NCBI GenBank assembly: GCA_963575745.1
Contig: CAUYUJ010000137.1
Coordinates: forward strand, 1-64,000
DNA from: Prorocentrum cordatum
Lineage: Eukaryota
DNA length: 64,000 bases
Direction of reading: 5' to 3'
In this document: in pieces, positions 1 through 64,000 of the stretch
How positions within the stretch are numbered: the stretch's first letter is position 1
Layout: the number at the start of each line of letters is the position of its first letter
Made by a program: the position numbers and the translations under genes
Notes under the pieces: generated by a model
Database searches by the model: none
What the model was told of the DNA's origin: nothing
What the model saw: the letters and a program-made list of their open reading frames with translations, nothing else

Positions 1-1
1 C

Positions 2-913
2 TGGACTTGCCTACAGTGCCGATTCCAATGCTGTCAGTACTGTGCTGCCCGCCGCAACACGCAGCTCGGCACCTCGGGCCAACCAACGTGCCCGGACTGC
101 TCCCTCAGCGGACTACGTGCACTTATGGACTGGTCCACGGACTACTCTTGCAACAGCTGGACGTGTGCGTACAGCACCGACAACAGGGACTCCGACACAT
201 GCTGCCTCTCCAGCAGATGCCCTCATCCGCCTCGTCCGCGCAGCCTGTTCGATGTCCGTGCCACAGGGATGCCTCCGCACATCCTCGCCCGCCAATACGG
301 CAACGCGCCAGCCCAGCACGACCTCAAGGAACCCCCCCGAGCGCCTTCAGGCCCCGGGGGGGGGCCTCCGCAACCAGGCCAAGCAAGATACCAGGGTCAA
401 TGGTATCTACCACCGAGGCCGCGTCGCGTCCTCAAGCAGGGATTGCCCGACGGCACGAGGCGGCCACCAGGGTTCACAGGAACGGGGATGCCTGAAGACC
501 CGTCTCCGGACCAACCGCTGTGGAAGGAAGGCTACGTGCTCTTCGGCCCTCACCAGGCCCTCAAGGAGGACTTCATCTTCAACAAAGCGGTCCGCCGACC
601 TTACTCCCTAGCCATCACCAACATGCACAGGGATCGTGTCACAGTCAGGGCCGTCTGCGAGTCTATCGCCGAGCGCATCCACACTACCCGCACGCGCTGG
701 CGAGATGTGGTACTGTACTGGGATGCCGAGGGCGGCCCTGGGCCTCAAGCTCTTGACTACGACATGCGCCTCTGTGACGCCATGGTGAGTCGTGCCACGA
801 CCGAAGCCGAGTTGAACCACGACCGCAGCAACCGTGGTAGCTTCTGTCTCTATGGACCAGCGCACCAGCGGGCTGTGAACATCACGGTGCTCCCCGAGCC
901 GCAGAACATTTGA
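2..913 (+). CDS. LINE A N-terminal/ORF1-like Cys-rich protein (partial, open from the window edge)
   Basis: The frame of ORF 125..913 is open from base 2: WTCLQCRFQCCQYC...TCPDC (multi-CxxC zinc finger), then WTCAYSTDNRDSDTCCLSSRC (degenerate RanBP2-type W-x-C...N...C pattern). Confidence 0.6.
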   Translation, partial: WTCLQCRFQCCQYCAARRNTQLGTSGQPTCPDCSLSGLRALMDWSTDYSCNSWTCAYSTDNRDSDTCCLSSRCPHPPRPRSLFDVRATGMPPHILARQYGNAPAQHDLKEPPRAPSGPGGGPPQPGQARYQGQWYLPPRPRRVLKQGLPDGTRRPPGFTGTGMPEDPSPDQPLWKEGYVLFGPHQALKEDFIFNKAVRRPYSLAITNMHRDRVTVRAVCESIAERIHTTRTRWRDVVLYWDAEGGPGPQALDYDMRLCDAMVSRATTEAELNHDRSNRGSFCLYGPAHQRAVNITVLPEPQNI

Positions 914-1637
914 CTTCGTGGAGCATGTACGGCGCTACTCACCCGTCGGGGAGACTTACCCAGACCATGCCTTCGAGCACGTCTATCAGGGCTGGCGGCG
1001 GCCCGACGTGCCGCCCATCCTCCCCGACACCCGCCCGCTCTCGAGAGCCGACCAGCAGCGCTACCAACAGCGCCAGCAGCGCACCCAGCAGCGCGACCAA
1101 CGCGACGCAGGTCAACCGAGCACGCCACGCAACCGCTCTCCCGCGCGCGTCCCGACAGGCGACAGCGCGGTGCACGGCGGGGGCGCCGCCTATCACCGTG
1201 GCCCCATTGGCGCCAGGCCCGCGGCGGCAGGAGCAGCCGCCTCCAGCTATGGCCACGCCCCCCACGCCAGGGTGCTCCCAAAAAACTAAAATAGCCAGGA
1301 GTGAAGAGAAGACCTAACAGTGTAAGAAAGGGCATGTGTGATGCCAGAAAATGAAGATAACACGGGCACCCCAAAGCAGAACGTAATAGTCAACACAAGA
1401 GGCAAGAGAGAGAACACAGCGGTCGTCCGAGCTACCGTTGCACACAGCAGGCGACAGGCTCCCCCAAGCCGTATTTTTCAAATGGTATGTCGGGGCGTCC
1501 ACGCGTGGCCGGGGGCACACTCACCCAGGCCGACGCGACAGCGAGCCGCCAAGCCAACCTGCCCGCAGATGGGTCCCCCCGGCGGCTTCAGCCCAGGGGG
1601 CTGCACCAAGCCGTGGCAGGACAGGGCGCCCTGAAGG

Positions 1638-4600
1638 ATGGCGCGAGGCGAACGTGCGTGCCTGGCAACCGCGCCAACACACGCCTCCGCCAAACGTGGC
1701 CGCAGCGCTGCGCCCTGCCCGGCAAAACCTGCCCCCCCTGAGCGCGAGCGGCAGCCGCTCGTCCCGCTCGTCCTCACGTACACCCAGGCGCACCACAGCG
1801 CCTCCCCGCGGCACAGCGAGGGTAGTGCCCATCACGTCAGCCCCCGCCCTGACGCCGTCGACCCTGACCAGGCTGCAGCCTCGGCGGCGGGCGGCACAGG
1901 CGGCTCCCGCCAGCCCAGCCCAACACCCAGCGCAGCGCCGATCCGCTCCCCGAGCAGGGCGGACTCTGCGCGCGCTAACGCCCAGGTGGCCTCGCCACGT
2001 GACCGCCACACGGGCGGGCGCGTCCCGCGCAGCCGGTCCTACAGCCGCCACAGCTCGCGCAAGCCCCCTGGGAGCTCCACGAGCTCGCCGCCTTGCGAGA
2101 CTCAGGCCGACGGCCAAGCCTCCGAGGTGGTGCCACGTTTCGGTGCCAGCGCCATCGAACCTGGCCAGGTCGACCTCGAGCCGACGCCGTCCACGGACCA
2201 GGAGCTGCCACCGCCCACCCGCGTTGTCGTCGCCTTCGACGAAGCGCCGACCTTCGACCCCTACAAGCACAAGTACTCCGTCAAGGGCCTCGCGGCGGGC
2301 TTCGGCGGCGGCTCACCGCTGCCCCCTCTGAGCCACGGCGGCGGCCCCGCCACCCCAGCCGCTGCCGCGGCAGCGGCGGCCCCGCGTGGAGTCAGCCCTG
2401 TCCGCAACGCGTGCCTCACGACAGCGGGCATGGACGAGGCCCAGCGCCAGGCCACCGACCGCGCCGCTCGCCACGCCCAGCTGGTGGCTGACGTGCTGGC
2501 AGGGCGTGCGCCGCCGCAGCCACAGGGCCCACCGCCCGAGGCGAGCGCGGAGGGTGCACACGAACAAGCTGTTCCAGCTGATGCTGCTCATCACGGCACT
2601 GACGGGGCGGGCGCGCCGCCGCAGGACGGACCAGCGGTGTCGCGTGCGCAGTATTTGCGCGCGCGCAGCGCCGCTGCCGCGCCGAGCTGCCGCCGCTGGT
2701 TTGCTTTTGCTCTTGAGCTCGGCAGGACGGATCGAGGAGTCGCCTCCCTCTCCCCCTGCCGCCGTCTCACCTCTCCTCCCTCCGTCCCCCACGGTACAGG
2801 AGTGAGGAGGATTTTTCGAGGCAGTTTTGCCGACGTTTATGAACCCCCCCCGGCGCAGCGTCGACCATGCCTTGCCTATACTGTTGGCCCGACGGCGGCT
2901 TCAGCCCCGTCCAAGCCAATCTGCCGCGACGCCATGAGCTCCTACTGTGGCCAAGCCTTCCACCTGGGTGACGGCCAGGCTGCCCTCCACCGCGCGGGGC
3001 GTGCTAACCCCAGCTCCACCGACGGAGATGGGCCAGGTCGCTCCATCCATCTCGTCAGCCTCAACATCACAAGTCTCCCAGCGAACTGGCCAACCATCAC
3101 CGCTCTAGGTGTCGACCACAACGCCGCAGTCATAGCACTGCAAGAGACCCGACATGCCAAGCCTACCAGGCAAGCCATCGCTACCAACGCCGCCAATCCA
3201 CACCATGGAGGATACCAGGCCAGTCTGGGACCTGACCTGGATCTGGCGCGTGCTCAGCGCAAAGCTGCTCACGGTGGCACGGACCACACGGTCGAGGGCA
3301 ACACCGGCGCTTCGGGTGGGGTCGCCATCCTCTCTAAGGACGCCATCGTCGACTCCACCGTCGACGACATTGCGACCTGTATCGCCACCCTCAAGGCCAA
3401 GAAACGATGGCACGAGGCCTTCCTCCCGCTCTGTACCCAGCACCGCCGCAGGCGACGACGAAACAACCACGGTCCCGCTGGGATCTACATTGCGAGCCTC
3501 TACGGGGTCGCTGGAGGGGACGGCACCGATTTGTTTCGGCTTGCTGATTGCGCCGCCGCGAGGGTCGGCTCAGCCCCGTATTTCATTTGCATGGACGCCA
3601 ACACGCACATCGACGACAATCCACATCTGCTGCACATGATGCAGCACGGATGGTTTAACGTCGCTGAAGGCACACCAGACCACACCATGCACACATATGG
3701 CAATATCCCTGACTGGGACCGCGTCACCAAGTGCCCCCGCACTCCGCGCATCGATTATATCATCGCCAACCAATCTGCGCGATCCCTTGTCACCGACTTC
3801 TGCTATCTGCGTGACTTGCCAGCGAAGTCCCATGTTGGCCTGCAGGTCACACTCGACCTTAGCCGCCTCGATCACACGGCCCCACGCCTTCTGGCCCCCG
3901 CGCCTTACCCTCCAAACGACGGAGCTCATGAGGACCACGAACTTCAGGCATTAGGGACCCTCATCGCAGGACGATACCATGACCGCATGGAGCAGGCTGA
4001 CACACGCGACGATGTGGAACGCATGTTCGCCCTGGCAAACGAGGCCAGCCATGAATACCATCTCACCCGGCTGCGCGACCTGCCACCTCCACCGCCAGAC
4101 CACCCCAAAAAGAAGCCCCCTACCATGCACGGGCTCACACCCACGTTCGAAGAGCGACCCGCCGTCCCCCGCGCCTTTCCCACCTACGGAGCTTCCACGA
4201 TTCACATGAACCGCCATCGCAAGCTCCATCGGCAACTTTGCGAGCTTCGCTTCATCGGACAGCACCATCATATCGACTGCCGTGCTATCCCGCCGTACCT
4301 GGCGCAACGCATCGACTGCACGTGGACCGCGGCCCGCCTTCTCTGCCACAAGCTGCGCCCCACGGCCCTCCTGGCCTTTCCTGATGCCTGGGCCCCCGAC
4401 GTGCCAGCACCACGCGGAGAGCACCTAGATCGTCTGATCCAAAACCTAGACTCGGAGCTGGCGCGACGTGCAAACCGAGCCAAAGCTGAACGCATCAAGA
4501 TCTGGGCTGAAGGTGTCCGCGAGCCAAGCGGGCGAAAGGCGGCCATATACGCACGGGCTGCCGATGGCTCGCCCACGGCGTATCTCCGCACGCCTACCAC

Positions 4601-7600
4601 TCCCGACGATGCACAGCTCCACTGCGACACCACCGCCTTCAACCCTGACCAAGCTAGCACGGACGATAGTGACGCCGACACCGACGCCGGCGGCTTCAGC
4701 CCCAGCGACGGTAGTTCGCTCGACACGGACAACGACGACGGCCACACTCGTGGCCCACCACCTGCCCCGGTTCCCGACGCCCTCCCCGCCAACGCTATTG
4801 TTGCCAACACCAAAGACATGCTTAAGCTCATGGTCGACACCTGGGAGCCCATCTTGGGCAGGTACCGCGCTCGCGCGGGCCATGACGCCGAAGCTAAGCC
4901 GACGTGGGCGGACTTCTACGACGAATACCGACAAGAGCTGCCTACGCCATCACCAGCAGCCCCTTTCCACCTCACCGACGACCAACTCATCCACTTCATT
5001 CGCACCCGTTCACCGCGCCGCGCGGGGGGACTCGACGGCTGGACAACTAAGGAGGCTAAGGAGTTACCCGACGACATCCTTCGCCTTTTCGCCAGTGTCT
5101 TACGTGCTATGCAACGCACTGGCACCATCCCCGAGCCCCCCCTACACGTGCCAAACCCGTGCCTCCGAAAAGGCCGAGGGGAACTCCCGACGGACCAACG
5201 ACTTCTCTCGGTTCTTTCCGCGTGGATGTATGCGTGGGAAGCGCCGGCCTACCGTAGCCTCACGACCTGGCGGCAAGGATGGACCCATGCCACGAGCTTC
5301 GGCGCTGTTCCCAAAGCCACCATTGGGGATGTCAGCACCTCTCTCGCCCTGCGCATCGAACACGCCAGGACTTTACTCCTCCCCTTAGCTGGAGCTGCCC
5401 TTGACCGACAGAAGTGCTTCGACTACCTCATCACGGACATCTGTCTAAACCTTGCGCTGCACGCGGGGTGTCCACAAGACATCGTTAATGTCCGCCGAAA
5501 TTTCTACAGACACCACAAACGCTACATCCGCATGAACGGAGCGTACTCTAAGGACCTGGCCAGGACTAACGGTCACCTCCAGGGAAGCTCGTGGTCCCTG
5601 GACGACATCAAGCTGCTCATGTGCGTGTGGACAAAGAGGCAGCACCGATACGTTCCTCGATCACTCAGCACTACCTTTGTTGACGACAGCAACTCCACTA
5701 CCCACACCGCGTCTGAGCTGCAGAAATCTCTAGACGAAACCGCCAAGTTTGATCGACTCTCAGGTCAACGCATTCACCCTGGTAAAGTGGCAGGGTGGGC
5801 GCTCACCGACGAGCTTCACGCCGCCGTTACCCAGCTCACTCTGGCGGAACGGCCCTTACGTGTGGTCGATTCCTTCAAGCTCGTCGGGAGTTACATCAAC
5901 GCCGAGGCAGCGCCGGCTCCAGCCGCGCTTAACCTCACGGCCACCGCAGACGCCCGTGTGCGGAGGGCGACTATCCGCCTGCTGCGCATTGGCAAGCTCC
6001 CGTCGCCGATGCTTATCAAGGCGCGGCACGCCCGATCCCTGGCCGCCAGCGTCTGCACCACGGGCACCGACATCCAAGCACCATCAGGCCCAGCCAAGAC
6101 TGCCTCCAACCACGCCCTCAAGGCGGCTATCCGCCCCAAGGGGAACAAGTGGGTCGAGTTCTGGACTCTCATGGCCGTGTGCGTGCCGGGACACGCCCTT
6201 GAGATCGACGCCATCACGCAGCGTGAAGCATTCCTGTGCCTGCGGCGACAGGTTAACCGCGACGTTACACTCTGCGGGCTCGCCATAGACCTCCAACACC
6301 ACGTCCAGACCCTGTTTGGTGGAGGACCCGTCGGACGACTCGTCCAGTCGCTCCAGCAGCTCCGATGGACCTGGCCCACATTTGGCATCATGTACGACGA
6401 CTGGGGCTGCCCGATCAGCTGGCTGAATCTACCCCAAAACGCCTTCCTGCACATGCTGCGGGCCTCACAACGCAGGGCATTTCTGCGGAGGATCAATCCA
6501 CGGCGACACGACCTTGGCTACCTCGCCTCTGTCAGACAGGGCCTTGACCTCTTCGCCAGCACGTGGCTCGCGCGAACTAAAGGAGCAGCCAAATGCACTG
6601 CCTGGCAGCTGGCGCTCCTCCTGAACTACCTGTCGGGCGGGGACCACACCCAACAGCGACGATCCCGATCCAACACGTCGGCAGACCCCAGCCCCATGTG
6701 CAGCTACTGCGACGAGGAAGAGGAAACTCAGGAGCACACTGTCCGCGACTGTAAGTGCTGGGCCCGAGAAAGAGTTCCTCTCACCACCCTCATCAGTGAC
6801 GACCAGTGGGCCCGTCTTCCGCCGCACACAAGACACTGCGGGCTCTTCGACGAAGACCCAGCCCTCCTCGACCTGCAGGCCGACCTCGCCAGGGACCCGC
6901 TGCCACAGCCCATTCCGCGGCCCTCCCCTGATGGTGATCCTGCGGCTTCAGCCCAGGACACCTACACCACCTACCTTGACTACGACACTGTTTGGACATG
7001 GGTCTATGCTGCCACGGACGGTGCGTGCACCAACCAAGCCATCCCATTGCTAGCACGAGCGGGTTACGGCGTCTACTACGGCATCGACCACCGCATGAAC
7101 TACAGTGCACGCGTTCACGGCCTAACGCAGAACGCCCAGGTTGCGGAGACCCTCGCCATTGTCCACCTTACGGCTTGTGCCGAACGGCCAGTGCACGTTT
7201 TCGTGGACAACCAGGCGGTGGTCGATGGGTTCCAAAGCATCATCGACGGACATCCAGCGCCGCAGGGCACGCACGCGGAGCTCTGGGAAAAGATCCACCG
7301 ATGTGTTATGGCCAAGCCCAACATTTTTCGCGTCGAAAAAATCGCCAGCCACCTGGGAGACCTGGGCATCGACCTTGGGCTCATCGGGCCCATCGCGGAG
7401 GAGTTCAACCGTCAGGCCGACGCCCTTGCCACAGCGGCGGCACGCACGCACACCCTCCCCGACGACATTGTTGAAGCTGCCAAAACACGACATCGCCAAG
7501 CGACCGTGCTTCATGGGGTCGCTGTCGCTATCTACGAGCGCAGACACCGTACTCTGCCGCTCCACACCGCAGGGCTGGGTTTACAGCAGCGGAACTCAGC

Positions 7601-7751
7601 AAAATGGAACCGAACCCCCTGCTGTCGGACCAGGCACCACCCGCGGCTGGACCATACATCCCGCAGAACCCGGATGAGCTCTGGGCCGAGGCCCAACGGG
7701 CGATGCTCGACGAACAGGAGGACGACCCGTTCGGCTTCGGCGGGGGATTAG
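1638..7751 (+). CDS. LINE polyprotein: AP endonuclease + reverse transcriptase + Zn finger + RNase H
   Basis: APE motifs SLNITS, IALQETR, GGVAIL, CMDAN, RIDYII, SHVGL; RT motifs GGLDGW, RLLSVL, LDRQKCFD, GHLQGSSWS, FVDD; CSYC..HTVRDC; RNase H motifs ATDGAC, AQVAET, VDN, KIASH, NRQADALA. True start uncertain. Confidence 0.95.
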   Translation: MARGERACLATAPTHASAKRGRSAAPCPAKPAPPERERQPLVPLVLTYTQAHHSASPRHSEGSAHHVSPRPDAVDPDQAAASAAGGTGGSRQPSPTPSAAPIRSPSRADSARANAQVASPRDRHTGGRVPRSRSYSRHSSRKPPGSSTSSPPCETQADGQASEVVPRFGASAIEPGQVDLEPTPSTDQELPPPTRVVVAFDEAPTFDPYKHKYSVKGLAAGFGGGSPLPPLSHGGGPATPAAAAAAAAPRGVSPVRNACLTTAGMDEAQRQATDRAARHAQLVADVLAGRAPPQPQGPPPEASAEGAHEQAVPADAAHHGTDGAGAPPQDGPAVSRAQYLRARSAAAAPSCRRWFAFALELGRTDRGVASLSPCRRLTSPPSVPHGTGVRRIFRGSFADVYEPPPAQRRPCLAYTVGPTAASAPSKPICRDAMSSYCGQAFHLGDGQAALHRAGRANPSSTDGDGPGRSIHLVSLNITSLPANWPTITALGVDHNAAVIALQETRHAKPTRQAIATNAANPHHGGYQASLGPDLDLARAQRKAAHGGTDHTVEGNTGASGGVAILSKDAIVDSTVDDIATCIATLKAKKRWHEAFLPLCTQHRRRRRRNNHGPAGIYIASLYGVAGGDGTDLFRLADCAAARVGSAPYFICMDANTHIDDNPHLLHMMQHGWFNVAEGTPDHTMHTYGNIPDWDRVTKCPRTPRIDYIIANQSARSLVTDFCYLRDLPAKSHVGLQVTLDLSRLDHTAPRLLAPAPYPPNDGAHEDHELQALGTLIAGRYHDRMEQADTRDDVERMFALANEASHEYHLTRLRDLPPPPPDHPKKKPPTMHGLTPTFEERPAVPRAFPTYGASTIHMNRHRKLHRQLCELRFIGQHHHIDCRAIPPYLAQRIDCTWTAARLLCHKLRPTALLAFPDAWAPDVPAPRGEHLDRLIQNLDSELARRANRAKAERIKIWAEGVREPSGRKAAIYARAADGSPTAYLRTPTTPDDAQLHCDTTAFNPDQASTDDSDADTDAGGFSPSDGSSLDTDNDDGHTRGPPPAPVPDALPANAIVANTKDMLKLMVDTWEPILGRYRARAGHDAEAKPTWADFYDEYRQELPTPSPAAPFHLTDDQLIHFIRTRSPRRAGGLDGWTTKEAKELPDDILRLFASVLRAMQRTGTIPEPPLHVPNPCLRKGRGELPTDQRLLSVLSAWMYAWEAPAYRSLTTWRQGWTHATSFGAVPKATIGDVSTSLALRIEHARTLLLPLAGAALDRQKCFDYLITDICLNLALHAGCPQDIVNVRRNFYRHHKRYIRMNGAYSKDLARTNGHLQGSSWSLDDIKLLMCVWTKRQHRYVPRSLSTTFVDDSNSTTHTASELQKSLDETAKFDRLSGQRIHPGKVAGWALTDELHAAVTQLTLAERPLRVVDSFKLVGSYINAEAAPAPAALNLTATADARVRRATIRLLRIGKLPSPMLIKARHARSLAASVCTTGTDIQAPSGPAKTASNHALKAAIRPKGNKWVEFWTLMAVCVPGHALEIDAITQREAFLCLRRQVNRDVTLCGLAIDLQHHVQTLFGGGPVGRLVQSLQQLRWTWPTFGIMYDDWGCPISWLNLPQNAFLHMLRASQRRAFLRRINPRRHDLGYLASVRQGLDLFASTWLARTKGAAKCTAWQLALLLNYLSGGDHTQQRRSRSNTSADPSPMCSYCDEEEETQEHTVRDCKCWARERVPLTTLISDDQWARLPPHTRHCGLFDEDPALLDLQADLARDPLPQPIPRPSPDGDPAASAQDTYTTYLDYDTVWTWVYAATDGACTNQAIPLLARAGYGVYYGIDHRMNYSARVHGLTQNAQVAETLAIVHLTACAERPVHVFVDNQAVVDGFQSIIDGHPAPQGTHAELWEKIHRCVMAKPNIFRVEKIASHLGDLGIDLGLIGPIAEEFNRQADALATAAARTHTLPDDIVEAAKTRHRQATVLHGVAVAIYERRHRTLPLHTAGLGLQQRNSAKWNRTPCCRTRHHPRLDHTSRRTRMSSGPRPNGRCSTNRRTTRSASAGD

Positions 7752-8599
7752 ACTTCTTGGACGACGGCCCAGCCCGCGCCAACCCTGCCCCGTCGGGCAG
7801 CCTCTCGACGCCCACCTCGACTCCGCCACCGAGAGCGACATCGCACCCACATGATGACGTCGCTCACCGTCAAGACGCCGACGAGGACCTCTATGATCCC
7901 CTCGGATTGAGTGGCAGCATAGACGACGCCCCGCCGACACCCCACGCTGCCGACGATGCCGCTCCATCGAGACGCCACCCGACCACGCGGCCGACCTCCG
8001 AGCCCCCGCACGGCATCATGATTGGTCCCACCGTGCCACCCACCCCGTCCCCCCACCAGCGCCAGCCCGCGGGGGCGGCTCTAGCCCCCCCGCAGGGCAC
8101 CGAGCCAGTCAGGCCGTCGCACCCCGTCCACGCTTTCACTGTTGCTGGGTGCGAGGATGCGGCTCTTCCGTCCTCACGGGGCGTGGCCCTAGCGGCTTCA
8201 GCCCTGGGACCGCGTGTTACCCTCCAGTCGCCTCTGAAGGGCGACGGCCGCCAGCACACGGAGCGCCGCACTGCGCTGGTCCACCACCTGGCCAGGCGCA
8301 CCGATGACCTCGTCCCTGCCACGAGGCCCGCGGCCGCAGGCACTGAGCAGCCGCCCCTCGCCGACCGCGAAACCGAGCTGTCCCAGTCTATGGCCGCTCT
8401 TCAGCAGAGGTGCGCTGCTCTCGCCGCCGACCTTGCCGCTGCTCAAGCCCGTCAAGGCCCTCTGCTCCAGCGCCTCCACCGCGCCGGTCGTGCCTTCGCC
8501 GAGCTGCTTACACCCTTGCCCGATGGTGCTGCGCCGCCACTCACCCTCCATGCTATGCTGTCATCGCTCCGCGGCGCTCCGCCTGAAGCCCCGCGCTAA
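7604..8599 (+). CDS. Overlapping C-terminal ORF of LINE A, probably a frameshifted continuation of the polyprotein
   Basis: 331 aa, acidic DDPFGFGGGLD patch and a helical end; the frame is open upstream of the ATG (AGFTAAELSKMEPNP). Confidence 0.5.
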   Translation: MEPNPLLSDQAPPAAGPYIPQNPDELWAEAQRAMLDEQEDDPFGFGGGLDFLDDGPARANPAPSGSLSTPTSTPPPRATSHPHDDVAHRQDADEDLYDPLGLSGSIDDAPPTPHAADDAAPSRRHPTTRPTSEPPHGIMIGPTVPPTPSPHQRQPAGAALAPPQGTEPVRPSHPVHAFTVAGCEDAALPSSRGVALAASALGPRVTLQSPLKGDGRQHTERRTALVHHLARRTDDLVPATRPAAAGTEQPPLADRETELSQSMAALQQRCAALAADLAAAQARQGPLLQRLHRAGRAFAELLTPLPDGAAPPLTLHAMLSSLRGAPPEAPR

Positions 8600-8974
8600 T
8601 CTCCGCCATTCTGCCTGCCCGTGTGCACGCGTGGCCCCGCGTCCACGGTGTCAGGGCGCGGGGGCGGGGGGTGCCCCGTCCCTGCGCGCCGCGTTGCGGC
8701 CAAGCGCCCAACTGGCGGTCTGCCAAGCCGCCTAGCCACGTGTCAGCACGTCGCCTTTCTTGTTGGGGCCTTCTTCGTCACGCGGTCTGACACGTGAGAT
8801 CTTCACTGTCTGTCCGCCGTCTGTAGCGTCAGTCGCATTGCGCCGGGGGAGGGGGTTTGTTGCCCGCCCTCGTATCTCAAGGCTGCACCGCCGCAAATAG
8901 TGCATGGCGAGTTGTCGCACCGCAGTGCGCCTCGCGGACGGACCCTGGTCCGCCTACTTGTCCGGTCCGGTCTC

Positions 8975-10440
<1,466 letters not shown>

Positions 10441-10589
10441 CTGGCTTCTGACGGAGTCTGGGTTAGGTGAGCCTGAGTGTGGGTGAGTCTGAGTATGGGT
10501 ACGTCTGTGTGTACCTGACTCTGAAGAAATGAATCTGAGTGTGAGTGAGCTTGTGTATGAGTGAGTCTGGGTGCGAGTCTGAATCCCAA

Positions 10590-11585
10590 TGGTGCCCCTG
10601 GCAGCGTCTGGCGACTAGGAGGCCCGGGTCGACTCCTCTTTGGGAAGCCAAAATGTTGCCACTGGCAGCGTTTGGTGACTATGAAGCCCCTGGTGGGCCC
10701 CCCCTGGGGCTCCCAAATGATGCCCCTGGCAGCGTTTTGCGACCATGAGGCTCTCAAGAGAGACATGTTGGGGAGGCCAAACGGCAATTTTAGCTGAGAC
10801 GTCCCACCAAAATCGGCGCGAACGGGCTCGTGAGATCAGCCAGGGTGGCTCCCCCTTGGGGCCCCCAAATGATGCCCCTGGCAGCGTTTTGTGGCCATGA
10901 GGCTCTCAAGAGAGACATGTTGGGGAGGCCAAACGGCAATTTTAGCTGAGACGTCCCACCAAAATCGGCGCGAACGGGCTCGTGAGATCAAGCGCGACAA
11001 GGGTGCTCCTCACTCCCACCCATCCCCCTCCTCGCTCATTTCCACCTCCGCTCTCCGCCCCCCTCAAGTCCCCCCCCCAACCTCACTCCCCACGCCCCTC
11101 CCCTCCCTCACGCCCCGCCCCCCCCCCACTCCCCCTCCTAGCTCCCACCCCTCCTTCGCTCCTCCTTCACTACCCCCCCCCCCCATCCACCCCACTCCCC
11201 TCCCCCTCCCTTCCTCCCCCCATGGGGCTACCCAAATGATAGCCCCGGCAGCGTTTGCCGACCCATGAGGCGGCTCTCAAGAGAGACACATGTTGGGGGA
11301 GGCCAAAGAACGCAATTTTCAGCTGAGACGTCCGCAACCCAGCATCGGCGCGCAAACGGCTCCGAGACCAGCCAGGGTGGCTCCCCCTTGGGCTTACTCC
11401 CCAATGATGCCCCTGGCAGCGTTTTGTGACCATGAGGCTCTCAAGAGAGACATGTCGGGGAGGCCAAACGGCAATTTTAGCTGAGACGTCCCACCAAAAT
11501 CGGCGCGAACGGGCTCGTGAGATCAGCCAGGGTGGCTCCCCCTTGGGGCTCCCAAATGATGCCCCTGGCAGCGTTTTGTGATCAT
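10590..11585. repeat. 152-bp tandem repeat interrupted by a C-rich stretch
   Basis: GATGCCCCTGGCAGCGTTTTG recurs at 10719/10871 and 11406/11558 (period 152). Confidence 0.9.
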
Positions 11586-11639
11586 GAGAGAGTGTGAGTG
11601 TGAGTGAATGTGACTGTGAGTGAGCCTGAGTGAGAGTGA

Positions 11640-11897
11640 GTCTCATCTTATCTTATCGAGTCCTATCTTATCTTACCTTTATTACCCTCTATCTATCTTA
11701 TCTTGAAATCTCTTATCTTGTCTTAGCTTATCTTATATCAACTCATCTTATCGCATCATATCTTGTCTTATCTTATTACTCCATAGGCTGTCTTATCTTA
11801 TCTATTATCCTACCTTGTCATATATCTTATCTTACCTTATCATATATTGTGCTAGCTTATCTTATCTTGTAGTATCTTATCTTGTCTTGTCTTATCT
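11640..11897. repeat. Degenerate (TCTTA)n pentanucleotide repeat
   Basis: Direct reading of the sequence. Confidence 0.9.
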
Positions 11898-13405
11898 GGC
11901 GATTATCATTGGGAGGAGGGAGGCGCGAGCGGGAGGAAGGAGGAAGGAGGAGCAGTCGGAGGCGTCAGAGTAATAACAAGAACCCCAATCCTTAGGATAT
12001 GGGGAAAAATGCCACCTTCCCGCAACGACCGGCGCGTAAGTAACACCAGTCCTGTGGACAAACGCTGAGATGGCCTCGACTGCTCGCTCTGTCCCCTGCT
12101 CGTCGCCGCCCTGAGTCCTGATGCAAGAATTAGCTATCGCTCGGACGCCCATTCCCCGTGCATTGCTCTGTTTTGTTTTGTTTGTTGTTTGTTCGCTTTC
12201 GCAGGATGATCCAACATGCTCTTCGATGGTGTCCCCAATGGGAAAACATGCACACGCCCGAAAGATGACAAGGAAAGTCTCTCAAAAAACGATTGCCCCC
12301 CCCCCCCCCCCCCCCAAGGCCACTCCGACCGACGTGGTACCATGTCCGCCGACCCCCGTGTGCCGGGGGCGAATAGGCGTCTGAGATATTTGGCTGTCTC
12401 CCTACCCGTTTTTCCCCCCGCGTCCAAAGTGCCATTCTGGGACGGGGGGGCGAGCTCGTCAACGCACCCATGGGGCCTCCGGGGCCCCCGAAGAGCCACA
12501 AAACAGCTCAACAAGGCCCAAACTGAGCGCTGAGACAACCGAAGAGAGCACCACGGCAGCCCAGGGTAGTCCCACGACGATCCAAGATGGCTTCAAATTG
12601 GCTCGAGGCCCCCAAGAAAGCCCAAGAGCGCGTCCAGAAGGTCGCCAACAAGGCCCAGGAGGCCGACGTCACCCCATACCCTAGGAAAAGGCAAATAATT
12701 ACGTTTGCAGCACATTCGCATTTTACGCGTCGGCAGCGAACGCGAGGCTCAAGTGGCCCCCAAGATCGCCCCAAAATGGCCCATTACGCCTGCAAAACAC
12801 CAGACCCAAGACGGCCCAAGAGGGCCCAATGGCAACAATGCATGAGGTGGACATCGCGGGATGTAATTATGGAAGTGCCGGAAAAATGCGGGCGGCATCT
12901 TCTATCCCGATGAAATAAGGGATCGGTAGCTGCGCTTGCGATCCGGGCAAACAGAGCGCCGGCCGCTTGAACGACAAACGGCGGCGCGGACGACCGCCAC
13001 GCTCGGGAGGGGAGGGGCGAACGGTGGCGAGCGACGAGCTACATCTTGCGAAACGGCGCTGCAACGCGCACGTCGCCAACAGGAGACGACTTGCAACTCC
13101 GACCAATACTTGGGGGCTACAAGGCCCACGCGTAACATAAGTATGCGTCATGGCGCGCCGTGCCCGACTCGATCGGGCGCCAGAGTCGAGTGAAATTAAG
13201 TGTATGGCAGGCTGGGAATGACGTGCATCCGCCCATAAAGCGCAACGAACCAGCGTGGCCTCACGCATCCACATACAGGCCCAGAGCACAGAAGACAAAA
13301 GCAAAGGCGGCAACATAGGTTTCAATCTGGCGCGCCCCCGAGCAAGGGATGCACGCACCGCCGGCCCGCTGAGAGCTTGATCCAACCTTTGATGTCGAAG
13401 TCCTT

Positions 13406-13555
13406 TTAGTAGGGCGCGTAAATTCTCTGCTCGCGCTTGAAGGGCTGCGAGCCCGCCACTACTTGTAACAACAGGTAGCGGTCTATCCTGCCATTGGTAT
13501 GACCGTCAGCAATCATATCCCGCGCGTCGCACCATCGCATGCTATGCGCGAGAGA
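13406..13555 (-). pseudogene. Ty1/Copia pol C-terminal (RNase H) fragment
   Basis: WCDARDMIADGHTNGRIDR matches the Copia RNase H end motif W...xMxADxxTK; nothing else of the element is recognisable. Confidence 0.65.
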
Positions 13556-13849
13556 ACGCGTCCGCGCCGCGCACCCAAAAAGGGGGGGCCGTCGGCTTCT
13601 GCCCCCTGGGCCTGCCCTGACGAAGCACCTCCCCCCCGCTTGTTTTCCGCCCACCGGGAGCTACCCCCCCCATTGCGCTCCGGAAGCTGCCCTGCGGGGG
13701 GCTCAACTGCCCCCTCCCTCCCTCCCCTGGACCTCCCATGCTGGACCCCCCCCCCCCGTTTCGCGCGCCGTGCCCCACCGCCGCCCGCCTTGTTCGAGCC
13801 CCCTCTGCCGCCCCCCCACCCCCCCAAGCTGATGAGGGGGGGGCCCTCG

Positions 13850-15370
13850 GACTCAAGGAAGGGCGCCGAAGACCAGAGGGGCCCCGAAGGCCAACGCGCC
13901 GCCGCAAACCAACGAGCCAACGAAAACCGAAAAAGTGGGGAAACCACGGGGCGCCGCCGGAAACCGAGGAAACGCTGAACACCGAAAGGGCGCCGAAAGC
14001 CATGGCGGCGGCGAAAACCAAAACAGAAACGAACCCCAAAGGGACCCCGACAACCGAAGGGGCGAAGCACCGCCGAGAACCAGAAGAGCGCCGAAAAACC
14101 AAGAAACGCCAAAACAACAAAAGGCGCCGCGCACCAACGAACGCCGGAAATCAATGAGGCGCCGAAAACCAAAAAAACTAAAACTTGCGGGGCGCCAAAA
14201 GCAATGGAAACGCCGATAACCAAAAAAGCTATGAAGCCCGAGCAGCGGCGATAACCGAAGCAGCAGCGAAAACCAAGAAGCACCCGAGCCCAAAAAAGCC
14301 GCCGGTAACCAAACGGGCGCCAGGAACCAATCGAGGGCGACACCCAACGAACCGCCAAACGCCGAGAGGGCATCGGAATCCAGAACGCCGCCGAAAACGA
14401 AGGGAACGCCGCAAACCAAAAATGATACCGAAAGCCAGAAGGGCGCCGAATGAACGAAGGGACGTCGGAGACCAAAACGGTGCCGAAATGTGCCTGGGCG
14501 CCGGGAGCCGACGCCGAAAACCGACGGGGCGCCGCAAACCATAGAGCGCCGGAAACCCAGGGTGGGCAGAAAACCAAAAAGGATGAGCGCCACCGACAAA
14601 AAGCTGGTCGCAACGAGGCGCGCCGAAAAACAGACATGCGCCAGGGGGCAGAAACGCGCCGAAGAACAAAGGATCACCGAAAGCCAAAAGGGCGCCGAGG
14701 GCAAAGAGGGGCCTCGAGCACGCGTGGAGCTGCGAAACTCACAAGAATCGCAGCGAACCAACGGTGCGCTGACAACCAGCGATGCGCCGAATACCAAACT
14801 GGCGCCGACAAAAAACCACGGCGGCGCCGATGGCCGACGGGGCGCCAAAAACAAAAAGGGCGCCGAAAACAACGGGCGCTCCGAAGACGGGCGCGGCCCC
14901 GAAGGCAAACGGGATGCCCAAAACCAGAAGGGCACTAGTTAGAGACCGCAGGAGCGCCGACAACCAAAGGGGCGCTGAAAACCATAGCGGCGTCGACAGC
15001 CGCACGAGCGCCAAAAACCAACGACGCACCGAAAGCCAGAAGGGGCCCGACAAACCCAAGACGCGCCAACGACCAATGGGGCGTCGACGAAACAAGGGGC
15101 GCCAAAACGTCAAGAGCGCAGATGTCCACAGCGCGCCCGAACATGGGCCGTCAACCGCGGGCGCGCCAAACACCGCGGAGCGCCAAGAACCCGGACGGCG
15201 CCGGACATTAGCAGGGGGCACCGGAAACAGAAGGGCACCGAAAACTCAAAGAACGCCAGGAACCACAAGGGCGCCGGAGACCGAGGGGGCGCCGAAAACC
15301 AGCGACGCGCCGAAAACCATGAAGGGTGCCAAGAGAACACAAAAAAGAAAGCCAAAGACCTGCTGCGCCG
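13850..15370. repeat. Degenerate short-unit minisatellite based on GGCGCCGAAAACC
   Basis: Many diverged GGCGCCGAAAACC(A) units; explains the overlapping low-complexity ORFs here. Confidence 0.85.
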
Positions 15371-17814
15371 ATTGGGCGACCTGCTGCCCGTATCCAAATA
15401 GACAGTTGGGGCGGCGCCCCCGGCGCCCAAAGCGCGCGCGGATGCGGGCTCTGGGCCGGCGGCCGACGCAGCCGCGCGCGGCGTCTCGCACTTCTGCTCG
15501 CTCACGAGTGCGGCGACTTACCGAGCGCCGAATGCTCTTGCCAGAGTCGTCGCGATCGAGGTTCCGCGGACGCCGATGGCGCCCCGCCGCTTCGGCGCGC
15601 CCGCGCGCCAACCAATGGCCCAGGTCTTCCAGCGCCAATGGTGGCGGGCCGCCCCGGCCGCGCGGCGCCCCAGCTGGGCCGCGCGAGCGAGCGCGCGGGG
15701 CGCGAAAGGCCGTGCGCGAACCAACGCGAGAGCTGCCTTGCCCAACGTCGAGCACCCCGTCAGCTGTCACGTCAGAGGGCGCCCCCGTGCACCCTCTGAC
15801 GTGACAGCATGTCCGAGCATGCTGGCTGCCCGAGCATGTCCCAGCGCACTGCATTGGTCATGGGTTTCATTCGTGTCCCTGCGCATACCGATCGCTGCGT
15901 CCATGTAAATCGGCCTCGGCGCGACCTCGCGCGGCCGGTCGTCTGGGGCAAGTAGCCCTGCGCCACGTAGGTCTTCAGCGGCGGCAGGGATCGTCTCTTT
16001 CCCTGAGAAGTCGCCGCCGCTCGCCCTCATCTCGCCCTCGAACTCGTTGATCGGGACATCGATGCCGACATATGGCATGGGCCGCGGCGTCGCGCGCGGG
16101 CATGCTGCTCGCGAGGAACGATCGCACTTGTGCCCCCGCAGATGGGAAGTCGAGCGCGGAGAAATCGACGTGCCCGACGTCTTCCGCGCATTCTTGAGCC
16201 GTCGCAAGGGCAGCGACATCACCCTTGCCGCGACCGCGCAATCGTCGGTCACGGCGCCCACTTTTGCCGCGCCCCTTACCACGACTGTCATGGACTTCTC
16301 GGATTGCCCCGCGGACCCGTCGGATAGGCTTCATGACGAACAGCCGCCGTCGTTGTTTGCGCGCGGATAACCCAGAAACAAATACTCAGCGGCCCCCGCG
16401 TCTCCTAGCCCGCTGGGCATGTCGGTCACGTCTGAGGGTTCGACCCCTCGAATTCCCATTGGGGGCCTAGCCCCGAAGGGCGGTCTGACTGTCCGGCGCC
16501 TTGCAAGAAGCAGGGTTAGCAAGCTGTCCCCAGCCTCCTAACGATGATGATGCATGACCTGCGTCAGCTCCCTGGTCAGCTAACTGCGGCTTCCCCTGGG
16601 CAGCGTGGGACGTCAACCCAGATGTTGGCGGGCGCGGCCGCGCCCCCGCCGGCGGCGGCAATGTTCGCGCTCGCGTTGTCGCGCCCTCCGCCCCCCGGCA
16701 ATGCGTTGCCGAGATTGCCAGGCGCGCGCTCGGATGCGTGACCGAATCTGCGCATGCGGCCCAGCAACTCATCGCGTCGCTGCATCGCTCGTGCCATTCA
16801 GCCATTCAGGGGGTGAAGAAAACGAGCAGCTCTGCCAAAGCCGAACCTTAACGCTGTGAAGATCACCGCGGGCATGGCACGCCCTACGAAACCGGCTACA
16901 AGACGGACGAGCCCAAACCAAGCAAGTATTGAATCCGTTCCCTCGCCCAGATCGGGCCCGAAGTCGATAATCGTCGTTCCCGAGACGAATTGGCGCTCAT
17001 CCTCTAAGTTTTCGGACTTGGCGCCAAAGAGAAACATGATGTATGTGACCGAATCCGTGTGGACCCCCTGTATAGGCGCGCCGTAGTCGATGATCTGCGG
17101 AAGCATCCGCATCACGATTGTGCGAACTGCCCCACCTGCGCCACGCTGCAGGCACGCAGCCTACTGTTGTGGTATCGCGCGGGCACTAGTGACATCCGTC
17201 CACGCATCAACTTATCGAGTGACAGTAGGGAATAACGCTACCGCCTCCGTCGTTGTGGTTGCCACGAGGCGTATAATCGATAACGCGGCCGATGCGTAGC
17301 CAGGACATCGAAACTATGAGAGGATTCAGGTACTGCTTCCATGTTGGGTCGTAGCTGGCGTTGGAAATTGTCGTTGGTGGATGTGGGGGCACGTCATCAT
17401 GCTGATTCCGGTTTAACGGTGAAGCGCTCCGTCGAAAAAAGAGTAGTTGATATAGTAGCTTGTTCCCAAGCGCATGATACATCAGAGTGGGCTGGCGTCA
17501 GCGCCATGGCGCATAGGCTGTTGGTGGTAGTCAGGCGGGCGCCACACGTAGGGGAACAAGCATTCCCGCCACTGGCGCCTCCGCCTGTCATCCAATAGTC
17601 GCGCTCTGGCATCGCAGTGACATTAGCGGCATACCGTGCCGAGCCGTGGACCAGGAGTGCGACAAAAATAGCTGACCACGCGTGGTAAGGCAAGCTCCTA
17701 TGCCATCGACAAATGTAGCAGTGGTGGTGCCAACTAAATCTAAGAGGCATCATCCAAGAATGCGACGCTGTTCCAGATGCAATAACATATCGATAGATGC
17801 GCTAACGATTCGGG

Positions 17815-18006
17815 TACGGCAGGTTCGTGTCGTGCCGACCCCAGCGTTGGTTTTTGACACCGCAGGGATCGTTCAACCTTGAACGATCGGCCGCTGCCGC
17901 AATGTCCGATCGTTCAACATCGATCGATTCTGGGCCGCCGTCGGCGTTCAACCTTGAACGTCGGCGGCGGGGTCGCCGCCAGTCGACACGACGCGAACCT
18001 ACCGTA
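17815..18006. mobile_element. MITE with TA flanks and internal palindromes
   Basis: 17814-17839 and 17982-18007 are inverted, 23/26 identical; TA at 17815-16 and 18005-06. Confidence 0.7.
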
Positions 18007-19338
18007 CATAGATAGAGCGCCGACCCCTCGAACAACAAACGGAGGCGCGGACGCTCGCCAGGCATGCTTGCGTGCTACCCAGCATGCTGACCTACGTTCA
18101 GAGCAAGACGGCCCCAAGGGTGGGCCAAGACGACCCAAGACAGCCCCTGGGGCGCCCCAAGGAAGGCTCCAAGAAAACCCAAGAAGGGGAAAACGAACAG
18201 ATAAATCAAGTTGTTTCTGCCAATATGGCTCTCCGAAACCCGCAGAGGCCCCCGAGGGCCCTCCAGAAGGCCCCAGCGTGCCTCCAAGACGCCCCCGAAA
18301 AAAACCCAGAGGCCGCAACGAGGCCCCACAACACGTGCCCCCGAATTTCTCCTAGAGGCCGCAGAGAAGCATCCCAAGAGACCCTCAGATTCATCCAGGA
18401 GGCTCCTGGCCCAGAATATCACGTCCACGATCGTATCAAGCACTCGCTCTTTGCGGGGGTCACCGGAATGGCGTGAACCACCTGAATAGAAGGCCGGACA
18501 GACATCAAACTGACATGTGGGCGGGAGGGAGGGGAGAGAAGCCTCCCCCTCGTGCCCGTCCCTCCCCCGAGCTCCTGGCGCCGCCCTTCTCTCTCACGCC
18601 GGGCGCCTTCGCCTACACTTACGTCGGGCACTGGGCACCTCCCCCCTACAGGCAGATTTTTGAGGAAAAGATAAACATAACCAAGACGTCCACCAAACGT
18701 ACTAAGAAAGGTAGAACTTCGCCCCCAAACAGTACTGACAACTTTTTTTTTCAATATTCCCCTGCAGAGGGACACGCCCGACTCGGGGATGGACAGACCC
18801 CCCTTTAGTAAAACGCGGTTTAGTGAAACGACCTGAGGCCCAAACCTGGCGGGCGCAAGCCTGGAAAATAACGGCCACGGCGCCCTCTCGAGAACCGAAA
18901 ACGGACAATTCACTAATCGACGTGTCACTGTTGGGGGTTCTGTCCACCCCCGACCGACTTGAGCCTACACTCGGGGGCCCCAGGCCCTCGCGGCCTGCTG
19001 CGCTCTCGGGGGCTGCCGCAGGAAGATCGGGCCGGGCGGCGGCGGGCGCCCCGAGGGGGCATGCAGCGGGGGCGGGCCTCCTCGGGAGGCTCGGAAGGCC
19101 TCGGGCCTTCCGGCTCTCGGGGCCCACCAAAGGGGAGGGGGGGGCCCTGAGAGGGGGGTGGCGTCGATCCGCTGGTGCACCGGACTTCCGAAAAACGGTG
19201 CCCCCCGCGCGCCCCGATCGTCGACGCCGCTCGGGCTCCGGCGGCGGCCGGAGGGGGAGGAGGTCCTCTTTCTCCTCGTCCTCCTCCTCCTCCTCCTCCT
19301 CCTCCTCCTCCTCCTCCTCCTCCTCCTCCTCCTCCTCC

Positions 19339-21302
19339 GCTTTGATAACCGCGCTTCGTGGGCTGGTGCCCGGGGGCCGATTTCTGCCGTCTGGCTGTCT
19401 TTGCTCAGGGTGGGGTGGGGCATGGTCTCCCCCACGGGGAGTTGGTCGACCTCCTCCAGTTTTGCCCGTGGGCCGTGCGCAGGTTTGTTGAGGAAGGAAT
19501 TCGTCGGTGGCAGTCGGCGCGCATCTTGGAGCACCTCCCTAATGGTTCGCAGGCGTCGTGATGGAGGCGAGCCATGCGCCGCTCGGTGCTCAAAATACGC
19601 GACGCGAGCAGGAGGGGAGCTCTGAGGGCCCTCTGGGCCGCTGGCGTGTGGACACCAGTTCGTCTACATTCTATCCAGCTCCGCCCGACCCCCGAATGTT
19701 TTGTCTGCCGTCAGTGCCCGGGGACCGAGGCCCACCAGTGGTTTGGATGCCCCGTGGTCCTGGATGTCCCCGAAGATGAGCGGCCGCCCGATGATGTCCT
19801 GGAGCATCGGGAGGCCATGATTTCGAATCTCAGCAGCCCGCTCGACGGAATCGAGACGTTCTATCTTAGCTTTGGGCTGCCGCCCTTGCCGCCTTTTCCC
19901 GCTGCTCCTGCGAGCTCGCAACCAGTTCTTGGGTGGGGGGATTGGCGCGGAGTGTGGGGGCGGAAGGTGTACACGGACGGGTCTGGGTTGGCCTCCTCGC
20001 TCCCAGGTCTCACTCGATGCGGTTGGGCGGTCGTGGAGCTCGACGTGTCGGGGATCATCCTCCGAGCAGTTTTTGGAGCGCTCCCAGGCCCAGTCCAGAC
20101 TGTCCCTAGGGCTGAATACTATGCTTGCCTGATGGCGGTCAAGTGTGCTGGTTGTTCGGTGCACATCGTCTCTGACCATCTGTCTGCTGTCAAGACGGGC
20201 TCAGCATGGGGGCCCCATAACGAGTCGGCTCGCTCCCGGCATGCTTCGGTCTGGAGGTCCATGCATGTTGCCAGTGGTAGCTCGGACGAGCACCCTACGT
20301 TTCAGTGGGTGCCCGCACATCGTTCTGCTGAAGATGTACTGGGCGATTTGTCCGCTGATTTTCGGGATTTTGTTGGCAATGAGTGGGCTGACCACTTTGC
20401 GAAAAAAGGCGCTAGGTCTCATATGGTTGCCCAGGTGCTCCAGGACGTCCATCGGCAGCGTTTGGTCGAGGCCCAGAAGGACGCCCAAGTGTTTTCATGG
20501 ATGGCCCGCACAGTGGCACGGAGTGTCGATGAGCTCCAGCCGCGCGCTGGTGCACCAACGCCCAGACGAGCACCCCCTCCTGCCCCAATTGTGGCCCTTG
20601 AGACCCATGAGTTCATGGTTTGCGACCGGCTTTCTGAACATAGTTGTCGCGTCTGCAACCATTGGGCTCGGACCCCTGCCTCCTTGAAGGCGCTGCGCGC
20701 GCGTCCCTGCGCGCCCTCCCCTTTGCAGCGTGCCTCGGCGGCCAGGTACTCCAATCTCACTCCTGAGACCTACCGCCACCCCTCGGCCGCAGTTGCCGAA
20801 GCCGTGCGTGCTGCCCGTGACCTCGAGGAGGCGTCTGGCCCCGAGGCAGGGCGCGTCGAGGGGCAGCGGGTTGATGTCGTCGCCGTCGGGGGGGTCGACG
20901 GGGAGGTGGATTTGTGCAAGGAATTGGACCACGTTGCCGAGAGGTTCGGGTCGGTGGTCGTCTGTCTTGCGTGTGGTGCCTATTCCGTTGCTGGCGGCCG
21001 CGACAAGAAGTTGCAGCAAGCCAGATGCAAAGGGCATTCGGACGTTGCGTCCACTCGCGCCAACGAGGAGATGCATATCTCTCGTGCGATGCGCGGTTTT
21101 CATCCTCGCACTGGTGCCTCTTGCACCTAATGCCACCCTCGACGCCTAGTCTCCTCTGTTGGCTTGGCCGATGAGGTGGGGACGCAGCTGTTGAGGAAGA
21201 ACTGTGCTTTGCGGCGAGCTTCATGCCCTGTAGTGCAGATTATGTGTTTCACGCCGCTGGGGCGGGTCCGTTAGCTCGGACTCGCGCTTCCATCGCTCGG
21301 TA
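19339..21302 (+). mobile_element. 5'-truncated LINE (LINE B) flanked by (CCT)n on both sides
   Basis: Post-RT motif GPISAVWLSLLRVGW, then Zn finger, RNase H and 3' UTR; (CCT)n at about 19272-19338 and 21303-21378. Confidence 0.85.
19574..21130 (+). CDS. LINE B C-terminal region: Zn finger + RNase H + two H..CxxC..C fingers
   Basis: CFVC..HQWFGC; YTDGSG, QTVPRAE, IVSD, WVPAH, GNEWADHFAK; CRVC and CLACGAY repeats. Confidence 0.88.
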   Translation: MRRSVLKIRDASRRGALRALWAAGVWTPVRLHSIQLRPTPECFVCRQCPGTEAHQWFGCPVVLDVPEDERPPDDVLEHREAMISNLSSPLDGIETFYLSFGLPPLPPFPAAPASSQPVLGWGDWRGVWGRKVYTDGSGLASSLPGLTRCGWAVVELDVSGIILRAVFGALPGPVQTVPRAEYYACLMAVKCAGCSVHIVSDHLSAVKTGSAWGPHNESARSRHASVWRSMHVASGSSDEHPTFQWVPAHRSAEDVLGDLSADFRDFVGNEWADHFAKKGARSHMVAQVLQDVHRQRLVEAQKDAQVFSWMARTVARSVDELQPRAGAPTPRRAPPPAPIVALETHEFMVCDRLSEHSCRVCNHWARTPASLKALRARPCAPSPLQRASAARYSNLTPETYRHPSAAVAEAVRAARDLEEASGPEAGRVEGQRVDVVAVGGVDGEVDLCKELDHVAERFGSVVVCLACGAYSVAGGRDKKLQQARCKGHSDVASTRANEEMHISRAMRGFHPRTGASCT

Positions 21303-22043
21303 CCTCCCTCCTCCTCCTCCTCCTCCTCCTCCTCCTCCTCCTCCTCCTCCTCCTCCTCCTCCTCCTCCTCCTCCTCCCCTCTCCACCACCTTCCCCCCTC
21401 TAACTTCTGGTGGTGGTGGTGGGAAACGGGCCCATCATTCCTGCTTCTCCCAAGATAGACGGCTTCCCAGAAGGCCGGAGGGCTGCCGTCTGAGGAGGCC
21501 TGCCCCCTCTCGCTGCCCTCTTTGGCGCGCCGCCGACCCCAGAGCTCTGGTCGTGCTTCCTCGCCATGCTTTGCGCGTCTTCGCGTCGTCGGACCTCACG
21601 GTCTTCCCCGCCCACCCCCCCGGAGGATCGCTGAGAGCTGGCGGGTGTTGAAAGACGTATCGGGTGCCGCGGCCGTCCCAAAGCGTCCCAGAACGCCCTG
21701 AGAACGTTCTGGAACGATTTGTCCACATCCCAGGCCTACCTGGCCCTCTCCTTTCCCAGTCCTTCCTGTAGAAACTGCTTCCCGACTCTGTGCTGGCTCA
21801 GGCGACTGTAATTCTTCAGTGCGCGACAGTCACCCCTGGCACGTTGAGGCGAGGCAGAATGCTAAAGGAGTTCTGCAATCTTCAAAGAAGAAGCCCCACC
21901 TTCTGGTCACGCAGTTCTTCGTGCACACCCCTCCCCAGGCATCATGATTGACACCACACCCAAAATACACTCACGACAGCTCGAGATCGCCCTAAATTGG
22001 CCCAAGATGGCCTCAAGACGGCCTGAGATGCCATCAGAATTGT

Positions 22044-22228
22044 TCGGGGGCGGCCAAGAGGGGGGCGTCCAAGAGGGGGGGTGCAAATCATGGCTGGCGG
22101 CATGTGCGCGGCCCAGGGGGGGGGCAGGCACGTAATGAAATACGAGGAGGCGCCATGAAATCTGGGGAAATATCATGGCCCGCCCCTTGATACCCCCCCC
22201 CCTACACGCCCCTCTTTGCCGCCCCCGA
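22044..22228. mobile_element. Small MITE-like element
   Basis: Inverted ends TCGGGGGCGGC(C/A)AAGAGGGG, 19/20 identical; TSD unclear. Confidence 0.55.
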
Positions 22229-22929
22229 CTTGTCCCAAGAGGACCCCCTGGGCCGGATGAGATCATGTTGAATTCATTTTTCCATGTGATACTGAAAGAA
22301 GCTCGCGTCCTCACCTTACCGCGTTTCCGTCAGCCCAGGATGGCTCAAGAGACCTCCAGAATGGCCCCAAGAGACCCACAAGAAAGCCCCAAAGCGGCCC
22401 GAGAGACTCCCCTCTCCTGGAGCTTCGACCAAACCACAAAGGACGACGTCCTGAAGGGAAGCCTGTTTCACGCAGTAGGGATAAAATTGGCAACGTTTAC
22501 GCGTGCGGTGGGGAGCACGCTAGACATGAACACGATAGGAAAACCATGTCCTCGCTCGTACAGCCGAAGACGGTGCAGGTACGCAACACAGACCCAAGAA
22601 GAGCGAGGATGAGCGGGGGAAGGGCAAAGAGAGCGAGGGGAGAGGGGAGGGCGGGAAGGAGCCAACGGAAATGGAAGGAAAGCATAGCGAAAAGGAACAT
22701 AGTCGAAACTACGTCCTGGTGTATGGCTTGAAGACATGCAATATATGATCCTGGCCGAAACCCAACCATACGCATGTGTGAATACCGCAAGGCAGATGGA
22801 ACAAGTTGGAGGGACGAAGCGTGTGGGGAGGGCGTCTAAATCTGCGGTGTGTGATGGGTGTGCCGAAATGGGCGGGGCGTCCACTGGAGCTCCCTGTGGG
22901 GTCGCGAAACGTATGAGGTGTCTGCCGAT

Positions 22930-24095
22930 ATCCCACCAGCCCTTTGGGCGTGAGTGGTTTAGAGAGCCCGCTCTGTTCTCAACCCCCCTTCTTCCCCTTC
23001 GGGGAGGGGTTTACCCCTCCCCCTACCCCCTCCCCCTGGACCTGGACAGGGGGCCCGGCGGGTCGTCAGGGGGGTAAATTTCGACTCCTGGGAGGGCCAA
23101 AAAACGACGACCCTCACGAGAATTCTGGCCCCGACGGGGGGACGGAGATAGGCCCCTCTGCTCTTCCTTGAAGCCAAAATCATTGATTGTACTACGGTTT
23201 TGGCCCCATTTTGGCGTCCTGAGGGGGCCGCGCTCATCTTCCTTCATAGCAAAATCATTGATTTTACGAAGGTTTTGGGCTCATGTTGTCCTTCTCAGGG
23301 GGCAGCTCTCATTTGCGCTTCTGAGGAGGTCGCTAGAGGCCCCAAGATGGCCCCAAGAGGCCCCCAGGAGGCTCCCAAGAGGCCTCCAAGAGGCCCCCAA
23401 GAGGCCCCCAAGCGGCCCCAAGAGGCCCCCAGAGGCCCCCAAGAGGCCCCCAAGAGGCCTCAAGAGGCCCCAAGAGGCCCCCAAGAGGCTCCCCAGAGGC
23501 GCCCAAGAGGCCCCCAAGAGGCCCCAAGAGGCTCCAAGAGGCCCCCAAGAGGCCCCACGAGGAGCCTCGAACGACCCGAACGCCTCACACCACGAGGAGC
23601 CCGAACGACTCACACCCGGACGAGGGGCCCGAACGACTCACACCACGAAGAGCCCGAACGACTCACACCACAAGGAGGGGCCCGAACGACTCACACCAGG
23701 ACGAGGCGCCCGAACGACTCACACCACGAGGAGCCCGAACGACTCACACCAGGACGCGGGCCCCGAACGACTCACACCACGAGGAGCCCGAACGACTCAC
23801 ACCAGGAGGAGGAGCCCGAACGACTCACACCAGGACGAAGGGCCCGAACAACTCACACCACGAGAAGCCCGAACGACTCACGCCAGGACGAAGAGCCCGA
23901 ACGACTCAAACCACGACGAAGAGCCCGAACGACTCACACCAGGAAGAAGGGCCCGAACGACTCACACCAGGACGAGAGGCCCGGAGATATGCGGGGGCAG
24001 GCGGAAACACGCCTGAAAAACACGACTGTCGGCATGCTTCGCAAGAGTTGCTGTTTTGAGATGGGCTGGTGGGGATACGCGAAGCGTGAAGAATT
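22930..24095 (+). mobile_element. Non-autonomous Helitron2/Helentron-like element, copy 1
   Basis: 5' ATCCCACCAGCCC pairs with subterminal GGGCTGGTGGGGAT (24063-24076); 5' hairpin 23001-23022; 3' ACGCGAAGCGT hairpin then GAAGAATT; interior made of GGCCCCAAGA and CCCGAACGACTCACACC repeats; second copy at 39541. Confidence 0.75.
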
Positions 24096-24124
24096 CAGCG
24101 TTGGACAAACCTCCCTTTCGTACA

Positions 24125-24270
24125 CCTCCCCTTAATGAAAACGGTCTGGGACCGAAACCGACGGACCTGGACCCGCAAGAATGACGGCCGCGACGCCCTC
24201 TCGTGAACCGACAACGGCCAATTCCTTAATCGACGTGTCAGGGTAATTAGGAGGTCTATCAACCTCCGAG
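24125..24270 (+). repeat. Dispersed repeat homologous to about 18798-18950
   Basis: Shared ACGGCC.CG.CGCCCTCTCG.GAACCGA.AACGG.CAATTC..TAATCGACGTGTCA in the same orientation. Confidence 0.7.
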
Positions 24271-25673
24271 ATTATGGGCGGGGTGGTGACGCCTCGTGGG
24301 CCATCCCACTGGGACCTGCTTTTTGTTCCCGTCCCGCAGCAAGGCGCGAAGCGTGGCCCGGAGGGCGGAGGCCGGAGGAGAGGACAGGACGCGGGGCGCT
24401 CTTTTTTGAAAACGAGGAGGCGGGGGAAGAGGAGGAGGAGGAGGAGGATGAGAGGAGGAGGAGGAGGAGGGAGGCGAGGGAGGAGGAAGGGGAGGGGGGT
24501 AGGGGGAAGGGGGGGGGGGAGGGGTGGGGGGGAGGGGGAGGGGGAGGGGGAGGGGGAGGGGGAGGGGGAGGGGGGGAGGAGGAGAGGAGGAGGAGGAGGA
24601 GGAGGAGGAGAAGGAGGAGGAGGATGGGGAAGGAGGAGGAGGAGAAAGAGGAGGAGGAGGAGGAGGAGTAGGAGGAGGAGGAGGAGGAGGAGGAGGAAGG
24701 AGGAGGAGGAGGAGGAGGAGGAGGAGTGGGAGGAGGAGGAGGAGCAGGAGAGGACCCGGCACCACAGGCTGGTTGGGAACAAAAACAACGGCTCGGCGCA
24801 GACCCGAGGCGCTGTCGATTGACCTCATACAACTGCCCTCCCTCTGCTTAATTACACTCCGCACCGCGTCCCCCCACCACCACTCTCCACCTGGTGGCGT
24901 CCCTCCGTCGAATCTTCCGTCCATCTGTCCCTTCCTCCTCCCGTCCTTCTGCAGTCGTGAGCCTGCTTCAGAAAGGCATGCGAGCTAGCACGTGCCACGC
25001 CCACGAGGGCGACGCCGACTTGGCCGCGCATGCCTCATACAATCTCCCTGTGAGGAGCAGCGACGAGGGGAGGACCAACTCAGGGGGAACAACATCGCAA
25101 CATCGCCTTCGAGTCGGAAGTGCATCGCCGACAGACCGACGAGAGGCCTCAGCGAATCCGCGCGTTCCTGGGCGGGGTGGCCCATCGGGCCCTTCTCGGC
25201 GATGAATCGGCGACTGGGGGTCGGTCCCCCCGGAGCCCGTCCCCCCCGTCGTTGACCCTGACCCTGCCAGCGAACCGACCCGCTCGTCGCCGAACAGGAG
25301 TGCTGTGCTGGCGCGGCGGCGGAACCGTGCCGCAGGCAGCTGGACACTCACAGAGACAAGCCCCCTTTCTTATCCTGGTGGAAGGCCGCCCCCCGCTTGC
25401 GCCACAAGTTTATGTGTACGCCGTTTTGTCTCCTCCGACTTCCTCTAACGGGCCCTGAGCGCCGATCCAAGAGGAGAGCGCCTCCCCCCAGCAGTTTGTG
25501 TCTATGGCGTGTGTTCCTCTTCGAATGTCTCTGACCCGCGAAACTTGTCGGGCGGAACTTTAGGTCGGGCATGTCCTCCTGCAGGATCCACATCGATAGA
25601 AACATCGTCCCCAGACTGGTTTCCTTTACTGTGCCTGAATATTCCTCCTCTAGGGGGAGATGCCCGACTTCAG

Positions 25674-25841
25674 TAGAAGAAGAAAAGACAACATAAACAT
25701 AAACTCGTGGCGCTCCGCGCGGACTTCTGGGATCCGCGCTGGACCCCCCTCCCTGGCGCGAGGGGCGCGCCAGAGGCGCGGATCCAAGAAATCCACGCGG
25801 AGCGCCAAAAGTTTATGCATATGTTGTCTTTTATTCTTCTA
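25674..25841. mobile_element. Fold-back MITE with long TIRs and TA flanks
   Basis: 25673-25740 and about 25776-25842 are imperfect inverted arms of roughly 67 bp; TA at 25674-75 and 25840-41. Confidence 0.75.
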
Positions 25842-26499
25842 CACCCTGCGAAATGCTTTAGAAATCATGGGTTAAGAAATTCATAGTCTCAGAACTTGAA
25901 ATCTAACCCAACATTTCTATTCAAATCTTAGGAATTACATTGAAACGTTAAGAATAATCGAGACTCTGGCCGAAAATGTAAGTTTTCTTAAGCATCGCCT
26001 AAGGTGTACTGAAGAAGGGCTCGGGGACCGCGGGAGCAAACGTCCGCCTCCAGACAGAGCTCCCTGCGTCGACCCCGTGGGCACGTGAGCTCGGCTCGGC
26101 GCCCGTGGAGACGTGCCGCCCGCGGAGGCCAGGAGGTCGCGTGCCCGTGCGCCCCCCCTCCTGGCCCCCAGAAGGAGGAGGAGGCGGAGGAGGAGAAGCT
26201 AGGAGGAGGAGGAGGAGGAGGAGGAGGAGGAGGAGGAGGAGAAGGAGGAGGAGGAGGAGGAGGAGGAGGCGGAGAAGGAAGAGCTAGGAGGAGGCGGAGG
26301 AGGAGCTAGCAGGAGGAGGAGGAGGAGATCAGGAGATCAGGCGCGTGAGGGCGCCGTCTGACTAGCAAACAGCGCCTCGTGGGACCTCAGAGGAGGAGGA
26401 GGCGGAGGAGGAGGAGGCAGGCCCTGGAAAGGAGGGACGAGAGGGAGGAGGAGGCGGAGGCGGAGGAGGAGGCGGAGGAGGAGGAGGAGGAGGAGAAGG

Positions 26500-28420
26500 A
26501 CTTGGAACAATTATTTCCGTGGGTCCACGCAGACCTACTGGGACGAGGGCGGCACGGCGTGGTCCTTCCGAGTCCCGCCGTGTTTGCGATTGCATTGGCA
26601 CCGCAGCTGGAAGAGCTTGAACGGAGGCTCCAGGAGCGGGAGCCGCACCCAAAGGTGCTCGCGTATATGGACGACGTCTACGTGGTCATTGATGCGGCTC
26701 ATGCCCCGTTTGCTGTGGAGGTGTTGCGGAAACTGGCGGCTTCTCTCACGATGGAGCTGCGCGTCGATAAAACCAAACTGTGGACTCTCCGCCCAGATGC
26801 GGCCGTGCCCGCGGAGGTCGCTCGACTCCGGGTGCCGTCTCTGACCTGCCTGGGTTCTGTCTTGCCGTTTGTGCAGCGCGGCGATGGCGACGACGACGCG
26901 TTGGACCGTTCGCGGGCCCCGATACTGCAAAACAGCCCTGGCCAAGCAGCCCCTAGCCACCTTGCAGGCGTAGATGGGCCCACTGCGGGATCTCTGGGCA
27001 GCGGGGCTCAATGCGCAGGCGCGGCTGCTGCTCCTCCGGACTTTCGTCAACGGCGCCACAGTCCACCTTCACCGGGGCCTTCATGCTCCCCACAAATGGT
27101 GCGATTCCCTGGACGCCGAGGTCGTGGCCTTCGTCGAGGAGCTGCTTGGCGTGGCCCTTTCGGCAGCACAGCGCACGCGGATTTTCCTGCCTCTCCAGCT
27201 CGGGAGCCTGGGCCTGTGCTCCGTGGGCGCCTCAGGAAGCACGCAGCGCGCGTCGGCTCCTGGGATCAATGCGTCAGCGAAGTCGCCGGCCACATCGGTT
27301 GCACTTCCGCCAGCGGCTTCTTCAAGGGTGCCCCGCGAACTCGCGCCGCAATCCACGCAGCGGAAGCCGGTTTGCGAGCGCAGGGCATCGCCGGCGTCGT
27401 GCCTTGGGAACGGCGTTTCGGCAGCACGGGCCCCACCAGCAGAAGGTGTGGACGAAGGCGAATCACGAGGCTGTGCGCACGGGCCTCCTCCAGTCGCTCC
27501 CAGAGGACGAGAGGGGTCGACCTCCGCTCTGCCGGAGGCAAGGGCTCGGGGAGCTTCCTGCTGGTGGCGTGAGGAGCACCTGATGCCAGACGAGCACTTC
27601 ATAGCGGTCGTTCGAATGCGCTTGCGGGCCGCTGTCCACGCGCCCGGGCGCAGGTGCCAGCATAAGTCAGCGGAGACCAGGGCCGTCTGCAACGAAGAGC
27701 TGGACGGCAGGGGGCGCCACGGGCGGATCTGCAAGAGCAGCGGTGGCGCCGTGGCCCGGCACGACCACGTTCGGGACTGGCCAGCGGCGTGGGTGGCCGA
27801 GGTCGCCCGGCGGACTGCCTTGACGGAGCAGTCCGTGCCCCAGTGGGACCGGCGAGTTCGGGCCCCAGACGGGCGCGAGCGAATCGAGCGGGCTAAGCTT
27901 GACGTCGTGCTCGACAACGCCAGCGGCCGCTGGGTGCACGTGGACGTTGCCGCTGTGGAGGCTCCTACGCCGGACGGGCACGAGCGGCCGCAGCGGGCCG
28001 GCGGAGACGGAGCTGCAGCAGCAACGGCAGAGGATACGAAGCGCATGCGCTATCCCGGGCTGGGCTGGGCTTCTCTGGCTTTGCGGCGCGCACAAGGGGG
28101 TGGAGGGAGGGGGATGGCCTTCTTAGACGGAGGCTGCTTCTTAGAAGGCGCCGGCCTTACATCTATAGATCTATAGATAAGGCCCGCGCCTTCTAAGCAG
28201 GGGTGCTTCTAAGAAACCCTCCACCCTCCCCCACGCCCCTCTGCGCGTGGCTGACTGGCCTCGACGGACCCCGCCGAGAGGTCGCGGGTGTTGGGGGCCG
28301 CCCGGCAGAGCCTGTCTGTCCTGGTGCAAGTGGGCAGCGCCAAGGACGTGGTCTCGGCCAGCTGATAGGCCCCTGTCCACTGCGGACTTCAACCGAATTA
28401 GCTGGCCTCTTCTCCTTTCT
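26500..28420 (+). pseudogene. Degenerate 5'-truncated RLE-type (CRE-like) non-LTR retrotransposon
   Basis: Across frameshifts: SPAVFAIAL, AYMDDVYV, KTKLW, LPLQLGSLGL, C..C..H..ICK..RHDHVRD, KLDVV..VDV..AEDTKRMRY (PD-(D/E)xK-like nuclease) and terminal RQSLSVLVQVGSA. Confidence 0.85.
28087..28247. mobile_element. Palindromic fold-back insertion in the RLE domain
   Basis: Perfect central palindrome ATCTATAGATCTATAGAT (28161-28178) with imperfect arms; RLE-like coding resumes after it. Confidence 0.6.
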
Positions 28421-28481
28421 CCCTCCTCCTCCACCGCCGCGTCCTCCTCACTTTCCCTCCTCCTGCTCCTCCTCCTCCTCC

Positions 28482-28942
<461 letters not shown>

Positions 28943-29042
28943 NNNNNNNNNNNNNNNNNNNNNNNNNNNNNNNNNNNNNNNNNNNNNNNNNNNNNNNNNN
29001 NNNNNNNNNNNNNNNNNNNNNNNNNNNNNNNNNNNNNNNNNN
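28943..29042. other. Assembly gap (100 N)
   Basis: Run of N. Confidence 1.
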
Positions 29043-29721
29043 AACATCCTCGTCATCCGTCTCTCCATACTCACCCTTCGCCTCTCCCAGCACTGCCAGC
29101 TCGTGATCTGCTTCCCCCTTCAACCTCCTCTTTCTCCTCCGCCTGTTCCTCCTCCTCGCTTTCCTCCTCCTCCTCCTCCTCCTCGCCTTCCTCCTCCTCC
29201 TCCTCCTCCTCCTCCTCCTCCTCCTCCTCCTCGTCCTCCCTCTCCTGAGAGTCCTGTTCTTCTGATGCTTCTCTAACTCCCTTTTCCTTCGTCCTCTTAC
29301 GGCTCATTATCCTGCTCCGCCTCCTCGTCTTCCGCCGCTTCCCTGTCCTGCTTCCCCAACCCCTGCTCCTGCTGTGCATCCTTCTCCACCTCTCCCTCCC
29401 CCATCAACCCCATCTTCTCCTGCCTCCTCCTGCTGCCCTCCCCCGCTACCTCCCCCCTCCTCCTTGTGCCCGGCATCATCACCATCATCACCGTTGTCGT
29501 CAGGGTCGACGGCACTGGTCGCAGGGTCTTCTCAGTAGAAGAACCCTGGCAAACTGCGTGTTCAAACACATGTGACTGTCAAACGTGCTTGAAGGGCGCT
29601 GGCCCAGAATACTTTTGACACCAATATGGCGAGGTCTCGACACGCGCGCGTGGCGCGGGCCAGGCGTGGGACCGAGACCCGCCCGCGGGCGACGCCTGCA
29701 AGCGGCCTCAATGGTTCAGCT

Positions 29722-30939
29722 TCACACAGTGACGTCTGGCGTGCAGTCGCGCGGGGTGAAGATGAGCCGGGCTGCGGAGCGCGGGGACAGCACGGGCGTG
29801 GACGGGGGCGACGAGGACGAGCGGCCGCTGCCCGGCTTTGCGTGGGCGGGCTTGGACCCGGTCGAGGAGCGCCTGGACCTGGGCGAGTCGACGCACACCG
29901 CAAACCCCGCCCAGCGGAGAATCTCATCCACGATCCTCCTGGGGTCCTCGAGGATGGACTCGTGGCCCAAGCCTGGGAGCCTTACCAGCGCTACCTTGTC
30001 GCCACCGGCCCAAGACTGCACCTCCTGGGCGTGCTCGAGCGGGACCACGTTGTCCATGGTGCCCCAGAACAGCCCGAGCTTGGTCCTGGGCTCAGCCTGG
30101 CTCTCGACCAGCGACTGGAAGGTGGCCAACCTCTTGGCCATCGCGCCAGCGGCCAGGACCCTCGTGAGGATGCCGAAGATGGCCCACTGGATCTGCGGGT
30201 GTAGCTCGAACTTCCGCTTGCGAAAAGCGGTTGCCGAAGCGAGACCCTCCTTGTACAGCCGCGGCTGACCCTCCAGGCGCAAACACTGGTAATCATGCTG
30301 TGTGGCGAATGCCTCGTTTGCCTTGTGGATGTTGTCAAGGCAAGCGTTCCTGGCAATCTTAAACACCCTAGCGCTCGCCTGGAGCTGGGCGAGCCTAGGC
30401 AGGCGGTCGGCGATTGATCCCACAATTCCAGCGCTTTTCCAGAACGCGGGGGAGATCAACGCCAGGCGTTTCACGTGGTGACCCCCCGGCATTGTCGGCA
30501 AGCTCATCGCAGCCTGGACGCCCAAAACGCCACCGGCCGAATGCCCCACGAAAATGTCGACTGGTTCGCCCTCCTCCAGCACAAGCTCAAATAGCTCATG
30601 CAGCTGGGTCGACAACTCCTCGACGGAATACTTTGCCCCACCCTCGGCATAGGAGAAACCGTGGCCGAGGAGGTCGTACCTCAACACGCGGAAGCCGGTC
30701 TCTCGCAGGGCCTCCGCGAAATCGGCGTAGCCCGACAGACTGGCGCCGACGCCGTGCGCGAGCACCGCGATGGGCGCCCGCTCCCCCTCGCCGGGGAAAT
30801 TGTCGCACATGTCCTCCAGGAGGTAGTGCGTGACGCCGAACCTGCCCCGCAGGAACTCGCCGGCGGGCGGGCCGTAGAGCTCCGAAAGCGTCGCGAGGGC
30901 CGCCTCGGGCGGCCCCACGGGCTCGTCCACGCGTGGCAT
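29722..30939 (-). CDS. Alpha/beta-fold serine hydrolase, intronless, 405 aa from MPRVDEP
   Basis: VLAHGVG oxyanion loop, GFRVLRYDLLGHGFS, nucleophile elbow GHSAG, WGTMDNVVP (Asp), GLGHE (His). ATG at 30939 preferred because the sequence upstream is simple repeat. Confidence 0.92.
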   Translation of the reverse strand: MPRVDEPVGPPEAALATLSELYGPPAGEFLRGRFGVTHYLLEDMCDNFPGEGERAPIAVLAHGVGASLSGYADFAEALRETGFRVLRYDLLGHGFSYAEGGAKYSVEELSTQLHELFELVLEEGEPVDIFVGHSAGGVLGVQAAMSLPTMPGGHHVKRLALISPAFWKSAGIVGSIADRLPRLAQLQASARVFKIARNACLDNIHKANEAFATQHDYQCLRLEGQPRLYKEGLASATAFRKRKFELHPQIQWAIFGILTRVLAAGAMAKRLATFQSLVESQAEPRTKLGLFWGTMDNVVPLEHAQEVQSWAGGDKVALVRLPGLGHESILEDPRRIVDEILRWAGFAVCVDSPRSRRSSTGSKPAHAKPGSGRSSSSPPSTPVLSPRSAARLIFTPRDCTPDVTV

Positions 30940-31265
30940 CCGCTCCGTGCGCGGGGGGCAAAGGGAGGGGGAGGGGGGAGGAGAAGGAGGAGGGAGGAGG
31001 AGGAGGGAGGGGGACGAGGAGGGGGGAGCATAAGCTATGTGCGCTCGCGTCATATCTGACATCCTACCCCTCCCTCCCATCCCTTACCATGGCGTAGATC
31101 CCCTCTCTACTCGCACAGTCGGATGTTGAGCAGGGCAATGATCCCGAACGGGTATGCGATGCATTGTAGAGCACGGCATGGCATGGCGTAGAAGAGCACC
31201 GCAAAGCGTAATATCAACCTCACATTGCATTGCATGCCGTGGCATGGCACGGGAAATGACGCCAA

Positions 31266-31435
31266 CGCTGCAGCGGGAGCACGAGTCGGAACGAGCGGAA
31301 GCGCGGAAATGAGGCCACCGCTGCAGCGGGAGCACGATTCGGAACGAGCGGAAGCACGGAAATGAGGCCACCGCTGCAGCGGGAGCACGATTCGGAACGA
31401 GCGAAGCCCGAAAATGAGGCCGGCGCCTCAGCGAG
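31266..31435. repeat. 53-bp tandem repeat, about 3 copies
   Basis: CGCTGCAGCGGGAGCACGA at 31266, 31319 and 31372. Confidence 0.85.
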
Positions 31436-31746
31436 AGCAGCATTTTAGGAAAAATGCAGGCGAAAACTCAACTCCGGGGAATCCTGTGTAACAAAAACAA
31501 TACGCGGGGGGGGGCTAATACTTTCAAACCGTCATCAGGAGAGTAGTATTCATATTGAGTAATTGTGGAGGGAGGGGGGGGGAGGAGGAGGGAGGGAGGA
31601 GGGAGGAGGAGGGAGGAGGGAGGAGGGAGGAGGAGGGAGGAGGATGGAGGAGGAGGAAGAGGAGGGAGGGAAGGAGGACGAGAGGGAGGAGGGGGGCGGG
31701 AATCCCCGCTGGCGACACCCCGCCCGAGGGGCGGGCTGCCCCCCCC

Positions 31747-31768
31747 CTCGAGCCAAAATGGCTACGGA
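31747..31768 (-). other. Dinoflagellate spliced-leader relic
   Basis: TCCGTAGCCATTTTGGCTCGAG, 21/22 match to DCCGTAGCCATTTTGGCTCAAG, same strand as and upstream of the hydrolase. Confidence 0.93.
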
Positions 31769-31779
31769 CAGAATCGCGT

Positions 31780-34700
31780 CGATTTTGAGAACGGAAGAAG
31801 AACATCCCCAACGTTTGCAAAACAACATCTACGGATGAGGGGGGGGAAAGCGAGACAACAATCTGGTTGGGATGGTATGGCTTCAAGTGGGACGTGAATG
31901 AGGAGGTCGAACAAACTTTGAAGCTGCATTGCCCCAGGGGGTGTCGATCTCCTGGGGGAAAGGGTGGTCGAGTCTGTCATTATCTTTTGGGGGGAGAATC
32001 TGCATGGTGCAATCTGCATGGTGCAAGCTATGTGGTGCAGGCTATGTGGTGAATAGTTGTTGTTCGCAATGAGTTGTCCACTCCACTGCTCGCGCAAACA
32101 TTTCACCCACCCACCAGAACTTGGGTTGCAAACCTCATGCGGCAACGATTGCGATGAGTGCTTGGCGCTGGCTGGTGCATCTCTGCGGCCGCGCCAGCCC
32201 GCGCATGCGCGCGCGCAGCGGCCAGGTAGTTTGGCGCGACCGACGCGGCCAGGGTGGTGCTAACCGCTCGGCACATCCAGGCGGGCACTTGAATGCCCAA
32301 GTCGCTGGGTGCGGTGTCATAGCAACGTCGACAATTGTAGACACGATGAGGATGATCGTAGCGATGTTGGTGACGATTGCCGATCACGCCGACGACGATG
32401 ACGGCGTCTTCACGTCGGTGATGGAGGTTAGAAACAAGAACTCGAAATGCGCGCGCGGCAGACGCGCGAGGAAGGCTCGCATATTATTCGACACGGGCCG
32501 TGCCACCCCAGCGTGCGCGCAAAGGCGTTCGAACGATTTTGACATGCGCGCGCGAAGCCCGTTTGGTAGCATGTGGTGAACAGATTAAACAATTCTTGGA
32601 TTTGTCTTGAGAATTCGCAAGAACGCGCACGCTTTTGTTGAACATCCGTGTTGCGAAACCCTGTGCTTTTGTATGTTGTTTGGGCATTCGATTTGGGTAT
32701 CCTTCCGAAGCCGAAGGTTTCTGAAGGATTTCGGCATGCGCGGGCGACGACGTGCGCGCGTGCACTACATCAAATGTTTGTGAAACGGATTCTTGCGACG
32801 GCACGCGCGCAAGGTCGTCAAAACGATCTCGACATGCGCGCGCGAAGCCCGTTTGGTAGTGTGTTATGTAACATATTCAAACGCGTAAACATATGTAACA
32901 CATTAATATAGAATGGTTTTCTTAAGGGTCCGCAAGAACGCGCGCGAATGATTTTTTTGTTTTGAAAATCCGTGTGGCGAACACCTGTGTCTTTTATATG
33001 TTTTCTTAGGATACTCGACGACGCGCGCATGTGCACTTATGAGCATAGTATTTTTGCAAAGGATGGCGGGGGGGGGGCCCGTTCCAGCCAGACTGGGATG
33101 GTATGATTTCACAGGTCGGATGGACATTGGGTCAGAATCCGATGCGTTTTGCATCGGTTCCCGGGAGGTTTTAACCACAGGGGGGGAGGGTGGTAGAACG
33201 CATTTCTTTTCTAGAAAAGAGAAAGCAGAGTGGGCGGAATGCGTTGTGCAAGCGATGTGGTGCAAGCGGCGTGGTGCAAGCTAGGTGGTGCAACTAATTT
33301 ATGTTCGCAGAGAGTTGTCCACTCCACTGCTCGCGCAAACATCCCACTCACCCACCCGCAACTTGGTTTGCAAAATCTCTTAAGACCGTGACGGTGGGTA
33401 CCAAATGGCACTTGGCAACGACAGCGACGCCGACCACGACAGCGACAACAACGACGACGACGCCGCCTACAACGACTACAACGACACCAACGACGTCTCC
33501 AACGATTTCGACGACGCCGACAACGACAACAACGACGACGACGACACCGACGACGACGACGACACCGACGCAGACGACGACGACGATGACAACGACAACG
33601 ACGATGACAACACCGACGACGACCACAACAACGACATCGACGACGACGACGACGACGTCAACGACGCCGACGACGACGACGGCAGCGACGGCGACGACGC
33701 CGACATCGACGACGATGAAAACGACGATGACGCCGACGCCGACGATGAAGACGACGACGACGTCGCCAACGAAGACGACGACGAGGTAGGAAGGACGACG
33801 ACGGCGACAACGACGACAACGACAACGACGACAACGACGAGGCAGGAGGGAGGACGGCGACGACGCGAACGACGAAGAAGGAGGAAGGACGGCGACGCTG
33901 ATGATGATAACGACGAGGGAGGAGGGAAGACGATGATGATGATAACGACGAAACCTTTTGTTTTTAGGTTTTTTGGACACACGATTCTGAAATCCTTCCG
34001 AACCCGATGGGTTTTGGAGGATTTCGGCATACGCGCGCGACGACGCGCGCGTCTGCATTTCGTCTCATTTCTTGCAGAGGGTTCTCGCGACGGCACACGC
34101 GCAAGGGCGTTCGACAGATTTCGACATGCGCGCGCGAAGCCAGTTTGGTAGCATGTTGTGAAAATCTTGAAAGACGCATGGTTTTCTTAAGATTTCGCAA
34201 GAGCTCGCGCGTAAGTTGTTTTAGCAAATCAGTGCTGCGAAACCCTGTGTTTTTGTATGTTGTTTGGAAATTCGATTGCGAAATCCGTCCGACACCGAAG
34301 GTATTTGAAGGATTTCGGCATGCGCGCGCGACGGCGCGCGTGTGCGCACTTTGTCACATTTTTTTGCAAGGGATTCGTGAAACAATGTTATGCTAGCACA
34401 AAAAATGTCACCGCATAGTGTTTATTTCAAAAAAGAAAAAAAGAAAAAGAGGAAACCTCAGAGGGGGGGATACCGGTTGGCCTTGGACATTGCGATTTCA
34501 TATTTAGGATGGGCATGTGGTCAGAACCATGTGTGATTTACATACCCGGAAGGGGGAGCGATAACACGGGGGGGGGTAGAGTCTATTCTCTTTTAAAGAA
34601 GAGATCTACGTTGTGCACGCTGTATTGTGCTACGTTGTGCACGTTGTGCACGCTGGTGGGCACGCCCACCCCTCCCCCTCCTCCTCCTCCGGGCCAGTGG

Positions 34701-34870
34701 GCTTCGTCGTGCTTGTAAAGATGCAGCATACTTGGTGCAAGCTACGTCGTGCAAGCGATGTGGAACAATCTATGTCGTGCAGGCTATGTCATGCAGGCTA
34801 TGCGGTGTAAGCTATGTGATGCAACCTGCATGATATGGTGCAATCGACGTGCTGTGAAGTATGTGGTGTG
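31780..34870. repeat. Old diverged tandem array of roughly 1.2-1.4 kb units, with a (GAC)n expansion at 33415-33850
   Basis: GAGTTGTCCACTCCACTGCTCGCGCAAACAT near 32071 and 33312; GACATGCGCGCGCGAAGCC near 32541, 32831 and 34123. Confidence 0.7.
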
Positions 34871-37279
34871 AACTACGTGGTGCGGCGACGGACGGGAAAC
34901 GGGCCGCCGGGCCCGCAGACAAGCCTTCCATTCGGAAGCACGTGGAGGCGACGGACGGGAACGGGGCCGCCGGGCCCGCTGGCAGACAGGCCCAGGTCCT
35001 GGAAGGGAAATCGAAACCCCCTAGCGCAAGCACTGCCCGGACAAAAAAAAACGTCAAAACAGGCGGCGTTCCTGGAAGGGTCAGACAACCCCCCCGAGAG
35101 GCGCCCAAGAGGCCTCAAGAGGCTCCAAGAGGCGCCAAGAAACCGACGAGACCCCCAATCGGCCCCTAACTGGTCCTGAGAAACCGCAGAAAAAAACAAG
35201 ACGCACCAAGAGGCTCTGAAGATCGCCAAGAACCCCACAAGACGTCCCAAGAGGCCCGAACGGCACCACAAAAGACCCCAAAGAGCCGCCAGGGTGCCCC
35301 CAAGAGGCCCCAAGGGGCCTCCAAGCGATCACGATAGACATGCCAATAAACTCCGCCACAAATGCACCCCAAGCCTTCCAAATAATGCCACGTTCGCCCC
35401 GATAGAGGCAACTCCCCTGGACAATCGTTCCTGGATGGGCTGGAGGGTATACGCAAAACGTTCCGAATTCAAACTTTCTCCCGCTACGACGTAGTTTGGG
35501 CACTGTGGCGGGCTTTGGCGCAGGAGGCTGGATATAATGCAACCGTTGCGACCACGTGAAATAAGAACTCGGCACAGTGCGTCGCTCACGGCATCGGCGA
35601 GGAACCAGATGAACATGTTCAACAATATACAATTACGACCAGCACGCATTAATCCGCCGACCATTTGTGGGTAAATTTCCCCACCCACCCATCCCCCCCC
35701 AAGGGACCCCAAACCGGCAATTCGACCCCCCCCCCCTCGCCCAGCCCGACCCCGGACCGAACGCGCCACGGGGGAGCGGAGGGCTCCAAAACTTGCCAAA
35801 AAGGACCAAGACGCTGCCCAGACGGTCCCCGGGAGCCACGATTCGCCGACATATCGCCATTGAACGCCCAACATGGCCCCCGGGCGGTCTCCGAAGCTGC
35901 CCAAATGCTCCGAAAAAGGCCCCCAGGATGCGCCCCAAGAGGGTCGCAAGAGACAGATATCGGCTCATTTCCCTTTGAAGACCGAGCATTTTTCGCACGC
36001 CCACCGATCCGGCTCTCACAACACCCAAAACAAACAAAGAAACCGTCAGAGACGCCCCCGGACGGCCAAGGGGGCCCCAAAAAAGAATCGAAAAGGGTCC
36101 GACGAAACCCCGAGACAGCCCAACAGGGCCCCCAGACGGCCCCAAGACGGAGTCCAGAGGGCGCTTGTTCGAGCCGTCGGCCCCGGGACGGCCCCAACCT
36201 TCGACCATCCTCCTTCTCCTCATCCTCCTCCGATGACGTTCCCCCGCCTCTCCCCCACCCTCACCCGCCTCCTCCTCCTCTTCCGCTTTCTCCTGCGTGG
36301 CTTTCCTCATTCATCGGTTTCGTCTTCCCTCTCGCTCTCACACCCGTTGGTCGTACTTCTACGGGTCGTGGCACGGGCGCTCGCATGGGTATTATTTGTA
36401 TGCCTTGCATTTCCGGGTGCCCTTCTTTTCGTCGCGCGCGACATTGCCTCTGTCCACGGAGGGAGCCCGCCCACCCAAAGAAACAAGACAACACAAATAC
36501 GCCCCAGGACATCAACACGACATCCCGAAGTCGATCAAAGGGTCGGCGGATGTGGCGTAAGCCTATATAATCACGTAAGTTGCACCCTGCAGTTTACGTG
36601 AGCAAATGCATGCCATCGTGTGCTTCGATTAACAGGCAAAGGCCAAAACTGGGGAAGAGGTAATGGTATACGGGCAGCGGTACGCCTCCTCGAAGGGAAT
36701 GTCCTTCTTCGATCGTCCAAACATACGGCCTCGCGGCGGCGCAGCAGATCGCTCTCGCTGCCACGTGGTACGAAAAGCACATGCTAACTTCTACATAGCA
36801 ATGGGCATGACAAATGTGGAACTTCAGCTGCGTTGCTGTCAACCTGATACTGCCACTGGCCTCGTGGTTTCAATATGTGCTCGTTCATTCCCCCGTCTCT
36901 TCCGAAAGCTTCTTTTTAACTGAATCCACTACCGATGGCGCTGCGTCTGATTGCACGTACCGAATTTCTCGATTCTACAAGTGTCTGGCAAATGCGAGCA
37001 ACGACTTGAAAAACAATGTCCCGTAAGATGTAGGCCTTCACATCTTGTAGCGAAGAATGGTTCCAGGACTCGCATACAACACGACATACCGTGCGCCTCG
37101 TATGTGCATTACATGCGTATCCGAGATTGGGGATGGAGACCGAAATGGAACGAATGCCGCAACCAAGAATTCGGTTTCGACCCGGGCGGAGCAAGCGGAT
37201 GAAAACAAATGCGAATTGATTGAATATCGCAGCCCAAATCTCGCAAAAATCAGTCATTTCCCGGGGCACAAGAGCGTTA

Positions 37280-37745
37280 TGGGGGGGTTTGTCCCGACGG
37301 CTGTCCTGCTGATTGCCACGGGGATTGTCCAGATGATCAATCTGATGTTTGTCACGATGGATGTGCCGACGGTTTTCCCGATGGCTGATCCGCTGGCTGC
37401 CATGTGGGTGTTCCGATGGTCGTCCCGATGGTAGATCGGATGTTTGCCCCCGGGGTTGTCACAATGAATGTCCGAATGGTGTTCTGATGGTGCCCCGATG
37501 ATTGTCTCAACTGTTATCCCGATGGTTGTCCCAATGGTTGTCCCGATAGTTGGCCCGACGGTTGCACGACGGTTGTTTCATGATTGTCATGTGGTGGTCC
37601 TGATGACAATCCCGTTCATATCATGTGGTTGTCCCGTGATTGTCACGTGATTGTCACGTGATGGCGTCGCGATTGCTCGTCGGTTGTCCCGAATTTGTTC
37701 CGCGGTTCTACCGTGGTGTTAGCGTGGTTGCCCATCGGATAGTGA
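37280..37745. repeat. Degenerate 12-bp (GATGGTTGTCCC)n satellite; resumes at 46750-46900, 47505-47660 and 48845-49110
   Basis: Same unit and orientation in all four blocks, suggesting one array split by insertions. Confidence 0.8.
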
Positions 37746-37879
37746 GCGTTAGTTTCCAACCCTCCTTGGTTGGGTATTCGTTTTGAATAGAGCACCGTGG
37801 TCGCGTCTTCCTCCTCCTCCTCCTCTCGCCTTTTGCCTCTTGCCTCCCGCCCCCCCTCCGTCTTGCCTTGCCTGAGGGG

Positions 37880-39415
37880 AACCTCGAAAGTAGCGAGCCC
37901 ACGAGCAACCCTCGAAAAAGGCGACAATTTCGCAGATCGCAGCCCCCAAGGGACGGCGAGCTACCAGATCCGCGCGGTGCCTCACTCCGCTGGACCCACC
38001 AGCAGCCCTTGAAAGTGGCGACAATTTCGCAGATCGCAGCCACCCAGGGACGGCGAGCTGCCGCTCAGATCCAGGCGGTGCTCCGCTGGACCCACCAGCA
38101 GCCCTCGAATGTGGCGTCAATTTAGCAGATCGCAGCTCCCAGGCAAGGCACGAGAAGACAAGAAGGAGGGGGCGGGAGGCGGGAGGCAGGAGGCGTGAGG
38201 AGGAGGAGGCAAGGCAAGGCAACTCTGGGGTGGTATCACATGTGCCTACCGACTCACACTTTGGAGAAAAAGTTAGTACCTGAGTGGCGTCAAAGATGCA
38301 AATTCCCACAACGGTTGGCGCTGCAGGTGGAACTCACACGGGCCTCGACCCGCCCTGAAATTGGGGAGTACCAGTGAGGGTGGTGGCATCGCCATACTTT
38401 CGCAGCGCCCCAGGGACGGCGAGCTACCGCTCAGATCCGCGCGGTGCCTCACTCCAGACCCACCAACAGCCTTCGAAAACGAAGACAATTTCGCAGATCG
38501 CAGCGCCCCAGGGACGGCGAGCTACAGCTCAGATCCGCACGGTGCCTCACTCCGCCGGACCCACCATAAGCCCTCGGAACTGGCGACGATTTCGCAGATC
38601 GCAGCCCCCAAAGGACGGCGAACTACCGCTAAGATCCGCGCGGTGCCTCACTCCGCCGGACCCACCAGCAGCCCTCAAAAATGGTAACATGTTCACAAAT
38701 CGCAGCCCCCCAGGGACGGCGAGCTACCGTTCAGATCCGCGCGGTGCCTCACCCCGCTGCACCCACCAGCAACCCTCGAACATGGCGACGGTTTCGCAGA
38801 TCGCAGCCCCACAAGGACGGCGAGCTACCGCTCAGATCCGCGCGGTGCCTCACTCCGTTGGGCCCACCAGCAACCCCCGAAAAGGGCGACAATTTCGCAA
38901 ACCGCACCCCCCAGGGACGGCGAGCTACCGTTCAGATCCGCGCGGTGCCTCACTCCGCTGCACCCCCCTAGCAGCCCTCGAAAGTGACAGCAGATTCGCA
39001 TATCGCAACCTTCCAGGGACGGCGAACTACCGCTCAGACCCGCGCGGTGCTTCATTCCGCTGCACCCCCCAGTAGTCCTCGAAAATGGCGACAATTCCGC
39101 AGATCGCAGCCCCCCAGGGACGGCAAAGTACCGTTCAGATCCGCGCGGTGCTTCACTCCGCTGGACCCAGAAGCAGCCTTCGAAAATGGCGACAATTCCG
39201 CAGATCGCAGCGCCCCAGGGACGGCGAGATACCGCTCAGATCCGCGCGGTGCCTCACTCCGCTGGACCCCTTTTTCAGAAGCTTTTGAAAACGGCGACAG
39301 TTTCGCAAATCGCAGCCACACAGGGACGGCGAGCTGCCGCTCAGACCCGTGCGGTGCTCCGCTGGACCTACCAGCAGCCCTCGAATGTGGCGTCAATTTA
39401 GCAGATCGCAGCTCC
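37880..39415. repeat. About 100-bp tandem repeat
   Basis: CAGGGACGGCGAGCTACCGCTCAGATCCGCGCGGTGCCTCACTCC recurs at 38411, 38509, 38609, 38711 and onward. Confidence 0.92.
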
Positions 39416-39540
39416 CAGGCAAGGCAAGAGAAGACAAGAAGGAGGGGGCGGGAGGCAGGAGGCGTGAGGAGGAGGAGGCAAGGCAAGGCAACTCTGGGGT
39501 GGTATCACATGTGCCTACCGACTTACACATTGGAGACAAA

Positions 39541-40581
39541 ATCCCACCAGCCCTTTGGGCGTGAGTGGTTTAGAGAGCCCGCTTTGTTCTCAACCCCCCT
39601 TCTTCCCCTTCGGGGAGGGGTTTACCCCTCCCCCTACCCCCTCCCCCTGGGCCTGGAGAGGTCCCTCCGCGGGTCGCCGGAAGGGTCTTTTTCGACTCCT
39701 CGGAGGGCTAAAAAACGACACCCCTCAGGAGGATTCTGGCCCCGACGGGGGGAGGGAGAAAAGTGCCCCCCCCATCTGCGATCGATCGCCCGACAAATGG
39801 CCCCAAGATTCCTCCCAGACCCCTCCAAGAGGCCTCCAAGAGGCCTCCAAGAGCCCCCAAGAGGCCTCCAAGAGGCCCCCAAGATGCCCCCGAGAGGCGC
39901 CCAAGAGGCCCCAAGAGGCTCCCCCGAGGCACCCAAGACGCTCCTGGAAGCCCCTGGAGCCGCCAAGAGGCCCCCAAGACGCCCCAAACGGCCTCCAAGA
40001 GGCTCCCAAGAGGCCCGAAGAGGCTCCCCCAAGGCACCCCAGACGCTCCTAGAAGCCCCTGGGGCCGCCAAGAGGCCCCGAAGACGCCCCAAAAGGCCTC
40101 CAAGAGGCTCCCAAAACGACTCACACCACGACGAGGGCCCCGAACGACTCACACCACGAGGAGCCCGAACGAGTCACACCAGGAGGAGAGGCCCGAACGA
40201 CTCACACGACGACGAGGGGCCCGAACAACTCACACCACGAGAAGCCCGAACGACTCACACCAGGACGAAGAGCCCGCACGACTCACATCACGAAGAGCCC
40301 GAACGATTCACACCAGGAAGAAGGGCCCGAACGACTCACACCAGGACGAGAAACCCCAAACGACTCAAACCACGAGGAGCGGTTTCTCTCCCTCCTCCTC
40401 CGCCTCGTCCTTCTCCCGCTCCCCCCACAAGGAGGATGTACAAGGAGGCGGGAGGAAGGAGGAACAGGGGAGACATGCGGGGCCAAGCGGACACAAGCCT
40501 GAAAAACACGATTGTCGGCATGCTTCGCAAGAGTTGCTGTTGTGAGATGGGCTGGTGGGGATACGCGAAGCGTAAAGAATT
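39541..40581 (+). mobile_element. Non-autonomous Helitron2/Helentron-like element, copy 2
   Basis: Same termini as 22930-24095; interrupts a host sequence whose uninterrupted paralogue is at 38261-38294. Confidence 0.8.
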
Positions 40582-40807
40582 TGTACTTGCGTGGCGTCAA
40601 ATATGTAGTTTCCCACAACGGTTGGCGCTGCAGGTGGAACTCACACGGGCCCCGGCCCGCCCTGAAACTGGGGAGTGCCAGTGAGGGTGGTGGTGGCACC
40701 GCCATACTTTCGCAAGTAAGCCCCGCTGACATTCGAACTACGACGTTGTTTGGCATGCTGCGTTCGGATCTTGGGCGCAAAACGAATCCTCTCGGCTCCT
40801 GAGACAC

Positions 40808-43800
40808 CTTTTTTATATAACACGTATTGTATAGATGTATAAATGAAACGCCCTCGGAAAGCGAGAAGTCCTGAGGAGCGGAGGGGGGGCAAGCAGCAGC
40901 AGCCGCAGAGCTCGACGACAAGGAAGGATGAAGGAACTCTCCACGCTCGGTAACGCATAAAACCGGGCTGAAGTGTTAAAGGCTGCTGGCACAACTATGC
41001 GCCTCTCTGGGCGCCTTGGTCACTGCAAGAACAAGGGGAAACCGAAGAACGGCATCTTCCGCAAGACTGGCGCTCGAGGGCGACGGTCGAGGAACTGCAT
41101 CCCTTGAGCCAGCCACCGCACGACTGGCACTCGAGGGCGCCGAACTCAGGCCAATCAAAACTGCGTTGAGGGTCACCGTTGCGGTACCTCGACCTTGTTG
41201 AGCTGGATCCTCAAAGCTACTCCCCAATCTACGATCACTCCCACTTTCGCAGCTCATGCCGCGAGCTGCTCCAGGGCTCCGCGAAATGCTGGCCCGTACT
41301 TCCGCTGCCCCACTTCGCTGAAGTAGGCGGTCGGCGCCGCCTCCAACTCGCTGGAGCAATGGTCCACCCCGAAGGTCAAGCGAAACTTTTCTCCCTTCGC
41401 CTCATGATTGCGCGTCGTGCGCACCCGACAGTGGCGCGCCTGGTCGGCGAGCTCGATCACCTGCGCCTTCAAAACCCCCTCGCCCCAGTACTTGTCCAGG
41501 GTCTGTTTCGCGTTGATGATGTCCGCCTGAGGGCCCACGCCCACGGCTTCGATGAGGGCCGCCCAGACGCGGGCGAACGGCGGGCCCGGCGACTCCGCCC
41601 CGGCACCCGCCTTCTTCCTCCTCTGGATTTTCCTGGTGGTAGAGGACCTGTTCGGCGACGACCGCGACCGCGACCTGTTCGGCCACGACCAAAAAAGGCG
41701 ACGAGCACCACTCCGCGTGCGTCTCGAAGTTCTGCCGCGCTGGGCAGGCTCAACCTTCTAAGCGCAATGGCGAGGTTCTGGGGCGCATCTCCAGCTGTTG
41801 CGTTGGCCAGCCATTTGGCCGCCCGAAGTGGGCACAGGGAAATTGGCACAATGCCTAACAACAACGGTTGTCCCAAACCGACTGCGGCCGCTGCTGGGCA
41901 GGTGGCCTTCTGCGTCACATGGGCGCAGGCCGCGGCTGCGCGAACAGCGAGTCCTGTTCAAAATGAGCAGGAACTGCTGTTGGGCATTGCACCTATTCTT
42001 CCTGTACCCATGTTGTTCGCGCAGATGCTCAGCCAGCTTCCGATTCGCCCTCTTGGCCGCTGGCCACGGCCGCCGGGGAGCTGATCGCCTGGCGGGGGGG
42101 GCGCGCGCGACCGCGCCCAGGCCGCGAGCGCGCCGCCCTAGGAGGCCCAGGGAGGTGCTCGCGCAGGCGCAGCTGGCGCTGAGCGAAGTGGCCACCGACA
42201 GAATCACATACCAAACAGTCAACGAGCGCTGGAGGCAGAACACAACAGAGATGACGGACAGCAGGAACTACGAAGAACCCCCTCGTGAGCGGAAGCTGTA
42301 GATGTCGCCGACAAGTCACGCGGCTCGAAAACACCGCGCGACACGAGCAACATTAGTTAACCACTGAAAGAAACCGCCCTAGTTCACGATGCCCGTGTCG
42401 AGCGATGGCATGAGAATGAACTCCCCACTTATCTGATAAGAAGGCCCCGCGCACCGCCCCGTCAGCGCTAGGAAAGCAGCCGCGGCGCGCGCCGCCCTGA
42501 GCAAATGCACGCGGGGGGGCATGACCGGCAGCAGGAACATTCCATTCAGGAGGAGGCACTCGATCCGACAGATTGACTCCCTAGCTGTCGCGCATCAATC
42601 CCCCCAAAATGCTCGATTATCTCTGGGCCCGATATGCAGGGCTGGCAGTGGCGCCCGGGAACCGGAAGGGCAGCCCCCTCATCTATCACAGGCATCGCCT
42701 CGAGATCCTCCCAGGCTCGTTTGGCCCAGGGGTTCGCTAGCGCATCAAGTCCACCTGAGGGGGGGAAGGTGGGGGCAGAGGGCAGGGGGCCGACAAGGGC
42801 AGCAACGACCTGTTTGCGGGAGGAAGGTGCCCCAGGAGCTCTTGGAGGTGCGTGATGCGACGAATCCGAGCCTCAAGCTCAATCAGCACGATGCGCCAAT
42901 GCTTCAAGACCGCTTCATTGCTTAGAGAAACAAGGTGGGGTGATTCAGAGAGCACACAAGCTTCGCTCCTCATCGCTGTTCGGGCACGTTGAGCTACAGC
43001 AGCAGTAAGCCTAGAAATTCGGCTGGAGAAGGCAGGAAGGCTTCGAACTTCGAGCCCTGACAGGGCCGCGTCTATAGATTTTGCCGAGAGGCATGCACCT
43101 GCGCACGCGATGGGGGGCACCTGAAAAAGACCCGAAACTGCCACGAGAGTACCACCCTACGCGCGCAGCCTCCACTCGCGCTCGGCATTCGGAACTCAAT
43201 CGAACCAAAAATCGAAGTAAGGCGATCCTCAAGACTGAAGGCGGCCTGGGGCGCCTTTCCTGGGGTCGCAAATTCACCGGCGCGGGGCGCTTCGAGAGCC
43301 CGCCCCGCGCCCCGGCCAAATATGCCTGCAAGAGTGTCCTTATTGACGAAGTTTTGTCGATGCCCGCGCTGCTCCAGTTCGCACTCTAGGTCAGCGTTGG
43401 AGCTAACGCTGAGGTCGACCAGGCTCTCTAATGCAGAAAAGCGTGCGCCTGCGCACTGTTGTTACATCGTCAGCACACTTGGCGATTGACAGATCCTGCC
43501 AGTCCTGTGATATAGGGCGTCGCACGCGCAAGTGAGCACGACGAGGCCCCCATTGGGTCTGACTGCGTCGCTGCGCATCGACGGCGGGAAGAAAGCAGTG
43601 CACAAAACAAAAACCGAAGAGCAAAAGAGTCGCCCATCAGGCCGCCGCAGCTGGAGCGCAAAGCGACTTCCCGACCCCGCCCGCCCAGAGTCACACACGC
43701 AAGCCGACGCCTGTCTCTGCCTCCAAAAAAGTGACGGCCCAAGGGGGGGATCATTGCGTCAGCGGCATCTTGCATTCCACGCCGCGAACTTGAACCGAAG

Positions 43801-44654
43801 GCATTGCAAAGATCGCGACAATTGGTTAGGCGCTGGCGCCCAGCATTCTGGCGCGCGAATCCGCTGATATTCCGGGCGAAAAGCGTTGCTTCGCGGCGCC
43901 TCCGCGCCACGAAGCCGCGAACCTGATCGCTCACCGCCCCCCGCCCCGCTGAGCCATCGGCCCGCCCGCCCATGTCTTCCCCGCGGGGTCAAGCAACTGG
44001 ATCCACCTGGTTTGGCCCCCCCTTCCGCGGGATCGGCGCGCCGCTGCTGCGACGCCACCGAATTGGGGTGCGCCGCGTGCGTGTGTGTGTGTGCGTGTGT
44101 GCGCGCGTGCGTGTGCGTGTGCGTGTGCGTGTGCGTGTGCGTGTGCGTGTGCGTGTGCGTGTGCGTGTGCGTGTGCGTGTGCGTGTGCGTGTGCGTGTGC
44201 GTGTGCGTGTGCGTGTGCGTGTGCGTGTGCGTGTGCGTGTGCGTGTGCGTGTGCGTGTGCGTGTGCGTGTGCGTGTGCGTGTGCGTGTGCGTGTGCGTGT
44301 GCGTGTGCGTGTGCGCGTGCGTGTGCGTGTGCGCGTGCGCGTGCGTGTGCGTGTGCGTGTGCGTGTGCGTGTGCGTGTGCGTGTGCGTGTGCGTGTGCGT
44401 GTGCGTGTGCGTGTGCGTGTGCGTGTGCGTGTGCGTGTGCGTGTGCGTGTGCGTGTGCGTGTGTGTGCGTGTGCGTGTGAGTGTGCGTGTGCGTGTGCGT
44501 GTGCGTGTGCGTGTGCGTGTGCGTGTGCGTGTGCGTGTGCGTGCGCGTGCGCGCGTGTGCGTGTTGTGCGTGTGCGTTGTGCGTGTGCGTGTTGTGGCGT
44601 GTGCGTGTGCGTGTGCGTGTGCGTGTGCGTGTGCGTGTGCGTGTGCGTGTGCGT

Positions 44655-44753
<99 letters not shown>

Positions 44754-46632
44754 TGGGGGGGCACGCATTAAAACAAAGCTACCATGTAGAGCTTCGCGGA
44801 AGAGGGGCCTCGAGGCGCGCCGTCGAGGTGCCGCGGCCCGCGCGGCGCCTAGCGACTCCACAACTCGGATGACACATCAGCCACCATAGTTCAAGAGGTA
44901 CGGCCCACTCAGGGGCCACTCGACGCTTGCTCGCCCCCCTGAGTCCTCTGCGAAAGCAAGAGTAGTCAGCCGCCGCAGAGATCCTGCGTGCAGGGACTGG
45001 CGGCGGCAACGGCGGGCGAAAAGACAGGCGCTCACTACGCCGCAGCTCCCAATCGTCGATCTCGGTGGCGGCCATGCCGCCCTCGGGGCCTTGCTTCGCG
45101 AACTGCTCAATCAGCTGCTCGGGCGAAAAGACGACCCCGCGCGCCGAGAGGCAGTCCCGCTCTTTGGGCCCGAAGTGCGAGCCCGCGGCCCGCCTGAAGA
45201 GGCGGGGGGACTTAGCCGCGCGCCTCTGCCGCCACAGCTCACGCGCCTCGCCCACGAGCGCGGCGCGTCGGCGCGGACCCTCCGCGGCAAGGTAGGCCCG
45301 ATTCGCCCTGGTGGCCCCCTTGAGAGCCACCGCCACCTCCGCCTCCTGCTCCGCCGTAGGAACATCAGCCAGGAGGAGGCGTATATCGCGTCGTAGAGCA
45401 AATCAGCGAAGCCGTTCATCAGCCACCCGGGAGCAAACACGGCCAGCACCAGCGCCAAAGTGTGATCTGCCCACGTCGCGGAGAAGGGTGTTGAAGTAAT
45501 CGAAGATGTCGTCTGCAGCTTTGCTCCGCAGTAGCTCGGCAACGCGCGATTCATCGTCACGAAAAAGCTCCTCCTGTGCATTCAGAAAGGCAGAGCGGCC
45601 AAGCCCCCCACGGAAACATCTCATGAGCCCGTCGATGTCCCAGCGCAAACGTGGGTCACGAGTGTTGGGACGGTAGGCGGGCTCCAGCACGTAAGGAAAC
45701 ACAGCATGAACGAGCAAATGATATCCCATGGCCTTTTGCGCGGGTCGGCTGGAGTTTGCGGCTGACTCGATGAAGAGGTCCAGCACTCAGCAGGGCCCGA
45801 AAGAGCGCCCCTGGCAAGGCGACCATGTCGATGCAGCTGTTCGCGCCCAAGTTGCCGAAAAACGTGTAGGCGAAGCCGACATGCATGTTTGCCATCTGCA
45901 TGCCGAGGGTGGCAAGGAGCTCGGCAAAGAGCAGCCCAGCAAAATGGCCCCGTGTAGCCGAGGACTCGGGGACAACGTCGCGAGCGTCGAATATCCACTG
46001 GCCCTCCACGCGCTGTAGGCCGACGCCGTCGTTGAGGTCGGTGCTGACGATGGGGGTGCTACGTTGCGGCGCCTTCGAAAGCTGCCCGGCGAGCCAAGTC
46101 AAGAGCAGCTTCACCGTGCGCTCGTAATTGTCTCAGGCCGCTGACGTTCGCGGCCGTGGAGGGAACTAGCACACAAAGACCGACAGGTCGAAGATGCCAT
46201 AGCGAGCTCGGCAGTGCAGGCCACGCCCCCGGAGCCGGGCAGGAGCAGCCTTGCAGCGGATGACGTGCTCAGGTCGAACGCGTCGAACGCGTCGGCCCCA
46301 CAGCACCGCACAGCCACAGGAAGAGTTCGTGAGCGGCGACACCTCCCACCCAGCCTCGTGCAAGGTCCTCGTACCCATACACCTTCGCCGAATGGTCGTG
46401 CCGCGTGTACTCCGTTGTTTCGTGCCCACGTCGAAGTTAGGAGTAGCACCAGCAATATCCTCAAGTCGGTGCCATGAATTCGCAGCCAACGGGTTGTGTG
46501 TCCCGATCGTGACAGGAAACTGCATTGTGGCGGCCAGCCACCCTCCTAACTGCGGCGCACGCATGTGCCGAGGAAGGACGCCACGGATCAGCCAGCTTGC
46601 ATCGCATCTGGGCTGAAATGGCTCGTGCGGGG
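40808..46632 (-). pseudogene. Degenerate APE-RT LINE (LINE C) with a trailing ORF and short A-rich end
   Basis: Ordered minus-strand motifs over many frameshifts: IGTHNP, GCAVL, STDLND, YTFFG..SCIDMV (APE); APEWAVPLELW, TPIRW..PIP, RWIQLLDPAGK, GFVARRRRE, DLCNAFGS, GLMGD, CADDV (RT); ends TATAAAAAA near 40809. Confidence 0.85.
44076..44750. repeat. (GTGCGT)n/(GT)n microsatellite splitting the LINE C RT domain
   Basis: Direct reading; RT motifs on both sides. Confidence 0.95.
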
Positions 46633-47917
46633 GAGGAGGAGGAGGAGGAGGAGGAGGAGGAGGAGGAGGAGGAGGAGGAGGAGAACGAAGACGCGACAGC
46701 GGTGCTCTATTCAAAACGGATACTCAACAAAGGAGGGTTGGAAACTATCACTTGTCCCGCGGTTGAGTGGCATTGTCCTTTGTTTGTCCCGTGGTTGTTC
46801 TGTGGCTCTCCCGTGGTCACCCCGTCCATAGCTGTCCCATTGTTCTTCGGGAATTGCCCCGTGGTTGTCGGGTGGTTGTCCCGTGGAAGTCAATCGGCCC
46901 ACAATAATACTGATGGGGAGGCCAATCAGTTCATAGTGCTCACAATGGATAGATAAATTGATCGGCAGATCGGTAGGTAGGCCACCGTGCCTCGAGACAC
47001 GAGTTGGAATGTCCCAAAATTCGCGAGCATTCTCTGTCGGAACTTGGGGGGTGAGATCGAGGTCAAGTGAGCCAGACGCCTGCACGGCGCATCGGCCCAC
47101 CGGAAACTTGGCGAGACTGTGACACTTTACCTCCTTCGTCCCCTGACCCCAAGAAGCTGTGGAATAGAACATGCAAGCAGCAGAATCGAAACCGCTAGCT
47201 ACGAGCAGGCCGGTCCGGCGGGAGGGGAAGGGAGGAGGAAAGGGGAGGAGGGGCGGAGGACAGAGGGAGCGAGAGGGGGGGGCAGCAGACCCTGGTCGGT
47301 CAGCTGCCTGTAGGCACACTCTGCCCACTGCTCGTTGGGCCTCCCGCAGGAAACACTCTGGCGGGAAGTCGATTCCCCGTGCGCGCGAGGGGGCGAAGAG
47401 GCTGCGTGCGCGGGCGAGAGGAAGGGCCCCGCCGTCGCTGCTGGGCGAGGTGCCGACAACAAAGCACTCCCCCGTCTGGTTGGCGGTCTCGGGGGCGGGG
47501 CTGTGCCGCGGTTGCCCCGGTGGTTCTCCCGGTGGCTGTCCTGATGGCCATCTCGTGGTCGTCCCGACGGTTCTCCCGATGGCTGGCCTGATGGTTGTCC
47601 CGATGGTTGCCCAGATGGCTGTCCAGATGGCTGTCCTGGTGGCTGTCCCGATGCTTGCCTTTTTTCTCCTTGCTCGGAATCACTCCTGGCGCGCCTGATT
47701 ATGCGAGCGCTGCTCACCAAAATCGAGAGCAATGCCACCAGGGAAACAGATGCGATGTTGCACATATTATCTAAATACGCGATGTAAAGAAACTGGAGCC
47801 GGTATACAGCGGTGGTCGCATAGACGGTTCACTGGCGGTGACCAGCTAGCACCGCAAACGAATGGGCGAGTCAGAAGGAAAGGAGGAGAAGGAGGAGGGA
47901 AGGAGACGGTGGAGGTC

Positions 47918-48733
47918 TCACTCACTTGGCATCTTCGGTTTGGTGGCATTTTCGAATCTCATGCTCAGGCCCATCCTGCCCTTCCCAGTGTCCACGCTGA
48001 CCACACGGACCTGAACCTCCCGCCCGACCTTGAGCTCGCGCCTCATGTTTTTCACGATGCCGTCCTTGACCTTCGAGATGTGCACCAGGCCGCTCGCAGT
48101 GGCGTCGCTGCCCGGAGCCTTGATGGCCACGAACGCACCGTAGGAGCGGATGCTCACGACCTCGCCCTTGATCCAGGTGGCCGCGTCGATCCCCTCGAAG
48201 GGGGTCAGATCAACGGGCTCCCTCTCCACACGGGGGCGTGGGGGGCCCTCTCTCATGCTTAAGCTCATCCTGTTGGTCGCGGTGTCACAGCCGATGAGCT
48301 TCACCTTGACCGCATTACCAAGCTTGACGAAGTCGTAAACGCTTTCCACGAAGGCGTCTGCCATCTGAGACACGTGGACCAAGCCAATCCCCTCTTCGCC
48401 GCTGTCCAGGGTGATCTTGACGAACGCGCCGTACGGGGCAATGCTCACGACCCTCCCGAGAAACCACTCCTCGACCTTGCCTGCGAACGGGGTGACGTCG
48501 GTGACGTTACTTCCGCCCTCACTGGGGTCGGCGGCCATCGCAACGAGCAGGCGGGCGCCGCGCGCCTGGCCGAGCGCGGCGGCCGGCAGCCCGCTGCGCG
48601 CCATCGGGCCCGGCCCCCTGGCCGCAGGCAGGAAGCCGAGGGGGCCCTCCAGCACCTTGCACGCGACGGCCAGTGCGAGTGCGGCCGCGAGGCAGGAGCC
48701 TCTGGTCCGCCGGCTGGTCACTGCCGGAGCCAT
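47918..48733 (-). CDS. Two-S1-domain RNA-binding protein with bipartite plastid-targeting leader, 271 aa, intronless
   Basis: Two S1 repeats (GRVVSIAPYGAFV..GLVHVSQM..VKVKL..RMSLSMR and GEVVSIRSYGAFV..GLVHISKV..VQVRV..RMGLSMR); leader MAPAVTSRRTRGSCLAAALALAVAC..GFLP; first ATG after the SL relic. Confidence 0.93.
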   Translation of the reverse strand: MAPAVTSRRTRGSCLAAALALAVACKVLEGPLGFLPAARGPGPMARSGLPAAALGQARGARLLVAMAADPSEGGSNVTDVTPFAGKVEEWFLGRVVSIAPYGAFVKITLDSGEEGIGLVHVSQMADAFVESVYDFVKLGNAVKVKLIGCDTATNRMSLSMREGPPRPRVEREPVDLTPFEGIDAATWIKGEVVSIRSYGAFVAIKAPGSDATASGLVHISKVKDGIVKNMRRELKVGREVQVRVVSVDTGKGRMGLSMRFENATKPKMPSE

Positions 48734-48822
48734 CTCTTCAAAACTAGCCGGGGGGATGGAACAGGTCTCCCCCGGCTGACGCTCCGATGGCTTGGCGCAA
48801 GATCGACTGGGATCGAAGGGGC

Positions 48823-48844
48823 CTTGAACCACAATGGCCACGGA
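48823..48844 (-). other. Dinoflagellate spliced-leader relic
   Basis: TCCGTGGCCATTGTGGTTCAAG, 19/22 match to the SL, 89 nt upstream of the S1 gene ATG. Confidence 0.88.
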
Positions 48845-49638
48845 TTGTCCCGATGGTTGCCTTGATGATCGACCCGATTATCGTCCCAATGGTTGTCCTG
48901 ATGGCTAAACCGATGTTTGTATCGATGGTGTTGTGATGGTTGTCCCGGTGATTTTTCCCTTGGTTTTCCCGTCTGTTGCCCCGATGGTTATCCCGAGTCC
49001 CGATGAATCGGGTCAGATGAAATGCTGTCGGCACCCACGGCACCTCAAGATTTTGACCGACATGCAACAAACCAATCCGCTGGTTGTCTCGATGTTTGTC
49101 CCGATGGAACGATATAGGGAGCGACGGATGGATAAATATATCGATCGATGCACAATGGTATCAGTCGAAATGGTAGTGACTTGATAGTGAGAATGATGAG
49201 GACGGATACCGATTCGATTGGAAATCCGGTCGATATATAGATACTGATACCGACGGGTCAATAACGGCATCAATGGACAAGGGTATCGATACATAGAGAC
49301 AAAGGTCGGTGGGTATACAGTGAAACAGGCAGACCGTGGGATCCGTGGATCTCGGAATCGATGGATCAATCACGCTGCCGATGGCGAAGTATCTAGATGT
49401 ATGAATCGATAGGTCGACGACGCGTTGAAAAATACATGGGCACATGCACATTGAGGCCGCGGAATAGGTATACCGACACAGCTTGTTCGATAGATGGACA
49501 CGGTTGTCCCGATGTTTGTCCCGCCGCTGGTCCCCCCCAGCCTCCTTATCGGCTTTTGGCCAGTGGTCTAGGCATGCAAATAATTTGAGGGAGTTTCTGT
49601 GGAACTCACGTCATCCTCACCCCCGGCGCGAAGAGCAC

Positions 49639-51024
49639 GAGCCCAGAGCGGCCTCCGGCACCGTTTCCGGACGGATCCGCTGGATCCGCTGGATCCGCTG
49701 GATCCGGTGACGAATCCCAAACCGGCGCCCTCGCCTGAGACATCCTCACAAAACGGGCCCCGGGGGGGATGCCCAGAGGAGCCCAGAGCGGCCTCCGGCA
49801 CCGTTTCCGGACGGATCCGCTGGATCCGCTGGATCCGGTGACGAATCCCAAACCGGCGCCCTCGCCTGAGACATCCTCACAAAACGGGCCCCGGGGGGGA
49901 TGCCCAGAGGAGCCCAGAGCGGCCTCCGGCACCGTTTCCGGACGGATCCGCTGGATCCGCTGGATCCGCTGGATCCGGTGACGAATCCCAAACCGGCGCC
50001 CTCGCCTGAGACATCCTCACAAAACGGGCCCCGGGGGGGATGCCCAGAGGAGCCCAGAGCGGCCTCCGGCACCGTTTCCGGACGGATCCGCTGGATCCGC
50101 TGGATCCGGTGACGAATCCCAAACCGGCGCCCTCGCCTGAGACATCCTCACAAAACGGGCCCCGGGGGGGATGCCCAGAGGAGCCCAGAGCGGCCTCCGG
50201 CACCGTTTCCGGACGGATCCGCTGGATCCGCTGGATCCGCTGGATCCGGTGACGAATCCCAAACCGGCGCCCTCGCCTGAGACATCCTCACAAAACGGGC
50301 CCCGGGGGGGATGCCCAGAGGAGCCCAGAGCGGCCTCCGGCACCGTTTCCGGACGGATCCGCTGGATCCGCTGGATCCGCTGGATCCGGTGACGAATCCC
50401 AAACCGGCGCCCTCGCCTGAGACATCCTCACAAAACGGGCCCCGGGGGGGATGCCCAGAGGAGCCAGATCGGCCTCCGGCACCGTTTCCGGACGGATCCG
50501 CTGGATCCGCTGGATCCGGTGACGAATCCCAAACCGGCGCCCTCGCCTGAGACATCCTCACAAAACGGGCCCCGGGGGGATGCCCAGAGGAGCCCAGAGC
50601 GGCCTCCGGCACCGTTTCCGGACGGATCCGCTGGATCCGCTGGATCCCTGACGAATCCCAAACCGGCGCCCTCGCCTGAGACATCCTCACAAAACGGGCC
50701 CCGGGGGGGATGCCCAGAGGAGCCCAGAGGCCTCCAGCACCGTTTCTGGACGGATCCGCTGGATCCGCTGGATCCGGTGACGAATCCCAAACCGGCGCCC
50801 TCGCCTGAGACATCCTCACAAAACGGGCCCCGGGGGGGATGCCCAGAGGAGCCCAGAGCGGCCTCCGGCACCGTTTCCGGACGGATCCGCTGGATCCGCT
50901 GGATCCGCTGGATCCGGTGACGAATCCCAAACCGGCGCCCTCGCCTGAGACATCCTCACAAAACGGGCCCCGGGGGGGATGCCCAGAGGAGCCCAGAGCG
51001 GCCTCCGGCACCGTTTCCGGACGG
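49639..51024. repeat. Homogeneous 131/140-bp tandem repeat, about 10 copies, with nested (GGATCCGCT)n
   Basis: Unit starts recur at 49769, 49900, 50040, 50171 and 50311; the 9-bp length difference is one GGATCCGCT. Confidence 0.96.
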
Positions 51025-51728
51025 ACGACCTGACTGCATAACACGCCTGGATATGCCGACGGGGGCGAAGGAGGAGGAGGAGGAGGAGGAGGAGGAGGAG
51101 GAGGAGGAGGAGGAGGAGGAGGAGGAGGAGGAGGAGGAGGAGGAGGGGGAGGGGGCAGGCGAGGGAGCCCCGGCCCTGGGGGAGGGGCCCTGAATTGTCT
51201 AACCGCGCTATCTGGCACCTAGCCCACCAGCATCTGGCACCCAGGAATTAAGGTTCATAACTGATAATAAAATCCTCGCGCGTCGTCCTCGCCAGAGGTG
51301 GTACTGCCCTCCTAGGCCCTCCTCCAGGCCCTCCTCCAGGCCCTCCTCCACCTCGCCCATGGGCCCTCCTAGCTAGGCCCTCCTCGCCCTAGCGTCGCCC
51401 TCGCCCTCCTAGGCCCTCCTCCTCCTCCACCTCGCCCATGGGTGCCCACACTCGCTCTCTCCCTCACACAGTCCCATCGCCCCCCTCGCCATCGTCGTCT
51501 TCGTCGTCATCATCATCATCACCGCCACCATCATCCCGACACCCCCTTCTTCTCCCTCCTTCCCATATCTTCCGCTCTTCTTTTTTCTTCTCGACATCTA
51601 ACCAGGCCTGTCATGGGCTCTGTCTGGGCTGCTGCACTGCGTCCTCATCTAGCCCCGCCTCCTCATCATATCCTAGCCCCGCGCTGCTGCTGGCGACTTA
51701 CTACGTACCTAGTAGCCCCGCTCCTCAC

Positions 51729-52082
51729 TCACTGCATGAGGATCTTCACCCTGCGCACGCGCCGGTAGGTCCCATTACTAGAGTACTGGTAATGCTCGTC
51801 GCCGTCGTAGCCCCCTGTGCCGAAAACCACGGTGACGTCGTGGTCGAAGTAGTAGTCGGTCTGAAACTGAAACCACTTAGCTCCGGACTGGTAGGCGGCC
51901 TCAGTAGCCCTGGAGTGGTAGCCCCAGAAATCCACCCAAGCGCCATCCACCCAGGAATCCTCACAGCCCCAGCGGCTTTCAGCGAACTGCCAAGTGATGG
52001 CAGTAGCCTCGTCGTTGCTGATGCGCTTCGCATTATTAGCCCCCCACCAGCAGTTCCAGCGGCAGCAGCCCGCCCAGCACAT
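51729..52082 (-). CDS. WWE-domain protein (start uncertain)
   Basis: TWQF..GAWVDF..HSRATEAAYQSG..VTVVF..HYQ..NGTYRRVRR reproduces the W-W-E signature and the C-terminal G..RxVRR motif. Confidence 0.75.
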   Translation of the reverse strand: MCWAGCCRWNCWWGANNAKRISNDEATAITWQFAESRWGCEDSWVDGAWVDFWGYHSRATEAAYQSGAKWFQFQTDYYFDHDVTVVFGTGGYDGDEHYQYSSNGTYRRVRRVKILMQ

Positions 52083-53165
52083 CGTTTAGCGCCTAGTTGT
52101 AGCGCCCAGTATGTTAGCGCCTGGCGTGCGTCAGGCCAGCAGCTTGAGCCACTAGATGCAACCAGCAGCAGCAGCAGCGGGCGTAAGGGGTGCAGCGGCG
52201 GCGGCGGAAAGGGGGGGCATCTCGTTGGGGGCTATAATATTTGCGAAGGGGGGGGGTCGACGACGCCAGGGGGGGGCTATGTGGGTGGCAAGCCCGCGAG
52301 CATACGGCACGTCCGTCCATAGGGCCCTCGCCACAGCAGGCATCGCCACGTACCAAGCAACCCATCAGGTCGTCCTGGACCATGGGGCCCTGGCCCATCC
52401 ATGGAGCCCTCGCCCTCCGCCGCGACCTTCGCAGAGACTCCGACATTCATGGGCTCCTCGCCCACAACCGCCCTCCTCCTCAGCCTCCTCCTCCTCCCAC
52501 TCCTCCGACTCCTCCTCGCCTCCTCCTCCCCCTCCCCCTGGTCACCGCCATCGTCATCGCACCCATCGCCATCGCCATCGCCATCACCCTCCCCACTCAT
52601 CGCTATCGTCGCCATCATCATCACATTAATCATCCACCTCTCGTCGCTCTCCCCCCTCCTCCTCCCCCTTCCTCCTCCCCTGCTTCTTCCTCATCGCCAC
52701 TGCCGCATAATGATTAATAATCCTTTGCTGCGTCGGCATCAGCATTATTGCAACCGCTGTTGCCCCCACCATGACAGGCCGCCGTTGCTTTCCGCATCGC
52801 CTTCTTTTCGTCACCATCGCCATCATCACCACAGCATGATGATCACCGGATCGTGTTCCTCATTATTTGTTTTTTGCTCTGCATCACGATCCGAACAGTG
52901 CTCCTCTTCTTCCTTCTACCCCCCATCCTCGACCTCCTCCACTTCTTCCTCCACCTCCTCCTCCCTCCCCCCCTTTTCCTCCTCCTTTCCTTCCTCCCCC
53001 TTTTCCTCCTCTCCCTCCTCCCTCCGTCCTCCCCCATCCTCCTCCTCCTACTCGTCCTCCTCCTCCCCGTTCTCCTCCGCCTCCTCCCCCATCCCCCTCC
53101 CTCTCCTTCCTCCCCCTGCTCCTCCCTGTTCCCTTCCCTTCCTCCTCCTCCTCTTCAACCTTCCC

Positions 53166-53265
53166 NNNNNNNNNNNNNNNNNNNNNNNNNNNNNNNNNNN
53201 NNNNNNNNNNNNNNNNNNNNNNNNNNNNNNNNNNNNNNNNNNNNNNNNNNNNNNNNNNNNNNNNN
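53166..53265. other. Assembly gap (100 N)
   Basis: Run of N. Confidence 1.
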
Positions 53266-53297
<32 letters not shown>

Positions 53298-53407
53298 TTC
53301 TCTCCCCATATCTCTCCCCCTCTCCTTTTTTCTCTCTCACTCCCCCTCTCTATCTCTCTTCCTGTCTCTCTCCCCGGTCTCTCCCTATCTCCACCCTCCA
53401 TTTCAAT

Positions 53408-54557
53408 TCACCTGGTCCGCCGCTGGACACATATGTAAATGCAACTATACCCTGGATGGTGCCTGATCTCAAGCCCCCTCGCGTCGTCCGCGACGTTCTC
53501 CAGGGCCCCCCCCCAGCGACGACCGCCCTGAAATTATGGCCACCTCCTCCAGCGCCGCCGCCTCTGCGTCGGGCCACGAGCCGAGGACGACCATCTTCCT
53601 CCATCGAAGGCAGTGGCCATCCATCCACCCGCGGCGCCCTGACCTCCAGCTCGGCCCGCCCCGCCACCGCCACTCAGGGTCAGATGAGGAACCAATGTAC
53701 GCGCCCCTTAGCCCCGCGCAGTGGCGGCGGAGGGCCTCGCCCACCCGCCGTCGCAACTCGTTAGCGCTAACGCCCAACAATGGGCCTAGGTCCGTCGCGA
53801 CGATCTCAGCATGAAGACGCGTGGCGCGCGCAATGACGTCGAGGCTATCGCTCTGGGCATATTCCCATTGTAGATCTCTGGCGGTCAGTAAAGCGGGTGG
53901 CATTGCTCGCAAGGCGAAGAATAAATCATGCTGCGAGCCCTGAGGATGCCCCTCTCGGAGGGATTCCTCAGGGCCCCTTCTTCTCCTGTCGTGGCTCCCC
54001 GCGCGCGGCGCGACAATGCCGCCCGAAAAACAGACCGCCTGAAGCTCGCGTCGTTCTTCTGGAGCGAGGGGGCGGGCCCACCTTCCGAAAAAGGAAGCGA
54101 ACGAGGACCCAGCAGTCGCTCCGCCGGCGGCCGCCGCTGTCGCCGCTGCCAAGCCTGCGTCCTCCACGGGCGCTGCGTCCGCCGCGCCCGCCACGTCCCC
54201 CACGTCGTCCTCCACCACGTCTGCCACGACGTCCGGCGCGCCTGCGCCCACTGACCAGGGGGGGGCGCGCTCGGCGACCGCCGCGGGGCCAGCGGCAGCC
54301 GCGCCGCCAGCCCTGGCAGCGCGGGCTGCGCCTGCCACGTGGGCTGCTGCAGCGCTGGCCGCGTCAGCCGCGCTGCTGGCCCCTCCTACAGTGCAAGCCC
54401 ATCTGTCAGCGCGGTTAGCCCCAACCGCGCCAGCCACGTCAGCTCCAGCGCCTGCTGTGGCAGCTGCGTCGGCCCCCCCCTCCAGCGTCTGCCCCGCTGT
54501 TAGCGCCATTAGCCCCAGCAGTCGCGTTGGTCGCAATGCCACTGTTAGCCCCAACAA
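53408..54557 (-). CDS. GIY-YIG-like endonuclease with Ala-rich N-terminus; frameshift at the C9 run 53506-53514
   Basis: AYIGSSSDPEWRW..GH..AAALEEVAI, then in the shifted frame LENVADDARG..stop at 53408-53410; fits YIG..R..H..E..N catalytic order. Confidence 0.65.
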
Positions 54558-55020
54558 TGTTGAGGCAGTCGTTCAAACGACGACGCACCTGTCGTTGGTG
54601 CTGCCTGCGAGCTGCAGCGTCGCCATCATCCAGCTGGGGACTTCTGGCCAGCAGGCCTGCAGCGAACCATGGCTCAGGCGTGGCTGCAGCGAGGCGCGGC
54701 GGCCTCGCAGGCGAGGCAGGCGAAGTGAAAGCGCGGCTGCGCACTGTGCGGACGACGCCTGGCGCCGACGACGCAGCTGCAGGCGCCAGCAGTGCAGATG
54801 CCGGCGCCGGCTCAGCGGCAGGCGCTGGCGACGCGGCAGTCCGGCGCGCGAGCCCCGGGCGGGCTGCCTGTTCCTCCGCGCCCTCGTCGTCCGACAGCAG
54901 TAGCCCCAGCAGTTGATCTCCAAGCCTGGCCCTGCTTAGCGCCGGGCGAGCTGGCCGCTGAACACCGCCATCATCGCCCGACAGCAAGAGCCCCAGCAGC
55001 TCATCTCCAAGACTGGCCAT
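54439..55020 (-). CDS. Hypothetical protein with duplicated LGD(E/Q)LLGLLLS motif; may be the N-terminus of the GIY-YIG gene
   Basis: ATG start, internal duplication, overlaps the GIY-YIG ORF in another frame. Confidence 0.4.
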   Translation of the reverse strand: MASLGDELLGLLLSGDDGGVQRPARPALSRARLGDQLLGLLLSDDEGAEEQAARPGLARRTAASPAPAAEPAPASALLAPAAASSAPGVVRTVRSRAFTSPASPARPPRLAAATPEPWFAAGLLARSPQLDDGDAAARRQHQRQVRRRLNDCLNIVGANSGIATNATAGANGANSGADAGGGGRRSCHSRRWS

Positions 55021-55491
55021 CTACGCTGAGATCGCTGCGCGAGCCAAAACGGCCGCGGGGAAGCAGCGCAAGCTGCGCGGGGCGACGAGGAAGAGAAGGA
55101 GGTGGTGGGAGGAGGGGGAGGAGGAGGAGGAGGAAGGGGGGGCCGAGACACAAGAGGCAACGGGGATTGGAGGTGGAGGAGGAGGAGGCGGAGGAGGAGG
55201 AGGAGGGGGAGGAGGAGGAGGAGGAGGAGGAGGAGGATGGCGGGGGCGCGGGATGCCCGCCTGCTGCGCCCCCATTGTCGCAGCGTCGCATTGGACGCCG
55301 CAACAAGGGGGAGGGGATCGCGAGGAGCGAGGGTCAGCAGCGAGCCCACTGGGGGCCCTCTCCATGGAACCCTCCTCTTGCTCAGAGTATTGGGGGGGGC
55401 CTCTTGGGGCCGCCTTCCTGTGGGCATCGATCAATCAGATGCAGCGGTGGTGGTGGTGGTGGCGGCGGTGGCGGGGGGCCTAAAGACCCCT

Positions 55492-55532
<41 letters not shown>

Positions 55533-55533
<1 letters not shown>

Positions 55534-55830
55534 ACGCACGCACACGCACACACACGCGCACACACACATGCACACACACAAACACAACTACAAACACACA
55601 CACACACACGCACACACACACACACGCACACACACACACACACACCACCCCCCACCCAGGACACACACACGCGCACACGCACGCACGCACGCACGCGCAC
55701 ACGCACGCGCACACACATACAAACACACACACACACACGCACACGCACGCACGCACGCACGCATGCACGCACACACACTCTCACACACACACACACAGAC
55801 ACAGACACAGACACACACACACACGCACAC
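55533..55830. repeat. (CA)n/(CACG)n microsatellite after a poly-C run
   Basis: Direct reading of the sequence. Confidence 0.95.
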
Positions 55831-56787
55831 TTCTCTCTCCGGGACGATCGATTTCGCTTCCTGGGCGGCTTTGACTAAATAATATCAATTTTTCATAGCG
55901 GGAACGCAAAATAAAACATTGCTTCTCAGAGGAGGGCCCCGAAAGTACGCGACAACATTTCTCAGGCAGGGCACCTCGGAGCATGTTGGAAGCCATATCT
56001 GGCGATCTGCGGTGCGGTGGGACGGAGGAGGAGGCCATCTGGGGGCGGGCATCGCTGGCGGCCCTCGTCCTTTCGCCATCTTGGGCAATCTTTGGCGCTC
56101 TAAAGAATCGGCCAAACCCTTGCCGCCTTATACATGTGTATGAGTATGTATATATGTATATATATATATATATATAAGTTTGTATAGGTCCAGGGGGGGG
56201 GGGGGAGGGGGAGAGGTAAAAAACCAGGTCCAGAGGGGGGGGGGTAGGAGGGGGAGGGGTAAAAAAAACCCTCCCAAGGGGAAGAAGGAGGTTGGAAGAG
56301 GAAACTCTTTAGGCCACCTACGCCCTAAAGGGCCGGTGGGATTCGCTAGTAGTAGACAGACCACCTGCGGCCAGAGGGCGGCGGCAATAGTCGCGGTGGC
56401 GTTGGAGCGGCGGCACTGGTGGCGGGAGCGGCGGCAGTGGCGGTAGCAGAGCGGCAGTGACTGGGGCGGGGCGGCAGTGGTGGTGGTGGTGGCGGCGGCG
56501 GCGGGTGGCGGCGGCAGCGAGCAGCAGCGGCGGCGGCGGGCTGCTTCTTCGCCCTGCCCTCCCCGTGGCCCAGGTGGGCAGCGCTGGGCGGGCGCTGCTG
56601 GGCCTGCCGGCGACTGGTGGCGCGCAGGCGTCGCTCGAGAAGGCGTTGTTGCTGGGGCTAATAATCGCTGCCGCCCCCCCCCCCCCTCCCCCGCAGCAGC
56701 CGCCGCCCCCCCCCGCCTCCCATGGCGGTTGGCGGTGGCGCGGGGTCGAGGCAGGGGGGGGCGGCGGCTCGTTGGGCGGGCTAGAAG

Positions 56788-57933
56788 GTGGCGCGCGACA
56801 TGCTGATCGGCGACGCCCCGGTGCCTGGGTGGTCCGATCCGCAATCGCAGCAGGACTTGCTGGTTGGGAAAGACAAGGGGGGGCTGGTAGGTAGCTCCCC
56901 CTTAACCCTGGGCCCCTCCTCCCCCAGAGGCCGCTTGCTACCGACAACCTGGGGTAGTGGGGGCAGGATGGGCCGGCCGCCTGCTACAAACCTGGGGCTA
57001 GACATCACCCCCCCTGCCTGGCCACCTCGCGAGGACCAGCTGGAGACCCGGGTCTTGGAGGCGCTAAGCGCGGAGCACCGGCGGCGCCAGTGGGCGGCGG
57101 TGGTCGAGGAAGACCGCCGTCTCGCGACCTTGCCGCGCGTGCACTGGCTGTCGACTTATCCGAATAATCTCATTCCATCGAAGCTCTTGACGGGGTGGGG
57201 CATGAACTGGTGGCTCGGCGGCGTGGCGGCTGTGCAGGATAGGGCTATTAGCTTGGACTGGGACATCCTGGTGGACTGCCTCGGCGCCGGGCCTGGAGGC
57301 GGGGTGCGGCAGTGGGCGGCAGGGCTAAGGGACCCAGTCCACTTGCCAGCATCGTGGAATTACCATGGGGTCGCGCAGCAGCTGAGGGGTGCGATAAGAA
57401 CCCTGGCTGCGGCGCCGCGCGGGGCTAAGGTGCTCATCTTCTGCCGCCAGGGGGAGTGCCGGTCGGCGTGCGTGGCTGCTGTGTGTCTCTGCGCCATGGG
57501 GCTAATGAGGGTTGAGCAAGCGGTGCGCCTCGCGCGCGCGAGCCGCCCCCAGGCCCTCCCACCTGGCAACTCGCGCGCCATGGAGGACATCGCGAAACTC
57601 GAGAAGCTCTGGGAGAACGAGGGCGAGGCGCTAAGGCATGCGGCTGCGGCAGGCGCCGCCAGGGCTCGCGGGCGGCTGGGGGGCGAGGAGGGGGAGGGAG
57701 GAGGGGGGGGAGGAGAAGGAGGAGGAGGAGGAGGGCGACGACGACGAGGACGAGGGCGAGAACGAGAAGGACGAGGACAAGGTGGAGGAGGAGGACGAGG
57801 AGGGAGGGGGAGGAGGGAGGAGGACGAGGTGAGGAGGAGGGAGGAGGAGGAGAAGGAGGAGGAAGAGGACGAGGAGGACAAGGAGAGGGGGGAAGAGGAG
57901 GAGCAGGAACGCGAGGGGTCGGAAGAGAAATAG
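56788..57933 (+). CDS. Dual-specificity (PTP-superfamily) phosphatase-like protein; start uncertain and tail runs into (GGA)n
   Basis: WWLGGVAAV, ILVDC, KVLIFCRQGECRSACVAAVCL (CX5R P-loop, Cys at 57442), AVRLARASRPQALP in canonical DSP order. Confidence 0.82.
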   Translation: MARDMLIGDAPVPGWSDPQSQQDLLVGKDKGGLVGSSPLTLGPSSPRGRLLPTTWGSGGRMGRPPATNLGLDITPPAWPPREDQLETRVLEALSAEHRRRQWAAVVEEDRRLATLPRVHWLSTYPNNLIPSKLLTGWGMNWWLGGVAAVQDRAISLDWDILVDCLGAGPGGGVRQWAAGLRDPVHLPASWNYHGVAQQLRGAIRTLAAAPRGAKVLIFCRQGECRSACVAAVCLCAMGLMRVEQAVRLARASRPQALPPGNSRAMEDIAKLEKLWENEGEALRHAAAAGAARARGRLGGEEGEGGGGGGEGGGGGGRRRRGRGREREGRGQGGGGGRGGRGRREEDEVRRREEEEKEEEEDEEDKERGEEEEQEREGSEEK

Positions 57934-58554
57934 GAGGAGGAGGATGGGGGGGGGGAGGAGGATAAGGAGGAAGAGGACAAGGGGGATGATGACGAGGACA
58001 GGGGGGGAGGAGGAGTGGACGGGCAGGAGGAGGCGGGGGAGGAGGAAGACGATGAGAGGGGACGAGGATGTGATGAGGAGGTGAAGAGGAGGAAGAGGAG
58101 GAGGGGAAAAAGAGGAGGAGGCAGATGATGAGGGGGCGTAGTTCGTTCCAGGCAGAGTGATGAGGGGGGGGGGCCCTGCTGCTGTCCCCCCTGTCTTCCA
58201 TCTCCATCTCCTCGTCCTCCTCGTCCTCCTCGTCCTCCTCCTTCTCGTCCTCCTCGCCCCCCCCAACTTGGCCCCTCCTCCTCCCCCCCTCACCTGCTGC
58301 TGCTGCCCCCCTCCCCAAGGCTTCGACGAAGCCCAGTTGCCCTTGGGGGGGGCCGCCGTCACCGTGGCCTTCGAGCGCGGGTGCGCTCGCGTGAAGGGCG
58401 AGAGGGAGGCGGGGGGCTAAATTTCGGCGGGGCGCCGCCGCCGCGGGCGCCGCCGGAGCTAAGGTATAAGCGGACAGACGGCGCCTGGTTGCCGCAGCGA
58501 ATTTGGGAGAAAAGGTGGAAGAGACATAGATAGGGAGTAAGAGGGGGGAGGAAA

Positions 58555-58585
<31 letters not shown>

Positions 58586-59389
58586 GAGGAGGAGGAGGAG
58601 CAGGATGAGGAGCCTCCCCCTGACGACGAGACGACTACCATGCTTTTTATACCCGAAGGCTAGGGGCAAGAAACAGTACCGAGTTCAAAGGCAAACAAGA
58701 CGACGCGTCAATCAACTTCTTGTGCTTTCCATCGGCGGGCTTTAGCAACACCACGCCAGTGCCCTCGCTGCCCCCCCCCCCCAAAAAAAAAAAAAAAAGA
58801 GGGCCCCAGGGGGGGCATCATCTATAGGCAGGGGGATGCGCTTGTCCAAGGCAAGCGCATATTCAATTATTAAATGAGAGGAGGAGGAGCAGGAGGAGGG
58901 GCCAGGAAGAGAGAGGGGCAGGAACAGGAAGAAAGGAGCAAGTCATATTTGACTCGACATTATTTCCTGGCGCGTTCCCCCGCAGATTGGATTCCATGTG
59001 ATCTTAGCCCATCCATGCGATCTTAGCCCCCATCGCGCGTTCAATTCCATTAGATCCCATGCCCCCCAGCAAGTGAATGAGAGCCCCAGGAGGGTTGAAT
59101 CCTAGGTGCCAGATGCAGGTGGGCTAGGTGCCAGTTAGCGCGGTTAGACTTTCTGAGGGAGCCCTGATGGGCTTCCGGCACCATGGAGAGGTCCTGTGGG
59201 GCGGCCGGCCCTTCTTCTCTCGGTCGTTTCCCTCTCGCCCAGAAGCGCGCGCCCCTTCTTCTATATATGCAGAAACTCCCGATCAACCGCAGAGCGGCGG
59301 ATGTTACTGGGCTTCGGTGGAAAACCGCACAGGGCGTGAATGGGAAAGCGTGGGACTTCTGCCCAGCACCATCTCCTCGCCCTCCATGT

Positions 59390-59477
59390 TCATCAGCATC
59401 ATTAGCATCACCACCACCATTATCAGCATCATCCATAACATCACCACCAACGTCATCATCATCCTCATCACCATCAC

Positions 59478-59556
<79 letters not shown>

Positions 59557-59572
59557 GTCATCGCCATCATCA
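59390..59572. repeat. (CAT)n microsatellite
   Basis: Direct reading of the sequence. Confidence 0.95.
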
Positions 59573-59699
59573 ATTCCTTCCTCCCCCTTCACGAAACTCC
59601 TGCTCTGTGTTCCTCGCGCTCCCCCTCATCCTCCTCAAGTCGGATTTCCCTGTCATGGCGGTGATATGTTACGATGGGAATCAACGCAAACATGTATTC

Positions 59700-62600
59700 T
59701 GCGTCGGCGGCTAGGCGGAGTGACTGCGCTGGCGGAGTGAGCATGTGTTGGGCATGCAAATGCGAATTAGGCCGCAATGCACGTGGGGGGGAAGGGGGGG
59801 CCTGGAGCGGGCGGGGGGAAGGAGAAACCCGGGGGGCTCAGAGCAGGGCCAGGCCACGGCGGGGGGGGGGCGCCAGGGCGGCGGGTAAGCAGCGGACGCG
59901 AGACAACCGGGGGGGGCGGCAGCCCGAAGGCGGCGGAGCCAGGCGGCGGGGGTGGCAGGTCCAGCGCGAGCTGGAGACGGGCAGCGCAGCGGGGCGGCCG
60001 TGGTGCCGAGGTCAGAACGACCTCCAGGGGATCCCCAGGCAGGGGGCCCGGAGGCGCTGGGGAAGGAACTGGCCGGGCGGAGCGAAAGACAGCAAAGCCG
60101 GCAGGGGGCACCGAGATCCATGCGACCTGCGAGGCGCCCCGCGGGAGGCCGGCCGTCGGCCACCCAAAAGCGAGGAGCGGATGGGGGCCAGAGAGGGGGG
60201 AAGCAGGGGGGGTCCAAAGACCGACGACGCCGGTGCAAAGCTCGCCAGCCCGGCCTGAGAACCAGGCAAAAGGGCGCGGCGAGTGCGGAGGCCGAGGGAA
60301 GCCAGGCCTCCAGAAGGCAAGGGAGAGGCTAGGACGAACGGCGGTGGCGCCGCGGAACCACGGGGCGGCGGGGGAAGGAGGCCACAGGCGAGAGCCCGTC
60401 CTAAAACCTGCAGACGGCCGGCGGCCCGTCCTGCCGAGGCAAGGATACAGCGGCGAAGCAGGGGCCTGCGCCCGGGCCTGCGCCGGGGCCTGCGCTGGGG
60501 CCTGCGAAGGGGCGGCAGCCGCGTGGCGGACGGCAGGGAAAGGGGCGCGCGGGAGCCGGAGGCGAGCGGCAAAACCAGCTTGCCAGGGGCGGCCAACGCG
60601 ACGCCAGCAGGGCGGGGGCCAGAGCCAAGCCCAGCGACAGCGGTTGGGGCCGCCACGGGGGACTGGGAGGCACGTGAGGCTTCGCCAGGTCTGTTGTTCG
60701 TCAGTCACATCCATCTTGGAGCGTATCAACTCCTCGATTTGTTCGCATGCCGCTGGGCCGGCGAGAGCCATGGTGGCTCTAGTGCTGTCGGCTTCTCGAT
60801 TCCCCACAAGTGGTCTCCGCGTGATGACCAGCTCCGCCCCCACCTCTCTGACTGCACCCATAAGGAGGGTGACTGGGAAGGGGGGGCCCTCTCCGCCGTT
60901 TCTCATCGTCTGGGGGAAATCTGGCCAGCAACAGGGCCCACCTTGCATGGGTGATCAAGGAGATCTCGCCCATTCTCTCCTGCCTGGTTTTGGGGGGCTG
61001 GTATTCTGTGACCCTCGTCCTGCGTCCTTGCCGTGCCTCTCTGTGTTCCTGCTGTGCTGTCCTCGCCCGAGGGACTGTTCACCGTGCCTTCCTCGTCGAC
61101 TTCCATGCTGGGTTCTGGGCTTGTGGGGGTCTCTGTGGCACCGCGTGCTCATGGATCCCCCACATGCCCTGAACAGTGACGTACGTGTCGGGACGTCTGA
61201 TGGTTACCAGGGCTGTCCGCAAACAATCCAGATCTGGGGCCAGGGCGCGCATGGCGTCTGAGAGCTCGCGACGCCTGCGGGGGGAAGCAGGGGGGCGAGG
61301 AGCCCGTCTCTTAACTGCAGGCTTCCAGGGTGGTCGCTGGCAGTGGGGTATCCAGGGAGGCTGGCCGCGATGCTGCCTCTATCGTTGGCCCTGCAGTGGG
61401 CGTCGTATTGGCATGGTGTGTCCTCCTTCCCTGAGCAGCTGCGGCTGGCTTGGTCCCCATTGCTCTGGGCAGTGCCTGTGAAACCTGTGCCCACAGGGAA
61501 TCAGCACCTCAACTGCACCACTCAGGTCCCCACTGCAGATGGAGCAGAGCTGCGGTCCATCCCCACCGCCCCAGGTTTGCACGGGCTCGGGCGTCGCCGC
61601 CCCCCTCATCATTTGCTCGGCGTCGCCGGGAAGTTCCGCAACGTTCGCGATGGAGCCTCCGAGGAGGCGGGTCGTCGAGGAGGCCTCTTCCTCTTCGTGA
61701 CAAGCCCTGAGGCCGGCGCTTCGGAGGAGTAGACGAACCTGCTCGTTTTCGGAAGGGGTATATAGGATGGGGCTTCGCGCGCCCCCCTCGCGCAGGATGC
61801 CCCCAATGTCGTTGGGGCCGTGGATGCCAGCAAGTTGCGCCCATCTGGTGAGGACTTCGCATGGTCTGGCGTCAATGCCTCAAACGCGAAGGGTCGTAGA
61901 AGCGGGAAGCAGCGGGGCGCGAGACATAGCCAAATGGCTCTCCGCAAGAGCTGCGGTTCGAGCTGCGGCTGCCTTTCCCTCAGCAAGACTTCTGCGCGCG
62001 TCGGTTCCACTGATGCAGCTTCGGTCGATGCTGTTAGATTGCCTCGACCTGCCGTTGGCTTCTTCGTCTCTTCGTGTAGCATCCAGGGCTCGAATTACTG
62101 CTTCCAGGGTGTCGCCCCTGTACCCTGACGGGGCAAGGGGCCTTGCTGGGCTGCCAGACCCCTCGCCTACTATCTGCCGGATATCGATATGCCAGGGCGT
62201 TGCGGTGTTGCGGGTGCTGTTGTCTGCCTCCGGTGTCGCGCGGGGCCTCCCACGGAGGTTTCCATGCCCGCCGATCTCCCGCGTGGTTCTCCTAGTCGTC
62301 CGGGCTCTTTCTCCGTTTTCTGCGGCTCTTCTGTCTCCAATTAGTATGCCCTCCTGTAGCTGGCCCATAGGATCCAGCCAGCCCATCACCCACTCCTGTA
62401 GCTCTGGGTGGATGTATCCCCCCGGCAGGGGGGCATCCACCTTCCTTTCTGTCAGCTGGGAAATGGTTTGAGCGTTCCTGGCGAGTTGGGCGCGGGCGCC
62501 CTGGCAGGAGACTATCCCTTGTGTGCGCCAACGTGTGGCTGCGTGCTCGATTATACGGGGTGCTATCTCCGCGGCCCTGAAGACCTCTCGCAGCACGTCT

Positions 62601-64000
62601 CCCCCTCTTTCTGTGGAAGATTCCCAAATAAAGGGGACAAGAATTCTGCCCCATGCCATGTTGCTCGGGGCGCTGTCAGTGGCGACGAGGGTTCGTATCT
62701 CTAGGATATCCTGCAGGAGCTTGATGGCGCTGTTTCTGCCTTCCGGCGAGAGCCGTGAACGTTGGTTGCTCGATGGTCCGATTGTCTGGGCCCCCCAAGT
62801 GACATTGGTATGCCTGCGAGCTGCCTGGGGTACTGGCACCCCCCTCTCGTGGGGTCGGATTCGAAGCGCCAGCGCTAACCTCATCGCCGCTCCGTGCGGG
62901 CTGTTCGGCGAGGTGGTCCGCAATGGGGCCCCCTTCTCGCCCCGCATTGGCGACGATGGCTGCACGCGCTACTTCAACGGCAGCTGCGTCCGCGCCGGGT
63001 GCGCTGGGTGGACGTTCCTCCGTCGGGATCTGTGCCGCGCCCAGGGCCTGCTCAAGAAAACTACCTCGTATTTCAGCCCGAAGCCAGTCGGCATCGCCCG
63101 CAGAGATGGTCCTAAGACTCCCCAGGACTCTCGCCCTTAGGTCATCCACGTCGATGTCGCCCGCCACGGGCTCTAGGGCGCGGCTTCGCACCGCGAAGTT
63201 CCCCGCGCGCGCTAGGCATCCAGGGGCCCAGCCCCGGAGCTGTCGGTTCACCGAAGTTTCGAGAGTGCGATCCCGGATCTGCGCGGAAGCTTCTAGTGCC
63301 CAGCTGCGGGGGGGAGCACCGCAAAGTCTGGCTAGTGCACCAACCGCGGCTCTGAGGGCTGGTTCGTCGCCCAGTTCCGCGTTGGCGCTATCGACCGACC
63401 CGCGCCAGAAGTCAATGGGGTTGTCTGCCATGTGGCGCCATGCGGCAAGCAACTCGGCGACGAGCCAGGAAGGTGTGAAGCTGGTCGTCTCTGGTTGTAG
63501 GTGTGACGGGCATATGCGGCTTGCGATGGGCGCGCACCTGGCTCACACCCTTGCCAATTGGAACGACAGCTGAGGTCCAAGGGCATCGAGGGGGTGTCCC
63601 GGGACCACAGAAGTGTCAGGATAAATTCCGTCCACTGCGAGACACCAGGGCGTGGCTAACCTGTGGCACACGATGCGCATGGGTCCACTGGGGTCCCGCA
63701 TGAGCCACGATCCACAGCATCCGCGCCTCGTGGTGGGGTGAAAGAAGTCCCCAAACATTAACTCGTGAGAAGTGGTGTTCAAGGGCCAGGGCTCACATGG
63801 TTCCTCACTACCCTGCACCCCCACCCCGGGCACGCCCGGTGTGTGGACGTACACCCCAGGAATGCCTGGCTTAGCCCAGCCACTGGGTCCTGTGCCGCAC
63901 TGTCCTTCCGACAGGACGTCGGCGCCTGAGCTGATCCAATCTCCTCTGTCTCTGGCCCATCTTCTTACCTCGCTGTAGTCAGGGAAGCGGACCCTGTTCT
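59700..64000 (-). pseudogene. Frameshifted chain of minus-strand ORFs, possibly the 3' part of a non-LTR element, containing a RING-H2-like motif
   Basis: RRWARDRGDW at 63930-63965 resembles the post-RT AxDRxxW motif; CSIC..CGHRFHRHC..W at 61457-61546; no RT inside the window. Confidence 0.45.

What the first reader, a model, noticed from the sequence alone, without database searches (positions are those of the whole stretch)
1575..8210. Five copies of a bulged GGC-UUCA-GCC hairpin with covarying lower stems along LINE A
Seen: GCGGCTTCAGCCC at 1582, 2895, 4690, 6942 and 8192, all on the sense strand and in more than one reading frame (AASA versus GGFSP). The flanks differ in each copy yet still pair, leaving an invariant bulged C: GACGG/CCGTC, TCCTG/CAGGA, CCTAG/CTGGG, CGCCGG/CCAGCG, CCCCCGG/CAGGGGG (the last two with one mismatch). 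Known: a bulge plus short stem plus tetraloop is the architecture of protein-binding RNA hairpins such as the MS2 operator. Inference: dispersed cis-acting RNP-assembly, localisation or packaging signals selected at the nucleic-acid level, spaced 1.2-2.3 kb apart.
Basis: partly seen in the sequence, partly recalled or inferred. Interest (0 to 1): 0.78.

Follow-up and report, generated by a model that had tools for sequence, protein, structure and literature searches.

The report
Reiterated bulged RNA hairpin in a LINE
A very abundant retrotransposon of a GC-rich aquatic protist carries at least eight copies of one small bulged hairpin along its sense strand, gained one after another during its evolution, which points to a repeated nucleic-acid signal whose function is still unproven.

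Summary
GCGGCTTCAGCCC occurs 5 times, all on the + strand (expected 0.01). Three variant copies (13-mers starting at 341, 5913 and 8075) bring the family to 8, all on the sense strand of one non-LTR retrotransposon; none lies in the other 55 kb.

The flanks differ between copies yet pair. All 5 exact copies have at least 4 of 5 flank pairs, against 6.3% of background sites. Over the 8 copies, 90.3% of cells pair and 6 of 9 pairs show changes on both sides.

Comparison with related protein fragments shows the hairpins are of different ages:
- hp2895 and hp4690 are compatible with relatives down to about 51-65% identity. They are conserved islands in variable linkers, and one compensatory A-T to G-C change is fixed by the amino acids.
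- hp5913 is possible only in an 85% relative.
- hp6942 is a 4-5 residue insertion missing in 9 of 9 relatives.

So this is a selected nucleic-acid motif that was gained repeatedly, not a peptide motif or chance. The proposed function, protein-binding RNA sites for assembling the element's RNA-protein particle or for template recognition, is inferred and not shown. No RNA data, host genome or relatives' DNA beyond two short contigs were available.

The parts
1..8991 (+). Non-LTR retrotransposon ('LINE A'), cut at its 5' side by the window edge and very high copy in public runs
   Evidence: Logan contigs of 4 of 4 runs cover all 30 bins of 1-9000, with summed depth about 1e4 in two runs. No second copy lies in the window.
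2..1294 (+). Upstream open frame (ORF1-like, or the N-terminal part of one giant ORF), with an in-frame TGA at 911-913. It contains hp341.
   Evidence: No Pfam family was found. Depth is like the rest of the element.
1281..1500 (+). A-rich segment present in only a minority of copies
   Evidence: Depth dips to about 1,550 against 7,000-11,000 elsewhere, and loose ends at 1280 in 3 runs continue with other sequence.
1635..7751 (+). Main ORF (2038 aa): N-terminal low-complexity region, AP-type endonuclease, reverse transcriptase (FVDD), CCHC motif, RNase H
   Evidence: Pfam Exo_endo_phos scores 23.6 bits against a cutoff of 24.5. Relatives carry PF00078, PF00075 and PF03372.
7475..8599 (+). C-terminal continuation of the main ORF, out of frame in this copy because of a 1-nt deletion after 7561
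   Evidence: 'C put in behind 7561' accounts for 100%, 86% and 100% of depth in runs X2, X4 and X14, and 28% in X1. Frame arithmetic: 1635 mod 3 = 0 and 7475 mod 3 = 2.
332..362 (+). hp341: CCCCCCCGAG-C-GCC-TTCA-GGC-CCCGGGGGGG. The middle pair of the upper stem is flipped; there is one A-C mismatch.
   Evidence: 33.3 bits; the minimum-energy fold is the bulged hairpin, -25.1 kcal/mol.
1576..1600 (+). hp1582: exact core, lower stem CCCCC(G)G/C(A)GGGGG
   Evidence: 35.4 bits. The minimum-energy fold of the 33-mer is an alternative structure.
2891..2911 (+). hp2895: GACGG-C-GGC-TTCA-GCC-CCGTC, just upstream of the endonuclease domain
   Evidence: (35.5 bits). Compatible with relatives P0048, P0047 and P0059.
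4685..4707 (+). hp4690: CGCCGG-C-GGC-TTCA-GCC-CCAGCG, in the acidic linker between endonuclease and RT. This is the only copy in another codon phase (GGFSP).
   Evidence: (37 bits). The 96%-identical copy L004 has G for A4704, which gives a perfect stem. GGFSP is invariant in 4 relatives.
5909..5929 (+). hp5913: AGCGC-C-GGC-TCCA-GCC-GCGCT, after the RT core. The closing pair is C-G, and either C of the CC could be the bulged one.
   Evidence: (17.9 bits). Compatible with P0032 (loop TTCA); impossible in P0033 and P0028.
6938..6958 (+). hp6942: TCCTG-C-GGC-TTCA-GCC-CAGGA, between the CCHC motif and RNase H
   Evidence: 33.7 bits; z = -4.25. The residues are missing in 9 of 9 relatives.
8068..8094 (+). 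hp8075: GCGGGGG-C-GGC-TCTA-GCC-CCCCCGC. Other copies of the family have TCCA.
   Evidence: (33.6 bits). T8082C is near-fixed in 4 of 4 runs.
8188..8208 (+). hp8192: CCTAG-C-GGC-TTCA-GCC-CTGGG, with one T-G wobble
   Evidence: (34.3 bits).
8992..10434 (+). (CT)n array that follows the element's 3' end
   Evidence: Tandem Repeats Finder gives period 2 and 734 copies. Loose ends at 8964 and 8970 in other copies also run into CT repeats.

Best explanation
The motif is a small sense-strand hairpin: a lower stem of at least 5 bp of free sequence, a one-base 5' bulge, a 3-bp G/C upper stem and a U-Y-Y-A tetraloop. A highly successful non-LTR retrotransposon of a GC-rich aquatic protist has installed it at least eight times along its more than 9 kb RNA. 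The host is probably a dinoflagellate.

The copies sit in poorly conserved linkers at the junctions of the protein domains. They mostly encode an innocuous Ala-Ala-Ser-Ala, so they cost the protein little.

I read them as reiterated, sequence-specific binding sites on the element's RNA for a protein, most simply one encoded by the element. Candidates are the region between endonuclease and RT, as in L2-type LINEs, the ORF1-like product, or the CCHC region. Under this reading the apical part (loop, upper stem, bulge, closing pair) is what the protein recognises, and the lower stem only holds it in shape. Many sites along the RNA would favour loading of the element's own proteins onto its own transcript (assembly in cis, template choice, protection), and so raise its retrotransposition.

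Shown here:
- the motif, its strand bias and its covariation
- the conservation of the older copies
- the stepwise gain of copies

Inferred:
- that it acts as RNA
- that a protein binds it
- what the binding achieves

I put about 0.85 on 'a real, selected nucleic-acid structure' and 0.45 on the protein-binding reading as a whole.
For: **Non-random core.** 5 exact copies against 0.01 expected, all on the + strand.

**Paired flanks.** 5 of 5 exact copies have at least 4 of 5 flank pairs, against 6.3% background.

**Covariation.** Over 8 copies, 90.3% of cells pair, 6 of 9 pairs change on both sides, and 0 of 500 shuffles reach the covariation score. Controls with the 3' partner slid by 1-3 columns pair only 33-53%.

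**Specificity.**
- A covariance model gives 33-37 bits to its 7 training copies. The best hit elsewhere in the 64-kb window is 21.9 bits.
- In a 6.5-Mb assembly that holds fragments of the element, the only hit at E <= 0.01 is the hairpin in the element fragment, on the sense strand. Only 150 of 2696 candidates were scored.

**Nucleotide level rather than peptide level.**
- The same 13-mer encodes AASA in 4 copies and GGFSP in one.
- 4 of 5 AASA peptides use GCG GCT TCA GCC. From the ORF's codon usage this set is expected at about 0.002, my product of the frequencies.

**Selection over time.**
- GGFSP is invariant (5 of 5 columns) in the window and 4 relatives, against 2 of 20 and 3 of 20 invariant columns on either side.
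- The hp2895 peptide is kept in 3 of 3 relatives of 51-71% identity. In P0059 the amino acids force G-C where the window has A-T.
- L004 DNA shows that the window's C-A mismatch in hp4690 is derived from a perfect stem.

**Stepwise gain.**
- hp5913 is impossible in P0033 and P0028 and missing in P0002, but compatible with P0032.
- hp6942 is missing in 9 of 9 relatives.

**Folding.** 7 of 8 copies fold as the bulged hairpin.

**Precedent.** In zebrafish L2 LINEs the ORF2 region between endonuclease and RT binds a cognate stem-loop, with the stem recognised generally and the loop specifically (PMC4176376, abstract read).
Against: - No binding, RNA structure or expression data exist here; no RNA run was listed.
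- Sequence alone cannot tell sense RNA from DNA or antisense. Non-Watson-Crick cells do not discriminate: one T-G wobble favours the + strand, and two mismatches (A-C, C-A) would be wobbles on the - strand.
- hp6942 looks like an insertion made of the core plus the reverse complement of the 4 bases upstream. That could also come from a mutational fold-back process.
- Three of the eight copies (341, 5913, 8075) were picked partly because they fold, which inflates the 8-copy statistics. The 5-copy test is free of this bias.
- Comparison with relatives rests on protein fragments, so third codon positions are unknown. DNA of relatives was obtained for hp4690 only.
- hp1582 does not take the canonical fold as its minimum-energy structure.
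- The bulge base is not universal: A is forced in two relatives.
- The even spacing may simply mirror the domain architecture.
Confidence: 0.45

Rival explanations
1. Host-directed RNA signal. The hairpins are read by the host's RNA machinery rather than by the element's own proteins. They could be processing or spliced-leader trans-splice acceptor sites (every copy presents C-U-Y-Y-A-G across the loop and stem), nuclear export or stability elements, or decoys against silencing.
For: - All 8 copies keep YAG at the junction of the loop and the 3' stem (alignment).
- The genome carries a 20-of-21 match to the dinoflagellate spliced leader upstream of a gene, so trans-splicing is expected in this host.
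- In-frame ATG codons follow hp1582 (1638) and hp2895 (2934) within 27-44 nt.
Against: - Splice acceptors are normally single-stranded, whereas here the AG is half buried in a G/C stem.
- No joint or molecule start at a hairpin appears among the rows shown, but these are DNA contigs and 1053 loose ends were not shown.
- None of the non-element sequence in the window carries the motif.
Confidence: 0.2
2. Neutral mutational by-product. The core is copied to new places, and a local inverted copy of the flank is added, by template switching or fold-back synthesis of the reverse transcriptase or of DNA replication. The hairpins persist only where the protein tolerates them.
For: - hp6942 is a 4-5 residue insertion absent in 9 of 9 relatives. 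At DNA level it can be written as the core plus CAGG, the reverse complement of the upstream CCTG.
- The copies lie in linkers, and 7 of 8 are in the most innocuous codon phase, as a tolerance filter would give.
Against: - hp5913 arose in a linker of unchanged length by replacement of about 6 residues, not by insertion.
- The old copies are conserved islands in hypervariable linkers.
- One pair changed on both sides between lineages.
- The core is intact in 5 of 8 sites of a copy that carries private mutations at several dozen positions elsewhere.
Confidence: 0.15
3. DNA-level structure. The hairpin forms in single-stranded cDNA or in genomic DNA. It would then serve second-strand priming, or recognition by the element's nuclease or RNase H, or by a host DNA-binding factor.
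For: - The element encodes RNase H and an endonuclease.
- The A-C mismatch of hp341 and the C-A mismatch of hp4690 would be G-T wobbles on the opposite strand.
- A bacterial REP-like repeat cluster with the same core shows that such a hairpin can be a DNA-level repeat.
Against: - The C-A mismatch of hp4690 is derived from C-G.
- hp8192 has a T-G wobble on the + strand, which would be A-C on the other strand.
- The strict single orientation fits a transcript as well as it fits cDNA.
- No joints or ends at the hairpins appear in the rows shown.
Confidence: 0.1
4. Peptide-level motif: a repeated linker or protease-site sequence (AASA) conserved for the protein's sake.
For: - 7 of 8 copies are in one codon phase, and 4 encode AASA.
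- All copies lie at domain junctions.
Against: - hp4690 carries the same 13-mer in another phase (GGFSP), and that peptide is the conserved one in its relatives.
- Synonymous positions are identical in 4 of 5 AASA sites.
- A peptide motif cannot explain flanks that are complementary to each other.
Confidence: 0.02

Closest known systems
3' tail stem-loop of stringent-type LINEs (zebrafish ZfL2-1/ZfL2-2, eel UnaL2), bound by the ORF2 region between endonuclease and RT
   Same: A short stem-loop on the sense RNA of a non-LTR retrotransposon that ends in a simple-repeat tail. In that system the stem is recognised generally and the loop specifically (PMC4176376, abstract read). This matches a conserved apex on a free lower stem.
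   Different: That signal is a single copy in the 3' UTR next to the tail. Here there are at least 8 copies spread over more than 8 kb, all inside open reading frames, and the nearest lies about 790 nt upstream of the (CT)n array. Binding is untested here.
Dispersed packaging signals of single-stranded RNA viruses (MS2, STNV, parechovirus, HBV pregenome)
   Same: Multiple dispersed stem-loops sharing one short recognition motif on otherwise variable stems, many of them inside coding sequence (PMC6281560, abstract read).
   Different: Those bind a capsid protein and direct shell assembly. A LINE has no capsid, and the motif here is much more uniform (5 of 8 cores identical) than viral packaging signals usually are (the last point is recalled, not from a call).
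Phage coat-protein operator hairpins (MS2, Q-beta, PP7)
   Same: A stem, a single bulged base on the 5' strand, a short upper stem and a small loop. These features are recalled, not from a call.
   Different: The bulge is C rather than A, the upper stem is 3 bp with a UUCA/UCCA loop, there is no coat protein, and the host is a eukaryote. This is an analogy of architecture only.
Iron-responsive element
   Same: A C bulge on the 5' strand above a lower stem of free sequence (recalled).
   Different: The IRE has a 5-bp upper stem and a CAGUGN hexaloop. No Rfam family matched any hairpin.
Bacterial REP/BIME-type repeated palindromes
   Same: A bacterial contig (L003) holds a cluster of hairpins GCCCGG-C-GGC-TTCA/TCTA/TTTA-GCC-CCGGGC, with the identical core and C bulge.
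   Different: Those are whole-unit copies with identical lower stems, in both orientations, in an intergenic gap between dapF and an isochorismatase gene. In the LINE the lower stems all differ, the copies lie in open reading frames, and all are on one strand. The shared core is most likely a consequence of searching for it.

Membership tests
Non-LTR retrotransposon (LINE) - the carrier | AP-type endonuclease domain | tested here: inconclusive
   Pfam Exo_endo_phos E = 4.9e-05, 23.6 bits, just under the 24.5-bit cutoff. The distant relative P0004 carries PF03372.
Non-LTR retrotransposon (LINE) - the carrier | Reverse transcriptase, optionally with RNase H | tested here: met
   An FVDD motif lies in the ORF. 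Relatives P0003 and P0004 carry PF00078. Close fragments P0005, P0009 and P0010 carry PF00075. Pfam did not report RVT_1 or RNase_H on the window protein itself at E <= 0.01.
Non-LTR retrotransposon (LINE) - the carrier | High copy number and a simple-repeat 3' tail | tested here: met
   46,632 contig pieces of run X1 were laid on the stretch. A (CT)n array follows at 8992-10434, and CT repeats follow the 3' end in other copies.
Stringent-LINE 3' tail stem-loop | Single stem-loop in the 3' UTR directly upstream of the tail repeats | tested here: not met
   The nearest copy (hp8192) ends about 790 nt before the (CT)n array and lies inside the ORF. No covariance-model hit above 10.1 bits lies in 8600-8990.
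Stringent-LINE 3' tail stem-loop | Specific binding by the cognate ORF2 tail-binding region | not testable with these tools
   Needs a binding assay.
Dispersed packaging signals | Several dispersed stem-loops that share a recognition motif on variable stems | tested here: met
   8 copies with a shared apex and differing lower stems.
Dispersed packaging signals | Cognate protein binds the motif and binding drives assembly | not testable with these tools
MS2/Q-beta/PP7 operator | Bulged adenine and a coat-protein partner (features recalled) | tested here: not met
   The bulge is C in 8 of 8 window copies. No coat protein is present, and the host is a eukaryote.
Iron-responsive element / histone 3' stem-loop / any Rfam family | Match to the curated covariance model | tested here: not met
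   No match at gathering score in the window. None of the 4 matches at E <= 10 in 1-9000 overlaps a hairpin.
REP/BIME-type mobile palindromes | Whole-unit copies, both orientations, extragenic | tested here: not met
   The lower stems differ in all 8 copies, all are on one strand, and all lie in open frames.

The most novel reading that the evidence does not exclude
A retrotransposon lineage has evolved the LINE counterpart of viral dispersed packaging signals. It has installed, one by one, the same protein-recognition hairpin at every domain junction of its giant ORF, roughly one per 1-1.8 kb. Its own proteins could then coat and select its own RNA in cis. This innovation would underlie the lineage's expansion to thousands of copies.
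Probability: 0.3. Interest if true: 0.8.

Novelty: new variant of a known kind. Interest (0 to 1): 0.68.

Why it matters
How LINE proteins choose their own RNA (cis-preference and template recognition) is only partly understood, and the known RNA signals are single 3'-terminal stem-loops. A LINE that carries eight or more copies of one small hairpin inside its coding sequence, gained stepwise, would be a natural experiment on this question.

The number of sites differs between subfamilies, so site number can be correlated with copy number and age. The motif is also small enough for direct binding and mutational tests.

It further shows how coding linkers can be recruited for nucleic-acid signals at little protein cost. 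It would give a ready-made hairpin and partner pair from a group, probably dinoflagellates, whose gene regulation is thought to be largely post-transcriptional (recalled).

I searched for papers combining dinoflagellate, LINE, retrotransposon and stem-loop, for the core sequence, for non-LTR retrotransposon stem-loop and bulge recognition and for dispersed packaging signals in retrotransposons. These listings showed no paper describing such a reiterated hairpin in a LINE. They cover only the open-access library held here.

Tried and rejected
**Data that were not available**
- No RNA holder was listed among 24 runs, so expression and RNA ends remain untested.
- Earlier findings of this scan returned nothing on 3 look-ups.

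**Searches for DNA of relatives**
- Metagenome contigs by protein alignment: 418 pattern hits, 0 confirmed.
- Genome contigs and viral contigs with an RT-core alignment: 51 and 18 pattern hits, 0 confirmed.
- A two-hairpin DNA pattern in metagenome contigs: 3 loci, none related to the element by tblastn or blastn. L001 and L002 are coding chance matches without paired flanks (13-21 bits). L003 is a bacterial repeat cluster.
- Only a search with P0029 found DNA: two short contigs, plus one 3'-end contig, in a metagenome-assembled genome labelled Myxococcales. They cover hp4690 only.

**Other searches**
- Rfam: no family matched.
- tRNA scan: none found.
- The protein atlas search with the neighbouring hydrolase gave no usable taxonomy.
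- A k-mer census showed that the other repeated 11-13-mers are tandem repeats.
- A generic scan for the same architecture with any sequence gave 71 hits on both strands. No other recurrent core appears more than twice, so the other retroelement fragments in the window have no analogous family of this architecture.

**Read laying**
- It printed only 40 of 1171 variant places, so per-site conservation of the hairpins among copies could not be read off.
- Among the rows shown, no joint or molecule end lies at a hairpin, except one low-depth contig that skips 4708-4801.

**Explanations considered and rejected**
- Chance, a peptide motif, iron-responsive element, histone stem-loop, tRNA T-arm, a transposon excision footprint (the flanks are inverted, not direct repeats) and REP-type mobile palindromes.

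Full report
**1. The observation**

GCGGCTTCAGCCC occurs five times in the 64-kb window, at 1582, 2895, 4690, 6942 and 8192, always on the + strand. Dinucleotide-preserving shuffles give 0.01 matches on average, and none of 100 reached five.

The 13-mer itself reads G-C-GGC-TTCA-GCC-C. That is a closing G-C pair, a bulged C, a 3-bp stem and a 4-base loop. In each copy the flanks differ but pair with each other (sequence, tabulated):
- hp1582: CCCCC(G)G/C(A)GGGGG
- hp2895: GACGG/CCGTC
- hp4690: CGC(C)GG/CC(A)GCG
- hp6942: TCCTG/CAGGA
- hp8192: CC(T)AG/CT(G)GG, where the bracketed pair is a wobble

All five have at least 4 of the first 5 flank positions paired. Treating every position of the element's + strand as a mock core, only 6.3% reach that level (10.2% on the - strand, 6.9% window-wide). 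Five out of five therefore has a probability of about 1e-6 (my multiplication).

**2. More copies, and specificity**

Allowing two mismatches gives 10 matches, 5 of them inexact. Two of these lie in the same element on the same strand and have the same architecture:
- hp341 is GCGCCTTCAGGCC. One upper pair is flipped from G-C to C-G, and 7 of 8 flank positions are paired.
- hp8075 is GCGGCTCTAGCCC, with a perfect 7-bp lower stem.

The other three inexact matches (13592+, 52059+, 60510-) did not reach the listing threshold in the covariance-model search.

I built a covariance model from these seven copies and ran it without filters over both strands of the window.
- The seven training copies scored 33.3-37 bits.
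- The next hits were 21.9 bits (58422, - strand), 18.5 bits and 17.9 bits.
- The 17.9-bit hit is an eighth copy in the element on the + strand: hp5913, AGCGC-C-GGC-TCCA-GCC-GCGCT, with the closing pair flipped to C-G and a TCCA loop.

I also scanned for the same architecture with any sequence. This found 71 sites on the two strands of the window. Of the 10 on the + strand of 1-9000, eight are this family, and no other core recurs more than twice.

The other repeated 11-13-mers of the window are tandem repeats.

Over the eight copies:
- 90.3% of the 72 pair cells are standard pairs.
- 6 of 9 pairs show changes on both sides.
- 0 of 500 shuffles reach the covariation score.
- Sliding the 3' partners by 1-3 columns drops pairing to 33-53% (the seven-copy version is).

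Three of the eight copies were recognised partly by their fold, so these figures are somewhat inflated. The five-copy flank test above is not affected.

As 33-nt RNAs, 7 of 8 fold into the bulged hairpin as their minimum-energy structure, with z-scores from -1.55 to -4.25. hp1582 prefers an alternative fold, with z = -0.88. Several stems continue outward past a mismatch.

No Rfam family matches any copy.

**3. The carrier**

The hairpins lie in one long element.
- The ORF 1635-7751 (2038 aa) has a borderline Pfam match to the endonuclease/exonuclease/phosphatase family, an FVDD reverse-transcriptase motif, a CCHC motif and an RNase H-like end.
- Distant relatives carry PF00078, PF00075 and PF03372, and close fragments carry PF00075.
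- A 1.4-kb (CT)n array follows the element.

Logan contigs of four public runs cover all of 1-9000, with summed depths near 1e4 in two runs. In one run 46,632 contig pieces were laid. The family is therefore very abundant, and the window begins inside the element.

Most contigs in three of the four runs have an extra C after 7561. By frame arithmetic this joins the main ORF to the 7475-8599 frame. Between 31% and 63% of the depth has an extra A after 1720, which joins the 1390-2331 frame to the main ORF. The family probably encodes one giant ORF running through hp1582 up to 8599, and this copy is a slightly broken one.

The stretch is held in part by marine, seawater, plankton, freshwater and urban metagenome runs as well as by four named (coded) organisms.

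A 20-of-21 match to the dinoflagellate spliced leader lies at 31747-31767 on the - strand (I recalled the motif from memory; 0 matches are expected by chance). It sits about 660 nt upstream of a - strand hydrolase ORF. This is the signature of a retroposed dinoflagellate gene, so the host is probably a dinoflagellate. I could not confirm this.

**4. Position in the protein and codon phase**

The hairpins sit at the junctions of the conserved blocks:
- hp2895: before the endonuclease
- hp4690: between endonuclease and RT
- hp5913: after the RT core
- hp6942: between the CCHC motif and RNase H
- hp8075 and hp8192: in the C-terminal extension
- hp341 and hp1582: in the upstream frames

These positions come from the alignment with the 47%-identical P0002 and.

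Seven of the eight 13-mers begin at codon position 1 of the longest open frame, giving AASA four times and APSG, PAPA and AALA once each. hp4690 is in another phase and gives GGFSP. The probability of 7 or more of 8 falling in any one phase is about 0.008 (my calculation).

Four of the five AASA peptides in these frames use exactly GCG GCT TCA GCC. From the ORF's codon usage that set has an expected frequency of about 0.002 (product of the frequencies).

The conserved unit is therefore the nucleotide string. The phase preference is best explained by the harmlessness of Ala/Ser in linkers.

**5. Evolution, the most informative result**

No DNA of diverged relatives could be found except two short contigs. 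Protein fragments of relatives at 45-94% identity were found, however.

*hp6942.* All 9 relatives that span the CCHC-RNase H linker lack 4-5 residues exactly where the window has AASA(Q). These are P0005, 6, 7, 9, 10, 12, 14, 21 and P0002, at 45-84% identity. P0013 was left out because it looks frameshifted there, and P0008 ends before the site. This hairpin is a recent insertion in the window's lineage.

*hp5913.*
- P0032 (85%) has AAPASAAL, which is compatible with every pair and implies the canonical TTCA loop.
- In P0033 (73%) and P0028/P0035 (62-67%) the linker has the same or nearly the same length, but 3 of the 8 pairs are impossible with any codon choice.
- P0002 has a 6-residue gap there.

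*hp4690.*
- GGFSP is invariant in the window, P0029, P0026, P0024 and P0041 (5 of 5 columns). Only 2 of 20 columns upstream and 3 of 20 downstream are invariant.
- The hairpin is impossible in P0025, and P0030 reads alike. The whole segment is missing in P0002.
- At DNA level, the 96%-identical copy L004 has G where the window has A4704, which gives a perfect 6-bp lower stem. The 90%-identical L005 is a decayed copy with loop GTCA and a broken stem.

*hp2895.*
- The peptide is kept in 3 of 3 relatives of 51-71% identity, although the sequence on either side is hardly alignable.
- In P0059 the amino acids (Ala for Thr, Pro for Ser) force G-C where the window has A-T. This is a compensatory change that does not depend on unknown third codon positions.
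- In P0047 and P0059, Glu replaces Ala, which forces the bulged base to be A. The bulge is kept, but its identity is not universal.
- Five more distant relatives (32-42% identity) show no such peptide (by eye).

Together these results give a nested series. hp2895 and hp4690 are old, hp5913 is younger and hp6942 is youngest. The lineage has been accumulating copies of the same motif and has kept the old ones. That is what selection for a nucleic-acid signal predicts. It is hard to reconcile with chance or with a peptide motif.

**6. What it most likely does**

The anatomy is that of a protein-recognition hairpin: a conserved apex on a free lower stem, one strand only, many copies along the replicative RNA.

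Two precedents fit this anatomy.
- In L2-type LINEs the ORF2 region between endonuclease and RT binds a cognate 3' stem-loop. The stem is recognised generally and the loop specifically (PMC4176376, abstract).
- In RNA viruses, many dispersed stem-loops that share one recognition motif cooperate in assembly (PMC6281560, abstract).

My best reading (0.45) is that these are reiterated binding sites on the sense RNA for an element-encoded protein, favouring RNA-protein particle assembly in cis or template choice.

The roughly even spacing is 1241, 1313, 1795, 1223, 1029, 1133 and then 117 nt. It would suit coverage of a long RNA, but it may only mirror the domain layout.

**7. Rivals**

- *Host-directed RNA signal (0.2).* This includes trans-splice acceptors, since all copies present C-U-Y-Y-A-G and in-frame ATGs follow two of them. 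However, the AG is half buried in the stem, and no non-element sequence in the window carries the motif.
- *Neutral mutational by-product of template switching or fold-back synthesis (0.15).* hp6942 can be written as the core plus the reverse complement of the four upstream bases. However, hp5913 arose without a length change, and the old copies are conserved and compensated.
- *DNA-level hairpin (0.1).* Sequence cannot exclude it.
- *Peptide motif (0.02) and chance (below 0.01).*

**8. A coincidence worth recording**

The two-hairpin pattern search in metagenome contigs returned a bacterial contig (L003). In the gap between dapF and an isochorismatase gene it has five hairpins in both orientations, of the form GCCCGG-C-GGC-(TTCA/TCTA/TTTA)-GCC-CCGGGC.

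This is a REP/BIME-like cluster with the same core and bulge but identical lower stems. It is unrelated to the LINE. Because the search specified the core, I regard the match as a selected coincidence.

**9. Limits**

- No host genome, no RNA data and almost no DNA of relatives were available.
- The comparisons with relatives rest on short protein fragments from assemblies. One of them (P0048) carries what I recognise, from memory, as sequencing-adapter translations at both ends.
- Two fragments are labelled as a green alga in one source, and two are binned in a MAG labelled Myxococcales. I take these labels as contamination or mis-binning, but I have not tested this.

**10. Verdict**

The finding is real, statistically strong and larger than reported. 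It is a selected structural motif of the element that was gained repeatedly. The proposed function is plausible but untested.

I rate it a new variant of a known kind: cis-acting protein-binding stem-loops of retroelements and RNA viruses, here reiterated inside a LINE's coding sequence. Interest: 0.68.

Noticed in passing
window 31747-31767 (-) and 48823-48843 (-): There is a 20-of-21 match and an 18-of-21 match to the dinoflagellate spliced-leader sequence (motif recalled from memory; 0 expected by chance). The first lies about 660 nt upstream of the intron-free alpha/beta-hydrolase ORF 29722-31083 (-). This suggests a retroposed gene and a dinoflagellate host.
   Followed up: partly
L003 9750-10130: A bacterial contig holds a REP/BIME-like cluster of five hairpins in both orientations, with the same core and C bulge (GCCCGG-C-GGC-TTCA/TCTA/TTTA-GCC-CCGGGC). 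It lies between dapF and an isochorismatase gene and is unrelated to the LINE.
   Followed up: partly
window 1-9000 (run comparison): Differences between this copy and other copies are strand-asymmetric. Per run, C>T occurs at 172-241 places and T>C at 158-190 places, against G>A at 65-98 and A>G at 60-76. This is more than the C/G skew of the strand explains and hints at a strand-specific deamination or repair bias on the element.
   Followed up: no
window 7561, 1720, 909-913: This copy differs from many others by single-base indels: C missing after 7561, A missing after 1720. It also has an in-frame TGA at 911-913. It is therefore a broken copy, and the family appears to encode one giant ORF.
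   Followed up: partly
window 7709-7879 and 2464-2568: Some copies in other runs carry a tandem duplication of about 105-171 nt (joints 7813/7878/7879 back to 7709-7711). Others carry a deletion of 96-102 nt (2464-2471 to 2567-2568).
   Followed up: no
window 8992-10434: A 1.4-kb imperfect (CT)n array lies directly after the element. Other copies also run into CT repeats, so it may be the element's tail repeat, greatly expanded.
   Followed up: partly
window 19562-21130 (+) and 26349-27572 (+): These are further retroelement fragments: an RNase H match (E = 4.5e-08) and a weak RVT_1 match. They are unrelated to LINE A by tblastn and carry no copies of the hairpin.
   Followed up: partly
window 49639-51025, 38400-39416, 23335-23983, 44077-44747: The window holds several long tandem arrays: 140/271-bp and 101-bp satellites, 11/28-bp minisatellites shared between 23.3-24.0 kb and 39.8-40.4 kb, and a (GTGCGT)n array.
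   Followed up: no
L004, L005, L008; proteins P0029, P0043, P0040, P0042: Fragments of this eukaryotic LINE are binned in a public MAG labelled Myxococcales, and they appear in a protein set labelled as a prasinophyte alga. This is likely mis-binning or contamination in public records.
   Followed up: no

What the first reader, a model, noticed from the sequence alone, without database searches (positions are those of the whole stretch)
51197..59149. 8-kb inverted-repeat-bounded unit carrying WWE, GIY-YIG-like nuclease and dual-specificity phosphatase genes, with no visible transposase
Seen: 50-bp inverted repeats (47/50), each with two TCTGGCACC-type sub-repeats 22 bp apart. Between them are intronless ORFs diverging from an AT-rich, microsatellite-rich centre (about 55500-56300): GIY-YIG-like and WWE leftward, DSP rightward. 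Known: WWE domains commonly bind poly(ADP-ribose); CX5R enzymes dephosphorylate proteins, lipids or RNA ends; GIY-YIG nucleases mobilise homing elements and Penelope-like elements. Inference: a mobile element or virus-derived module that pairs a nuclease with DNA-damage signalling modulators. I do not recognise this cargo set from any described element. No clean TSD was found (GCCCTGA at 51187 and 59161 is placed asymmetrically), and a transposase could hide in the gap.
Basis: partly seen in the sequence, partly recalled or inferred. Interest (0 to 1): 0.85.

Follow-up and report, generated by a model that had tools for sequence, protein, structure and literature searches.

The report
Cargo-carrying dinoflagellate transposon, undescribed nuclease
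An 8-kb jumping gene in a red-tide-type dinoflagellate has sharply defined ends and a 4-base target duplication; it shows no transposase of its own but carries a DNA-cutting-type gene from an undescribed marine family, a phosphatase-like gene and one short DNA word repeated in a fixed direction along both arms.

Summary
The unit is a real mobile element with ends 3 nt wider than reported: 51194-59152, 53-bp inverted ends (48/53) and a 4-bp target duplication, CTGA. Contigs from public runs show the empty site, both end types joined to this interior, and other flanks. The GIY-YIG-like gene (55020-53408) is broken at two homopolymers; an intact 537-aa copy exists elsewhere. It belongs to a 66-cluster family with conserved Y, G, R, H, E, N, no GIY strand before YIG, and a candidate replacement strand at the C-terminus. 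That circular permutation is suggested, not proven. The phosphatase-like ORF has CX5R and a second copy; WWE is only weakly supported. GGGCTA occurs 22 times on the coding strands against 4 on the opposite strands, in all three reading frames. No transposase is visible and the 100-N gap is unresolved. Best reading: a cargo-carrying cut-and-paste transposon moved in trans. The scan had no sequence match to this element, but noted other 4-bp-duplication elements and oriented words in this genome.

The parts
51190..51193 (+). Left copy of the 4-bp target duplication (CTGA)
   Evidence: Empty-site contigs carry CTGA once between the left and right flanks (tables 7 and 8); positions
51194..59152 (.). 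Whole element, 7959 bp including a 100-N gap of unknown true size
51194..51246 (+). Left terminal inverted repeat, 53 bp, starts ATT; two TGGCACC sub-repeats 22 bp apart; one TAGCCC
   Evidence: Left-type contigs in X2, X3 and X5 continue into this left interior; the X5 one reads ATT at its outer end next to a different flank
51729..52082 (-). WWE-like ORF, 117 aa from the first ATG; 5' end unresolved among homopolymer runs
   Evidence: Pfam WWE E 0.046, below cut-off. Single-sequence model is low confidence (pLDDT 46) with strand-strand-helix-strand-strand-strand order. Gene model P0125 holds the same stretch
53166..53265 (.). Assembly gap between a (CTC)n and a (CT)n tract; could hide further genes
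53408..55020 (-). GIY-YIG-like gene: long Ala/Gly-rich N-terminal region plus C-terminal nuclease-like domain; changes frame at the C8 run (54473) and the C9 run (53506)
   Evidence: Intact 537-aa P0001 aligns in three frames at 97, 97 and 100%. Family alignment and conservation. AlphaFold pLDDT 89.7 for family member P0007
55493..56281 (.). Central non-coding region from which the genes diverge: C41, about 300 bp of CA-type repeat, a short TA tract and a 43-bp duplication
   Evidence: GC skew changes sign here
56785..57933 (+). Dual-specificity-phosphatase-like ORF (ATG at 56800; CX5R at 57442-57462), acidic low-complexity tail; 5' end unresolved
   Evidence: Pfam DSPc E 2.9e-5. PDB ShufPTP E 0.0013. 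Other copy in P0120 with 3 substitutions in the aligned part
51220..59126 (.). Oriented hexamer GGGCTA (mostly GGGGCTA): 13 on the minus strand of the left arm, 9 on the plus strand of the right arm, 4 in the opposite sense; each TIR carries one in its arm's orientation
59100..59152 (-). Right terminal inverted repeat, 53 bp, ends TTT on the plus strand (48/53 with the left; positions 2-3 differ)
   Evidence: X5 record 26 stops exactly at 59152; X3 record 20 goes on from 59152 into another flank
59153..59156 (+). Right copy of the 4-bp target duplication (CTGA)

Best explanation
A cut-and-paste DNA transposon of a Prorocentrum-type dinoflagellate that has lost, or never had, its own transposase and is moved in trans. 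Shown: fixed ends, 53-bp inverted repeats with internal direct sub-repeats, insertion into a host repeat with a 4-bp duplication, and other insertion sites. Inferred: a DDE-type transposase from a related autonomous element binds the sub-repeats, excises the unit and joins it to a target cut with a 4-nt stagger. The three genes are passengers or accessory factors transcribed outwards from the centre. The best supported is a GIY-YIG-type nuclease-like protein from a family under purifying selection. My working guess is that the oriented GGGCTA word is a binding site that marks the element's own DNA for an element-family protein, as VANC motifs do in VANDAL elements, and that the cargo helps the element persist rather than catalysing the jump.
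For: Empty site with a single CTGA: X3 record 22 (39 letters of left flank plus 83 of right flank), with shorter support in X5 (19 letters) and X1. Left-type TIR contigs run into this left interior in 3 of 4 runs and right-type ones into this right interior in X3 and X5. A different left flank appears in X5 and different right flanks in X3; X5 record 26 ends exactly at 59152 and X2 record 13 ends 3 letters beyond 59149. DNA transposons with 4-nt duplications are described in dinoflagellates (bioRxiv 10.1101/2020.10.14.339549, passages). Multi-gene TIR transposons with a kinase-domain passenger are described in ciliates (TBE; PMC4724952, passages). Other copies of the cargo: P0001 and P0120. 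dN/dS 0.18, 0.27 and 0.48 in three pairs of nuclease-family loci. Motif counts exceed all 300 shuffles in each arm.
Against: No transposase with these ends was found, so the mobiliser is assumed; earlier scan notes of hAT-like elements with 4-bp duplications are unchecked leads. The outermost three bases are not inverted (ATT against AAA), which is unusual for DDE elements (recalled). The duplication is established at one site only; paired flanks of other copies were not seen. Only one empty-site contig meets the tool's 31-letters-each-side rule, and the host site is itself a repeat, so it may be a paralogue rather than an allele. X1 holds the nuclease gene and the right interior but showed no contig over 59036-59139. 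None of 18 metagenome loci of the nuclease family showed the DSP or WWE gene, the TIR or the motif, though they are short (1.0-5.1 kb). One of the four runs could be the source of the window.
Confidence: 0.6

Rival explanations
1. The element is an autonomous or once-autonomous DDE transposon whose transposase gene lies in the unsequenced gap at 53166-53265; the three visible genes are accessory, as in ciliate TBE elements.
For: The gap is a 100-N placeholder of unknown size. Earlier scan notes report 17-42 kb multi-gene TIR elements in this genome (unchecked). The cargo family is under purifying selection, which fits an active element family.
Against: The gap sits between two low-complexity tracts, a typical break point that need not hide much. 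No transposase fragment or exon was recognised on either side (Pfam on selected frames only).
Confidence: 0.2
2. The GIY-YIG-like protein is itself the mobility enzyme: it cuts at the ends or at the target, and host repair completes insertion, giving a TIR element class without a DDE or tyrosine recombinase.
For: It is the only nuclease-type gene seen. Y, G, R, H, E, N and a C-terminal Y are kept in 59-66 of 66 family representatives. The terminal three bases are not inverted.
Against: GIY-YIG enzymes are known as hydrolytic cutters, not strand-transfer enzymes (recalled). Direct sub-repeats in TIRs plus a short duplication are the usual DDE signature (recalled). No TIR was seen near 18 family loci, although these are short.
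Confidence: 0.07
3. A deletion remnant of a polinton-like virus or other integrated DNA virus, which carry TIRs and GIY-YIG genes.
For: PLVs of the dinoflagellate Oxyrrhis carry TIRs and GIY-YIG (PMC12721341, passages). The two best BFVD fold matches are giant-virus proteins, one named GIY-YIG (probability 0.97 and 0.94, E about 0.01, TM 0.45).
Against: No capsid, ATPase, polymerase, integrase or recombinase gene is seen. Those PLVs have 230-860 bp TIRs, no target duplication and a GC drop; this unit has 53-bp ends, a 4-bp duplication and host-like GC of 0.65. No relatives in IMG/VR or PHROGs (3 single weak hits among 35 members).
Confidence: 0.07
4. The two repeats belong to independent short elements, or the scaffold joins halves of two insertions across the gap.
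For: No read or contig examined spans the gap. The host site is multi-copy, so two insertions at the same position of different host copies could be joined.
Against: The flanks join exactly in the empty site with one CTGA. TIR contigs fall into a left type and a right type that match these interiors. The same oriented word marks both sides of the gap and both arms.
Confidence: 0.04

Closest known systems
Non-autonomous DNA transposons with 4-nt duplications in dinoflagellates (introner-like elements of Symbiodinium and Polarella; bioRxiv 10.1101/2020.10.14.339549, passages read)
   Same: Inverted ends, 4-nt target duplication, no transposase of their own identified in the passages read, same host group
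   Different: Those are intron-forming inserts in exons. This unit is 8 kb, lies in a host repeat and carries three protein genes. End sequences were not compared.
TBE transposons of Oxytricha (Tc1/mariner group; PMC4724952, passages read)
   Same: Alveolate TIR element with three ORFs in both orientations, a central tandem-repeat stretch, and a passenger with a signalling-enzyme domain (kinase there, phosphatase-like here)
   Different: TBE encodes its own 42-kD DDE transposase, has 78-138 bp telomere-bearing TIRs and a 3-bp ANT duplication; no sequence relationship was tested.
GIY-YIG nuclease superfamily (I-TevI, PF01541; T5orf172)
   Same: YIG strand followed by Arg, a later hydrophobic strand, a helix with invariant Glu, and Asn; ESM Atlas first hit GIY-YIG at 0.92; Pfam GIY-YIG in 6 of 35 members, best E 0.0013
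   Different: No GIY strand before YIG (1 of 61 members has a look-alike). A conserved C-terminal YSF[IV]Y[VI]C strand and a DARG motif are added, plus a long low-complexity N-terminal region. No solved GIY-YIG structure was matched.
Polinton-like viruses of dinoflagellates (OmPLV; PMC12721341 and PMC12166617, passages read)
   Same: TIR-bounded, GIY-YIG gene, dinoflagellate host
   Different: No capsid, ATPase, pPolB, integrase or recombinase seen; short TIRs; 4-bp duplication where OmPLV has none; no GC drop.
VANDAL/VANC anti-silencing system of Arabidopsis Mutator-like elements (PMC5735166, passages read)
   Same: A short element-specific word in many same-orientation copies inside a DNA transposon
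   Different: VANC motifs are 9 bp, mainly non-coding and arise by tandem repeats. GGGCTA is 6-7 bp, dispersed, lies inside ORFs in all three frames and flips at the centre. No binding protein is known here.

Membership tests
Cut-and-paste (TIR) DNA transposon | Terminal inverted repeats at fixed ends | tested here: met
   48/53, ends confirmed by contigs in other runs; positions 2-3 do not match
Cut-and-paste (TIR) DNA transposon | Target-site duplication relative to an empty site | tested here: met
   CTGA twice in the window, once in empty-site contigs; one site only
Cut-and-paste (TIR) DNA transposon | Copies at several genomic sites | tested here: met
   Different flanks in X5 and X3; other cargo copies P0001 and P0120
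Cut-and-paste (TIR) DNA transposon | DDE/D transposase in the element or in an autonomous partner with the same ends | tested here: inconclusive
   None in the sequenced part; gap unresolved; genome not held
hAT superfamily | 8-bp target duplication (recalled) | tested here: not met
   4 bp; earlier scan notes report hAT-like elements with 4 bp in this genome, unchecked
GIY-YIG nuclease superfamily | YIG strand with downstream Arg | tested here: met
   Best of 134 windows against an I-TevI-like profile, z 7.0; hhalign E 4e-4 over 21 columns, probability 34%
GIY-YIG nuclease superfamily | Conserved Glu on a helix and Asn near the end | tested here: met
   E in 62 of 66 and N in 59 of 66; E lies on the predicted helix 105-126; the profile window for the E helix ranked first at z 2.9, but the N window ranked fourth
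GIY-YIG nuclease superfamily | GIY strand about 10 residues before YIG | tested here: not met
   Look-alike in 1 of 61 members; the model has a helix and loop there
GIY-YIG nuclease superfamily | GIY strand supplied by circular permutation from the C-terminus | tested here: inconclusive
   The C-terminal strand is the best of 140 windows for the GIY strand (z 3.6) but also the best for strand 3 (z 3.2); moving it to the front gave no hhalign gain (26.6 against control mean 26.7, sd 0.5, 130 controls)
GIY-YIG nuclease superfamily | GIY-YIG fold by structure comparison | tested here: inconclusive
   No PDB match (Foldseek none at E 0.001; VIA best Z 4.4, unrelated); BFVD rank 2 is a GIY-YIG-named giant-virus protein, probability 0.94
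GIY-YIG nuclease superfamily | Metal-dependent DNA cleavage | not testable with these tools
   Needs an assay
Dual-specificity / PTP-fold phosphatases | CX5R P-loop | tested here: met
   CRQGECR, aligned to the P-loops of ShufPTP and a DUSP; Phe in place of the usual His before Cys
Dual-specificity / PTP-fold phosphatases | General-acid Asp in the loop before the P-loop | tested here: inconclusive
   The pairwise alignment puts Trp opposite the Asp of ShufPTP; a single weak alignment
WWE domain (PF02825) | Profile match above the curated cut-off, or WWE fold | tested here: inconclusive
   14.5 bits against 21.1 over profile 3-67 of 67; Atlas no usable hit; model pLDDT 46, fold searches uninformative
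Polinton-like viruses / Mavericks | Capsid, packaging ATPase, polymerase, integrase or recombinase genes | tested here: inconclusive
   None in the sequenced part; gap unresolved
Penelope-like elements | GIY-YIG fused to reverse transcriptase | tested here: not met
   The intact copy P0001 ends 8 residues after the C-terminal Tyr and has a low-complexity N-terminus; the one long relative scanned, P0047, has no Pfam hit

The most novel reading that the evidence does not exclude
This is a family of TIR elements that has no DDE transposase or recombinase at all and moves with a circularly permuted GIY-YIG nuclease, or uses that nuclease together with the oriented GGGCTA word as a self/non-self system (the word marks the element's own DNA while the nuclease acts on unmarked or target DNA). 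Either would be a new transposition or selfish-maintenance mechanism in eukaryotes, with a first permuted GIY-YIG domain as its core.
Probability: 0.1. Interest if true: 0.9.

Novelty: new variant of a known kind. Interest (0 to 1): 0.58.

Why it matters
Dinoflagellate genomes are huge and full of non-autonomous DNA transposons whose mobilising enzymes and passenger genes are mostly unknown. This element gives exact ends and a 4-bp duplication to search with. It also gives a conserved, unnamed nuclease-like family (66 clusters at 50% identity) that standard profiles nearly miss and that may be a permuted GIY-YIG domain. The domain is about 150 residues, folds confidently and has clear catalytic candidates, so it can be assayed directly. 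The oriented word adds another case of element-specific DNA marking in this genome, here not a hairpin, which bears on how transposons persist in a nucleus with unusual chromatin.

Tried and rejected
Whole-genome search was not possible: no genome held. Exact TIR patterns found nothing in viral contigs or metagenome contigs. The word-indexed protein search with the nuclease region found 0 hits among 4233 candidates; the full phmmer scan then found 66. The nuclease family has no confirmed relative in viral contigs (0 of 37 pattern matches) or in prokaryote genomes (0 of 455). DSP: 0 of 2 in viral contigs. The two viral hits for the WWE-like ORF are chance matches inside an unrelated 453-aa ORF that looks like a phage portal protein (L061 inspected, name recalled). 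PDB sequence searches gave nothing meaningful for the nuclease or the WWE-like ORF. No GIY-YIG chain was listed in the PDB fold searches; these aligners may miss a permutation. The hhalign permutation test showed no gain. The hairpin reading of GGGCTA was rejected: mean best stem 3.25 bp (20 sites) against 3.5 and 3.6 in controls, and weaker folding than controls. A simple GGGCTG-to-GGGCTA conversion is not supported, because GGGCTG is not depleted in the element. A fold-back reading was rejected: the arms share only the TIR and low-complexity tracts. 'TT' and 'TGA' were considered as the duplication and rejected, because other copies fix the ends at ATT and TTT. No RNA holder was listed for the nuclease gene, which is no evidence on expression. 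The joint 58903-58620 is an edge artefact of the stretch laid. Contig depths were not used as copy numbers. Literature: no paper held all of 'DNA transposon', 'GIY-YIG', 'WWE', 'phosphatase'. Two searches for permuted GIY-YIG listed 18 and 3 papers, none on this by title or abstract start; I did not open them. The library lacks most subscription papers.


Full report
Setting. The window is GC-rich, full of microsatellites and retroelement fragments. The closest named relatives of two ORFs in the unit are Prorocentrum cordatum gene models, so the organism is probably that dinoflagellate or a close relative. No whole genome is held, so genome-wide tests were replaced by protein searches and by contigs of public runs.

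The ends. The reported repeats are real: 47/50, with sub-repeats 22 bp apart and no other copy of their core words in the window. I laid contigs of four public runs on 58620-59385. Three runs hold a contig that joins the window's left flank directly to 59153 with a single CTGA: X3 record 22 (39 and 83 letters on the two sides), X5 record 28 (19 letters on the left) and a loose end in X1; none is listed for X2. Only the X3 contig meets the tool's 31-letter rule. In the window CTGA stands at 51190-51193 and 59153-59156, so the insert is 51194-59152 with a 4-bp duplication and 53-bp ends matching at 48/53; the first three bases read ATT on the left and AAA on the right. Other copies fix these ends. 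A left-type contig in X5 reads ATT next to a different flank; a right-type contig in X5 stops exactly at 59152; a left-type contig in X2 stops three letters past 59149; two X3 contigs leave 59152 into other flanks. Left-type contigs in X2, X3 and X5 continue into the window's left interior. One contig each in X2 and X3 carries a variant end with 10 differences over 59083-59152, which suggests a subfamily. Against: X1 shows no cover over 59036-59139, the host site is a repeat (so the empty site may be a paralogue), and one run could be the window's source.

The nuclease-like gene. A phmmer scan of 1.84 billion representatives returned 66 proteins. The best, P0001, is an intact 537-aa copy that aligns to 55020-53411 in three frames at 97-100%. 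The window copy changes frame at a C8 and a C9 run, which may be assembly error or decay. The ten clusters looked up carry no names and come from short ENA, Logan and JGI contigs. Across the 66, Y442, G444, R452, H470, E492, N509, D513, R515 and Y529 (P0001 numbering) are kept in 59-66 sequences. Three pairs of metagenome loci give dN/dS 0.18, 0.27 and 0.48 over about 137 codons (pairs chosen by hand from 18 loci). AlphaFold gives a confident model for member P0007 (pLDDT 89.7). Support for GIY-YIG is weak but concordant: ESM Atlas first hit 0.92 with 131 shared features, below the 170 typical of close family members; Pfam in 6 of 35 members, best E 0.0013; the YIG-Arg block is the best window against a profile of 24 I-TevI-like domains at z 7.0; the two best BFVD fold matches are giant-virus proteins, one named GIY-YIG. 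PDB fold searches found no GIY-YIG. The family lacks the GIY strand before YIG (look-alike in 1 of 61) and ends in a conserved YSF[IV]Y[VI]C strand. That strand is the best of 140 windows for the GIY strand (z 3.6) but also the best for strand 3, and moving it to the front did not raise the hhalign score over 130 controls. A circular permutation is therefore a reasonable hypothesis, not a result. The roles of the I-TevI residues are recalled. No RT is fused, so this is not a Penelope ORF. No relative was confirmed in IMG/VR or prokaryote genomes.

The other two ORFs. The rightward ORF has CX5R and matches DSPc at E 2.9e-5 and ShufPTP at E 0.0013. Trp stands opposite the acid-loop Asp in that alignment, so activity is uncertain. 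A second copy with three substitutions in the aligned part is spliced into gene model P0120 on a 275-kb contig, beside fumarylacetoacetase-like exons that are not in this window. The WWE-like ORF covers the whole Pfam profile but stays below cut-off; Atlas and structure tools add nothing firm. Gene model P0125 on a 577-kb contig holds the same residues; its other exons are not in the window, so it is probably, not certainly, another copy. Those gene models use GC-AG or GA-AG joints, which the annotation pipeline of a P. cordatum genome allows (PMC10666404, passages); whether they are real introns is open. I could not see the three genes together in a second copy, and none of 18 short metagenome loci of the nuclease family held DSP, WWE or the TIR.

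An oriented word. TAGCCC/GGGCTA occurs 26 times in the unit and 12 times in the other 56 kb. It reads GGGCTA on the coding strand of each arm 22 times and on the other strand 4 times, with the copy inside each TIR in its arm's orientation. Interior counts of 12 and 8 exceed all 300 dinucleotide shuffles (expected 1.7 and 2.2). The word falls in all three reading frames, and four host ORFs totalling 10 kb hold one copy. It is not a hairpin and is not enriched in the 18 family loci. Because polarity follows both the gene direction and the nearer end, the data cannot separate an RNA-level from a DNA-level signal. The closest described case is the VANC motif of VANDAL elements (PMC5735166, passages), a lead taken from an earlier scan note; those motifs are longer and mainly non-coding.

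How it most likely works. Shown: a discrete unit with fixed inverted ends inserted with a 4-nt stagger and present at several sites. Inferred: a DDE transposase acts on the ends, supplied in trans (0.6) or hidden in the gap (0.2). Four-nt duplications are described for dinoflagellate DNA transposons, and three-gene TIR elements with a signalling-enzyme passenger for ciliates. Earlier scan notes describe hAT-like elements with 4-bp duplications in this genome; I did not check them. A PLV origin fits poorly: OmPLV has long TIRs, no duplication and viral core genes. The cargo is best read as accessory.

Verdict. A real, multi-copy, cargo-carrying TIR transposon: a new variant of a known kind. I found no description of the cargo set or of a permuted GIY-YIG in the searches listed, within the limits of that library, and no earlier scan note matched by sequence. 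Interest 0.58; about 0.9 if the nuclease proves to be the mobiliser or part of a self-marking system (probability about 0.1).

Noticed in passing
window 49639-51025: About ten copies of a 140-bp satellite (94% matches) with an internal 9-bp repeat, just left of the element; a short part of the right flank near 59156-59182 resembles its unit by eye, though blastn did not report it.
   Followed up: partly
window 51153-51193 and 59153-59300: The host site is itself a multi-copy repeat in four public runs. The target reads as a near-palindrome (CCCT-G-AGGG) with the 4-bp duplication off-centre.
   Followed up: partly
window 54408-54428: An 11-bp copy of the TIR's terminal word lies inside the nuclease-like gene, as one arm of an 8-bp hairpin around a GGGCTA site.
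   Followed up: partly
window 58993-59029: Subterminal 19-bp tandem pair carrying two GGGCTA words in the orientation opposite to the rest of the right arm.
   Followed up: no
window 58709-58815 and 58952: Other copies differ here: X2 and X5 contigs carry a longer stretch between 58708 and 58816, and X2 and X3 contigs leave the reference at 58952 into another sequence.
   Followed up: no
window 1635-7751 (+): Open 2038-codon LINE-like ORF with an endonuclease/exonuclease/phosphatase domain and RT- and RNase H-like regions by eye.
   Followed up: partly
window 19562-21130 (+) and 26349-28176 (+): Further retroelement fragments: an RNase H domain, and an RT fragment followed by a region resembling a restriction-like endonuclease (recalled).
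   Followed up: partly
window 47921-48877 (-) and 29725-31083 (-): Intronless host-type genes (S1-domain protein with a leader; alpha/beta hydrolase), probably retrocopies.
   Followed up: partly
L004:409-1944 (+); L009:2416-3565 (+): Unnamed ORFs next to nuclease-family genes in marine contigs; no Pfam match. They may be other cargo of related elements.
   Followed up: partly
P0001, P0002, P0010, P0026, P0040, P0058 (N-termini): Six of 25 longer family members share a short hydrophobic-acidic motif (LxxLLsdD-like) near the N-terminus, twice in P0001 and P0002, ahead of a poorly conserved low-complexity linker.
   Followed up: partly
L008-L015: In this group of near-identical loci the nuclease-family gene, read in L008 and L009, has lost the normal C-terminal DARG and YSF part by a frame change, yet the same form is held in several assemblies.
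   Followed up: no
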